From assembly GCF_018350175.1 (NCBI RefSeq), contig NC_058383.1, positions 40,672,001 through 40,736,000 of the forward strand: a DNA stretch of 64,000 nt, read 5' to 3'. The notes below the pieces were generated by a model. The model ran no database searches. It saw nothing but the letters and a program-made list of their open reading frames with translations, and was not told the DNA's origin. Origin of the DNA: Felis catus. Its lineage: Eukaryota. The position numbers and the translations under genes are program-made. This document shows positions 1 to 64,000 of this stretch, piece after piece. Position 1 is the stretch's first letter, and each line of letters opens with the position of its first letter.

Positions 1-377
1 AGGGCGATCGACCAAACCCGAGCCTCCTTTGCCTTGGTTTCCTCAACCCGGAAGTGAGGTGGCCAAGAGTCCGGCACCCCTCAGGTCAGTCGAGCCAAAC
101 AAAGGAGGCCTTGCCAGCTGGGAGCAGGCCGCTCCTGTCTCAGGAATGTGGGGGGCAGTCACCCGGGAGCGGGGGGGGCCCAGGTGGAGAGCAGCCCCAG
201 CCTGGGCCTCCCCTGGGGGGGCGCGGGCATGTACCAGGCTCGAGTTGGGAGCTGACGCCTTACTTCACAGCGTCTCACTGCCCCATTTCTCGTGCCGTGA
301 GACGAGGCTCAGTGGGCAAGGGTGGGTCCCCCACCTGGTGCCGCCACAGGATCTCTGCAGGCCGCCCCACTAGTCCT

Positions 378-1085
378 GACACCGGCGAGGACGCGGAGAG
401 AGAGGATCTCTTTGGCACTGCTGGTGGGAATGCTGGCTGGTGCGGCCACTCTGCAAAACGGTATGGAGGCTCCTCAAAAAATTAAAGGTAGAACTACCCT
501 ACGACCCAGCAATGGCACTGCTAGGCATTTATCCAAGGGATACAAGTGTGCTGTTTCGAAGGACACGTGCACCCCCATGTTTATAGCAGCACTATCGACA
601 ACAGCCAAAGTATGGAAAGAGCCCAAATGTCCAGCGATGGATGAATGGAAAAGAAGATGTGGAATATATACACGATGGAGTATTACTCAGCAATCAAAAA
701 GAATGAAATCTTGCCATTTGCAACTACGTGGATGGAACTGGAGGGTATTATGCTCAGTGAAATTAGTCAGAGAAAGACAGATATCATAGAACTTCACTCA
801 TATGAGGACTTTAAGACACAAAACAGATGAACACAAGGGAAGAGAAACAAAAATAATATAAAAACAGGGAGGGGGACAAAACACAAGAGACTCTTAAAGA
901 CAGAAAACACACTGAGGGTTGTTGGAGGGTTGTGGGGGGGGGGATGGGCCAAATTAGTGATGGGCATTAAGGAGGACACTCGTTGGGTTGAGCACTGGGT
1001 GTTATACACAGGGAATGAATTACTGAAATCATTATTGCACTATATGCTAACTAACTTAGATGTAAATTTAAAAATTAATTAAAAG
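378..1085 (+). mobile_element. L1 (LINE-1) 3' fragment, felid/carnivore type: end of ORF2, 3' UTR and A-rich tail
   Basis: Degenerate ORF2 C-terminal peptides (TCTPMFIAALSTTAKVWKEPKCP; MEYYSAIKKNEILPFATTWMELEGIMLSEISQ), a G-rich 3' UTR tract and an A-rich end. Confidence 0.93.
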
Positions 1086-1123
1086 AAAGGAAGAAAGACA
1101 AAGACAAAAGAAAGTTCCATCCA

Positions 1124-1488
1124 GGGGTGCCTGGCTGGCTCAATTTGTTAAGCGACTAACTTCAGCTCGGCAGCTCAGTCATAATCTCGCGGTTCATGAG
1201 TTCCAGCCCTGCATCGGGCTCTCTGCTGGTCAGCACAGAGCCCACTTCAGATCCTCTGTCTCTCTCTCTCACTCTGCCCCTCCCCTGCTCTCCCTCTCTC
1301 TGTCTCCTAAAAGTAAAAATAAATATTAAAGGGGTGCCTGGGTGGCTCAGTCAGTTAAGCGTCCAACTTCGGCTCAGGCCATGATCTCGCAGTTGATGAG
1401 TTCGAGCCCCACATCAGGCTCTGTGCTGACAGCTCGGAGCCTGGAGCCTGCTTCAGATTCTGTGTCTCCCTCTCTCTCTGCCCCTTCC
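1124..1488 (+). mobile_element. Two adjacent Can-SINEs (SINEC_Fc-like), ~1124-1330 and 1331-1488; the second runs into an N gap
   Basis: tRNA-derived head GGGGTGCCTGG(G/C)TGGCTCA, body GAGCCTGCTTCAGATTCTGTGTCTCCC, and a CT-rich plus A tail. Confidence 0.92.
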
Positions 1489-1658
1489 NNNNNNNNNNNN
1501 NNNNNNNNNNNNNNNNNNNNNNNNNNNNNNNNNNNNNNNNNNNNNNNNNNNNNNNNNNNNNNNNNNNNNNNNNNNNNNNNNNNNNNNNNNNNNNNNNNNN
1601 NNNNNNNNNNNNNNNNNNNNNNNNNNNNNNNNNNNNNNNNNNNNNNNNNNNNNNNNNN
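1489..1658. other. Assembly gap (170 N)
   Basis: Run of N. Confidence 1.
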
Positions 1659-2234
1659 ACTGAAACATTCCGGACAAATCGTAAAAACCAAGTCCCTGAG
1701 GGTCCTGGGGAAGGAAGGAAAGCTAGCAGAATTTGGAGGGGAATTGACACTGACGGAGGAGAGCAGCAGGGAGGAGGTCTCCCTCTGCGTATGTAGCTTT
1801 GCCCTGAAGACACTCAGAGGCAGGGCCCCCGTGATCGGGCTCCAGCAGAGATCCCACCATCTTTCTGGCTGAAGGAGGAAGGAGCCTAGGATTAGCAGAT
1901 CCCAGAGAAAAAGTGAAGAATTCTGAAAGAGAGCCTGGGGAGGGGACCCCAAATTCTGTGTTTGAACTCTACCCAGGTCTCTTGCTGACCCCTGAATCAT
2001 GCATTGCAAGGCAGACTGGAAACAGCTCAGCCAAAGATGAAATACTGGCCGAGACCGACGGGTCTGCAGAGTTCACTGTTCAAGCCTAATCAAGTTTATT
2101 GCCTGCCAAGACAAAAGCATCAACAGTCTTCACAGGAATATAACAGAACGCAGTGTCTCTACGATGTGATAGTCACAGTATTCATGGTAAAATCGAAGAC
2201 CGTGTCAACTATACTTTGCTTAAGAAAAAATCCA

Positions 2235-2427
2235 GGGGCACCTGGGTGGCTCAGTTGGTTGGGCGTCCGACTTTGGCTCAGGTCATGACCTCACAGTTCA
2301 CAAGTTCAAGCTCCTCATCGGGCTCTGTGCTGACAGTTCAGAGCATGGAGCCTGCTTTGGATTCTGTGTCTCCCTCTCTCTCTGCTGCGCCCCGGCTCAT
2401 GCTCTCTCTCAAAAATAAATAAATAAG

Positions 2428-2458
<31 letters not shown>

Positions 2459-2460
2459 AA
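2235..2460 (+). mobile_element. Can-SINE with (TAAA)n tail
   Basis: SINE head at 2235 and a (TAAA)n tail at ~2415-2459. Confidence 0.92.
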
Positions 2461-2532
2461 TTGTTAAAGCAGCTATTACAACTATACTCAACTGAGTAAT
2501 GGAAAATAGGCTTTCATGAATGGGGATGTAGG

Positions 2533-2534
<2 letters not shown>

Positions 2535-2578
<44 letters not shown>
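2535..2578. repeat. (AC)n microsatellite
   Basis: About 22 uninterrupted AC units. Confidence 0.98.
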
Positions 2579-2581
<3 letters not shown>

Positions 2582-2634
2582 TATAACCAAGTTTTAGAAA
2601 TGGCAAACACGCGATTTGGAATTTGGAATCACAG

Positions 2635-3035
2635 GATGAGCTTTATAACAAGATCAATCACTTCCAATTGAGACTCAGGTAGCAGCTCCTCAGTTGCACG
2701 GTTAAATGGGTTTTGAAATGTGGAAATTTCCTTTGCGAGAACACCGAGGAGCTGTAGTTTGAACTCAAAACATACAGCCGCTGCCGATGCACAGAGGAGT
2801 GGGGAGCCTGCTTCTCGTTTCAGCTTAGACAGCATGGGAAGCATGTGACCCGCGTCCTTGCGATTCACATAACGTCATTGGTTGAGATGGCAGTAACGTG
2901 TGTATGTTTCACATACAAATACTTCTTTCCCTTGTAATTTGAGGTTAAAAATCATTAAGAGACATGATCAAGTCTGAAGCAAAAATTAAATTGCAAAGCA
3001 ATTCAGTGTTCGATGATTTAGGTCAAAGGAGGTTC
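2635..3035 (-). mobile_element. Fossil hAT (Charlie/GTF2IRD2-like) transposase fragment
   Basis: Minus-strand peptide ISTFQNPFNRATEELLPESQLEVIDL resembles the FQNPF...LQLEVIDLQ motif that precedes the hATC dimerisation domain. AT-rich and decayed. Confidence 0.55.
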
Positions 3036-3136
3036 TTCACAGTGAATACAACAAACAGTGGATTGTACACTTCAAATGGGTAAGTTGTATGACATGGGTA
3101 TTATATCTCATTAAAGCTATGTTTTAAAAATAGGCC

Positions 3137-3345
3137 GGGGCACCTGGGTGCCTCAGTTGGTTAAGCATCTGACTCTTGATTTCGGCTCAGGTCATGATCT
3201 CACGGTTCGTGAGTTCAAGCCCCGCATTGGGGTCTGCACTGACAGTGTGGAACCTTCTTGGGATTCTCTGACTCCCTCTCTCTCTGCCTCTCCCCCCTGC
3301 TCATGCTCGTGCTCGCTATCTCTCTCTCTCTCTCTCAAATAAACA
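3137..3345 (+). mobile_element. Can-SINE
   Basis: Typical head, CT-rich segment and A-rich tail. Confidence 0.9.
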
Positions 3346-3409
3346 AGCATTTAAAAATAGACTAGAGTAGAACAGAATAAAACCAAACAAAATAAAAAAC
3401 AGGCCAAGG

Positions 3410-5370
3410 CACGAATATCTAGTAGGAAAAGGACCATCTGTTCAACAAACGGGGATGGGACAACTGGACAGCGACATGCAAAAGAGAGAAATTGAACCAC
3501 TCTCTTACATCACACACAAAAATAAACTCAAAATGGATGAGAGATCTAAATGTGAGACCTGAAACCATAAAAGTCCTTTAGAGGAGAACACAGGCAGTAA
3601 CTTATCTGACATGGGCTGTAACAACTTCTTTCTAGACATGTCTCCTGAGGCAAGGGAAACAAAAACAAAAATAAGCTATCGGGACCTCATCAAGATAAAA
3701 AGCTTCTGCACAGCAAAGGAAACAATCAACAAAACTAAAAGGCAACCGACTGAATGGAAGAAGACACTTGCAAGTTACATATCCAATAAGGGGTTAGTAT
3801 CCAAAATACAGAAAGAACTGATACAACTCAATTCCAGAAAACCAAATAATCCAATTAAAAATTGGGCAAAGACATGAACATTTTTCCAAAGACACCCAGA
3901 TGGCCTCCAGACACATAAAAAGATGCTCAACATCCCTGATCATCAGGGAAATGCAAATCAGAACTCCAGTGAGGGACCACGTCACACCTGTCAGAATGGC
4001 TAGACTCAACAACATGAGAAACAACAGTGCTGTCGAGGATGTTGAGAAAGGGGAACCCTCTTGCACTGCTGGTGGGAATACAAACCAGTGCAGCCAGTGT
4101 GGAGACCAGTATGGAGGTTCCTCAAAAAGTTAAAAATAGAACTACCCCCCCCCGGGGGGGCATCTGGGTGGCTCGGACGGTTGAGTGTCCAACTTTGCCT
4201 TGAGTCATGATCTCACCGTACATGAGCTCTAGCCCCACATCTGGCTCGCTGCTGTCAGCACAGAGCCCGCTTCATATCCTCTGCCCCCCTCTCTCTCTGC
4301 CCCTCCCCTGCTCACACTCTCTCTCAAAAATAATAAATAAACATTAAAAAAAATAGAATACCCCCAGTCCAGTAATCACACTACTGGGTATTTACCCAAA
4401 GAATACAAGAACACTAATTAAAAAGGATACGTGCTGCACCCCAATGTTCACTGCAGCATTATTTACAATAGTGAAATTATGGAAGTGCCCCAAATGGCCA
4501 TCGATACATGAATGGATAAAAAACAGGTGGTGTAGGGGCGCCTGGGGGGCTCAGTCGGTTAAGCGTCCGACTTTGGCTCAGGTCACGATCTCGTATTTCG
4601 TGAGTACGAGCCCCTCGTGGGACTCTGTGCTGACAGCTCAGAGCCTGGAGCCTGCTTCGGATTCTGTGTCTCCCTCTCTCTGCCCCTCCCCCACTTGTGC
4701 GTGCTCACTCGCTCTCTCTCAAAAACAAATAAACAAATTTTTTTACAAGAAGAGGTGGTGTATATAGAGAATGGAATATTGCTCAGCCATTTAAAAAAAA
4801 ATACGAGATCTTACCATTTGCAACAAATGGATAGGGCTATAGAGCTAGAGGGTATGATGCTCTGAATGAAACAGTCAGTTGGACAAAGACAAATACCATG
4901 TGACTTTATTCATACGTGCAATTTAAGAAACGAAACAAATGGGGGCGCCTGGGGGCTCCGTCGGTTACACATCTGACTCTTGATTTCAGCTCAGGTCATG
5001 ATCTCTCCGTTTGTGAGTTCAAGCCCCGCACGAGGCTCTGTGCTGACAGCTCAGGGCCTGCTTCGGGTTCTCTCTCTCCCTCTCTCTGCCCCTCCCCTGG
5101 CTCATGGTCTCTCTCTCAAAATAAATAATTAAAAAAAAAAAGAAACCAAACAAATGAAGGGGGAAGAAAGAGAGACAAACTAAGAAACAGACTCTCAACT
5201 ACAGAGAACACACTGACGGTTAACAGAGTGGGTGGCGGAAGTCAGTGCTGGGGGTGAAGAGCCCACTCGTCATGATGGGTAGCAGGTGACATGTGGGATC
5301 GTTGGATCACTGTACCGCGTGTGCAAAACTGACATCACGCTGTATGTTAACTCCACTGCACTTAAAACAT
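3410..5370 (+). mobile_element. Older carnivore L1 3' portion (ORF2 end and 3' UTR), interrupted by three Can-SINEs (~4157-4345, 4534-4745, 4941-5140)
   Basis: ORF2 remnants (DLIKIKSFCTAKETINKTKRQPTEW; [16 protein letters not shown]; MFTAALFTIVKLWK) are split by SINE insertions. Confidence 0.9.
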
Positions 5371-5379
5371 AGATCGATC

Positions 5380-7010
5380 ACTTAAAGAGGCTAAGGATTT
5401 GAACAGACACTTCACAAAAGGTGTGTGAATGGCCAGTCAACACATGGGAACGTGTGGGGACAACAGTGGTCCGACATCACCCACCGCCCAGGGAAACGCA
5501 AATCAAATCCGTGTGACACTAGCCCACCTGAGCGAGTCAGTTGGAAGGGACTGACAGCGCTGAGCGTTGGCAGGCATACGGAGCAGCCGAACGGTCACAC
5601 GCTGCTGGTGGACACGCGTGCCAATGCCGTCACTTTCGTCTGGCGTTTTCTTTTCTTTTTTGGGGGGAGACACCGAATCCGAAGCAGGCTCCAGGCTCCG
5701 AGCCGTCAGCACAGAGCCCGACGCGGGGCTCGAACTCACGAACTGCGACATCATGACCTGAGCCGAAGTCGGACGCTCAACCGACTGAGCCACCCAGGCG
5801 CCCCTCATCTGGCGTTTTCTTAAGACGTTAGACATACACCTCACTGCGCGATTTGGTCACTCCACTCTTAAGTAATGGCTCCAGAGAGATGAAAATGTAC
5901 ATCCACGCAAAGAACAGTCACAGTAGCTCTATTCACAGTAGCCAAAAATGGGGAAAAGCAATTTTCCACCAATAGATGAACGGACAGACTAAATGTGGTC
6001 TGTCCATCTGGCAACAAGGAAGAACAAGGCACTGACACGTGACGAAACGATGAGTTTCAAGATCATGCTGAGTGAAGAAGCCGAGGGCAAAGAGAATATA
6101 AAATCTTTGTAAAAACTTTAAAATGCAAGCTAATCTATTATAACAAACAGCACATCTGCGGCTGCCTTCAGCCAGGCAGCTGCCCCCAGGTTAGGGATTC
6201 CTGTTCAACAGGGAGTAACGAACACAAAAGTGCAGTGGAGACGTTCTGCATCCTGGTTGCGGTGGTGGCTTCATGGGTGTGTACGTGCCAAGGCTCTTTG
6301 GATGGTACACTTTAAACAGATGCCTTTATTGTACATAAATTGCACAATAAAATGGATTTCAAAATCCACAGCCTAACAAGCGTTGGCAAGGATGCGGAGA
6401 AGCCGTTCCCTCGTGCACTTCTGGTGAAAACGTTCACTGGTGCAGCCACTGTGGAAAACAGCCTGGCAGCTCCTCAGAAACTTAAACCCAGAATGACCAC
6501 ACGACCCAGCAATTGAAGATATGCACCCACAAGACTTGAAAACAGTAACTCAAACAGACTTTGTACACCCATGTTCACAGCAGCCGAGAGGCGACAAGAC
6601 GCCAAGCGCCCATCGGCAGAGGAACGGTGAACAAAGCACGTGGACCGTCCACGGTGGCATATATGACTCGGCCACGGAAGGAATGGAACGCACGCTCCAA
6701 CGTGGACAGGCCTCGAAAACATGGTGCTCAGTGGAAGCAGCCAGATGTGGAAGGACAAACATTCCCTCTTTAGGCAACGTCCAGATAAGGGAAACGCATC
6801 GAGACAGAAAGCGTAACAGGGACTACCAGGGGCTGGAAGCGGGGAGGGGAATCACTGTTTAAAGAGTGCAGAATGTCCGTTTCATAAAAAGTTCGGCTGG
6901 AAGTTGACGGTGGTGATGGGTACACAGCATTGTGAGTGTACCTAATACCACCAAGTCATACGCTTAAAGGTGATTAAAAGAGTAAGTTTTATGTATATTT
7001 CACAACCATA
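5380..7010 (+). mobile_element. Old L1M-type 3' fragments containing a short minus-strand Can-SINE (~5648-5803)
   Basis: Degenerate L1 ORF2-end and 3' UTR motifs. The SINE is flanked by the target-site duplication TC(G/A)TCTGGCGTTTTCTT. Confidence 0.75.
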
Positions 7011-7195
7011 AAACATCAACAGCGTTCATTCATGTCAGCAATAATAACAAACTTAGTAGAAAAGTAATCCTTTCTGATAACGATGAGATCCACAAAGTCT
7101 CTAGAAATCAGCCTAATAATGCAGAGAACAACCCAGCAGGATAATGCTATCAGTGCTCCTAAAATTGTGCTGTACAATCGGATCCTATTTTTAAA

Positions 7196-7418
7196 AAAAT
7201 TTTTAACGTTTATTTATTTTTGACAGAGAGAGACAGAGAGAGACAGAACATGAATGGGGGAGGGGCAGAGAGAGAGGGAGACACAGAATCGGAAGCAGGC
7301 TCCAGGCTCCGAGCCATCAGCCCAGAGCCTGCTGACGTGGGGCTCGAACTCACAGACCACGAGATCATGACCTCAGCTGAAGTTGGACGCTCAACTGACT
7401 GAGCCACCCAGGCACCCC
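7196..7418 (-). mobile_element. Can-SINE
   Basis: Reverse complement of a full SINE, with the T-rich tail on the left. Confidence 0.92.
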
Positions 7419-9129
7419 AATCGATCCAATCCTATTAAAGATTAAAATACGAGGTTTTTTTTTTTCAGGAATGTAACGATTTTATTTTAAAAATAAAGAG
7501 AAGAAACATCCGTGACGTAAGAAGACAAGTTCCTGGATACTAAGACAAAGCCACGCATAATGAAGTTAGGAACAGACAGCGGGGGCAGGCACGAGACGAC
7601 ACAAAATGCCCCCGTGTGCACGCAGGGACTGCTACCAGCAATGGCGGGGAAAGGGACAGTCCGTGGGACAGGTGGGGCAGGGAAATGAGGCCCCTTGCCC
7701 GCATGGCAGACAAGCCGGGTACCAAATTCAGTAAGACCTGCGTACGGCAGAGAACACTCTAGGCACATAGAAGGACCTGGACTGAGGAGTCGCGAAAGAT
7801 GCCCAGACCCAAACAGAAACTACCTGCTGATTGTGGGTGAGTCTGACTTCACCAGAATGAAGGATTCCCGTTCCACAAACAATTGGCAGTTAGCAGGCAG
7901 GCGTCAAACAAGGAGAGGGACAGCCGAAGCCTAGAAGGGCCCGAGGCTCAGTGAGTACCTAGAACGGGGGAGAACGGGAGCCCCTGTGACCACAGAGATT
8001 CCAAGTCAAGCAAGGAGATGGACAAAACTAGAAAGGTGGGGGGTAACGGGTGTTGGTGACCATGTGAGGGACGGCCCGACGGCGGACACCTGGAACGAAG
8101 CTCCCACCCCCCCACCCTGGCAACCTGGATGTGCCTTCGTTTCTGGTCTCCTCCCAGCGCTGCTCAGCTCCGCGTTTTGCAAGTTGCGCTCAGGCGTGCA
8201 GCTGGCTTCTCCTTCCTCATGCACGACCTCCGTTTGTCCTTCCTCTCTGTCAGGGGTTGCCCCCAGGCTATTGCTGGCCTTGTCACTCTCTGGGTGAACA
8301 AAACAAATGTGGGGCTGCTTATTCTGCACAAAAAGAAAAGGCCTTTTTTCTCCCGTTCACAGGACTAAATCTGTTCCTCATCAGGGAGGGCATCCGGTCA
8401 CGACTAAGCAGTCGGGTGAACGGTCACTCCTGGTTTGATCGCTGGTGTGGACGCACTTCCGTCTAATCTGATCAGCTCCATGGGTCCAAGGGTGGGTGGC
8501 CAGGTTCCCTGGCAGGACCCACGTCCTGGCACGGCAGGGTCCGCGCCCCGAGTTCAGTAGGCTGTCTCCAGTCCGGTTTCTCGAAACACCTGTTCCCCAG
8601 CGCGGGCAAAATAACAAAAAGAACCAGACTAGGTTGGCCTGGAGCCTGGAGCAGACCTGCCACGGGTCTCTACACCAGGTGGCCTCTTCCAGGAAGCCTT
8701 CGTCGGCTGGCAGTCTTCCTGACTCTGAGAGGTCAGCCCCTTTCTCCCTGAGCCCCTGTTTCCGCCCTGACGCCAGTCCAGAGCAGAATATTCATTCTGT
8801 GAATGAAGACCCACCGCAGATGGCTTTTTACCTTTTTACAGAGAAGGAAACTGAGGGCCAGAGAGGTCCGATGACTGACCAGAGCCCACGTAAGAGTCAG
8901 GTCTCTCGGCTTTGAGAGAGGAGTGTGGGGACGGTTCTGGTGTCAGGCACCCCCGGGGCGACATTCTCGCTCAGCCACTGCCCTGCGAGCAGGTTCCAGG
9001 GCCTCGGTTTCCCGCTTTGCCGGGTGGCACTTGCCGGGGGTGGCTGCATGCCTGCAGCTGGGCCCCAGCCTCAAGGAAACGAGAGGGCCCCTTCCTGCCC
9101 CCCAGAACTGGCCAGGTCCAGTAGGTGGC

Positions 9130-11820
9130 CAGGGATGTTTCCCTTTGCCGCTGTGTCCCTGAGGCCATGGGGACTGCAGCCACAGGAACCAGTGACCCAG
9201 CCCAGCTGGCCTGAGGCAGACGTGGGGGGGGGGGTGCTGTGGCTATTCACCCGGCTGATGTCCCCTGCCCTGCTGAGCCTCACCTCTGCTCACAGCTATA
9301 GACCTGCTCACGGCCACCAGCTGGGTGGCCGCTCGTCTTCTTGGACATTCCGATGGTGTCCGTGAGGGCCAGGGCTGAGGCTGCCAGCACCACACTCTGC
9401 GTCAGCCAGGCCTAGGGGCTCCTTGTATGTTGTGGCTTCCCAGGTGGGCTGCAGGGGCTGGAGAGACGTCACCAGAGGATCTGTTCCGGTCGGGCCCTGC
9501 CCAGCCCTCCCGCCACCCCCTCTCACGAGTCCACACCATCGTCCTGGAGGCTGTGGTCCACTGCCTGGGGCCAGAGCTCACACCATGGCCATCACTGAAC
9601 TCAAGGACGGGTTCCAAGGGCCACTGACCCTCTTCCAGGCTTCGGTGACTCCCGTCCCAGTTCACTTACTACTCTCAGTGGAGGCCCACGTGCATGCTCC
9701 CAACAGGGGCAGGGCTGTGGGCAGAGCTGGGACTGCTTCGTCCAGGGGTGGAGGACACGGGCCAGGTCCCAGGGAGGGGGGAGTGGGCCAGGACCAAGTT
9801 TGACCTGAATGCCCACCTGCATGCTGCTGCTGCCACTCCAAGCCCTGAGCGATGAGGCCCAGTGGAACCTGCGAGTGTCCCCATGGGCCACCGTGGTACT
9901 GGGATGGACTGCTGGGCTCCCAGAGCCTCCCCCGACCATCAGCCCTCCCCCAACATAATTTGCCTGGATACGACCTTGATGCCTTCTCAGGGGAGCAGAG
10001 GAAGCTCACGCACAGCTAGATGTGGGGACCCAGCATGGCACAACAGTATCAGGGAGAGGGGGCAATCCTGGGGCTGACCCCAGGTCTCTACTTGGGCCCT
10101 GCTGACCCTGACCCAGCTGGCTCCACTGGCCGAGATGAGGGCCAGCCCCGCCCAGACACTCCCGGGCTTCCTTTGCAGGCCCACTGGCATCTGTGAGTGG
10201 TGTCCTGGGTCAGAGGGCACAGGGGAGATGGAACTGCCACTTGCCCAGCTGACCCCTGTTCCCCAGGCCCGGCGAACGAGCGTTGCCCCGGCCACCTCCC
10301 CCTGGACCTCCCCTGCTGCCACATGGGACCTTCAGGGCCAGCACAGCCAGGACATCACGCTCTGGTTCCAGACTCACCTGCTGCCCTTCCTGCTGGCCAC
10401 GGCTGGTGCCATCCTGGCCCTGCTCCGGGGGGATGTCTTCCGTGATGCCTTCCAGCAGATGTAGGAAAAGGTGGGGGTGGGTGGCCCCGGTGCTGAGTTG
10501 GGTAGGGGGCGCCTGGGCAGTGACCCCACCCCTGTGCTCCAACCCCCGAGTGAGGGGCCGCGACGGTGTCTTCCAGCTGCTCCTGGTGCTGGCTCCCCAC
10601 AGCACCAGTGGCCTCTGCAGAACCCTCCTGGCATGCAAGGCATCTGGGGGTGAGGGTCAGCAGCACGCAGGGCTACCCTCACTCTGACCCCCCACCCCAG
10701 CACTGTTCGCGTCCCTGGGCGGTCACTGGGAGCAGATGGGCAGAACTTGCCTCCCCCGCAGGGAGCTGAACCACAGTGTGGGCTAAGGACATGCCCGCAG
10801 GGACCCTCACGCTCAGACGTGGCCACGTGCTCCAGGGAGACTGCGTCTTTCCGACCGAGCACCTGCTATGTTGGGACCAGAGGCTCGGTGTCTCGAGCAC
10901 GGGGAGGGAGGAGTGAAGCCAGCTGGGCTTTGGAGTGGGACAGGTGCCTCCCTGACAGCCAAACTGAAGGGCAATGCCCACTTCCAGGCCCAGGTCCCAG
11001 ATAGGCCCGCCAGCCCAGCTGGCCACCTCCTTCATGGCCTCAGGCACCATCACCCAGGAGCTGACCGTGGACCAGGCCCTGGACCAGCTCTCTGTGGAGC
11101 TCCCCGGGTCAGTCAATACTGGCCTCTGGCCTCCACATGGCAGGTGTCCTGGGCCTGCTCGGAAGCCACTGCAGCCAGGGCATCTGGGGTGACCTGTTTC
11201 CCCTCCCCACCAGACTTGGCCTGTGGCCTACTTGGCCCCACCGACTCCAGGTCTGGTCCCTCCTCAGACCCCTGGCCACCCACAAGGATCCTACCGCACG
11301 TCAGGACAGCTTCCAAGGGCGAGTGACCGGGCTCTGGCAGGAGCTGGCTCACCTGGCCATCAGAGGGTGAAAGTGCTTCCTCACTGTTCTCTGGCTTCGA
11401 TACATCCCCACCTCCCAGTGCCTCCTGCAGTCAGGGTGACCGCTGGGAGCAGTGGTCCGGATTGGGATGACAAGGACCCTAAGGTACACGGGGAAGTCAG
11501 GGCTGCCCAGGGTGGAGGTGGCCCCAGGTCACTTCCTCCATGCCACCACAGAAGGGAAAATGAGGCCGAGATGGAGAGATGAGCCGGGACCTCGGGGAAT
11601 CGAGCCGCGGCTCTCACAGGTCACAGCCACGTTAGAGTGTCGTCCGGGCAGTGGTGGAGCGGACCCTGCCGTGAGCCCTTCTGTTCTGCAGAATGGCTCC
11701 CCTACCCCATCTATACCAAGGCAGTGGGCTCCTCCCTCCCAGTGCCCCCAGCACAAGAAAGACCTTATCTTCTACGGAGTGTGGGGGACTCCCCCACTAC
11801 TCCCAGCTGCTACAGCCCAG
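9130..11820 (+). pseudogene. Decayed multi-exon gene with an internally repeated exon cassette; putative mesothelin/stereocilin/otoancorin-superfamily relic
   Basis: Exon-like segments bounded by pyrimidine-tract AG and GT sites (10084-10192, 10267-10460, ~10549-10649, from 10701, from 10988, 11692-11820). Peptide motifs recur about three times and are disrupted by frameshifts. The family assignment is inference. Confidence 0.55.
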
Positions 11821-14267
11821 GTGAGCTAGAGGCCGTCCCCAGAGGAGACTGGCAGGGCAGGAGCGAAGGGAGCCTGGGATGGGTCTGCTGAAGAGTGCCG
11901 AAACGTCAAGAGCTGAGACGTCTCAGGCTCGGCTCCGAGGCCCAAAGCACGGGGTCACCCGCCCACAGGCAGTGGGCCAGGCCTGACCTCACGAACCAAT
12001 TACAAACCTCACACAGACAAAACCAAGTGGGCTTCCAGGTTCCTGGTCCTCCAGTCACCGTGCTGGTCAAGCCCCCTGAGCTATCCCGGGGGGTGCTGTC
12101 CGAGCCGGCCCCACCTGGAGCTCCATGGAACACCTTGGAAGGTGCTGGGGAGGGGTTCTCCCGGGGCCGTGGGGGCTAGGTGAGGGTTGCCGGCAGAGTG
12201 GCCACGGCCAGGGACGGTGGGGGGGGGGGGACACAGAGATGAGTTAGGAGGGAGCTCAGATGTGGCAGCAGGGTGGGGAAAATGCCACATCCCCCCAAAG
12301 AAGGAGCCCCAGAGGACCAACCTGGTGCTGCCGATCGGCCAGATGTGAACACGGACACGTGTGTGATCCCCGACCCCGGGGAGGTCTGGATGGGTGGCCC
12401 TGCCCGCCTCTGAGCCTGTCATCTTCACAGGGCCAGGCCAGTGGGACCCGCTTCACCCGACCAGGGGTTCCTGGACTGGTCAGCCCGCCGTGAGCATGGG
12501 TGTGGCCGGCAATGGCCGAGGGGGCTGCAGGTACAACACGTGGAGGGACTGCCGGGTGGGTGGGCTGCAGAGCCGAAGCACGTGAGCACCAAGGGTGCGT
12601 GGGCCCGGAGGCCTGGGGGCTCCTGAGGGGGCCCCGCACCACCCAGCAGTCTCAGCTCTGCCTCCAGACACCCCAGATGGCCCCCTTGATGACTTGGGGG
12701 CTGACTACAAACTGCAGACGCAGAGGCAGCTCAGGGCCAGGGGGAGAGTGCCACAAACGAGCCCCACAGCCCGCCCCCAGAGAGTCGCCTCGCTCCCCCC
12801 ACCCGCTCCCGCTCCGAGCTGCATGCCTCGAAGCCTGACCAGCCTCAGGCGCGCCCTCCAAGAGTGGACTGTGCCCCAGGCCACACTTCCTAGGCCACAG
12901 CCCAGAGGCCCAGCCACAGAAAGTGGCCGGCCACGTCCCGGGGCCTTCCTGGCGCTTTCTGGCACCTGGTCAGGCAAAGGGGGCTTCCTGCCGGCGCGCC
13001 CCCGCTGAGACGGCTTCGGCGTCCAGGGCTGAAGCGGAGCCAACCTCCCAGACCTAGGGACACGTGTGCAGCAGTGAGGCCATGTGGCCGACCAGCTCTT
13101 TCTGCTGCTTCCTGCGCCGGGTGGGTGTGGAGGCAGGACCCTGGGAGCCCCAGCGCTCTCTGTGTGACCCTCCCCCCTCAGGCCCGCACCGGTCTCTCCC
13201 GAGGAGGAACAGGTCATGGCAGGCGTCCTCATTAGCTACTAATTGCAGCCCGTTCCCGGCCTCCCCGGGCCGTTGCCGGATTACACCTGTTGACAAGATG
13301 TGGCGTCCCCAGCGGGAAGGCGCGTGTGCTGATTATGCCGCTAATGATGTGTTCATTGCCCACGGTAATTTCCTTCAACAAATAAAACGCTGTGTCTGCT
13401 CAGCCTAGGGACACTTCTGGCTTCACGAGGAGCCCGGCGTGCACCTGAGGGTGGGGAGGGCTGGTGGGCTCCGAACGGGACACCTCAGGCCACCAGGGAA
13501 GTGTCCCAATCCAAGCACCAGACGAACTGCCCGCAGCGCCTGCGTGTGCTCCTAAGAGAGACTGCTTTCTCTCTCGATTCTGAGCATAAGGGGCACTGGG
13601 TCCCACCCTGACGCAGACCCTCCCCGAGTGGGCTCTTCCTTTGCCCTCCCTCCCCACACCCCAGCCCAGGGCCCAGAGAGCCTCCCAGGTGAGTGGAAGG
13701 TTTGCAGGGACTGGCCTGGAAGGCTGTGCCCCCACACCCACCGAGACAGGGCAGGAGACCCATGATCCTCAGGGACCTGGGCTGATTTACTCAGAAACTC
13801 CTGAGCACGAAGGCCCTCACGTGGGAAGGAGACCCCTCAGTGGCCGCCCAGGCCCACAAACAAAATAGTCCCCAGTTCACAAAAAGCACGAGAGCAGATT
13901 CCGAAGGCCAGAACCACTTGTTTGGGTGGGAGGCCGGCCTTGTTCTACCTGACCCCCCTCCCTACCAGGCAGGGGCTCCGCTGTACAGGGAGCCCCTCCG
14001 TGGGCCGTTTGCCCCTCCCCACCCCGGTGCCCGATGAGGACGCCAGGGCCTCTGCACCAGCCACAGTGTCCGGGTGGGTCCGGTGGGCAGACGGACAGCA
14101 CACGCACACGGGCCGCCCCTGGGCACACGCTCCTCCTCCTACAGCCATGCGGAGAAGGGGGAGCGGACCCCACTTCTCCTTTCCGACATCTTGGGGGGCC
14201 TTGATGCACGAAACAGTAACCCTGGAGAAGGTAGTGTTTTGAAATTACATTTTAAGAGAAAGTTAAA

Positions 14268-14378
14268 AAAAAAATTTTTAAGTGTTTATTTAGACAATCT
14301 CCACACCCAACATGGGGCTCAAACTCATAACCCGGAGATTAAGAGTTGCACACTCTTCTAAGCCAGCCAGGGGCCCCT
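14268..14378 (-). mobile_element. Older short Can-SINE (SINEC_c-like)
   Basis: Reverse-complement tRNA-derived head with a T-rich tail. Confidence 0.7.
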
Positions 14379-14930
14379 AAATTTTTTTTGGAAAAGACAA
14401 AGGCCGTTTACTTTTCCTGACCCTAGGTGGATGTATTCCTACAGCACACAGGCTGTCTGTCCCCGCCCCTCCAAGACCCTGCGGGACCAACCCTGGCTTT
14501 GCAGCACAGCAGGCATGGTCCGCCCCAGCCTCGCACCCCAGGGCCAGCGCAGTCATATGACCTGTGAGACGCATCACGTTATGCAGCTGTCCTCTGACCC
14601 TTGAGGGTCCCACAAAAGTTGGACATGAGGGCTCTGGCGGGTTGAACAGTGCCCCCCAAATAACATGTGCCCCAAACCCGTAAATGGGGCCTCGCTTGGA
14701 AATCGGGTCCTTGCTGAGGGTTAAGCTGAGGGTTTCGAGACGAGATCATGCTGGGAGGTAGGTTGGGCCCTGAATCCAGTGACAAGTGTCAGAAGACACA
14801 CAGGGTCCATGTGCTGATGAGGCAGATGCTGGGGAGATGCTGTCTTGTGCCCAGGGCTCCCCAGGGCCACCAGGAGCTGGGCCTGCTGACACCTTGGCCT
14901 CAGACTTCTGGCCTCAAGAACTGAGAGCGT

Positions 14931-15635
14931 GGGGACGCCTGCGGGGCTCAGTCGGTTGAGCGACCGTGGGAAACAGAACACCACAATAACCACAGGGGCA
15001 TATTCGTTCAGGCTCCAAGATCTCTGAGAAAGCTCGAGATCATAGGGTTAAAAATAATGCGAAAGAAATGGAGCGAAATGCCCTTGGGAAATGTGGCCTG
15101 TTCTCTAGTAGGAAGACAAGGATGTTTTGCTTAAAGGAAGCCAGCTGTAAATAACACAGCGTGTTCACTCTCCTCTTTGTTTCTCATCCTGGCATAAAGA
15201 TTCCTATCATAGCCTACGTATCTGCAAGAAAGCCTTTGCACGCAATGGCAACGTACGTTTGTGCTTTAGCTGAACCACATGTCCTTTGTTGCCACGCCTT
15301 ACTAACCTTCTACAGTTAATCGTCGTGGATCTGTAGCTCTGTAAAAGTATAAAAGAAGATGTACAATAAACCTCGGGGCCTCGGGCGGTTGGCTCGGGGT
15401 CCCCTGTGCCTCGCTATACTGTCGTCTTTTTCTCGGCTCCTTCACCGCCCCAGGTCCACGGCCCAAAGAGGTCGGCAAGCGACCAACTCTTGATCTCAGC
15501 TCAGGTTATATGATCTCACAGCTCGTGAGATCGAGCCCCGCGTCGGGCTCCCTGCTCACAGCACGGAGCCTTCTTGGGATTCTCTCTCTCATACACACAA
15601 TAAATAAACATTTCAAAAAGAAAGAAAGAAAAAAA
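14931..15635 (+). mobile_element. Can-SINE inserted in the MLT1 and itself split by a solo LTR
   Basis: SINE head at 14931-14964 continues at 15478-15635 and ends in an A-rich tail. Confidence 0.85.
14965..15477 (+). mobile_element. Solo endogenous retrovirus LTR (513 bp), probably class II/ERVK-like
   Basis: 6-bp target-site duplication AGCGAC (14959-14964 and 15478-15483); ends (C/T)GTGGG...GGCA; TATAAAA at 15348 and AATAAA at 15365. Confidence 0.8.
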
Positions 15636-16259
15636 CTAAGAGAATAAACTTCTGTTGTTCTAAACCCCCCAGTCGTGGTCCTAACGTCAGGCGGGTTCCT
15701 CAGACGGTGAAACTCTGATGTGCGTCTGCTCCCACCCAAAGATCTGGTGGCCAGCTTTGGGCAAAGGGGGTCCTGGGGACACATCCAGAGCAGAGGCCAA
15801 GCCCTGCTCCTGTCCCAGCTCAGGGAGAGGGGTGCCGACACCCAGGCACAGCATCGCGGCCGCTGCCCAGGCTGGCTACGGGGCCCACGGCCTCTCAAGT
15901 CCTCAGCTGGCCCTCCGTTTCCCCCACGTGTGTAAACCCCGGCACACGGGAAGCGAGCAGTAAATACTAATGATGATGAAAGAATCTGCAGGTGTGGGAG
16001 CAGGTGCACAGAGGAGGTGCACGCAGCGTCTGCTCAAGAGCCCCAGGTCTCCAGGGACGGGGCTGCGATTGAGTAAAAGACCCTCGAGGGGCCCTTGTTG
16101 TGTGAGTGTGTGGGTGATATCAGAGATCCCCAGTCAGGTTGTCTGAACCAGAAACCGTCGCCCAGGCACGGCACGGGGACGCTGGGACCGATGGTTCGAT
16201 GCTAGGCCAACCTGGGTGCACTCAGCGTCCGGACCTCTTGAAGCTACCTTGGGGCAGCC

Positions 16260-16760
16260 AGTTTTATTGAGATATAGATGCACATGCCATAAAATCTGCC
16301 CACTTAAAGGGTGCAGTTCAGTGATTTTTGATATATTACATTAGTAGTTTTCAAATTGTGGTAACATACCTACAACAAAAGTTGCCATAGCAACCCTTTT
16401 TAAGTGGCATTAGTTACAGTGTCGGGCAAAGATTACCTTGCTTTCCAAAACTTTCTCGTCACCTCACCCTGAAGCCTCCTCCGGGCCCCTGGCAACCTCC
16501 AATCTACTTAACATCCCTGTGGAGTTGCCTATTTCACGGGCTTCATAGAAATGGAATCCTACGATAGGTGGCCTTTTGAGTGGCTTCTCTTGCCGAGCAT
16601 CATGTCACCAGGGCTCATCCACACGGCTTTACAGCTGAGTCCTCGCCCGTCTACCCACTCATCTGCTGATGGTCGCGTGGGCTCTTCCACTTTCGTCCAC
16701 CCCCACCCTTTGCTCCACTTGGTTCGCTCCCACAGACTTGGGTTCCAGGGGAAGGAGGCA
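16260..16760 (-). mobile_element. Old L1M 3' fragment
   Basis: Reverse-strand L1M 3' UTR motifs (TTTATTGAGATATA..CATAAAAT; GGCAACC..CAATCTACTT..; ATGGAATC). Confidence 0.7.
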
Positions 16761-17479
16761 GGAAGCCCGCCCTGCAGGGACCCTGGCTCTGCACACCTAC
16801 GGGCTGCAGCCCCCCTTTCCAGCGTCAGGAGAACCCTCCCTGTCCCCCCAGCCTCAGCCAGGGCCCCTCCCGTGTAAATCCTCTCCACCACTCCTAACGG
16901 GCCCTCATTCCTGGCCCCCATCTCAATGCCATTGTTACTCTCACGAGTCTTTTGTAAACCTACTCTGGGGCATTTCGGTGAAACTAAGGTTGGTTGGGGG
17001 CTCGCCCACTTCTAAGAATCGCTTAGGACTGTTCAGATTTCAGGAACCGTATCTCAGACCTGGGTCAGGTATTGTCAGGACAGGGGACGGGTGGCGCCTG
17101 GGGGCCTGGAAGCGGAGCTCCCGTAGCTGCTACGGAAAGCCTGCCCCAGCTGTTGTAGAAGAAAGTCCTGTCTTGGCAGCCAAGAGGAGCAGCTGCAGGG
17201 GCCCGAGGACGCTGCCCCCGCCGGTGGACCTTGGGTCCCTGGGCCTCGAGGAAAACCCACAGGCAGGTGTGGGAGTCAGCAGCACTCAAGTCCACACTGG
17301 GCTAAGTACTGCAAGGAGACTGGGAGCACAGGCCAGGCTGGGCCCTCAGAAACACGAGATGAACACCGGGCCGTGCCAGACTCAACTCCTGCAGGTGTCT
17401 GGAAAGCCCCACTAAAAAGGGGTCAGTAGTGGCAGTAAAACTGGACTCGACACGATTTATAACGGCCCAGGGCCGAGCC

Positions 17480-18560
17480 TGGCCAGCAGCAGTCCCGCGT
17501 CGCGCTACCAAACCTTACAGGGAAACGGCGCTTTCCCAAGCTGGTCTCCAAAATGACAGAAGAGGGTGTCGGAGCCCGTGAGAGAAGCTCCGCACGGAGC
17601 CGCCGAGTTGTGGGGAGCGCTGCCCGCCCTGTCACTTCCATTTCGCTCGCTCTGCAACAGGAACTGCACGCCCAGGGGGGGGCCAGGCGCCCTTCTGGGG
17701 TCTCGAGCGCCTCTGCGACCAAGTATAGCAAGGCCGCTGCCTCTGCAAGCTCCCAGGGCAAGGACTCAGGGCCGCATATCCCGCCGGCAGTGAGCCCTGG
17801 GTGAGGGAGGCGACACTGTGGTCCTGGCGGCCCCTCCGAGGGAGGCGACACTGTGGTCCTGGCGGCCCCTCCGCCCGCGCTCAGGAGGCCGGGAAGGTGA
17901 CACGCTCCCTCGCGGCACGGGCCCCGCCGGCAGGGGGCGCGCGGCCCGGGGGGACGCGGATGCGCATGCGCCAGGCGGGTCGCTTTCCGGCAGCGTGGCG
18001 GAACAGTCCCGCAGTTTCGCGCCGCTTGGCGACGTCGGCGCCCCGCGCCCAGCCGCAGTACGGCCGCCATGGCGTCGCCCTTCAGCGGGGTGCTGCAGCT
18101 GACAGACCTGGATGATTTCATCGGACCGTCTCAGGTGGGGCGGCCCGGGTGGGTGGCGGCCGTGCCTGGCAGGGGGTGAGGGGGGGGGGACTCCCCTCCG
18201 CTCGGTTTCTTTCCCTGAAAAACGAGATCGGAACCCAGACTCCCCGCCCGCGTCCCCCCGGGCCTCTGGCGCTCGGGCTAGCTTCCTACCGATGGGGACC
18301 CGAGGCCAGGGATGGAGGCGCCCCGAGCCGGGTTCCTGTGCCGCGAGGCGAGGCGAGGCCAGGTCACCAGCCCGCAGCGCCCAATAGGACAAGTAGTTTC
18401 GGGTCATCACGCTGTCCTCGGCGCGACCGGGGGACGGGAGTGCCGAGTGGGCAGCAGGAAGCGGGAGGGAGCCGGGCAGTGGCGGGCTCAGGACTGAGGC
18501 CGGACGAATCTGTCCGCTTATTCTGGTAGACGGGGGCGGGGAATGATCCCATCTCAGTTT
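17480..18560 (+). promoter_or_regulatory. CIAO3 CpG-island promoter
   Basis: CpG dense; NRF1 palindrome TGCGCATGCGC at 17961-17971; CTCF-like CCGGCAGGGGGCGC at 17927-17940; ETS-like TTCCGG/CGGAA. Confidence 0.85.
17803..17872. repeat. Perfect 35-bp tandem duplication
   Basis: GAGGGAGGCGACACTGTGGTCCTGGCGGCCCCTCC occurs twice (17803-17837 and 17838-17872). Confidence 0.97.
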
Positions 18561-21500
18561 GGAAGGCAGGGGAGTAGGTCCCTTGGAATCACGTACTGTG
18601 ACTGGGGGGGGGGGGGGGGCGGTGGTCGTCCTAGGTGCTGGTTTGGGGAGGAAGACAGAGCTTGCCCCTAAAGGGGACAGGTCAGGTACACTTGAAAGCG
18701 GGAGGCGGCCTTCTCTGGTGTAGCTGCCTATCAACTGCACTGGCTGCGCAGGACACACAGGGCTGGGAGGGGGAGGGCATGGGGCTGGTCACAGCTCCGA
18801 GGTCAGGGATGAGCTTGAACAGGGCCCCCCCACCAGGGCTTTCTGGGGCTGATCATCTCTGGGAAGGGAATGGCCAGAGAGACTCTTGTAGTGACGGCGA
18901 GAAAGGGCAAGAACTCGAAGTTGAAGAGAAAAAGAACATTTCACTGGGCAAGGCGGGGACTCTGCAGAAATGGTGATTCCTGGGCGTCCTCTTGGTAGCC
19001 AGGGTAACACTGGCTCTCCATGTGTGGCCGCACCTTCGGTTTGTGCTGAACGGAGTAAAGGTCAGGGCTGGTGGTGCCCGCAGGTGCCTTAGTACGTAGG
19101 CCCAGCTAAGGCCACCTTCCCCTGACTGAGCTGCAGAGTAGGCCTCAGTGCTGGCAGGGGTTAGAATGTGTGCCCCTGTGCAAGCAGGGTGACAGCTGTA
19201 TTGCCATGACTGCTGCTGTGGCAGGAAGAGAGTCGGGCAGCACCCCTGTCCTATGTGGTGGTCCCCTCCTCTTCGGTAACTTCCACACACTCGGGCCCCC
19301 ACTTGGGGTCTCTTCCTGGTACAGGATTGCATCAAGCCCATGAAGGTGGATAAGAGGTCGGGAAGCGGCGTGGCCAAGATCCACATCGAAGACGATGGCA
19401 GTTACTTCCAGGTCACTCAGGTAAGTTCCAGCCCAGATGACCAAACACCTGTTTTTGCTGCTCCGTCCAGTCACAGGTACAGAGATCATGGGACCTTTCG
19501 CTGTCATCAGAGTGGTCAGATTCACTGTCATCACGGCTGGGAGGGCAGAGATGGTGCCTGGGGTGGTGGTGGAGGGGCACAGAGGCAGAACATGGAGCTG
19601 TGGGGGGGGGGGCTCTTTTTGCAGATGGTGGTTCCTGTCTTCCCTTCCCTCTCCCCCACCGCCACCATGAGTTCTAATTCTGTAAGATTTTCCAGTTAAG
19701 GACCCCCTGGGCGGCTCAGTTGGTTAAGCGTCTGACACTCTCTTTTTATTTTTTTATGTTTATTTTTGAGAGAGAGAGCGAACTTGAGAAGGGGAGGGGC
19801 AGAGAGAGAAGGAGACACAGAATCGGAAGCAAGCTCCAGGCTCTTAACTGTCAGCATGGAGCCTGATGCGGGGCTTGAACCCACAAACCGTGAGGTCCTG
19901 ACCTGAGCCAAAGTTGGCCACTTCACAGACTGAGCCACCCAGGCGCCCCAACCAATATTTAATTTTTAAAAGTTCAGTGGCACACAAAGCCAGCCTCCTA
20001 CCACATTGGTTGTCGGTGTTGTGAGCCAGAGAATAAAGGCTTCCTGCAGGTTCCATTATGCTGAGTGCTCGTGTCCTTGCGTAGAGGCCCTCTGAGTCCC
20101 GAGTGCTTGTGCTTTCCAGGATGGAGGGACCCGGAAGCTGGAGAAGGCCAAGATCTCGCTGGATGACTGCCTGGCATGCAGTGGCTGTGTCACCTCGGCA
20201 GAGACCGTGCTCATCACTCAGCAAAGCCACGAGGAGCTGCGGAAGGTTATAGATGCCAATAAGGTAAGTGAGGGGCGTCTTTGAGACTTTTTTAACCTGA
20301 CGTCAGCCCCGGTGTCCTTTGCTCTTGCTGCCAAGGGCAGCCCATCTGGTGCCTCCTGCCTCTTGTAGGTGTCGTCGGCAGGATGCCCGTGAATTGCTGG
20401 TCAGGATTTCACACCGGGGTGTGGGGCCCTGCGTGTACATGGAAGCGACACGCCCTGCCGGAGGCAGCACGCACTCCCCCAGCACTGGCCCCCTGGGAGT
20501 CTGTAAAACACAGCGAGTGAGCATGTGTCCTCTGCTTTGCAGACGGCGGCCCCCGGTCAGCAGAGGCTGGTTGTCGTGTCCGTCTCGCCCCAGTCCAGGG
20601 CATCACTGGCTGCACAGTTCGGGCTGAACCCTACAGACACTGCCAGGAAGCTGACTGCATTCTTTAAGAAAATCGGTAGGCAGCAGACCTCGCGTGCGTG
20701 CTGAGCTCAGCGTGTGCGGGGTCCAGCGAGGGGCTCCTCCGGCCTCTGACTCACTGAACTCAAACGCATCAGAAACTGTTCTGAGTTGACTTCAGTATGA
20801 AGTTTGGGTTTGACAAATGAGAGCTGAGCCTTTTAAGAGGCAGCCATCTGAATCGTGGCTGTCCTCCTCCAGTCTGGAATTCCTGGAATTCTCTGGAATT
20901 TGCTCCCCCCTGTATTGTTTTTAAACTATCACCCTCGAGGCCCGTTTCCCTGGTCCCCTGTCACGCTCTGGCTCCCAAAGACTTTGGTCGATCTCTGTGA
21001 GCCAGGAGCAGGCCTGGGAGGACATGGGGCGGGCACAAGAGGTGTGGCCTAGCCCGGACAGCCGCTGTGCAGACAGCTGAAGCGCCCCTGGAAAGTGGCG
21101 TCCCCGCTCCCAGGGGCGTGATCGGGGCCTTGCAATGTAGCCACACTTCGTGGCGGTGAGGCGGGTGCTTGTGTTGCAGGGGTGCACTACGTGTTCGATA
21201 CCTCCTTCTCGAGGAACTTCAGTCTCCTTGAGAGCCAGCGAGAGTTTGTGCAGAGATTCCGAGGACAGGCCGACTCCCAGCAGGCCTTGCCTGTGCTTGC
21301 GTCCGCCTGCCCAGGTGTGTTCACGCTGCGGGACACGGGGGACAGGAACGCTGGGTGGGGCCACACGAGGCTTCTGCCACAATGGCTGCCTCGGCAGAAG
21401 GAGCTGCCCTGAGAGCCACCTGGGGTCACCGAGTTCCCCAAGACTGTGATCTCACAGATGCTAGAAGCACACGGCAGTGACAGCAGAGTAGGGACATTCT

Positions 21501-24500
21501 TTAACGGGACCAAAACTCCCCGTACAAGCCGGTGCACCCCAGAAGGTCACGCCACTCCCTGCCCAGCTGCTCAGACACCCCGTTTGTTCCCCGTGTCGGC
21601 CTCAGGCTGGATCTGCTACGCGGAGAAGACGCACGGAAGCTTCCTCATCCCCTACCTCAGCACTGTTCGGTCCCCACAGCAGGTCATGGGCTCCCTGGTC
21701 AAGGACTTCTTTGCCCAGCAGCAGGTAACAAGAATATCCCAGCTGTGAACGATTCACTGCCATTGTTCTCAAAGATGAGCCAAGACCTCCGATGTCTACA
21801 TGGCCACACGAGGCATCTCGGTCCCATCCTGGCCGCTGGCCGGCTGTGTCCCAGGCCGCGCCTGTGATGTCACCCCCCACCTTATCCTGCGGGCTCCTTT
21901 ACTATCAGGTCAGGCAGCGACTTCACATTTCCACATTTCCCCGCAGCATTTGACCCCGGACAGGATCTACCACGTGACGGTCATGCCCTGCTATGACAAA
22001 AAGCTGGAAGCTTCCAGACCAGACTTCTTCAGCCAGGACTACCAGACTCGTGATGTGGATTGTGTTGTCACCACAGGTGTGGGTCCCACGTAGTGGTATT
22101 GCCCGGGTCCTGCCCGCAGGCTCTGGCTGGAGCTGCCAGCCCCTATGCATGAGGCAGCTGGTGGCCCTCCCCTGGGTGCCAAATCAGACCTCACAGCTGT
22201 TCCATTGTCTTGGGGGACGTGTGGCAAAAGGGCCGGGTGTTTGCTCTAAAACAGTCTGCGTGAAGAGGCGGGTGGGGATTCTCGTCATCCACTCTGACTC
22301 ACATGGGCCAGTCACCCCATTTTTGAATTGAGCAGCCTCACAGTCTCCCAAGTGCTTAAAATACAGAAAAGAAAATGCTCAGGAACCCAGACAGTGGGGT
22401 GGGGAGGGGCCCCCCTGCATGAACACATGCCCCTCTCCACCTCAAGGGGAGCCACGACCACACTGCGGCGGGTCCGGGGATGGGTATGTCCACCCCCCGC
22501 CACACTGCTGGGAGGGTGGAGGGTGGGCTGCGGGTCTGGGGAGCTGGCTGGCTCTTCTGAGGGTCCTCAGAAGTGGAGTCCTTCCTCGCCTCAGTGGCCA
22601 GGTTGGCCCTCCACCCATAAGCCAGGAGGTGGACATCCGGGTCTCTGGAGCTAAGGTACAGGTTGCCAGGGATGCAGATGACGCGGGTTTCCTCAGCGTT
22701 CTGTTTTGATTGAGATCTCAGCTGAAGCGCCCCTGTGCTGGGGTCTTACCGTAGGAGAAGTCTTCAAGCTGCTGGAAGAAGAAGGGGTCTCACTCTCGGA
22801 ACTGGAGCCAGCCCCCCTGGACAGTCTGTAAGTCACCACCCACTGCAGCAGAGGGGAGAATGTGAATCCAGCGTCGGGGAGCTCGACGTGTGGGTTGGGG
22901 GGTTGCAGGCGCACTGGCAAGCAGCAGCAATGAGGGCGTGGGGGTAGACGGTCCCCAGATGGACCTCAGCTCTGCGTCCCCTCCCTTCCTCTTCTCCACC
23001 GTGACTTCCTCCTAGCCAGGTCCGCGTCCGCCCTGTCGCCGGTCTCAGTGCACACAGAGGTGGTCAAGTTCATGACCTGGCCAACGGACAGTGCACTGAT
23101 GGTCATCAGAGCTGTCCCAAACTTGACACACGTCTGAGCTCCCCAAATAGGTGACTCAACAGAGGAACGATTTCTCCCACCTGAGCTTCCTCTTGACACG
23201 CAGACAAAGGCCCTGGGGGTTCTGGACTCCTCTCCCATCTAGCAAGCAGCTCCCTCACATGGGAGAGACAAAAGGTCTCACCCGAAAGCTCCCGCTGCCA
23301 CCGAGGCCATGCTCTGCTCCCCAGGTGCAGCAGTGTGTCTGCCCAGGAGCCCAGCAGCCATCGGGGCGGGGGCTCAGGGGGCTACCTGGAGCACGTGTTC
23401 CAGCACGCAGCCCGGGAGCTCTTTGGAATCCACGTGGACGAGATCACCTACAGACCACTGAGGTCAGTGGGAAGGGCTGGAGCATGGGGACAGGGCAGCA
23501 GGCTGGGGTGGGGGAAGACCCAGGGCACCAGCCCTCCTCTCCCGCTCACGTGAACCGGCCTCCCCACCCAGCGGTCCGCGTCCCTGCCCACACCCCAGGG
23601 GGTGAGAGCCCCAAGGCCACGGTGGCGCGCCTGGCACAGGGTGTGTCCCGACACGATGCTCCCTTCCACGGAGGGAGGGCCGGGGGCTTTGTGCGACCTC
23701 GCCACGCCTCACGGCCATTCTTGGGAGGGAGGATCAGGACACTGAGGCCCCCTGCCTAACGGCGGAAGCGAGCTTTCTACCCTGTCCTTGCATCCCTGTC
23801 CTCCACGTCCTCCACCGAGGAGCCGGTTAGGTGGCAGACGTGCCTGCAGGGGCAGGTACCGAGGGAGCCTGGCCTGTGCTCCCCCCAGGAACAAGGACTT
23901 CCAGGAGGTGACCCTGGAGAAGGAGGGCCAAATCGTGCTGCACTTTGCCGCGGCCTATGGCTTCCGCAACATCCAGAACCTGGTGCAGAAGCTCAAGCGA
24001 GGGCGCTGCCCGTACCATTATGTGGAGGTCATGGCCTGCCCCGCAGGTAGCTGGGGTGGGGCCTGCTTCTCCCAGAGGGCACGGGGGCCCTTTCCAGGAC
24101 CAGGGCTGTGGGCAGTGTCTCACCAGGGCAGGAGGGGTGGAGGCGGAGCCCGGGGGTCAGGAGGCTCAGGAGGGCCAGTGTTGGGAGGGGTCGTGCTGTG
24201 CTTCCCAACCCCCCTCCCCCACTCCCCGGTATAGGCATCCTCCCTGTCACCGTGCGCTCACCTGTCTTGCTCTGCTACAGGCTGCTTGAACGGCGGAGGC
24301 CAGCTCAAGGCCCCCAGCACGCCCGGCAAGGAGCTTCTCCAGCGCGTGGAGACGCTGTATAGCATGGTCAGGACAGAGGCGCCGGAGGATGCACCTGGCA
24401 TCCAGGAACTGTACCGGTGCTGGCTGCAGGGCGAGGGCTCGGAGCGTGCTGGCCGCCTGCTGCACACAAGCTACCACGCGGTGGAGAAGGCCAGCTCCAG

Positions 24501-24519
24501 CCTTGGCATCAGGTGGTAG
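18069..24519 (+). CDS. CIAO3: Cytosolic iron-sulfur assembly component 3 (NARFL/IOP1), [FeFe]-hydrogenase-like; 11 exons, 476 aa
   Basis: Exons 18069-18134, 19325-19420, 20120-20263, 20543-20675, 21180-21314, 21606-21724, 21947-22076, 22755-22827, 23325-23462, 23889-24046, 24281-24519. All GT-AG; 1431 nt in total. Starts [22 protein letters not shown]; Fe-S motifs [33 protein letters not shown]; terminal Trp. Confidence 0.98.
19700..19950 (-). mobile_element. Minus-strand Can-SINE (19742-19950) abutting a plus-strand SINE head fragment (19700-19741) in CIAO3 intron 2
   Basis: SINE head motifs are present in both orientations. Confidence 0.88.
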
Positions 24520-25232
24520 GAGGCCTCCGCGCCCGCCTTCTAGGCCCGCCACAGCCCGCACCCGGACTCCCGGGAAGGTCGTGTCCCGAGACCCCGGGGA
24601 CCACCCCCAAAACGCGGACGTCAGCCGTGGGGATGTGCCGGCGCCCATACAGAAACGAGCCTCAGAACCCCTAGCCAGGACAGGTGTGCTCGTCCTGACT
24701 GCCCGCTGCAGGAGGTCAGATGGTCCACAAGGTCCCAGAACCTCCCCACAGGCCCAGCTCTGCGAGCAGGGTGCTGGCCACTCCTGCCTTGTGGCCCAAG
24801 TGTGTGGGGGTTTCAGCCGGTCCCGTGGGCTGCACAAGGCAGAACAAAAGCAGGAGCCAGGCTCCCACTGAAGCCAGGCTCTGAAGGACACTGGTGGGCT
24901 GCGCCTGCCGGGCCGGTCAAACTTGGAGCCCAGTGTGAGGAGCCCTACCGCGCTGGATGGCGTAGAATGCTGGCAGGAGAAGGGCGCCCAGCCTGCGACA
25001 CCCCCTGCTGGGGTGCAGCACCTGCCCCACCTGGGACTGGGCACTGATGATGCCAGGCATGGCCTCTGGGACCTGACAGCTTGCGTTCTCTGGGCAGAAT
25101 TCCAGATGGGAAGCAGGCTCTGAGAGAGAGACCGCTGAGACTAGGCACAAAGTCCCTTCTCCACTTACAGGAGTGGGGGAGAGGACAGATCAGGCTGAGT
25201 CCACAGGCCTTTCCTTACCAAGTTCCAAGTCT

Positions 25233-25238
25233 AATAAA
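25233..25238 (+). terminator. Probable CIAO3 polyadenylation signal
   Basis: First AATAAA after the CIAO3 stop. Confidence 0.7.
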
Positions 25239-25306
25239 GGGATCTCTCTCCCGATGGTTTCTCTCTGAGAGCATCCACCAGCATCAAAAAAGAAGTCTTT
25301 CAAAGC

Positions 25307-25312
25307 TTTATT
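25307..25312 (-). terminator. Probable HAGHL polyadenylation signal
   Basis: TTTATT on + (AATAAA on -), ~265 nt past the HAGHL stop. Confidence 0.7.
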
Positions 25313-25576
25313 CAAAGTTCAAAAGCCCCGTGCACCCCACTAGGCTGCTTCCCAAACACCCAGGTCTCAGGGCTCACGTGCACCCCAGAGAGGGGCCTCA
25401 TATGTCCCCTGCCAGGGTGCCTACCCTCCAAAGCCAGACAGCCAGCTGGGTGGGGCCATGGAAGGTTCCAGACGCAACCCTCCTGTGGGCTCAATGTGCC
25501 GAGGGTTGAAGGAGAAGAGATGTGCTGCCGGGCCGCACGGTGGGTCCACTTGGGGCTCACTTCTGTTGGGGTGTGC

Positions 25577-27851
25577 TCAGGGCCCCCACTGCAGTGCCAG
25601 GAGAGCCCGGGCCTGCGGCTGCAGGGGCTCAGCCGCCCGCTCGAAGCTTGCCCGCTCCCTGCAGAGTGCCTCCAGGACCTCGGCCGGGGCCGCCTTCCCC
25701 GTGAACTTGCACACAGGCTCTTCTCTGCGGGGAGAGGGGGCGCCGTGGGGACTCTCCCTGGGGACACTGCCGGGTGGGTGCTGGCAGAGGACACTTAATG
25801 AGCAGCCTCTCCCTGGTGCAAGTCAGCCCAATAACCAGTTCCCTGGCACCTCCTGCAGAGCCCAAGTGGCTGCCGAGTCGGGCTCAAGGCCAGCAGGCCG
25901 ACCCTCAGGCAGCCTGCTCGGTGGGACAGCCCCTGGAGTGGGCACGGGGCCCCCGCAAGAAGGCCTGGGATGCCGACCAGTACTCACGCCACCCTTAGGA
26001 AGGGGTTGTAGAGGAGCTCCTCGCCCAGGGTGGATGGCACTGTGGGCATGTCGTCCTCATCCCTCTTCTGGAACGACCACAGGCCCTTGTCACAGCCTTG
26101 TCTTGAGAGCCCCAGACAACTCTGCTCCACTCAGCCCCGCCCCTTCCTGGGGGCAGGAGCAGAAGAAGGACTGCCTCCCCCCATCTAGTACTTGAGGGCA
26201 GCCACCCTTGGGTCAGTTCTGCCAGCTGCCCAGCCCTTTGTCCGAGGCCACCAATCCCTCCCCTCACCAACAGGAGCCTCAGTCAGCAGGATACTCAAGG
26301 CTAAGCCAGGTCTGATCACTCCAGGCCAGTCATGCCTGACTCCCCCTGCAGTGCCCCTCCTCCGTCCCAATCTTCATCCACCCTCCAAACCTCGCCATTC
26401 AGAGGAGTGGCCGCACCTTGGCCCATGACAGCTTGGCCCTCACGTGGTCATTGCCGGGCTCCACTTTCTGTGCAAACTCAAGGTTGCCCAGCGCGTGCTC
26501 GTGGCCACAGAACACCTTCTGGAGAAAGGAGGCACTCAGAGGGTGCACAGTGCTGCCACAGGCAGTGATGGGGGAAGGCGCTCACTGGGGCTGGCCTGGA
26601 CCCTCCCTGGACCCCAGAACCCCAGGCCTGATCTGCCTGGACTCCTTGGCTAAGGTTCACTCTGTATCCCTGGCACAAGGCAGGTACAGAGTGTGGAGGT
26701 TGTGCAGGGAGTCTGGACCCTGCAGGAAGGCAAGGGACGCCGGCTCACCGTCTCGGGGGGCAGCGTACCCAGGGTCTCGACCAAGCTCTGATACATTTGC
26801 TGAGCTGTGCTCTCCAGGCGCAAGCCACAGCCACCCACCGACAGCGCATCCCCTGGGGAGGAGAGCAGGTCAGGGAAGGTGGGGCGGGGTCAGAGGGAGG
26901 TGGGGCTGGTGGGGTGGGGCGACCAGTACCCGAGAACACCGCCGGCGGATCAGGGCAGTCCTCTTCCCATAGGAAGTAGCTCATGTGGCCGGAGGTGTGG
27001 CCCGGCGTCAGGAGACAGCGCACATGGATGGCCCCAAACTGCCGCAGAGGGGCAAGCGGCTGGTGACGCGGGAGGGCCCGCGGCGCCATTCCCACCCCCC
27101 ACCCCGCCCCCGGACCGGTGCTCACCCGCAGCTCCTCGCCGTGCACCAGCCTGCGGGTCAGCGCGCAGATGCGCTCGTCCGCGCCCAGCACAGCCAGCCC
27201 CGGCCGCAGCCGCGCCAGCTCCGCGTTACCCCGCGCATGGTCCCTGCGGACGGGGCGGAAGCAGGATCACAGGCGGGTCGGGGTGGGGCAGGGGCGATGC
27301 CCTCGCGCCTCGGCCCGCCCCGACCGCGCTCACCAGTGGTGGTGGGTGGTCAGCACAGTGGTCAGTGACACCCCCTCCCGGCCCACGATCTCCAGCAGCT
27401 GAAAGGGATGGGAGTTAGGGAGATTCGGCCGGGCCAGGTGGCCGCCCCCCACCCACGCTAGGGCGCCAGGTGTGATGTACACAGACTGCCGGGCAGGCCA
27501 GGAGCGGGTAGGGGTAGGGGAGACCCAGCAGACGATATCTGAGCGCCCCGTACGTACAGAACAGTTAGGCACCAGGGAACGGGGAAAACGGAGGTGACGT
27601 GGTCCTAACTTGAGGGCAGACTCAAGATTAGAGAATAGGGGAAAGGCCTGCTCCAACCAGGGTGGTTGGGGTGGTGGGGGCACCCTCGGGGGCCAAGTTG
27701 CCTAGGCCCGCAGCGGCGCTCCCCACCGCCCACAGGTTGCCCTCACCCTCTTGGGCACGGCCACGTCCACGGCCACAGCCTCCCGCGTGTGCTCCTCGAT
27801 GACCAGGTACATGTAGTTATCCTCGAGCACAGGGATGACCTTGACCTTCAT
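25577..27851 (-). CDS. HAGHL: Hydroxyacylglutathione hydrolase-like protein (metallo-beta-lactamase fold); 8 coding exons, 276 aa as read
   Basis: Exons 27851-27747, 27398-27334, 27243-27126, 27038-26930, 26852-26749, 26518-26417, 26067-25988, 25724-25577. Starts MKVKVIPVLEDNYMYL; THHHWDH metal motif, TPGHTSGH, FSGD, CGHEH. Confidence 0.97.
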
Positions 27852-27949
27852 GGTCGCAAAGTCCAGGCACCCCGCGTCTTCTCCTAGAGAGGCCCCCCCC
27901 CGCTTCTGAGCCCCTTCCCCTGGGCGGGGGCTTCCCTCAAAACAGGGCT

Positions 27950-28800
27950 GGGCGAGGGAGGGGTCAGCTCCACACACACTTCAGGGGCCAGAAAGGGAGC
28001 CCGCCCCCTGCTCCGTGGACTTCCCGGAGGACCGGTGCGGAAGCCAACACCCCAAGCTCAGGCGGTCCGGCCAAGTGCGGAGGCCAGCCCCCAGCGACGC
28101 CAACGCCGCCGCCGCCCGCTGCGCAGGCCCCGCCCCCCGCCGCGGGCCCGGTCCCCGCGACCGCACCGCCTGTTCCACGCTCAGGCCACGCCCCTCGCGA
28201 CGATACGACCTCCCCAGCCCCGCCCCACTCACTCCGCCTTCCCCTTGAGCCACGCCCTCCCGTGCCGCTCAGCGCTCTGCCTAAGCCCCGCCCCTCGTCA
28301 AGGCCCCGCCCCTCTCCAGGCCCGCCCCGCCCCTCAGGCCCCCCTCCCGTCACGGCGCGACACGGGTCCCGAAATGTTCCCCTTACCCGCAAGGGCTGCG
28401 CCCCCCCGACTGCGCGGACCGCTTGAGAGACAGCGGGACAGAGATGGGCCCAGGGCACTATCCACAGGGCCCGAGCGGAGCGCGGCGCTCCGCCTGGCCA
28501 CCGCCAACGGCCCGCGCCCCGGCGCAGGGAGCAAGCGTGCGCAGGCGGGGGCGCGCGCGTGCCCGGTGGGGGCCGCACGCACGTTCGGCCCCGCCACGCG
28601 GGGCGCTGCAGTGCGTCCTCCGCGAAGCCTTCCCGGCTCGGGAGCTGAGCCAGTCCTCTTGAGACCCCCAGCCCTTAACTGGAATGTCTGCGTCCCCTTC
28701 CCTCGGGCTGGTGGTGGGAGAATCTGCAGTTTGTTCGCCTGCCCCTCCCAGCGTCCGACCAGAAACAGCAGGCACACAGGGGGCGCCTGCTGAGTGTGTG
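27950..28800. promoter_or_regulatory. CpG island between the divergent HAGHL and CCDC78 genes
   Basis: CpG dense, with multiple GC boxes (CCCCGCCCC) at 28218-28333; head-to-head gene arrangement. Confidence 0.8.
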
Positions 28801-29191
28801 AACCCCCACGGTAAAGCAGGGCACTCTGCGAGAGAAAAACGGTAACAGCAGTGGTCACTCTGTCTCACACCTTCCCAGGCTGGGCGCTCTCATGCACTCC
28901 TGGTTCCATCTGCGCCCAGGATAAATGCAGCGGTGCTGGTCTGCATTTCGGAGAGGAGAAAACGGAAACCAAAAAGGATGGACCATGGAATGAGCTGAGA
29001 GAGGCCCCCTCCCCATCTCCTCAGCCACCACCGAACTTCCCCTTCCCGACTGCCCTCGTGGGTGGGGCCCTCAGAGACCGGGGACGAGTAGGAGACCAAC
29101 AGAGGACTTAGCAACGCCCCAAGCCTCTGTGTTGCAGCAACAGGCCAGTAGGCAAGGTGGCACTGCACTTGGGCCAGACTTCCTTTTGCTT

Positions 29192-33226
<4,035 letters not shown>

Positions 33227-33358
33227 CCAGCTGTCAAATGCACTCAGCAGAACTCTTCGCAGCCGGCATGGAACCCTCCTCACAGCACCCCCTTGCGGGC
33301 AGGGGTCATGCCACCCAATCCTCCACCTAACAAGAGTCAGTACGTGTAGTCCAGAGTC

Positions 33359-33364
33359 TTTATT
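33359..33364 (-). terminator. Probable ANTKMT polyadenylation signal
   Basis: AATAAA on the - strand, 12 nt after the stop. Confidence 0.7.
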
Positions 33365-33376
33365 GTGTCCAAGTGG

Positions 33377-34697
33377 TCAGCCAACCTGAGAACGGGGGGC
33401 CCCAGGGACTGAGGCAGAACTGGGTTCCGGGGAAGCCTGACCGTTTGGCCCACCACTATGGACATCATAGGCCCAGACACGGTCCAGACCCTCCCCCATC
33501 ACAGCCACAGGCTGCCAAGTGGGGAGGGGGAAGCGCCCCGACACCACTCGGGCCCCTGCGGGCAACTCTGCCCGCAGCTTGTCTTCCAGCAGGGGGAGCT
33601 GTGGGAGAGAGAGCAGGAGGGAGGACAGGGTGGGCAAGGTTGAATACAACTGCCCCTGCCCAGCTCCTCCAGGCCCAACCCCTCCACTGAGGGTGGCCCG
33701 GGCCTCCCCTGGGGCTAGCAAACCCCAGACCTACCACGCTAGGGGCCAGGAACACAGACACGTTGTGGCAGTCCCTCAGGCTCACCTGCAAGAAGAGGTC
33801 ACCCCAGCAGGGAGCGGGGCCCCAGCCGAGGAAGAGGTGTGGTGAGCTTGGGGTAACTGTGGCTTCCAAGTCCTGGCCCCAGCCCACGCGGTGCAGGCAG
33901 GGGAATCTGGGGTTATCAGCAGGGTGGCCAACCCAGAGCTGGAAGTGTGGAGACCAGGCGTGGGGGCTCCTGGGGGTCCGGGACTCCCTGGGTTACCTTC
34001 CAGAGGTCCTCACGCAGGTAGCAAACACTGCCGGCACAGCCTGCTCTCCACGCGTGCAGCCGGGCCAGCCCCACTAGCCACGGGTTCAGCTCGTAGCCCA
34101 CAGCCGGGCGGAGACCGCACTTATGAGCAGCCAGCACCTGTGGGCACACGCAACTGTGGGTCCAGAAGGTGGGGAGGTGCGCTGGCGAGAGGGGGAGACA
34201 AGGACACCCCCCCCCCGCATCCCACTCCTTACAATCCTGCCGTCGCCAGAGCCCAGGTCCACCGTCTTTCCAGGACGGCCTCGCAATAGCGACAACACGT
34301 GCTCCACCTGCCGCTCACTTGCACCGACATAGGGCACCTGGGCAAGGAGGCAAGCGGGGCTGGGTCCCCAAACCTGATCCCACCTTGGGGGGGGGGAGGT
34401 GAGACGCGCAGAGCTTGCCTCCTGAGCTTTCAAGGTCCCCACCCGCGGCCCGCCAGGGAGAGGCAGCGCCTCCCACTCACTGCGGGTTCGGCTCCGCCCC
34501 CGGACCCCGCCCCCAGCCATGGCCCCGCCCCGCACCTGCAGCCGCAGCGGCACGCGGCGGAAGCCAGGCTGCAGCAGCAGCGCCCACGCGATGTAGGCGA
34601 CCAGGCCTGAGCCCGCCGCCGCCTGCAGCAGCTCCAGCGCGCCCAGCCGCCGCTCGCGCAGCTCCGACAGCGCCTCGCCCGGGTCGTCCTGCTCCAT
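33377..34697 (-). CDS. ANTKMT: Adenine nucleotide translocase lysine N-methyltransferase (FAM173A); 5 exons, 226 aa
   Basis: Exons 34697-34536, 34337-34233, 34137-33997, 33785-33735, 33598-33377. Starts [10 protein letters not shown], followed by a TM segment; [14 protein letters not shown]; SAM motif [11 protein letters not shown]; GYELNPWL. Confidence 0.97.
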
Positions 34698-34739
34698 GAC
34701 GGGACCCTGGGACGCGCGCCCCAGGGTCGCCCCACCCGA

Positions 34740-35160
34740 AGGCCCCTCCCGGGCTCGGGTCGGACACCCTCACAGGCGAGCCGGAAGTCGGAGGAGGCCC
34801 TCCTCCCTGCCCCCTACCGGAAGTGGCGGGGCGCCGGAAGAGTGGGGGGAGCGCCGGAAGCGGCCTTCCACTCGCTTTCCGCCGCGGCCCGGCCCCCTTC
34901 CCGCGCGTTCCGGGTCCTACTGGGACGTCTGCGGCCCAGCCGGCGCATGCAGGGGACCCCTGGGAAGGGCAAGGCAGGCTTGGCCGGAGCCGGGGGCGGG
35001 GGGCGGCCGTGGAGCTTGGCGGGAAGGGAGCCCCGGGGTGTGGGGCGGCCCGAGCCGCAAGGCTGTCTCAGAGAGACTGGTGGAGGTCCCCGCCCACCGC
35101 GACACCCGAAGGCCAGCCAAGCCCGGGGGCGGGCTCAGGGAGGACACCCTCCCGGGTCCG
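34740..35160 (-). promoter_or_regulatory. ANTKMT CpG promoter with four ETS/GABP-type motifs
   Basis: CCGGAAG at 34781, 34817, 34834 and 34854. Confidence 0.75.
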
Positions 35161-38097
35161 TCCCACAGCTGAAGGCAATTAGCCCGAGTGGACAGGACGG
35201 GGAGGGTGCGGAGGAAGTTGGGAGCTCAGCTGAGAGGTAGGGTTGACCAGGAGATCTAGCTGACCCGAGAAGGCACATGTTGGCTGTGAGTGTGGTCGGA
35301 CGGGGGCCGGATATGAGTGGTCGAGCGACTGGCAGCCGGCCCAGCCACGGGAGTGGAAGAAAGAGCCCCAAGAGCTAGGCAGACCACCTTCCTTCTCCAA
35401 AAAAAAAAAAAAAAAAGAGTTCCCGGAGGTGACCTGGCAAAGCCTGGTGGGAGAAACAAATAGGGGGACAGAGCCCTGGGTCAGGTGGCAGAGCCAGAAC
35501 CTCCTCATCCCACCTTGAGTCTGGGTGAGATGTCTCATGAATGTTAGGGGCTTTCATGTACACAGGTCATGGCCTGGCTCCTTGGACATGGCCCTGGTCA
35601 GGAGCCTCAGCATCAGACAATATAAACATGCCCAAGACCCCTGCCCACACCTTCAGGTACACATCGCCTCACATGCCTGCCTGTACTTATCCCCAACTGG
35701 CCCCAGTCCTGAAAGACAGGCGCCTGTGGGTGGCAGGAAACTCCAGTGCCATGCTCCCAAGAAATGAGCACTGGGGAGGAGGGTCGGCCCCACGTGGCTC
35801 ACAGGATCCTGTCTCCTGTGGGACTGTCACTGGGCCCTCCCCAGAAAGAAAGTTTGTGCACTGGGCTCTAGGCAGTTGGGAGGGGGGGGGGTGGTTACAC
35901 AGTACCCCACCCTTGTGTGTTTTGTTCCTTGTTTTATTCCTAGGGCAGCACCTGGCACCTAGAAGGCACTCAATAAAAGCTGTTGACTGAATGAATGCAC
36001 GTAACCAGACTCCTCTGTGCACACACTCCACAACTCTCATGTTTACTCAGGTGCTCTGCTCCTCAGCACTTGGGCACGTACCTGTGTGAGTGCACATGCC
36101 CAGAGGTGCCCCACAGGCCAACTCCCTTAGCCCACAGCCCCCACATACATGCTCACCCACACCGTTTCCCCTTGCCCCCGCCCCCCAGGGCAGGCATGAA
36201 GCCCCTGGCCCAAGACTTTGGGGCATGACCTGGAGCACCCCAGGCCTCCTGTAGACCTGTTAGCCGCACCCACTTCTGCCCTTTCTGCGCCCTATGAAAA
36301 GAATACTAGTTGCAAAGTTAGCACTTTGCGGAGGGGGTGTGCATGGGAGGCTCAGGCACTTCCTGGGACAGGTGCGTAGAGACCAGTGTCCAACCAAGGG
36401 CTCAGCCCAGAGCAGCCGCCCTACGTTTTTGTGGGCAGGTGGTCTGGGAGGCAGTCCACAGTGACCCCTGGGTGTGGCCAGGGGCCTCCTTCCCATGAAA
36501 GGCTGTGGGGAACTGACCACAAAATCAGGACAGATACCAAGGATAAGGATAGCCTTGGAGAGGAAGCCGTCCTTGGGGCCTGGACAAAGCAGAAACCCCC
36601 CAGCAGAGGAGGAGGATCAGGAGAGTACACCCATCTCTTCCTCCTCTGGTCTTTGCCGAGATGCTCTTCGGTGAGGGGAAGGGGGCAGACAGGGATACGA
36701 CGCTCTGCAGTCCATGGGAAAGGTCCAGGCTGGAGATCAAAACACAGGGTCATCAGCACATTGATGGTTTTTGAAGCCACGAGGCTGCTCCAGCTCTCCG
36801 ATGAGGGAATATCAAGGGACAGGAGAGGTCTACTGCGTGACCCTGAGCACTCCATGGTTGAAAGTTTGGGGAGAAGGGAGCGGCAGTGAGCCTCAGGAGG
36901 GCAGGTGGCTGCAAACCCCTGGGAACCTGCCTCCCCGACCCACCACTGTCAGCCAAATCTGGAGGAAGGAGCCCTGTGTCTGGGCCCTGCACAGACCGGC
37001 CGGCCCCTCTTTTAGTCTCAGCTCCTGCCTGAAAGATGAGGCGGCCCCTGGCCTCCATGCCCACCGTCAGCTCCTTCCCCACTGCAGACTGGCAGATGAG
37101 GATGGGAAGCTGTTTCTGGGGCTCAGCCTGTGAGTCCAGGTGCCCCACCCCCACCCTGAGCTTTGGCTTCCTCAGGAATGCGTGGGGTTGGAGTGAGCAG
37201 AGTCAGCCAGTCCTGGTTCAGAAGCCCTCGCATGCACCCCCGCCCCAGGGGCATTCAGCCTCCGCACAGGGCTTTGTCCCAAACTGCCCTGGCCTTTTAT
37301 GTGACTGAGGCTGAAGAGGAAGGCCGAGGCAGCAACAATGGGGCCAGTGGCGGGAAATGGTCCTTAGAGACCCCATTGTATCACCCTGCCCTCCAGAAAC
37401 GGTGCCCGACCCTGCAGGGGAGACCCCGCTCCCGTGAGGATGAGCCATGTCCGGATGCTACGCACGTCTCAGGGCCCTCAGGACAGAGGGGGCCATTCTT
37501 CCCCGAGGATCGGACGGGGCCAGGATGACTCTGCTGGGCTCCCGGCGGACCACAGAGGGAAGTCTGGCATCCTGCCAGATTGCACCGCCTTCCCTCACAG
37601 GCTAGGAGTGCGGTCTTCCTGCCTGTCCCCCAGTAAAGGACCCCTCCCTCCTCAGACCTGGGGAGTTACAGCCCTTTTTCCGCTTGCGTTCTCACTTACG
37701 GAAGAACCTGGCCTCGAAGGTAGGAGCAGCAGAGCTGAGGATCACGTGGAAGGAAGGGTCCCTGCTTCCCCCCAACCCAAGCAGCAGCTCGCCTTCAAGG
37801 CATGGGCACGGGCCACTCTCCCACTCACTAGCTGGGTGGCCTTAGACAAGGCATCACTGCCCAGAGCCTCAGTGTCCTACTCCGAAGCAGAAATCGGAGC
37901 AGTGGGGCTGGGGGGGGGGGGGGGGGGGGCTTAGATGGCCCAGGCTCAGGCATGGGACACTCCATCTACGCTGGCTAATGACATCAGTGTTCCTATTGGT
38001 TGTGGCTATCACCTCAGAAGCAGCTGGGACCCTGAGGAGGCTGTCCCTCCCCACCCACCCTCTCCCAGCCCCTCCCCAGTGCCCTGCTCCCGGCCGC

Positions 38098-40099
38098 TCA
38101 GTCCAGTGCCACCTCACAGGGGCGGAGGTGGTCGGCGTGGGCAGCCGCATAGGCACGGCTGAATTCCTGGAAGCGGGGTGCACAGCCCAGCCAGGCCTCA
38201 CCAAAGCGGCTCCAGCCCATGAAGAGGAAGGCGCCGGGGCCAGGACGGACGCCGCAGCGCAGCGGGGTGTGAATGGAGGCCTGGCCCCCGGACTCCCCCA
38301 CCCGGAACAGCGGCAGCGTCTGTCGGAGGACACGGGCAGCTGCCACTGTGATAACAGATTCCTGCAGCTCTGTGTTGTGGGCAACCCCGCGGATGGTTCC
38401 GTTGATCACTGCGGGGAGACATGCTGCCAGTGGCTTGCGGGGCAGGGCAGGGCAGACCCCAGCCCCCACCCCCCTGCGGTGGGGACACTCACCAAAGTCG
38501 CTGGTGCACGCAGTCAGCAGGAGCTCGGCGTCGCTGCAGGGCCTACAGACACCTGGCATGAAGGGGGGATCCCGACTGTAGGTCCTGGCCTCTCCTGGAC
38601 CCCCCTAGGCCTCCCCCCAGCTAGAGGCAGGAGGGAGAGGGCAGGCCGCCAGACCCTCCCCTCACGGCCTGATGGCAACGGGGGACCTGAGGGAGCAGGC
38701 GGGCACACACATCTTGAAGACACGCTGTATTCGGGGTGACACTTGCACGCTCGTGCGGGCACAGACGTGGGCCTAGGGGCCGTGCCCAGTGCGTGGGCAC
38801 AGGGACTCGCCGACCTGCGGGGGGTGTCTGGGGGCACACTCCCGTACACCCATCTTACATATGCACACCAGCACAAGGGGACCCTGCGGCCCCCAGAGCT
38901 GCCTCCCGCCGCCCAAAGACACCAGCCCAACCTGGTGGGAGACAGGAGGGGCTTTGGAGTAGTTGGCCTGGGGCCAGGGTGCAGAACAGAAAGATCCCCT
39001 GTGGGGTCAGGCTTCAAGTTCTAAGAGAGTAAAGAGCTGGGCCTGGTGCCCTGCAGGGGGGGCAAGGCAGCGTCTCCATGGTGACCAGGCGCACACTGGA
39101 CTTTTTGTTGTACTGGACTGGGGGAGGGGAGGGAGGTCACTGCCGGGCCAGGGAGCCCCGGACAGCTTTGGCTGGAGGCTTTGGCTGGAGGCTTTGATTC
39201 CGTCCCGCCGTCTTCCCCTCCCCCAACCCCTCAGGGACCAGGAGTCCCCGTGGCCTCCCCTTTCCCCCATTCTGCCCAGTGCGAGCTCTTTCCCTAGGCT
39301 GAATCATGAGGGATTGCCCGCCCCCTTTCCAGACCCTCCGACCTGTCCTCGCTAGCTGTGTGGCCTCTGACAACCCATTTCGCTCTCATGCCTGTTGCTC
39401 TCCCTGTACAGTGGGGACGCCGGGTGCACCCCCCACCCAGCACATCACTCACCATCGGCACCAAGACCGTGGGCCTGTGGAGGCAGCTCTGGGTACCTGT
39501 CCTCGTGCGTTTCGAAGCGGAAGGAAGCCACGCGGCGGCTGATGTCTGGGTGCGGGGTGGCCTGCAGGAAGAGGGCCCGGCGCTCACGGGGACCCCAGCG
39601 CACGCACCGGCCCCCCGCCGGGCCCAAACCCTCGGCCAGCAGCAGCTCCAGGGCGCCGCCCGCCCGCTCCGCGAAGACTTGGGCGCCTGCGAAGGACCGC
39701 GCGGGCCGCAGGCAGGCGATGCCCGAGCGCGTGCCGGAGCCGGAGCCGGCCAGGGTCAGGCGCAGCGCCCCGGCCGGGTACAGCCACTGGATCACGCCCT
39801 CCGAGCAGGCCAGGGACAGCTGCCCCACGCTTCCCGGCTCCTGGGTCAGGCCGCTGGGGACAGGACGGGAGGCGCTGAGGCAGGCGGCCCGCGTCCCCAC
39901 CCGGCACGGCCCGCTCGCCCTGCACCCTCCCCCGCAGCCAGCGGCAGCTGTGTCCACTTTGTTCTCCGGACCCCGGGGGCGCGGCCTTGGGGGGGTCGTA
40001 CCTGCCGCTCCAGCTGCAGCCGTCCCCCGAGTAGCCGGCGTGGGTGGCGGTGGCCAGGAGGCCCCAGCAGAGCGCGCAAAGCAGAGCACGGGGCGGCAT
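38098..40099 (-). CDS. METRN: Meteorin, secreted glial differentiation regulator; 4 exons, 289 aa
   Basis: Exons 40099-40002, 39853-39453, 38552-38493, 38408-38098. Signal peptide; CSW.GSGLTQEPGSVGQL; WLYPAGALRL; CRPCSDAELLL; GCAPRFQEF. Confidence 0.97.
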
Positions 40100-40500
40100 G
40101 ACGCGGGCGGGCGGGCGGGGCGGCGGCGGGAGCCCCCGGGTCGCCAGCCGGCCCCGCGCACCCCTCCGCCCGCGCCGCGCGGCAGCGGGGCAGTCCCGCC
40201 GGGTCCCGGGAGGCCGGGAGGTGGCGGGCCGGGCGCAGCCAATCGCGGCGCGGCCCAGGAACTTTCCACCAATCGCAGCGGCGCTCGCGGGAGGCGCGGA
40301 GGGCCGAGCTCGGGGCTCTGTGCGCCGTGTCCCCCCAGCTCGGGACCCCCGACCCCGGCCTCGCCGTGTGCGCCCATGTCCTGGAGCCCCGGGCCGGGAT
40401 AGGGGTGGGAAAGGCGCCCACTGGAGCCTCGGGGCGGGGGGCGGGTGGTGGGGTGCTGTGGGGCGGGGGGGAGGGGAGGAGGAAGGGCGGCTCATCTCGG
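40100..40500 (-). promoter_or_regulatory. METRN CpG-island promoter
   Basis: Twin CCAAT boxes at 40239 and 40269 (30 bp apart) plus GC boxes. Confidence 0.75.
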
Positions 40501-41300
40501 TGACCCTTTCCAAGAGTGGGCCCTGGGCTTCCAGCTCCCATCGTGCCCCGACCTGGCCCTGCTGATTCGTCCCAAGAGGTGCCCACAGAACCCCCAAGGA
40601 TGAGGGGCCCGATGCTAGGCGTGTGGGCACCACGGAAAACCAAGAGCCAAAGGACAGCCCTGAGCCCCAGAATCAGGAGGTCCAGACAAACTGAAATGGG
40701 GCTAAAACCAAACACCCCAGGGTGCGTGTGGAGGCTGTGTGTGGGGAGGAGGGGAGCCCAGAGATTTCCTGGGAGCGAGGACTTCCTCTGCGTAGAGGGG
40801 ATGGGGAACAGATGGCCAGGTAGGGCCTGGAGAGGATTGCAGGTGTGGGGGGAGGGGGGAAGCAGACTGCCCTGGCAAAGGCCCAGAGCTGGGTGAAACC
40901 CCTGAGTCAGATCACAGAGGCTCTAGGCACAAAGCCAGGAGTCCAACCGCGTACTCCAACCCTTGGGGCCACTGAGAGCTTTTAACCAGGGTCTGCAGGT
41001 AACAATATAGACTCTCTGCCATCTGTGGATGTGAACCCTCCACACCACTGCCCCCCACTCAGCCCTCCAGCTACTCCTGAGCCTGAAGGGCATGGCTGGC
41101 ACATGAGGGAGGTGGTCCCAAGGGGAAAGGGGACACACCCCAGGGCACAACAGGCCCCTGGCTCCAGGCAAGGTGGAGTGAAAACCAACTATCGCAACAG
41201 CCAAGAGGCGGAAGGAACCTAAGTGTTTACAGACACAGGAAAGGATAGACAAAATGTCCATCCAACAGTGGACTGTGATTCCACCTTAAAAAGGAAGGAG

Positions 41301-41500
41301 GGGCACCTGGGTGGCTCAGTCGGTTTAGCGCCAACTTGGGCTCAGGTCATGGTCTCATAGTTCATGAGTTCCAGCCTCAGGCTCTAGGCTGACAGATCAG
41401 AGCCTGGAGCCTGCTTCACATTCTGTGTCTCCCTCTCTCTCTGCCCCTTCCCTGCTCATGCTGTGTCTCTCTCTGTCTCAAAAATAAATAAACATTAAAA
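41301..41500 (+). mobile_element. Can-SINE inside an old L1M fragment (~41190-41540)
   Basis: SINE head and tail are present, with flanking L1 3' motifs. Confidence 0.88.
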
Positions 41501-41724
41501 TGGTCAAGGGAGCAAATTTTACTCAGTTAAAAATGAAAGACGTAGACAGGGCCCGTGCTGGGAACATAGAAGGTAAAAGAGGTTCCAGCAGGAGGAGGGG
41601 AGAGGGCACCCCGGACGACACCACAGCTGCTGCGGTCCAGGCGCCCACGGCCACCTCCCACCTTCTGACCAGTCTCTAGGGCCCGTGTCCAGCCGCGGTC
41701 TCTGAGGCACGTAGTGGGCTCCGG

Positions 41725-41739
41725 GCGCCCTCTGGTGGC
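41725..41739 (-). promoter_or_regulatory. Consensus CTCF motif
   Basis: Reverse complement reads GCCACCAGAGGGCGC. Confidence 0.6.
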
Positions 41740-43249
41740 AGCGTGAGGAGTCAGCTGCAGACTCACCCCTGCCAGCCTAGAGCCCCTGTCTCTGACTCCC
41801 CACACCAGCTCTCCCCCAGAGAATGAGTCAATGTCCTGTGGGTGTCCCTGGCCAGCGGCCTGGCCCTGAGCCGTCTCCTCATCACCAGGATTCCCCCGTG
41901 CAGACCTCTTACCGTCGCCCAGTGGGTAATGCTGACTCTCTCCCTCAGAAAACCTTCACAAGGGCAACCTGTCTTCACAGCTGCTGCCCTCCCACCAGCA
42001 ATGTAGCTTGCTGTCGTTAGCCATCAAAGATCTGCTTCCCGTAGGATAAGGAGTCCATCAGGCCATGCCTGCCCTCGATCACTGAGTGCAGTGACCAGAA
42101 ACACTGCAGGTGTTCAGTAAATACATGAGCAGTGAGTGGCTGCACCAATGAGCGAACAGAGGGCTGAATGAGTGAATGAAAGACATCTCAGACTCCAGTG
42201 TCTGTGCTCACATGCCCCCAGCTCCAGGACCTTCAGGGCCCTGCCCCTCCAAAGGGGCCTCTCTCCATCCCCACCCATACCCTAGTTCTTCGCAGGGGGT
42301 GCAGCTGATGCTGGACAAGGAGGGGCATCCACGCGGAGCCCTGTACTCAAGCAGGGGGTCGGCCCCACAGGACAACGGGCACCTGACAGGAAGCCCCAGC
42401 CCTGGGGGCACAGGCAAGGAACCCTCATGACCAAGGCAGGGGCTGAGCTGGTCGAAGACCTGGGGGAGCGGCAGGTCCGAGAAACAGGGGGAATGCCTCA
42501 AGGACAGTATGGAGCCCAGAACAGACCGGGAACCAGGAAGGTGGCGAGTTGGAGGAGTGCAGGGCCAGTCCCAGGCCCATCAGGTACAGAAGGGCCTGCA
42601 CTTGGCCTGGAGGGGACAGTGAACAGGGCCCCAGAGTAAGAAAGCCCAGACAGAGAGGTCAAGTTCTTTCACTCGCACAAGACTCGCCTGGGCTCTCACT
42701 TCAGCAAAAGTGGGGGAGAAGGAGAGGTGTGGCCCGAGCAGAGGCCAGCCCTGCCTGAGTCCCCAGCTGGACCTGTGGTCATCCAGGCCCTTGCAGCTAG
42801 GCCCACCTGGATGTGCTGCCCCTCTGGGGTGGGGCTAGAGGCTGGGGACAGCAGAGACAGTTCCCAAGCTGAATGCCAGGGGGTGCCAGGAGCCTACCAG
42901 AACCCGGACCCCCCGGTGATGTGCTCTGATGGTATCCACCATGAGCACTGGCCTGGATTGACCCTACCCAGCTTGACCCAGGGTCTCCCAAGGTGCTGGA
43001 GTGACCAGCCTGCCCAGGGACCCCATCAGGGAAATGGTCATATCTGCTGACTCTTCTGGCTCCCCTTTGCCAGCACCCCATTTCCCTGACCCTCACCCCC
43101 AGCAGAATCTGGCCTTGCCCACCTATGGATGCTGCATCTGGAGACCCTCGACAGCAAGGTTTCTGTCATGGGGATGTTTTCTTCCCCTTGACAAGAAATC
43201 CACCCCCCCCCACACACACACACACCTTGTATCTTCTGGAGGAGCCAAA

Positions 43250-43410
43250 AATGCAGCTGCAGATTGACTTGCAGCTGAGCTAAAAATAACTGCCAGGCTC
43301 CAGCCAGGGCCCAGGAAAATATCTCATTGCTAGGAGACGACCGTTACTGGGAGACCGCCATTGCTAGGCGACAGGGTTGCCGTGGTGACAGCTGGGCCCT
43401 GAGTCATGCT
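43250..43410. promoter_or_regulatory. Candidate enhancer: MEF2 site, four RFX X-boxes, AP-1 site and E-boxes
   Basis: CTAAAAATAA at 43280; X-box-like motifs at 43326, 43343, 43360 and 43376; TGAGTCA at 43400. Confidence 0.6.
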
Positions 43411-44169
43411 CAGCCCTGTTGCTCCGCCCCTCTGCCCCTGGCAGGCGGCTGGGTCCCAAGAGGAGGAAAGGCTGGGAGCAGAAGGCAGCAAAGGGGCCCA
43501 CTCCCTGATGCCCACAGCCACCGTGGCCACACCAGGCTTTGAGGTTCTCACTCCTGTGGGCGCCCATTCCAGCAGTGGAGTGGTGAGGACGGCGGAACAC
43601 ACAACTCTGCCCCTCACGGCCCCTCCCCGGGCGCTGGGGCACGGGAGGGAGGGAGGGCGGGGGGGGGGGGGCGGTGGTGGGGTGGGGACAGAGGCAGAAA
43701 GTGTGACCCATGGCTCCATAGCAGGAAGCTTCAGAGTCAGCCGAATTACAATCGGGCATGGGGCTCTCACAGCCTGGGCTGTGCTAGCTGCCGTGCTGAC
43801 CTTCAGGGCACCCCCTTGGACCCCACACCTATTTCCCAGGAGGGGAAATACTTGCCTGATCCCCACCACCACCACCACCACGGACGGGAGGATTTGGGCC
43901 AGGCAGGTGGCTCCAGGCCACATGTACCCAGAGCCCCCACAAGGAACTGCCTGAGGACCTCCTGTAAGGAACCCCAGGCCAGCCAGGAGGAGAGACCGCA
44001 TCGTGGGCAGCCCCGACCCCTGATGTGACCCTTCTCCCCATCTCATAGAAAGGTCTCAGGGTGGGATGCACCAACAGCCTTCACTCCTCACCCTCCGGGG
44101 ACTAAACAACCAGAAACCTCCAGCAGCCTGGACTGGGGAGACTCCTCTGTGCTCATGCACCAGCCCAAG

Positions 44170-44366
44170 GAGTGCTCCAGGGGATGGAGATGCTCCAGAG
44201 GAGGGAGTATTTCAGGTGATGTGATGCTCTAGGTGAGAGGTGCTCCAGCTAAGGGGGTGCTCCAGGTGAGGAGTGCTCCAGATGAGGGAGGTGCTCCAGG
44301 GGAGGAAGTATTTTAGTTGATGTGCTGCTGTAGGTGAGAAGTGCTCCAGGCGAGGAGTGCTCCATG
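44170..44366. repeat. Degenerate minisatellite, ~16-18 bp unit (GTGCTCCAGGTGAGGA-like)
   Basis: About 11-12 imperfect copies of the TGCTCCAG core. Confidence 0.8.
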
Positions 44367-45749
44367 GGACGGGGTGTCCCCTATGGGACACCATAGGGGA
44401 GCACTGTGGCCCTGGAGGAAGGCCAGTGTGGCCACAGCTCCAAGAGCAAGGGGCCAGGTATAGGGCACAGCTGGGGGCCGGCGGTGCTGGAGACTCGGGG
44501 TTTTGGGGCTGCAGCAGAGCAGACAGAGCCCTAGGAGGATGGGGCCGAGTCCCCTGCACCACGGGGAGAACAGTGGCCGCCATCAGCCACGGAGGAGAGC
44601 AGCCGGCTGGACGGGGAGGGTGAAAGAGGTGGAGGAGGGAGCAGAACCCACTGGCATTCGGGAGGCAGGCTTGTACAACGGTATTTCACATCCCTCCGAA
44701 TAAATATTTTTCTTCGCTCAGATCCTTCCAAGGCAGGGAGTCTTCTGAGGCCCCGCTGAGGGCGGAACTTGCTCTCTGCATGAGGTCCTGGCACCTCCTG
44801 GAAGCAGGAGGTCAAACCCTGTCCTCCAGGTCACGGTCACGCACCCTCCACACCGGGGCCCCCACGGGGTGGAGGATGAACTGGAAGGCCAGCCCGCTGG
44901 ACTTGCACACCAGGGGCGACCGTGTGGGTGACAGCACTCAGTCACCCCAGAGGTCTGCACGCGTCCTATTCTGACTGCCCGTGCCAAGCTCCCTGCTTTG
45001 ACCAGAATTAGCACAAAGGCAAGACACTGATTCTTGAGCCCCTGCCACACGGGAAAGCCGCCGTCACCCCAGCCTCAGCAACCGGATCCGGGGCCCTGCA
45101 CACAGCAAAAGCAGCGCTCCAGCTCGCAAACAGCTAGGCTCCCCCCCTGCAGCTGCCCCCACCTCACAGCAGCCCCACTGGGTCCCGCTTCCCACCAAAC
45201 GCTGCGAACACCAGCTGTTTTCATTTCCCTCTCCCCCTCCAGGGCCTTCCCTCTTGGCCTTAAGGCTCCTCCCCTAATATGAAGACCCCTGTCTGCTCTC
45301 CCCACACCTGATCCCTCCCCAGTCTCTGCTCCCAGGAGACCCCGGGATGGGGTCCGGGATGGTCACCATTAGCCTCCATTCTCTGCTCTGAGCCTGCTGG
45401 GAAGCCGGAACAGAGTCCTGCACACCCTCCCTCTGCATCCCACCCGGGCCCCTCTCCCAGCCTGGTCCCTACACAGCGGCCATTACCAACACCCGCCTCC
45501 AGTGGGTTCCAGAGCGGCCTCGCCAGGCTCAAGTCCTCAAAACCTAAAAACCCGTGCACACCCCTTCCGGGGTAACTTCGCCCACCCTGCCATCCTTGGG
45601 GTCGCCTGTCAAGTGTCCTGTGCTCAGGAGCGACGCCTCCAGCCCCCTCCCGCGGTTACTGTCACGTGGCCCTCTTGAAATTTCATCGCGCTTGTCACTC
45701 CCTTGTAATGATCTGGTGGTCACTTGTTTCTCGGCTCTGCGGGAGAGGG

Positions 45750-46780
45750 GCGTCCCCGCTGCGGGGGGTTCTGGACTTGGCACCCAGCAGGTGCGCCGGA
45801 GACGTGAGGGCCATGAAGGGGGCTTGGCCGCCCGCTCCGCTCCGCAGGAAGGGCTGGGAGGGGGAGGGGGGCACCGTCCTTGCCCTCGAAGGTGGCATCC
45901 CAGGGTCGGGACGCGCGGGGCCGGCACCTGTCTGCGCGGGACCACGTACCCCCGAGCCAACCGCCGGCGCCAGAGAGCTCGAGTCCTCTCCCCCCGCAGG
46001 TCTCCGCGCAGGCAGGGCTCTCCCCGGGCAGGCGGCTCTCGGGCTGCGCGCCCTGCCCGCCCCGCCCCGCCCCGCCGTGCGCGCGGGTCTGCTGTTGTGC
46101 GGGCGCCCGAGGCGGAGGGGCAGGGGTGCCGCCGGGCCGGCGCGTGCCCGTGGGCGCGCGGCAGGGCGCGGCGGGCGGGGCGGGGCTCGGCATCCTCGGC
46201 GCCCCCGCCCGGGCTCGCCAACCGGATTGGCTCCCGGCGCCGGGAGCGCGCGAGGGCGCGGCGTGTAGAGCCGGGCGGGGGGCGCGCGCGGCGCCGCCGG
46301 CGGCCGCGGAGGAGCGCGGGGAGGAGGGCGCGGGGAGGGAGGAGGCGCCCGCCCGGCTCCCTGCAAAGCGGCCTTATTTATCTGGGCACTGCCTCAGCCT
46401 CCCCGGTGGGAGGCTCGGGCAGCCGATCCTCTCCCACCGGGGAGCTCCTCTCCGGGCGCGGCCGAGGGGGCCGGCCAGGCCGGGGCGCGGGGCGCGGCTG
46501 GGCCCTGCCGGCCAGGCCAGCACCTCGGCCGCCTCCCCGCTTCGCCAGCGCCCATGCCGGGCTCCCCATGACGAGAAGACGCCCGGCGGACAGCGTGGCA
46601 TGAGCCAGGTGCCCGGGCCGAGGTAAGGTGTGTGCACCGGGCCAGGTTGTGGAGCCGGGGAAGGGGCCAGGCCACGCCATCGCGGCGGCCACAATGAGGA
46701 GGGGGGAGGGGGCTTCGGACAGGGCCGCCAACACCCCCCGGGTCTCACATACGCGCGGCCGCTTCCCAGGCGGAGGCCAC
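45750..46780 (+). promoter_or_regulatory. FBXL16 CpG-island promoter and non-coding exon 1 (donor after 46622)
   Basis: Very CpG rich; GC boxes; inverted CCAAT near 46226; strong donor AG|GTAAGG at 46622/46623. Confidence 0.75.
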
Positions 46781-49557
46781 TGAGCCTGTGGTCCTGACAG
46801 GCCCTCCCAGGGCTCCTGACCCCAGAGGCTGCCTGGTTGAAGCACGCTCCCCACAGCCACTGGACCAGGGCTGTGGGCCGGTGCCGCCCGACCATATCTC
46901 GGTGGAAGCAGAACTGCAGGCCCCCAGCCAGCGTGGCTGGGTGAGATCCCGGACCTCCTTTGAGCTCTGAGCTTCCCTCCCAACACCACGAGCCCCTGGG
47001 CCTATGAGACAGGTGATAGACACAGTTCCACTCCAGGAGCCATGTGGATGCATGGCGGGGGCCCGGTCTGCCCTGGACACCTGGGCCTGTGTGGAGCTGC
47101 CGCCACAGCAGGAGGATGAGGGGAAAGGAGGAGGCTGGCCACGTGCCTGGTCCCGGAGGAGGGGTCGAGCCTTGGCCAAGGTTGGACGGCCTCAGAAGGG
47201 AAACCGGGCACTCTGAGACTTGCTAGGGCAGGGGTCTGGCCTCCCGGGACTTCAGGGGAGAGAGTCCCCCACCCATCACCCCAGAAGGAAAGCAGGCCTA
47301 GCTGTTGGAGCCTCAGGGAGCCCACGGCCCAGTGGCCACTCCTCCAGCCCCTCCCGGCCTCTGCACAGGAAGCCTTCCCTCCAAAGAGAGGACAGATGGC
47401 GGATGCCGCTTCACCTGCCCACTCGGTCAGTCCCTTCCCGGTACCCGCCACCTCCCAGGCCCCTTCTTTCAGCCAACGCCTTTGAGCGGAGGCCTGGGCT
47501 GGGTCCCTGAGAGGGCAAAGGCTTGAAGGAGACTTGCTGGCCTGGCAGGAGGTGGCCACAGGTCTGGACCAGGAGCTATGGGGACAAGGGAGATCCAAAC
47601 CCCGGTCATAAACGTGGGCAGTGCAGGGCAGACTGTTCAGGCCCCAAGGGCCCGCCGTCTCCGCTACTTGGCTCCCCTCTTCCTCAGCCACCTCTCACTT
47701 GGGCCAGGCCTATAAGTACCCCTGGTGCTGGGCAGGCTCTCTGGACAGGCGCTACCCTCCAGTTCACACCCACTTCCAGGGCACTTCAGTGAGTCCTCTC
47801 TCCCAATGGAAGAAGGACACAATTAGCCCTGAGGTAGGGTCTCCTGTGGCCCTCGAGACCGCTGGCCTGGGCCCAGGAAGCCTGCGCTGCTGAGAGCCAG
47901 GGCGACATCTCACCCCAAGGTAGGGCCCTGCTCGGCTGCCTGCAGCCCCATCTTGTCACACGTGGGTGCTCGCTGCCATGCCTCAGAGGGGAAGAGTGGA
48001 GGTGGCAGTGAAGGAAGGCTCTGTGGGGTAAGTGGGTGGTTCAGAACCTTCCCCACCACTGGCAGGTTGGAGCCGCAGCCAGACCAGTCACAGAGGGTGG
48101 GCTTGGACCCCATCGCTTCACTTGGTGGGGAAGAGGGGGAGGGTTTGAGACAGCCACCCAAAGAGGCAGACACTAGATGCCCCCAGTCTAGGCACTGGGG
48201 GGCTCATCCTCCAGAGCAAAAGAGCCAAGATGAGGCGTGGAGCCCAAGCCCGTTCCCCAAGGTGCCCAGTCCCACCTGGCCAAGCTGTCTTGAGCTTGAC
48301 CGCAGGACTGGGTCTGATGAAGCACCGATTGGGTCTCTTTTGAAGCCATGTGCTCACTCCCTGGAGCCCCCGGGGCACGGGTGGGGCAGCCTGCACCCCA
48401 GAAGCATCCCTGGGCTGGGGGCGGGAAGGGAGTGCTGCCTGGCACATGTGCAAAGTGACAGGGATGTGAATGTGCCTGAGTCACGGGGCTTGTCATGGAG
48501 TTTGTCAGCCCGCACCGTGTCCCCAATCTCAAGCTGGTTGTCACCCCAGTCCCTGGGGATGTCACTGCAGATCGACCCGATGTGAATTTTTCTGGCTACC
48601 CACACCCTGCCCAGCTCCATGGGCCTCAGTGGGCCGGGGGAATTGGTCAGTGCAGGTCCTATCAGGGCCAGACCCCTCCAGCATTCACGGTGGGCTGTGT
48701 CAGAGTATCGGGGATGAAGGAAGAGATCTCGGAGTTGGGGGCCATGAGGAGTGGAGCGTTTCCTAGGCACGAGCAGTCCAAAAGAAGAGAGTCCTGCAGC
48801 TTGCAGCCTCTGGAGAGAGAGCAGGGGCATGACAGAGACAATGCTGGGGGAGACCACTAGCCTAAGGTCACAGGCTGGGAGAACACAGGGGACAGGAGAA
48901 GCAGAACAGGGCAGAGGAAGAGGCCTCAGGAAGTGCACCTGGCCAGCGGCAGACCAGCTGGGGGCCCAGGGTCACCACCTGGACCTCAATGCCTAGCTTG
49001 GTCTTTGGAGGTCAGACAAACTGGGGTCAAATCCCAGCTTTGTGCACCTTTTGAAAATTCAGTCTCTGAGCCCCACTTTCCCCACGCCTGGTCAGGCAGT
49101 GTGTGAAGGGCTCAGACCAGCAATAGAGGAGTGGCACTGGGAAGAGCAGGGCAGGACCAGCTCCTCCCTCCCTTCTGGTGGCTCCTGTCCCCTCTCCCTG
49201 GATCTGGCCAGATTATGAGGGATGGGCAGGCAGCCTCCTTAACCCTGCAGCTCCCATAGTGGGGACTCAGCCAAAAAAGAGATGTGAGCCATCCTCTTCC
49301 CATGGGCCTGAATAATTGCAAGGCCCACCCTAAGCCCCAGGGTCTTGGGCGCCTTCTCAGAGACTCTGGCACCAACCCAACCCAGTGGCTGCCCTCACTG
49401 TGGACAGTGGCCTCTGCTACAACCAGGATTAACAAACTGAGCTACAAGCAGCTCCCCTACCATCCACTGCCCTCTTCTTCATCTGGCCTGTCTTCCATCA
49501 AGCCTCCTGGGCATCTGGCAGCCATATCCCTTTCTGCATGACCCTGCTGACTGCCAT

Positions 49558-49586
49558 TATTCATTCATTCATTCATTCATTCATTC
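49558..49586. repeat. (TTCA)n microsatellite at the end of a probable L2 fragment
   Basis: About 7 TTCA units. Confidence 0.85.
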
Positions 49587-51192
49587 AGCCAGCACTCAGA
49601 GGCCACTCAGTCATGGTGCTGCCTGTCTTCAAGAAGTCCCCAGCCAAGGGAAGAGACAGATGGATGGACAGTAATGACTGAGACCCTGGAGATGCTTTTT
49701 TTCAGGGCTGGGGAGTCCCGCAGGGGGAGACCGGGGTGGTGCTCACACTGAAGGATGGAGGGTAAGGAGCTGGCAGGGTTAAGAAGTGGGGAGGCCGACT
49801 GAGCAAGCAGGGGGCCCATCATGTGCCCTGGGAGGGGATGAGGAATACAGAACAGGGGGTCTGGCTGGATTGTAGGGCCATGGCTGAGGAGGAACCAGAG
49901 GCGAGGCTGTAAGGTGGACTTGCTAGGTCTCAGGGCCCAGTGACTTGGCCGCAAAAGAAGCAGTTCCTTTCAGAGCCTCAGCGTGGGCATCTGGAGACTG
50001 TCGGCCTGGGAGCCACCAAGTTCTGGAGTCCTCCCAGGAACCTGGAGCCCCCGCAGCCTATCCCAGGAGGACCTCCTCCAGAATTCCGCTCCACACGGAG
50101 GCACAAGACACCAGGGGCTGAGGCTGAGAATAGTGCAAGTTTGGCCATCTTTTTTAAACGCCTCTTTTCCTAGCGTTAGCTCCTAGTGCTTAGTTCTAAA
50201 GGAGGAGGCAGACCACATAAGACTGGCCACTGCCCCTACCCCATCCTGACTATTAACTCCGGGCAGGTCCTCTGAGCCCCAGTGCATGCAGTAGGGACAG
50301 GAACAAGTACCAAAGAGGTTGGGGTCTCGCAGCCCATCTGGCTGGGTGGGTGGGACCAGGCAGAGGGCCACTTGTCCCAGCCCCCTGCAAGAGACCCCCT
50401 GCCTAACTGACAGGAAGACTCATCTCTGACCGCAAGCTCGGTTCTCCCCTAAAGCCCTGACCCCTGGGCCAAGCTGTGGCTGTTTCCAGTTTTCAGCCAC
50501 AGAGCAAGGATTGTCAGGCTGGGTCAGTGAGGCTGGAGTGTGCAGGTGGAGCCCAGCAGGACCATGGACAAGGTCAGGAGCTCAGCGCTGCTTCCGCCGA
50601 GAGGCAGCTCCAGGCGAAGGCATAGCAGAAGGGCTGACCCACTGGCAGGCAGGGCAGTGCCTTCTGGCCAGGGATGTGAGTGTGAGATAAGGGGCAGCCA
50701 GGCCTCGGACACCCCCACCCCCACCCCCAGGCGGAGGCCATCCTCGACCTGGCCCCTCCCTCCCGTGGGCTCTCTTCACCCGCTGGCTGTTTTCACCAGC
50801 TCCACCCTGAGGCCTGAAGAGGGGATGGGACTGTGGGCGCGTGCAAATGTGAGCTCCAGTGGGGTGGATGGGGGGCGGGGGAAGAGCCCTGCAGATGCCC
50901 GGGGCATCCACGTGCACCCTGCCCCCCCCCACCAACTCAGGCACTCCACGTGCACACCCGTGGCTGGGAGCATCTTTAACCTAAATCGGCACTGCTCTTG
51001 AGTTATTTCTCCCCTGGTGCCACCTCCGCCGCCTCCTCCGGATCTTGGCGGAGCGGGCGGCTTCTCGCCCCGCCCCGTCGCCTGCTGAGCTGGGTTTGCC
51101 GGGGCCGGCCCCCCTCCCCACCCCCACCAGCCGCTGTCCGCGGTGGAGCCCGCCGGGGCCTGGCCTCCGAGCACGCGCACAGCGGCTGGAGG

Positions 51193-51213
51193 GGCGCTGT
51201 CCATGGTGCTGCG
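51193..51213 (-). promoter_or_regulatory. RE1/NRSE (REST-binding) element in an intronic CpG island of FBXL16
   Basis: Reverse complement CGCAGCACCATGGACAGCGCC versus consensus TTCAGCACCACGGACAGCGCC. Confidence 0.75.
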
Positions 51214-52439
51214 CTCCGGGGCCGAGCCAGCCGCGCCTGGTCTGCGGGAAGCGGCGGAGGCCGGGTGGGCGGCGCGCCCTGAGCCCTGAGATCCTGGCGC
51301 CGGGCACCGGGGACACAGAAGGTATTCAGGCTGGGGCTGCCTCTCTGAACCCAGCACAGCCCACAGGAGGGAGTCGACAGGACGACAGGACAGCCTCTCC
51401 TCTGGTCCCAGGAGTGGGCGGCCAGTCGTGGGCTTTACCCTGTCCCTCCATGAGGCACTTCTGATCCACAACGGTCTCCTCATCACATACTGGTTTTAAG
51501 AGATCTGGGGCAGCCCTCGTGTCAGGCTGCTCCCCCTGCCCCCCGCCCCAACACACACGGGGCTGACATGAAGCTAGTGGACATTCGGCGGATGTTGTTA
51601 TGAATGTCGTGTTTTATCCAGTGTGAGGCTGCTACTATCTGGTCATGAGCTGCAGTAAAGGGACAGCCAAGGTTGGGGAGCCTCCCCTGGGGAGGGTGGG
51701 CCTGATGTGGACTGCCAGGCTGGGGGCTCATGGCTGTCAGAACAGGAAGGCCTTTCGACCCAAAGCTGAGTTGGTAGCCATGAGGCCATGTGTTCCTGTA
51801 GACCCCTGGTCCCAGCCCAGGTCAGCAACCCCTCCACAGATGTGGAAGGCCAGCAAGGGTTGTCCTGTCCAGGGCTTGGAAGCCAGTGGAGGCATGGTGC
51901 TGGGTAGAGCAGGGCAGGGTGGCTCACTTCCCTCCCTCCTAATGGCTCCTTACCCCTTCCCCTCAGGCCGGCCATGGGGTCCAGAAGCAACTTCCTCACC
52001 ACTTTCCAAATGCTGACTGTGGGCCATACACTATGCTTAGCCCTTGTCACATGTTGTCCTGTGGGGGTGTATCATCCTTTCTCAGGCTCAAAAGTAAGGC
52101 AAGTGAGTCTCAGAGAAAAGTGCCTCACTGAGGCCACAGAGCCAGGGTGTGTGACCCCAGAGCTTGTATGCCTGAACCACTGGGTGCACTGCCTTTCCGT
52201 GGGACGTCTAGAGTGGGGGTGGGCGAGAGAAGATCTGGAATGTGGAGCAGATGGTGGTACTGTGAGGGTCCCCCTGCCCCCCTCTCCAGGGCTATCTGTG
52301 TTCAAAGCCATCTGCCACCCATTCACAACCTCAGAGCCCTGGTGGTGGTGGGAGGGGCGCATTGGGGGGGTGGCTTCAGTCCCACCCTATGAGGAACTCT
52401 CTACAAATATGCTTCCACGGCCAGCCCTAGTCCAAGCCT

Positions 52440-53040
52440 CGACTCCACCACTTACTGTGACCTTGGGCAAACAGTTCATGCTGCTTTATTTTCCTCATCT
52501 GTAACAATGGGCACGGTCATCATAGTACGATCCTCAATGGGTTAGATGGAGGATTACAGGACAGTATGTGTCCAGGGATCATTGTGCTGGCATCAGAGTA
52601 AACCTCGGCCTTTCTTTTGGGTAGATTAGGAACCACAGAACCTCCAGTAGGCACTGACATTTTCAGGGGCTGGTGTGTGAGTCTCAGACAGGGTCCTGGA
52701 ACCACTCCTCAGAGGCATGCTGGAACCCCACAGTGGAGATGCAGAGGCCGCCCCACACCAGCTCCCTCAGTCTCCCAGTTCCTACCCGGGTAGAGGTAGG
52801 CCTGGCAAACACTGATGTTGGGCATCAGGGTAGTAAAGGGGAAGGGAGGAGTCCCAGGCAAGTGTCTGTCTGTCGCTGCCTCTCTTCTCTCATCTCTAAA
52901 ACAAGAACCATAGTACCTAGCTGTCAAAAAGATGTGAGTACTGGTTGAGCTCAGTGCGCATAGTAGGTGCTCAGGGAGTGTCATAGTCATGAACAGCCCT
53001 GATCTCACAGTCGGGGAAGGAGGGACTTGGATTCAGATCC
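52440..53040. mobile_element. MIR-family SINE fragments (~52440-52590 and ~52880-53040)
   Basis: MIR core motifs: ACTTACTGTGACCTTGGGCAA..TTTCCTCATCTGTAA; CTCATCTCTAAAAC..; CATAGTAGGTGCTCA. Confidence 0.65.
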
Positions 53041-53166
53041 TTTCTGTTGGGTGGTTCTGGGAGTGCCAGGGGAGGAGATGCCCTGGGGTGGGAAGGAGCC
53101 CAGCCCTGCTGCGGCAGGAGACTCATTACCCCATCCTGGACCCTGTCTGCAGATCGAGCGAGGAAG

Positions 53167-56100
53167 ATGTCGAGCCCGGGTGTGGACGGCGACCCCAAGC
53201 CTCCATGCTTGCCTCGAAATGGCCTGGTAAAGCTGCCGGGCCAGCCCAACGGCCTGGGTGCAGCCAGTATCACCAAGGGCACACCAGCTGCCAAGAACCG
53301 GCCCTGCCAGCCACCACCCCCACCCACCCTCCCACCGCCCAGCCTGGCTGCCCCACTGCCACGGGCTGCCCTAGCTGGGGGCCTGTGCCCCCCAGCAGGG
53401 CTCCCCCTTGGTGGACCAGCCTCAGTCCCAGTTCCTGGGCCCCCAGTGGAGCGGCCACCACTGGCCACAGATGAAAAGATCCTCAATGGCCTCTTCTGGT
53501 ACTTCTCAGCCTGTGAGAAGTGCGTGCTGGCCCAGGTGTGCAAGGCCTGGCGGCGTGTGCTCTACCAGCCCAAGTTCTGGGCGGGCCTCACACCTGTGCT
53601 GCACGCCAAGGAGCTCTACAACGTGTTGCCTGGTGGCGAGAAGGAGTTTGTGAACCTGCAGGGCTTCGCTGCGCGTGGTTTTGAGGGCTTCTGCCTGGTT
53701 GGTGTCTCCGACCTGGACATCTGTGAGTTCATCGACAACTACTCCCTCTCTAAGAAGGGCGTCAAGGCCATGAGCCTCAAGCGCTCCACCATCACCGATG
53801 CCGGCCTGGAGGTGCGCCCCACCGGTGGCCTGGAAGGGACAGGGGTGGGGTGGGCAGGGCCAAGCAGCAGCAAATGAGCTGGGGGTGGGGGGAGGGAGGG
53901 TGCCCCCAGGCATACAAGGAGCAAAGGAGCTGAGGGCGGTGCTGGTGCTCTGTGGATCATGTCTCTGGGGGAGGGGAAGCAGGACTGGTTACAGAACTGG
54001 GGGGACCCAATCCAAAATGAAAATTCAAGTCCCTTGTTCAAAGATGGTTAAGAATTTCAAGACAGCAACATCAAAGCAATCAGTCAAGTGGGAGCCCCCT
54101 CTGAGCTCAGAGCCCTACATGCCTGTGAGGCCAGCCTTGGGTGGGTGGGTGGGGGGGGGGGGATGCTGCAAGGGAGCAGGCGCTCAGGCCAGAGGAGCAG
54201 CTGTGCAAGCTGCCCCTTCCCCAGGGCCAGGACTCTAACCATCAAATCCTTAACACCAAGTGCTCTGGAGCCCCTGCTCTGGAGAGGCCCTGAGCTCCCA
54301 GGTCCCCCTGTGCTCTGCCTCTTCTCTTAGAATGTTGTGGTGATGTGAGAAACACACTGTGACGTGCACTTGTCCTGTTTTACACCCGTCTACACTCGAG
54401 AACACTGCTTTCTGCCCCTCATCGGGCTCCTTCCGCCCCGCCCCCCCCCCCCATCCTCACCACGCCCTGCTGCCCGCAGGTGATGCTGGAGCAGATGCAG
54501 GGGGTCGTGCGCCTGGAGCTGTCAGGCTGCAACGACTTCACCGAGGCGGGGCTGTGGTCCAGCCTGAGCGCCCGGATCACCTCNNNNNNNNNNNNNNNNN
54601 NNNNNNNNNNNNNNNNNNNNNNNNNNNNNNNNNNNNNNNNNNNNNNNNNNNNNNNNNNNNNNNNNNNNNNNNNNNNNNNNNNNNNNNNNNNNNNNNNNNN
54701 NNNNNNNNNNNNNNNNNNNNNNNNNNNNNNNNNNNNNNNNNNNNNNNNNNNNNNNNNNNNNNNNNNNNNNNNNNNNNNNNNNNNNNNNNNNNNNNNNNNN
54801 NNNNNNNNNNNNNNNNNNNNNNNNNNNNNNNNNNNNNNNNNNNTCACCGACGACGGCGTCGAGCTCGTGGCCGAAAACCTGCGCAAGCTGCGCAGCCTTG
54901 ACCTTTCGTGGTGCCCGCGCATCACCGACATGGCGCTCGAGTACGTGGCCTGCGACCTGCACCGCCTGGAGGAGCTGGTGCTGGACAGGTGCGCGCGACC
55001 CCCACGCCCGGGCAGTGGGGGAGGGGGGGCGGGGCGGGGCGGGGCGGGGCCTTCTGAGCCGGGAGCCTAGACCAGTGGAGCGACCAGTAGCAGAGTGGCG
55101 CTGCCGCGTGATGGGGAGCGGGTTGAGGACCGGCGCTCACAAACCTGGGATCCAGAGTGGCCCTGTAACAAGGGTGGGGCTGAACCGCCCCCCCCCCTCC
55201 CGGAACGGGTGGTGCCACCAAGCAACCAGGGTGGGGGTTGGGGGGGACCTGGCTGGGGAGAGTCTGTGGAAAGGGAAGCGCTCTCATCTGTGCCGGCGGA
55301 GGGAAGCTTCAGGCCTGGACACGCCGGGAAAAGCAGGAAGGGGCGGAGCTGAGGGGCGGGGTGTTTCAAGGTGGGCAGCGCACCTCTGTTGCACCCACAG
55401 GTGTGTACGCATCACGGATACTGGCCTCAGCTACTTGTCCACCATGTCGTCCCTCCGCAGCCTCTACCTGCGATGGTGCTGCCAGGTACCCGCCCTCCTC
55501 CCTCCTCGCCTCCGGAGACTGGGGAGCGGAGATGGGGGACTCGGCCCTTCCCGGCCGCTCAGCCCGCTGCCCTGATCCCGGAAGGGTCAGAGGAAGTTTG
55601 GGTCCCTCCACGCCTAGCGCGCGACATAGGCCGAGCGCCCGGACTCCCTGGGGCCCTCAGCGCCACTCCCCCGCTGCCTCCTGGCTCCTTGGGAGGCCGA
55701 GAAACCCCCTTTTTGAGCCCTGCCCCCCTGCGCCTCCAACAGCTCCAGGCCCAAGGCCTGACCCTAGAAGTGCCCCCCCCCCTCCCCGCCAGCGCGCGAT
55801 CGGAGGTCGTTAACCCGCCCTGCCCTCCCCTCCCGCCCAGGTGCAGGACTTCGGGCTGAAGCACCTCCTGGCCATGAGGAGTTTGCGGCTCTTGTCTCTG
55901 GCAGGTGAGACCCCACCCGCCCCCACCTGGCCCTGCCGGGTCCCTCGCGCCGATTCATACCTGGGGCTGACTCCCCGGGTCCCAGGGCCGGGTCCGGAGC
56001 GAGACGCCGGGCGAGCTCCGCCGGCCCCCGCACTCAGCCGCCGCCTCGCCTCCCGCCCGCCGCAGGCTGCCCGCTGCTGACCACCACGGGGCTGTCGGGC

Positions 56101-56214
56101 CTGGTGCAGCTACAGGAGCTGGAGGAACTGGAGCTGACCAACTGCCCCGGGGCCACCCCCGAGCTCTTCAAGTACTTCTCGCAGCACCTGCCCCGCTGTC
56201 TCGTCATCGAGTAG
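53167..56214 (+). CDS. FBXL16: F-box and leucine-rich repeat protein 16; 5 coding exons, ~483 aa
   Basis: Exons 53167-53811 (acceptor at 53153), 54480-54988 (includes a 260-N gap, in frame), 55401-55485, 55841-55904, 56066-56214. Pro-rich N-terminus; F-box ([23 protein letters not shown]); Cys-containing LRRs ([14 protein letters not shown]). Confidence 0.96.
54584..54843. other. Assembly gap (260 N) inside an FBXL16 exon
   Basis: Run of N. Confidence 1.
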
Positions 56215-57537
56215 CGCGGGCCTCCCCGCCCCCGGCGCAGGAAGCCGCCACGCTCCGGGGCGGGACGCCTTCTCCCGGCCCTGCCCTCAGGGGAGCCCTC
56301 GCGCCTGCGGCCCAGCGCGGGAGGCAGGGCGAACCTGGTGACCGCCCGGCCCCCGCGCCCCTCCTGGCCCCGCCCGGGCGGGGAGGGGCGGCGGGCGGGC
56401 CCAGCCCCACGCACGCACGCACACTCGGGGACTCTGTGCATGCCCCTCGTGCCCGCACTGCACGCCCGCCCTCCACCGCACCACAGCCGCCTCCATCATT
56501 CGTACACCCGCTGGGGTTGGGGGGGGGGGTGGGGCCGGCGCTCGGTCCTAGGGGGCGCTTTGAGCTCTCCTGACCGTCGCCCTTACCACCTTCCCCGCCA
56601 CACCCCGCTCTGTCTCCCCGCTGTCCCCCCATCTCGGGCAGGGCCCGGAGGGACTGAGGGGAGCTGAGTCCCCCAGGACACAGGGGCCAGAAGAGCCCCA
56701 AGGGCTTCCCGCATCTTCCACTGCACCGCGCCTGAGGCCCTCGGAGGGGTGCGAGGGGAAACAGGCCACCGCCAAAGCCATGGCCCGCCAAGGAGCCCAA
56801 GTCCCTCCCGCCCGTGCCCCACCTCATGCCAGCCTGACCCCATGAGACCTCCCCTTTTCCTGGCCACTGTATGAGGCAGTCCCCTGCTCGCCCCATCCCC
56901 CACTGTCAGGTCTATGGGTCCGTGGGCCAGAATGGGGTGGAATTGGGTTGAGGGAGGGACAGCCCTGGCTGACAATGATATTGGTGTAATCAACATTAAC
57001 CGAGCCGGCTGCAGCTTACCTCAACCCGGGCAGGACACCACCACCTTGAGAAACCACAAGCTGGAGCGACCCTCAGGCCCTGCAGGCCTTGCAAACAGCC
57101 CTGGGTGGACCCCACACCAGTCCCTGTAGCCAGCTAGGCCCAGCCTCCTCAGCACCACACTTTATCCTGGGCAGGTCTCTGTCAGGTGGAAGCTGGAAAA
57201 GCGGGCCCCAGCCAAGGCTCAGGATCAGCGCCAGCCAGCAACTCCAATCTTACGGTGGCCAGCACACCCTCAGCATCCAGAGGAGGGAGGGCTCCTTTCT
57301 AGCTGCCCCCACCCCCTCCCCAGCTTCCCAAACCTCTGCCTGCCCAAATGGGCTCTCGCCATGTTCTGTCCAATCCCAAGACATACGGAAGTCCTGGGGA
57401 TGCTGGCACATCTTGGCAATTGCTGAGGAGGGGGCTGGGACCCCTTTCCATCCCAACCTTGAGCCCCAGGAAATACAGTGCCCACACCCAATCTTGGGAC
57501 ACCCCCTGTCTGGTTGGAAGAAAGTAACCAGTTTCCA

Positions 57538-57605
57538 GAGAGCCAGAGAGTGAGCGAGAGAGAGCGAGCGAGAGAGAGAGCGAGAGCGAGCGAGAGAGCG
57601 AGAGA
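57538..57605. repeat. (GA)/(GAGC) compound microsatellite in the probable FBXL16 3' UTR
   Basis: Purine-rich repeat seen directly. Confidence 0.85.
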
Positions 57606-57746
57606 TGCTGTTGAAGCAGAGAAACAGTTCAACAGCCCAAAGATTTCCCTGTCCTGGAGTGCCCACAGGAAGCTCCGGGGCTGAGGTGGTCAGGAGCCAG
57701 TTTCTTCAGCCCCTCCTCCCCACGGCTCCCTAGTGGGGAGGAGGCA

Positions 57747-58011
57747 NNNNNNNNNNNNNNNNNNNNNNNNNNNNNNNNNNNNNNNNNNNNNNNNNNNNNN
57801 NNNNNNNNNNNNNNNNNNNNNNNNNNNNNNNNNNNNNNNNNNNNNNNNNNNNNNNNNNNNNNNNNNNNNNNNNNNNNNNNNNNNNNNNNNNNNNNNNNNN
57901 NNNNNNNNNNNNNNNNNNNNNNNNNNNNNNNNNNNNNNNNNNNNNNNNNNNNNNNNNNNNNNNNNNNNNNNNNNNNNNNNNNNNNNNNNNNNNNNNNNNN
58001 NNNNNNNNNNN
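57747..58011. other. Assembly gap (265 N); may hide the FBXL16 3' end
   Basis: Run of N; no AATAAA seen between the FBXL16 stop and the gap. Confidence 0.95.
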
Positions 58012-58500
58012 GTTTTTAGGTCATCCGACCATGGCAGGGGAAGGTGTATCTGCCCAGGGTGGCCCGAGTCTCTGGACTCTTGTGCACCGCTCAACTCATC
58101 ACACTTTCTGGTTCTCTCAACACGCAGAGGTTGGTGCCACTGTGCAGACTGGGAACACAGCAGCGACCAGTACAGACGGTCCCTAAGCTTTCATTGCTTT
58201 GGGGAGGAGAGAATGATACCAAAGTCATTACATAGACGATTAACCTCAAAATATCTAGAATCTAGTCCATCCTTCCAGAAGGGCAAAAAGGAGCCCTGTT
58301 CCGTGCATTGGGTAACTGAGGTTAAGAGGGGGGCAGGGATGTCCTATAATCATACAGTACAGCAAGGACCGAACAGGACTCAAAACCAGGAAAGAAAGGA
58401 CGGCTCAGAGAGGGTCATTCGATTGCCGCGGGGTGGTGTGAACCAGCAGGATCTGTCAGGCACCGGAGTTTGTGGAGACCAAGACAGGCATGATCCCTGT

Positions 58501-58552
58501 CTGATATACACTCGTGTGCCACACGGCCTGATATACACTCGTGTGCCACACG
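58501..58552. repeat. Tandem duplication with a 27-bp period
   Basis: CTGATATACACTCGTGTGCCACACG at 58501 and 58528. Confidence 0.95.
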
Positions 58553-59029
58553 CAATGACCAGTAAACGAAAGAATGCGTTTTGACAAGCACTTTGGAGGT
58601 GACAGTGACTGGAGAGGCCACATGTTAGATGTGGGGGCCGGGGAAGGCCTTTGACAACGAGATACTTAAGCCGAACCCTGGAGCGTGGAGAAGACGCTTT
58701 CTGCAGAGCGGAGAGTGCAGAGCAATCGCGTGGCTCGGACAGGAAAGAGCTCGGCGGGCTGGAAGAAGCGGTGTAAGCGGCCGTTGCTGGAAGTGCGCCA
58801 CGAGAGACGGAGGCCGGGAGTCTGGGGGTTATTCCTAGAGCGGTGGGGAGCCCTGTGGACTTAGACCAAAGAGTGGTACCTGGCAGCTGTGCGGGGCTCA
58901 GATCGGGGGGAACGAGGTGGGTCCAGGGGAGGAGAGTGAGGAAGGAGGTGGAGACGACTGCGGGGATTCGGGACTCGTTTAGGGATGGCTGGACTTGCTG
59001 GCGGAGAGTGAGCACCAGCATCAAAAGAC

Positions 59030-59450
59030 CAACCGCTGAGGCGGAACCGCGGGAACGCCCGGCAGCGCCTCTCCCACAGTTCGGGACCATCCTTCCGGCT
59101 GCACCAACTCGGGTCCCTCATCCGGAACGCTTGCGGTGAGGTGCCCGGTTCCGCTGAGGGGCCGACGAGCACGGACCACTTCCGGCGAGCAGGTGGGCGG
59201 GAAAGAGAAGGGCTGCTTCCGGCCCGGCCCGCCCGGCAGTTTTAGGCGATGGCTCCGGTGCCGGCGGAGGGAGAGGCTTCTCCGATCCCTCCAGCCGTGT
59301 TCCCGCGGCCTCCCCGGCCCCGCGCGCGCCACTCTCAGTGCTTCGCGCTGCCGGGGTCTCCTGCCTCCCGTCCGGCCAGACCCCTCAGGCTCTTTACACG
59401 GCTTGGCCCTTGAAGTCCCGTCGTTGGCCGCCGCGCCCCTCTGGCCCTTC
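59030..59450 (+). promoter_or_regulatory. WDR24 CpG-island promoter and 5' UTR
   Basis: CpG rich, with several CTTCCGG/CCGGAA ETS motifs. Confidence 0.7.
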
Positions 59451-59789
59451 CGCCTCTTCCCTGGAGGCCCTGAGACGGACTGTGGGGACTACTTCGCATC
59501 CTTGCAGGGACTGACTGACCGAAGGTCCAGTAACCACCCGGGTCTGACTGTTGGGGGATGGAGCGGGGACCAGGGCTGGCACTGACCGGGTAGGGTCTAC
59601 CCACAAGTCAGACGTGTCTCCTGAGGGGCGGTGAACGGTCCTGGATTGGCTCCCCAAGACTGACCGGCCCAGGATTAAGCAGTTCGGGGGAACCCAACCA
59701 GGGTGGCGGGTCTGGACTGACAGGCCCCTCCTGGCTGACCAGGCCAGCCCACTTGACGGGCCTCGTGTCCCCACCCCCCCCGGGCAGCC

Positions 59790-62700
59790 ATGGAGAAGAT
59801 GTCCCGAGTGACCACAGCCCTGGGTGGCAGCGCGCTGACGGGCCGCACCATGCACTGCCACCTGGACGCGCCGGCCAATGCCATCAGTGTGTGCCGTGAC
59901 GCCGCCCAGGTGGTCGTGGCGGGCCGCAGCATCTTCAAGATCTACGCCATTGAGGACGAGCAGTTTGTGGAGAAGTTGAACCTGCGTGTGGGCCGCAAGC
60001 CCTCGCTCAACCTGAGCTGCGCCGACGTGGTCTGGCACCAGATGGATGAGAACCTGCTGGCCACGGCGGCCACCAACGGCGTGGTGGTCACGTGGAACCT
60101 GGGACGGCCGTCGCGCAACAAGCAGGACCAGCTGTTCACAGAGCACAAGCGCACGGTGAACAAAGTCTGCTTCCACCCCACCGAAGCCCACGTGCTGCTC
60201 AGCGGCTCCCAGGACGGCTTCATGAAGTGCTTCGACCTCCGCAGGAAGGACTCTGTCAGCACCTTCTCTGGTGAGGCCCTGGAGGTGGTCGGGCAGGTGG
60301 AGAAGGGCACCACGTGCATCCAGAGTCTTCAGGTGTGCTCCCCGAGAGCACTGCCAGAGTGGCTGAGGGTCAGCATGGGAGCAGGGGGCATGGGACGAGG
60401 GAGAGCCTGAGCAGACTGCGGCCAACCTGGGCCGCTGAGCGGACGCTTTGGTTTGCTGCCTCCTCTTTTCCTGCCTCAGAGCCCCGGGCCGCTTCACTGA
60501 AGGAAGCCACGGGGACCTCCAAGGTCCTCAGCTCAGGGATGAGAGGAGGCGGAGTATGCTGCCTGCCCCTGCCCCCCAAGTTCTTTTCCCAGCAGGCCCA
60601 GCTCCTCCGCCACTGGCTCAAGGCCAGCTGGCCTGTTCACCCTGATGAGACCAAGTGCGGCACAGGGCAGAGCCCCCGGTTGCCTCAGAGAACTGGGGGG
60701 CCTCCTAAAACACCTGAACTACCTGCGCTGTGCAAAAGCTGGAGTCTTTGGAGGCTCTTGGTGTGCTGGTCCAGGGGGGTGGATGTGGACCGTTAAGGTC
60801 TCCGGTCCCCGGAGCTGACCCGGCACTCCACCTCAAGGCGAAGGGATGGGGCCGAAGCCGGGGCACCCTCGGGGGAGTGCAGACAGCCCAACAACGCTCA
60901 GTGCTCCGATGGCCGGTCCGGAAGGCAGGTCGCAGCTTTGTGCAAGGGCTCACGTCAGATGCAGGATCCAGGGAAAGTCGAGGTCGTGTTTCTGCTTCGG
61001 AAACCACATGATGCCTGGCATCCTGCTCCCTGACCTGATCTACCCAGGCTCCTCTGTGAAGCCTCTGCCCACCACCGCCCACCCTAGGCAGGCTTAGGGG
61101 TGTTTACTCCGCCTCCTAGGCTTCCCGGCCTTGGTCATGGGCAGCCATGTGACTGCAGTCCAGTCACTCCAAGGCCGCCACACCTGGCTGCCCTCTCTCC
61201 TGGAGCCTCCTGTGGGCTGGCTCTCTCACCTTCTCCCTCCATGGATGTCCACAGGCCAGTCTGAGAGTGTGCGGGACGTCCAGTTCAGCATCCGAGACTA
61301 TTTCACCTTCGCCTCCACCTTTGAGAACGGCAACGTGCAGCTCTGGGACATTCGGCGGCCTGACCGCTGTGAGAGGATGTTCACAGCCCACAATGGACCT
61401 GTCTTCTGCTGCGACTGGCACCCTGAGGACAGGTGTGGGGAGGGGTGGGGAGGGGAGGGCGGTGGCAGTAGGGTGGGACGGAAGGGCTGCCTCAGGACCT
61501 GTGAGGCAGAGAGCGGGGAGCCCTCCCACCCCAGGAGAGGATGCTGAGGGTTTCACGGACCTATTGCAGGGGCTGGCTGGCCACAGGTGGGCGTGACAAG
61601 ATGGTGAAGGTCTGGGACATGACCACGCACCGCGCCAAGGAGGTGCACTGCGTGCAAACCATCGCCTCGGTGGCTCGAGTCAAGTGGCGACCCGAGTGCC
61701 GCCACCACCTGGCCACCTGCTCCATGATGGTGGACCATAACATCTACGTGTGGGACGTGCGCCGGCCTTTCGTCCCGGCTGCCATGTTTGAGGAGCACCG
61801 CGATGTCACAACGGGCATCGCCTGGCGCCACCCACACGACCCCTCTTTCCTGCTCTCCGGCTCTAAGGACAGCACGCTGTGCCAACACCTGTTCCGTGAT
61901 GCCAGCCAGCCTGTTGAGCGCGCCAACCCCGAAGGCCTCTGCTATGGCCTCTTTGGGGACCTGGCCTTTGCTGCCAAGGAGAGCCTAGTGGCCGCCGAGT
62001 CTGGGCGCAAGCCCTACGCTGGTGATCGGCGCCACCCCATCTTCTTCAAGCGCAAGCTGGACCCTGCCGAGCCTTTTGTGGGCCTCGCCTCCAGTGCTCT
62101 GAGCGTCTTCGAGATAGAGCCTGGCAGTGGCAGCATGAGCTGGTTTGTGGACACGGCCGAGCGTTATGCCCTTGCTGGTCGGCCTCTGGCTGAGCTCTGT
62201 GACCACAATGCCAAAGTGGCTCGGGAGCTTGGCCGCAACCAGGTAGGTGGGGTGGCCCCAGAGGCCATGGGCTCCCAGGGGCCATGACCTTGGGGGTTCC
62301 TCCGACTGTCACATCCAAACCCTTTCAGGGATTTAGCACTCAGCTCTGGCTGCTCCCACCACCAGCCATCACCCTGGTAACAGGGTGCCCAGTGCCCTGC
62401 CGTGAGCCCGAGGCCAGTGCCGTCCTCTGGGTGCAGGTCTCGGGTGTTATGGGGTTCAAGTGCCCTCTTGAGGCTCGTTTTTGCTTTTGGATTTCCCAAG
62501 CTGTCCCCGCTCTGCAGAGGTGCATGCAGCCACTCTCGTCTCCCTGGGTCAGCAGGCTCATTTCCGTGTTGGCTGCCTTCAATTTCTGCTTTTGTCTATT
62601 CCCCTGTAGGAAGGAGGCTAGAATTTTTGCGTTTGGCATAGGCGTCAGTTTCCCCCGCTTGGGGTGGGCCAGGATGCTAGGTCCCTGGGGCAGCTGAACA

Positions 62701-64000
62701 CTGAGAGGTTGTGATTCCATCTGGGCGTGGGGGGGGTGGGTGCTGCACGGGGCACCAGGGACCCAGGCTCCTTGTAAGTGCCTGGTGGCTGCTCCTAGGT
62801 GGCACAGACCTGGACCATGCTACGGATCATCTACTGTAGCCCTGGCCTGGCGCCTGCCACCAGCCTCAACCACAGCGTGGGCAAGGGCAGCTCTTGCGGC
62901 TTGCCACTTATGAACAGGTAGACGCCTGGGGGTGGCTCTCCACAGAGGGTGGGACCGTTGGAACCCATCTACCCATCAGCCCTCCCTGTCCCCAGTTTCA
63001 ATCTGAAGGATATGGCCCCGGGGTTGGGCAGTGAGACCAGGCTGGACCGTAGCAAGGGTGACACACGGAGCGACACGGTGCTGCTTGACTCCTCAGCCAC
63101 ACTCATCACCAATGAGGGTAGGCTGAGGGGCGAGCAGAGGGTTGATGGGAGTGGGGCCAGGGCATCCCAGAACCAGCTGCCTCTGGAACACCCACCCTCC
63201 CTTGTGGGCAGATAACGAAGAGACAGAGGGCAGCGATGTGCCTGCAGACTACCTGCTGGGCGACGTGGAGGGCGAGGAGGACGAGCTGTACCTGCTGGAC
63301 CCGGAACACGCACACCGTGAGTGGGGGCCGGGAGAGTGGGGTTGGGAGGCAGGGCCGGAGGCTCAGACCCTGCCTTCCCTGCCCCTGCCTTGCAGCGGAG
63401 GAGCCTGAATATGTGCTGCCCCAGGAGGCCTTCCCGCTACGCCACGAGATTGTGGACACTCCACCTGGCCCCGAGCACCTCCAGGACAAGGCCGACTCGC
63501 CCCACGTGAGCGGCAGCGAGGCTGATGCGGCTTCCTCAGCTCCCATGGACTCCTCCTTCTCGCTCATCTCGGTATCACACGCCCTCTACGACAGCCGCCT
63601 GCCGCCTGACTTCTTCAGCGCCCTGGTGTGTGACATGCTGCGCTTCTACGCCGAGCAGGGCGATGTGCAGATGGCCGTGTCCGTGCTCATTGTGCTGGGT
63701 GAACGCGTGCGCAAGGACATCGACGAGCAGACCCAGGTGGGTGACCGGGTCTCCGGGAGGGCCTCCCTGCCACCCCCAGACCTGACCCCCCCGCACGACT
63801 GCCTTCCCCTGCACCCGGCGCGCTCAGGGTGAAGCCCACAGCGTGCCCACCTCCCGGCCTCTTGCCTCCCTCCCCTCTCCGCACCGCCAGGAGCACTGGT
63901 ACACGTCCTACATCGACCTGCTGCAGCGCTTCTGCCTCTGGAACGTGTCCAACCAGGTGGTCAAGCTCAGCACCAGCCGCGCCGTCAGCTGCCTCAACCA
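59790..64000 (+). CDS. WDR24: GATOR2 complex subunit WDR24; 3' end lies beyond the window
   Basis: Exons 59790-60270, 61255-61432, 61570-62242, 62799-62917, 62996-63117, 63212-63316, 63396-63736, 63891->64000. Starts [13 protein letters not shown]; WD40 repeats ([23 protein letters not shown]). Confidence 0.98.

Follow-up and report, generated by a model that had tools for sequence, protein, structure and literature searches.

Mesothelin is important as a target in tumours, yet little is known of what it normally does (PMC2628672). The superfamily named after it includes stereocilin and otoancorin, which are extracellular, long and helical and resemble mesothelin at the C-terminus (PMC2628672). 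Salmon members of the family are placed in the gill by PMC7316992 and in lice-infested skin by PMC12339338, while PMC4295871 locates mouse Mslnl to olfactory neurons. The mammalian proteins MSLN and MSLNL, covered by PF06060, match the C-terminal part of the long mesothelins of ray-finned fish. These fish proteins (mslna, mslnb and tandem LOC paralogues, for example tuna LOC122998536 and paddlefish LOC121330804) consist of tandem helical repeats of ~196 aa followed by a true mesothelin part, and they are the nearest known system to the locus described here.

Unitary pseudogenes of genes lost in mammals are known as a class, the vitellogenin relics being an example. Here we describe in the domestic cat a sequence of comparable kind, whose intron-exon remains lie at the syntenic position of a family that is intact in non-mammals. 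It is very probably a non-processed, unitary-type pseudogene in the MSLN-CIAO3 interval, made up of roughly three copies, all decayed, of the four-exon repeat of ~196 aa that the fish mesothelins carry. The relic shares with the fish genes the ~196-aa repeat with its Trp-Phe motif, A exons of 191-202 nt that end in phase 2 and D exons that start in phase 0; the four-exon unit and its tandem order D-A-B-C are probably shared as well, although only the A2 donor and the D2 acceptor agree exactly with the fish boundaries. It differs from them in being mammalian and reduced to about three decayed, frameshifted units, in which neither a signal peptide nor a mesothelin domain nor a GPI signal was found, and in its D exons of about 108 nt against 126 nt in the fish locus L001. 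With MSLN and MSLNL it shares the genomic neighbourhood; those genes, however, lack the repeat, whereas the relic has no detectable mesothelin-domain sequence and, if the human arrangement holds in the cat window, lies on the strand opposite to MSLN.

Genomic setting of the relic

The window, by which we mean the whole 64,000-nt stretch of Felis catus DNA that was analysed, carries CIAO3 (NARFL) from start codon to stop at 18069..24519 on the plus strand, the same strand as the relic, and its product matches PF02906 (Fe_hyd_lg_C) with an E-value of 2.8e-11. After CIAO3, on the minus strand, lie two genes that we take from their N-termini to be HAGHL and ANTKMT. Further genes in the window, recognized by Pfam, are CCDC78 (DUF4472), an F-box/LRR gene and a WD40 gene. 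The SINEs of the window are similar to carnivore ones. MSLN itself is outside the window, and MSLNL presumably lies beyond MSLN on the CIAO3 strand. The gene order in the window, combined with the position of MSLN beside NARFL in the relevant parts of two papers (PMC6846653, PMC12159700), places the relic on the MSLN side of CIAO3, as the preliminary description of this DNA had proposed. That synteny covers human and chicken only: NARFL and MSLN are given as adjacent and on opposite strands in human (PMC6846653), and the rows of a chicken table run RPUSD1, MSLN, NARFL, HAGHL (PMC12159700).

The stretch that holds the relic is indeed GC-rich (64.6%), as first described, with no tandem array; no second copy of 8900-12600 was found within the window, and its flanks gave 112 and 8 repeat matches. 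Rfam returned only two matches across the interval, both sub-threshold, and Pfam returned nothing on the ORFs of the stretch, PF06060 included. When the window ORF was used to look for related DNA in metagenomes, 600 candidates came up and not one could be confirmed. The stretch is contained in 20 of 24 listed sequencing runs, with 4 on record as RNA, and these records give no evidence of expression.

A repeat family in long fish mesothelins

The reading frame at 10078-10461, which takes in two of the exons discussed below (D2 and A2), served as the query. A word-based homologue search scored none of 1143 candidates, and phmmer against 1.84 billion representatives (E up to 0.001) gave five matches. 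Among these, P0001 is a 48-aa ORF, 95% identical, from a close relative. Tuna LOC122998536 was matched with an E-value of 2.4e-8, which is a sum over 8 repeated stretches and inflated by that summing, and the match was therefore used as a lead only. P0002, P0004 and P0005, one of which outscored the tuna protein, were rejected on their sequences and names as unrelated, near-perfect tandem-repeat proteins in which weak stretches had been summed. A search from the tuna protein yielded 109 proteins and an alignment search 150; the named members among the 109 and the best 120 of the 150 all come from ray-finned fish, many of them are called mslna, mslnb or mesothelin-like, and many carry PF06060. 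The likeness proposed in the preliminary description, to large uncharacterised mesothelin-related proteins of non-mammalian vertebrates, holds for the fish repeats, but the family was seen only in ray-finned fish, with reptiles, birds and marsupials outside the reach of the searches. No tetrapod homologue appeared in the word-based, phmmer and family searches or among the best 120 of the 150 alignment-search matches. In the Atlas, whose clusters are leads only, the nearest clusters were identical for the window ORF and a fish repeat, and the stereocilin/otoancorin clusters stood at 0.79-0.86 for both the relic and the fish repeat; unlike stereocilin, however, none of six fish proteins scanned has a Stereocilin Pfam match.

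In 196 fish proteins the number of repeat units in the array ranges from 1 to 20, with a median of 6; the period is in most cases 170-209 aa, and the motif is W-F-x-x-x-L-x-P-x-L. The C-terminal part matches mesothelin chains in the PDB (E 2e-52). PF06060 was found on all six fish proteins scanned, over the last ~600 residues only, and in five of the six the match starts at profile position 20-40. The AlphaFold model of one fish protein, P0195, is all helical (mean pLDDT 81.6, pTM 0.47). In a fold search its residues 835-1117 matched mesothelin (Z 18.0, rmsd 6.8, 273 aligned); the repeat array, modelled within P0195 and never alone, matched only generic HEAT/ARM solenoids among known folds (Z at most 8.4) and gave no structural match to mesothelin. 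Since the repeat and post-repeat profiles do not align (hhalign probability 0.5%) and no repeat match was found past the last repeat in any of 143 proteins, the array is a separate N-terminal module that is missing from mammalian MSLN. The earlier idea that the relic holds a helical repeat of the mesothelin domain itself has to be given up accordingly.

The last-repeat motif is missing in 53 of the 196 fish proteins, which are repeat-only models and many of which may be fragments. The family consensus has R-x-K-R immediately before the mature-mesothelin part, and R-x-x-R occurs within 16 residues of a loose anchor motif in 67 of the 129 proteins bearing that motif. Furin cleavage is described for human mesothelin in an excerpt of PMC2628672, and by analogy the array would depart with the shed fragment after a furin-type cleavage. 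This ~196-aa extracellular helical repeat is unnamed and without a Pfam model.

Exons of the relic and their likeness to the fish repeat

In two fish contigs, each shorter than 2 kb, the repeat unit has exons C (phases 1-0), D (126 nt, 0-0), A (191 nt, 0-2) and B (2-1), and the indels between fish isoforms agree with these boundaries. The preliminary description of the cat sequence had listed recurring peptide types with splice signals around them. All the peptides that it quoted are in place, as are acceptors before 9296, 10084, 10267, 10551, 10701, 10988, 11214 and 11692 and donors at 10193, 10461, 10650, 11367 and 11821. All the exons discussed here are on the plus strand.

The best-preserved exon is the A-type A2 (10267..10460), which reads WFQTHLLPFL and ends at a phase-2 donor. 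With tblastn it was matched by 60 of the 109 family members, against at most five for any bin outside it, and the repeat HMM gave it 15.4 bits, with 3.6 bits for the runner-up of 3604 window tiles and a null maximum of 6.9. The best A-type exon among 442 AG..GT pairs is exactly 10267-10460 (194 nt), with a score of 22.3 that none of 2172 null pairs attained (null maximum 2.3). Its donor at 10461 is the best A-type end of 222 donors (0 of 2660 nulls), and it falls at the sixth codon after the conserved Cys position, the same as in the fish locus L001. The D-type exon D2 (10084..10192) is 109 nt long with a canonical AG and a GTGAGT donor, and it starts in register with the fish C-D boundary; its acceptor at 10084 is the best D-type start of 360 (1 of 4198 nulls, with 0.09 expected), and with the frameshift-aware exon profiles D2 is not significant (18%).

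Because D2 and A2 were the query that found the family, their scores are partly circular, and the segments outside the query weigh most. A1 and D3 were both absent from the original query. A1 (9505..9706), an A-type exon with a one-base frameshift, a worn donor and the conserved Trp changed to Gly, reached 19.7 bits with a frameshift-aware exon profile, a score equalled by none of 274 null tiles; both of its halves are significant in register, and none of 2172 null pairs scored as high as A1 from the acceptor at 9505, which is more likely to be its start than 9530. The D-type exon D3 (10988..11093), in which a frameshift follows the sixth codon, reached 16.0 bits, again with none of 274 null tiles as high, and in register it was matched by none of 4000 nulls. 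Subtype profiles, tried on 229 null tiles, separated these exons less sharply, A2 being beaten by one null tile, with A1 reached by 3 and D3 by 8. Altogether, the results show that A1, A2, D2 and D3 are homologous to the fish repeat; A1 and A2 fit best to mid-array repeat subtypes, not to the last repeat. A worn D-type segment, D1 (9296..9400), with a frameshifted IDLLT..QL, was recognized by eye only and is absent from the significant matches.

The support for the A-type exon A3 (11214..11405; QDSFQGRV) is moderate. With the register chosen, 5 of 5000 nulls scored as high as its core, and its DNA is, narrowly, the best partner of A1 among 1085 tiles and in register with it at the motif (p = 0.008), a likeness equalled by one of 63 cross-type pairs. 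The exon probably extends to about 11405, beyond an in-frame TGA at 11368; its Trp has become Ser, and the homologous donor is lost.

The B and C segments have sizes and signals that fit the fish four-exon unit, without significance. B2 (10551..10649; VRGRDGVFQLL), with a frame slip at its acceptor and a phase-1 GTGAGG donor, was equalled by 1 of 4000 nulls at the chosen register; when its start was taken among all acceptors it was not significant (67 of 4198 nulls). B3 (11721..11820) ends in ..SP|G at a GTGAGC donor; its start at 11721, which makes it 100 nt long, fits better than the alternative acceptor before 11692, and with 67 of 1425 null pairs scoring as high it is suggestive only. The candidate B1 (9820..9915; LQALSDEAQ), which was absent from the first list of segments, has worn splice sites and is weak (5 of 6000 nulls at a hand-picked register). 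Among the candidate C exons, C0 (9106..9221) is 116 nt long between AG and GT and has the size and the 1-0 phases of the fish C exon, with 43% of nulls reaching it in the register test; C1 (9943..10021) is weak, being the best in its tile in a blind scan at a null-level 9.0 bits; and C2 (10701..10818) has a good acceptor and a protein likeness that is not significant. The frameshift-aware exon profiles found nothing in the B and C segments, no C start was significant among all acceptors, and B2, B3 and every C segment stayed at null level in the unbiased tests.

The D and A segments recur every 0.76-0.95 kb, in line with the spacing of about 0.75-0.95 kb given earlier, but the step from B2 to B3 is 1.17 kb. 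A translated self-comparison, which the preliminary description had recommended, was at chance: its best off-diagonal score was 61, within the range of both the 12 Markov nulls (53-72) and the 6 genomic controls (57-82), so the recurrence emerges only against the outside profile. What was first described therefore stands in part: the peptides, the splice signals and the exons A1, A2, D2 and D3 hold, whereas the self-similarity and the B and C exons are at chance level.

A first spliced alignment was too permissive, took a nonsensical path and was discarded. No full spliced chain was recovered. One run reached 29.6 bits, a score exceeded by 2 of 28 genomic controls; a second run scored 29.3, with none of 57 controls and none of 40 Markov nulls higher, but masking A2 brought this down to 19.9, which 4 of the 57 controls exceeded. 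Branch-point-like TRAC motifs stand ahead of 5 acceptors out of 10, compared with a rate of 11.9% in 447 controls (p = 0.004).

Within 7900-18100, neither strand gave a credible mesothelin-domain exon; such exons may have been deleted or have decayed, or the domain may be MSLN itself, which lies outside the window. The top-scoring match outside the relic, at 14248-14346 (22.5 bits, 0 of 162 nulls), is a Lys-rich one on an A/T run beside a SINE, that at 15033-15107 lies inside an LTR-like insert, and those at 16918 and 13328 were each reached by 1 of 162 nulls. Inspection by eye brought up no signal-peptide or GPI exon.

Coding signal and lesions

Over 255 codons in nine segments of the relic, the GC content at codon positions 1, 2 and 3 is 0.675, 0.467 and 0.792, compared with 0.654 in the putative introns; the pattern is the same in two exons of CIAO3, where GC3 is 0.73 and 0.87. 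None of 60 selection-matched nulls reached the GC3 of 0.792. A blind tile scan picked A1, D2, A2, D3 and A3 in the same frames, with a GC3 of 0.734 that 1 of 60 nulls matched.

The frames themselves are broken. A1 and D3 carry frameshifts, D2 is one base off frame and the frame of B2 slips at the acceptor; A3 has its in-frame TGA and no donor at the homologous position. The motif Trp is replaced by Gly in A1 and by Ser in A3, and the conserved Cys by Arg in A2. D2 and A2 contain no stop. These frameshifts, the stop and the lost Trp and Cys bear out the earlier reading of the stretch as a multi-exon pseudogene. In the ORF of the close relative, P0001, the frame shifts within A2 relative to the window, which points, from the protein only, to a 5-nt indel between the two. 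We also considered whether the frame of P0001 brings the 5' half of A2 back into register with fish; over 12 residues this was weak, p being about 0.01 with one subtype profile, 0.02 with another, 0.20 with a third and 0.36 with the generic one, and it was set aside. The number of lesions, seen beside splice dinucleotides most of which are intact, suggests that the gene, as a rough estimate, died tens of millions of years ago and has decayed neutrally since. The sequence is most likely dead and without protein function now.

Discussion

The interpretation first offered for this stretch, a lost repeat-built member of the mesothelin cluster, is supported in part. The living gene would have encoded an extracellular, Cys-bearing alpha-helical solenoid. 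Because the fish array lies N-terminal to the MPF-equivalent part and is followed by a furin-type site, its product was in all likelihood a large protein of epithelial surfaces that was shed or secreted, and not the GPI-anchored stub.

Two histories, each needing one event, fit the data. We lean, on balance, towards an origin as a separate paralogue on the CIAO3 strand. Such a paralogue would have been either long or repeat-only, its other exons having since been deleted or buried under repeats, and the relic as a third member of the MSLN cluster is plausible but unproven. The other history, which we hold to be rather unlikely, makes the relic the 5' half that was cut off from an ancestral long MSLN and turned by one local inversion, with MSLN keeping the C-terminal ~600 residues and gaining a new or alternative signal-peptide exon. 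It would account for PF06060 modelling the whole mammalian precursor and yet, in the fish proteins, covering no more than the last ~600 residues, for the lack of a mesothelin-domain exon after the relic on its own strand, and for the location of the relic on the NARFL side, where the 5' half of MSLN would lie by the human arrangement given in part of PMC6846653. However, the relic is on the CIAO3 strand, so that an inversion must be assumed, and no breakpoint was found; A1 and A2 fit mid-array subtypes best and not the last repeat; and repeat-only gene models do exist in fish, namely the 53 without the last-repeat motif. If the inversion did take place, mammalian mesothelin with its shed MPF fragment would be the C-terminal third of a giant fish-type surface protein, and the relic, as its inverted 5' half, a fossil of the origin of short mesothelin that is perhaps intact in some marsupial, monotreme or reptile; we regard this wider reading, too, as doubtful.

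Returning to the pseudogene reading, which both histories share, it is improbable that the exons are still used, whether in a lncRNA or short-ORF transcript of the cat or in a gene that is intact in related mammals and was broken only recently here. Many canonical splice sites and the branch-point motifs survive, D2 and A2 are free of stops, and a strong acceptor at 13181 with an AATAAA at 13381 could close a plus-strand transcript. Yet most exons are lesioned, only one of the three A exons still has the key Trp, A2 no longer has the Cys, the frame of A2 differs in the close relative, and no intact mammalian protein was found among the 1.84 billion representatives at E up to 0.001. That A2 is a chance look-alike and the remainder pattern-reading in GC-rich intergenic DNA, as the missing translated self-similarity, the null-level B and C exons and the silence of Pfam on the ORFs of the stretch might suggest, is very improbable and largely refuted by A1 and D3, which lie outside the query and beat all nulls, by exon boundaries that agree with those of fish, by the codon-position bias and by the fact that the family found is the one expected from the locus.

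The pseudogene relic is real and apparently unreported. No paper was found on the relic or on the repeats of the long fish proteins, with subscription papers and genome-browser annotations outside the scope of the search. Mesothelin is unmentioned, by a term search, in the main text of PMC3296468, whose supplements, outside that scope, could list the loss. With the sequence most likely dead, the relic reveals no new mechanism; it adds a gene loss that is probably unreported. It also opens the question of how the short MSLN and MSLNL arose to tests by comparative genomics, and it shows that the cat's ancestors had, at the MSLN locus, a giant repeat array of the fish type that was later lost.

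The long fish mesothelins carry an N-terminal array of up to 20 units of a ~196-amino-acid repeat, each unit encoded by four exons (A, B, C and D), and in some fish species these repeats are grouped into near-perfect super-repeats of about 600 amino acids. No Pfam model was found for the ~196-amino-acid repeat.

On the 3' side of the feline relic, a decayed pseudogene of this repeat type upstream of CIAO3, a possible further C-type exon lies at window positions 12431-12545 (+ strand), with a good acceptor before 12431; W-L-V-S can be read once the frame slips, and the likeness to a C-type exon is not significant. Further downstream, a strong acceptor at 13181 is followed by an AT-richer stretch (13182-13400, + strand) in which TAAT occurs several times and an AATAAA lies at 13381. 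This stretch may be either the terminal exon of a transcript or an enhancer under conservation. Positions 13328-13399 bear a weak likeness to the B exon from the final repeat of the fish array; of 162 null tiles, 1 scores as high.

If the relic had exons further 5', they would have been buried under the LINE-like fragments and SINEs that are densely piled at 400-8000. This pile also contains an assembly gap, near 1490-1660. Elsewhere in the window, an LTR-like insert of about 510 nt with an AATAAA (14966-15477) is nested within a SINE and flanked on both sides by a 7-nt direct repeat, and a degenerate tandem array with periods of 33, 50 and 101 nt occupies 44168-44356.

Within A2, the best-preserved exon of the relic, positions 10320-10335 hold 5 bases fewer than implied, in a protein-level comparison, by P0001, the open reading frame of a close relative. 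This length difference would imply that decay is still going on.
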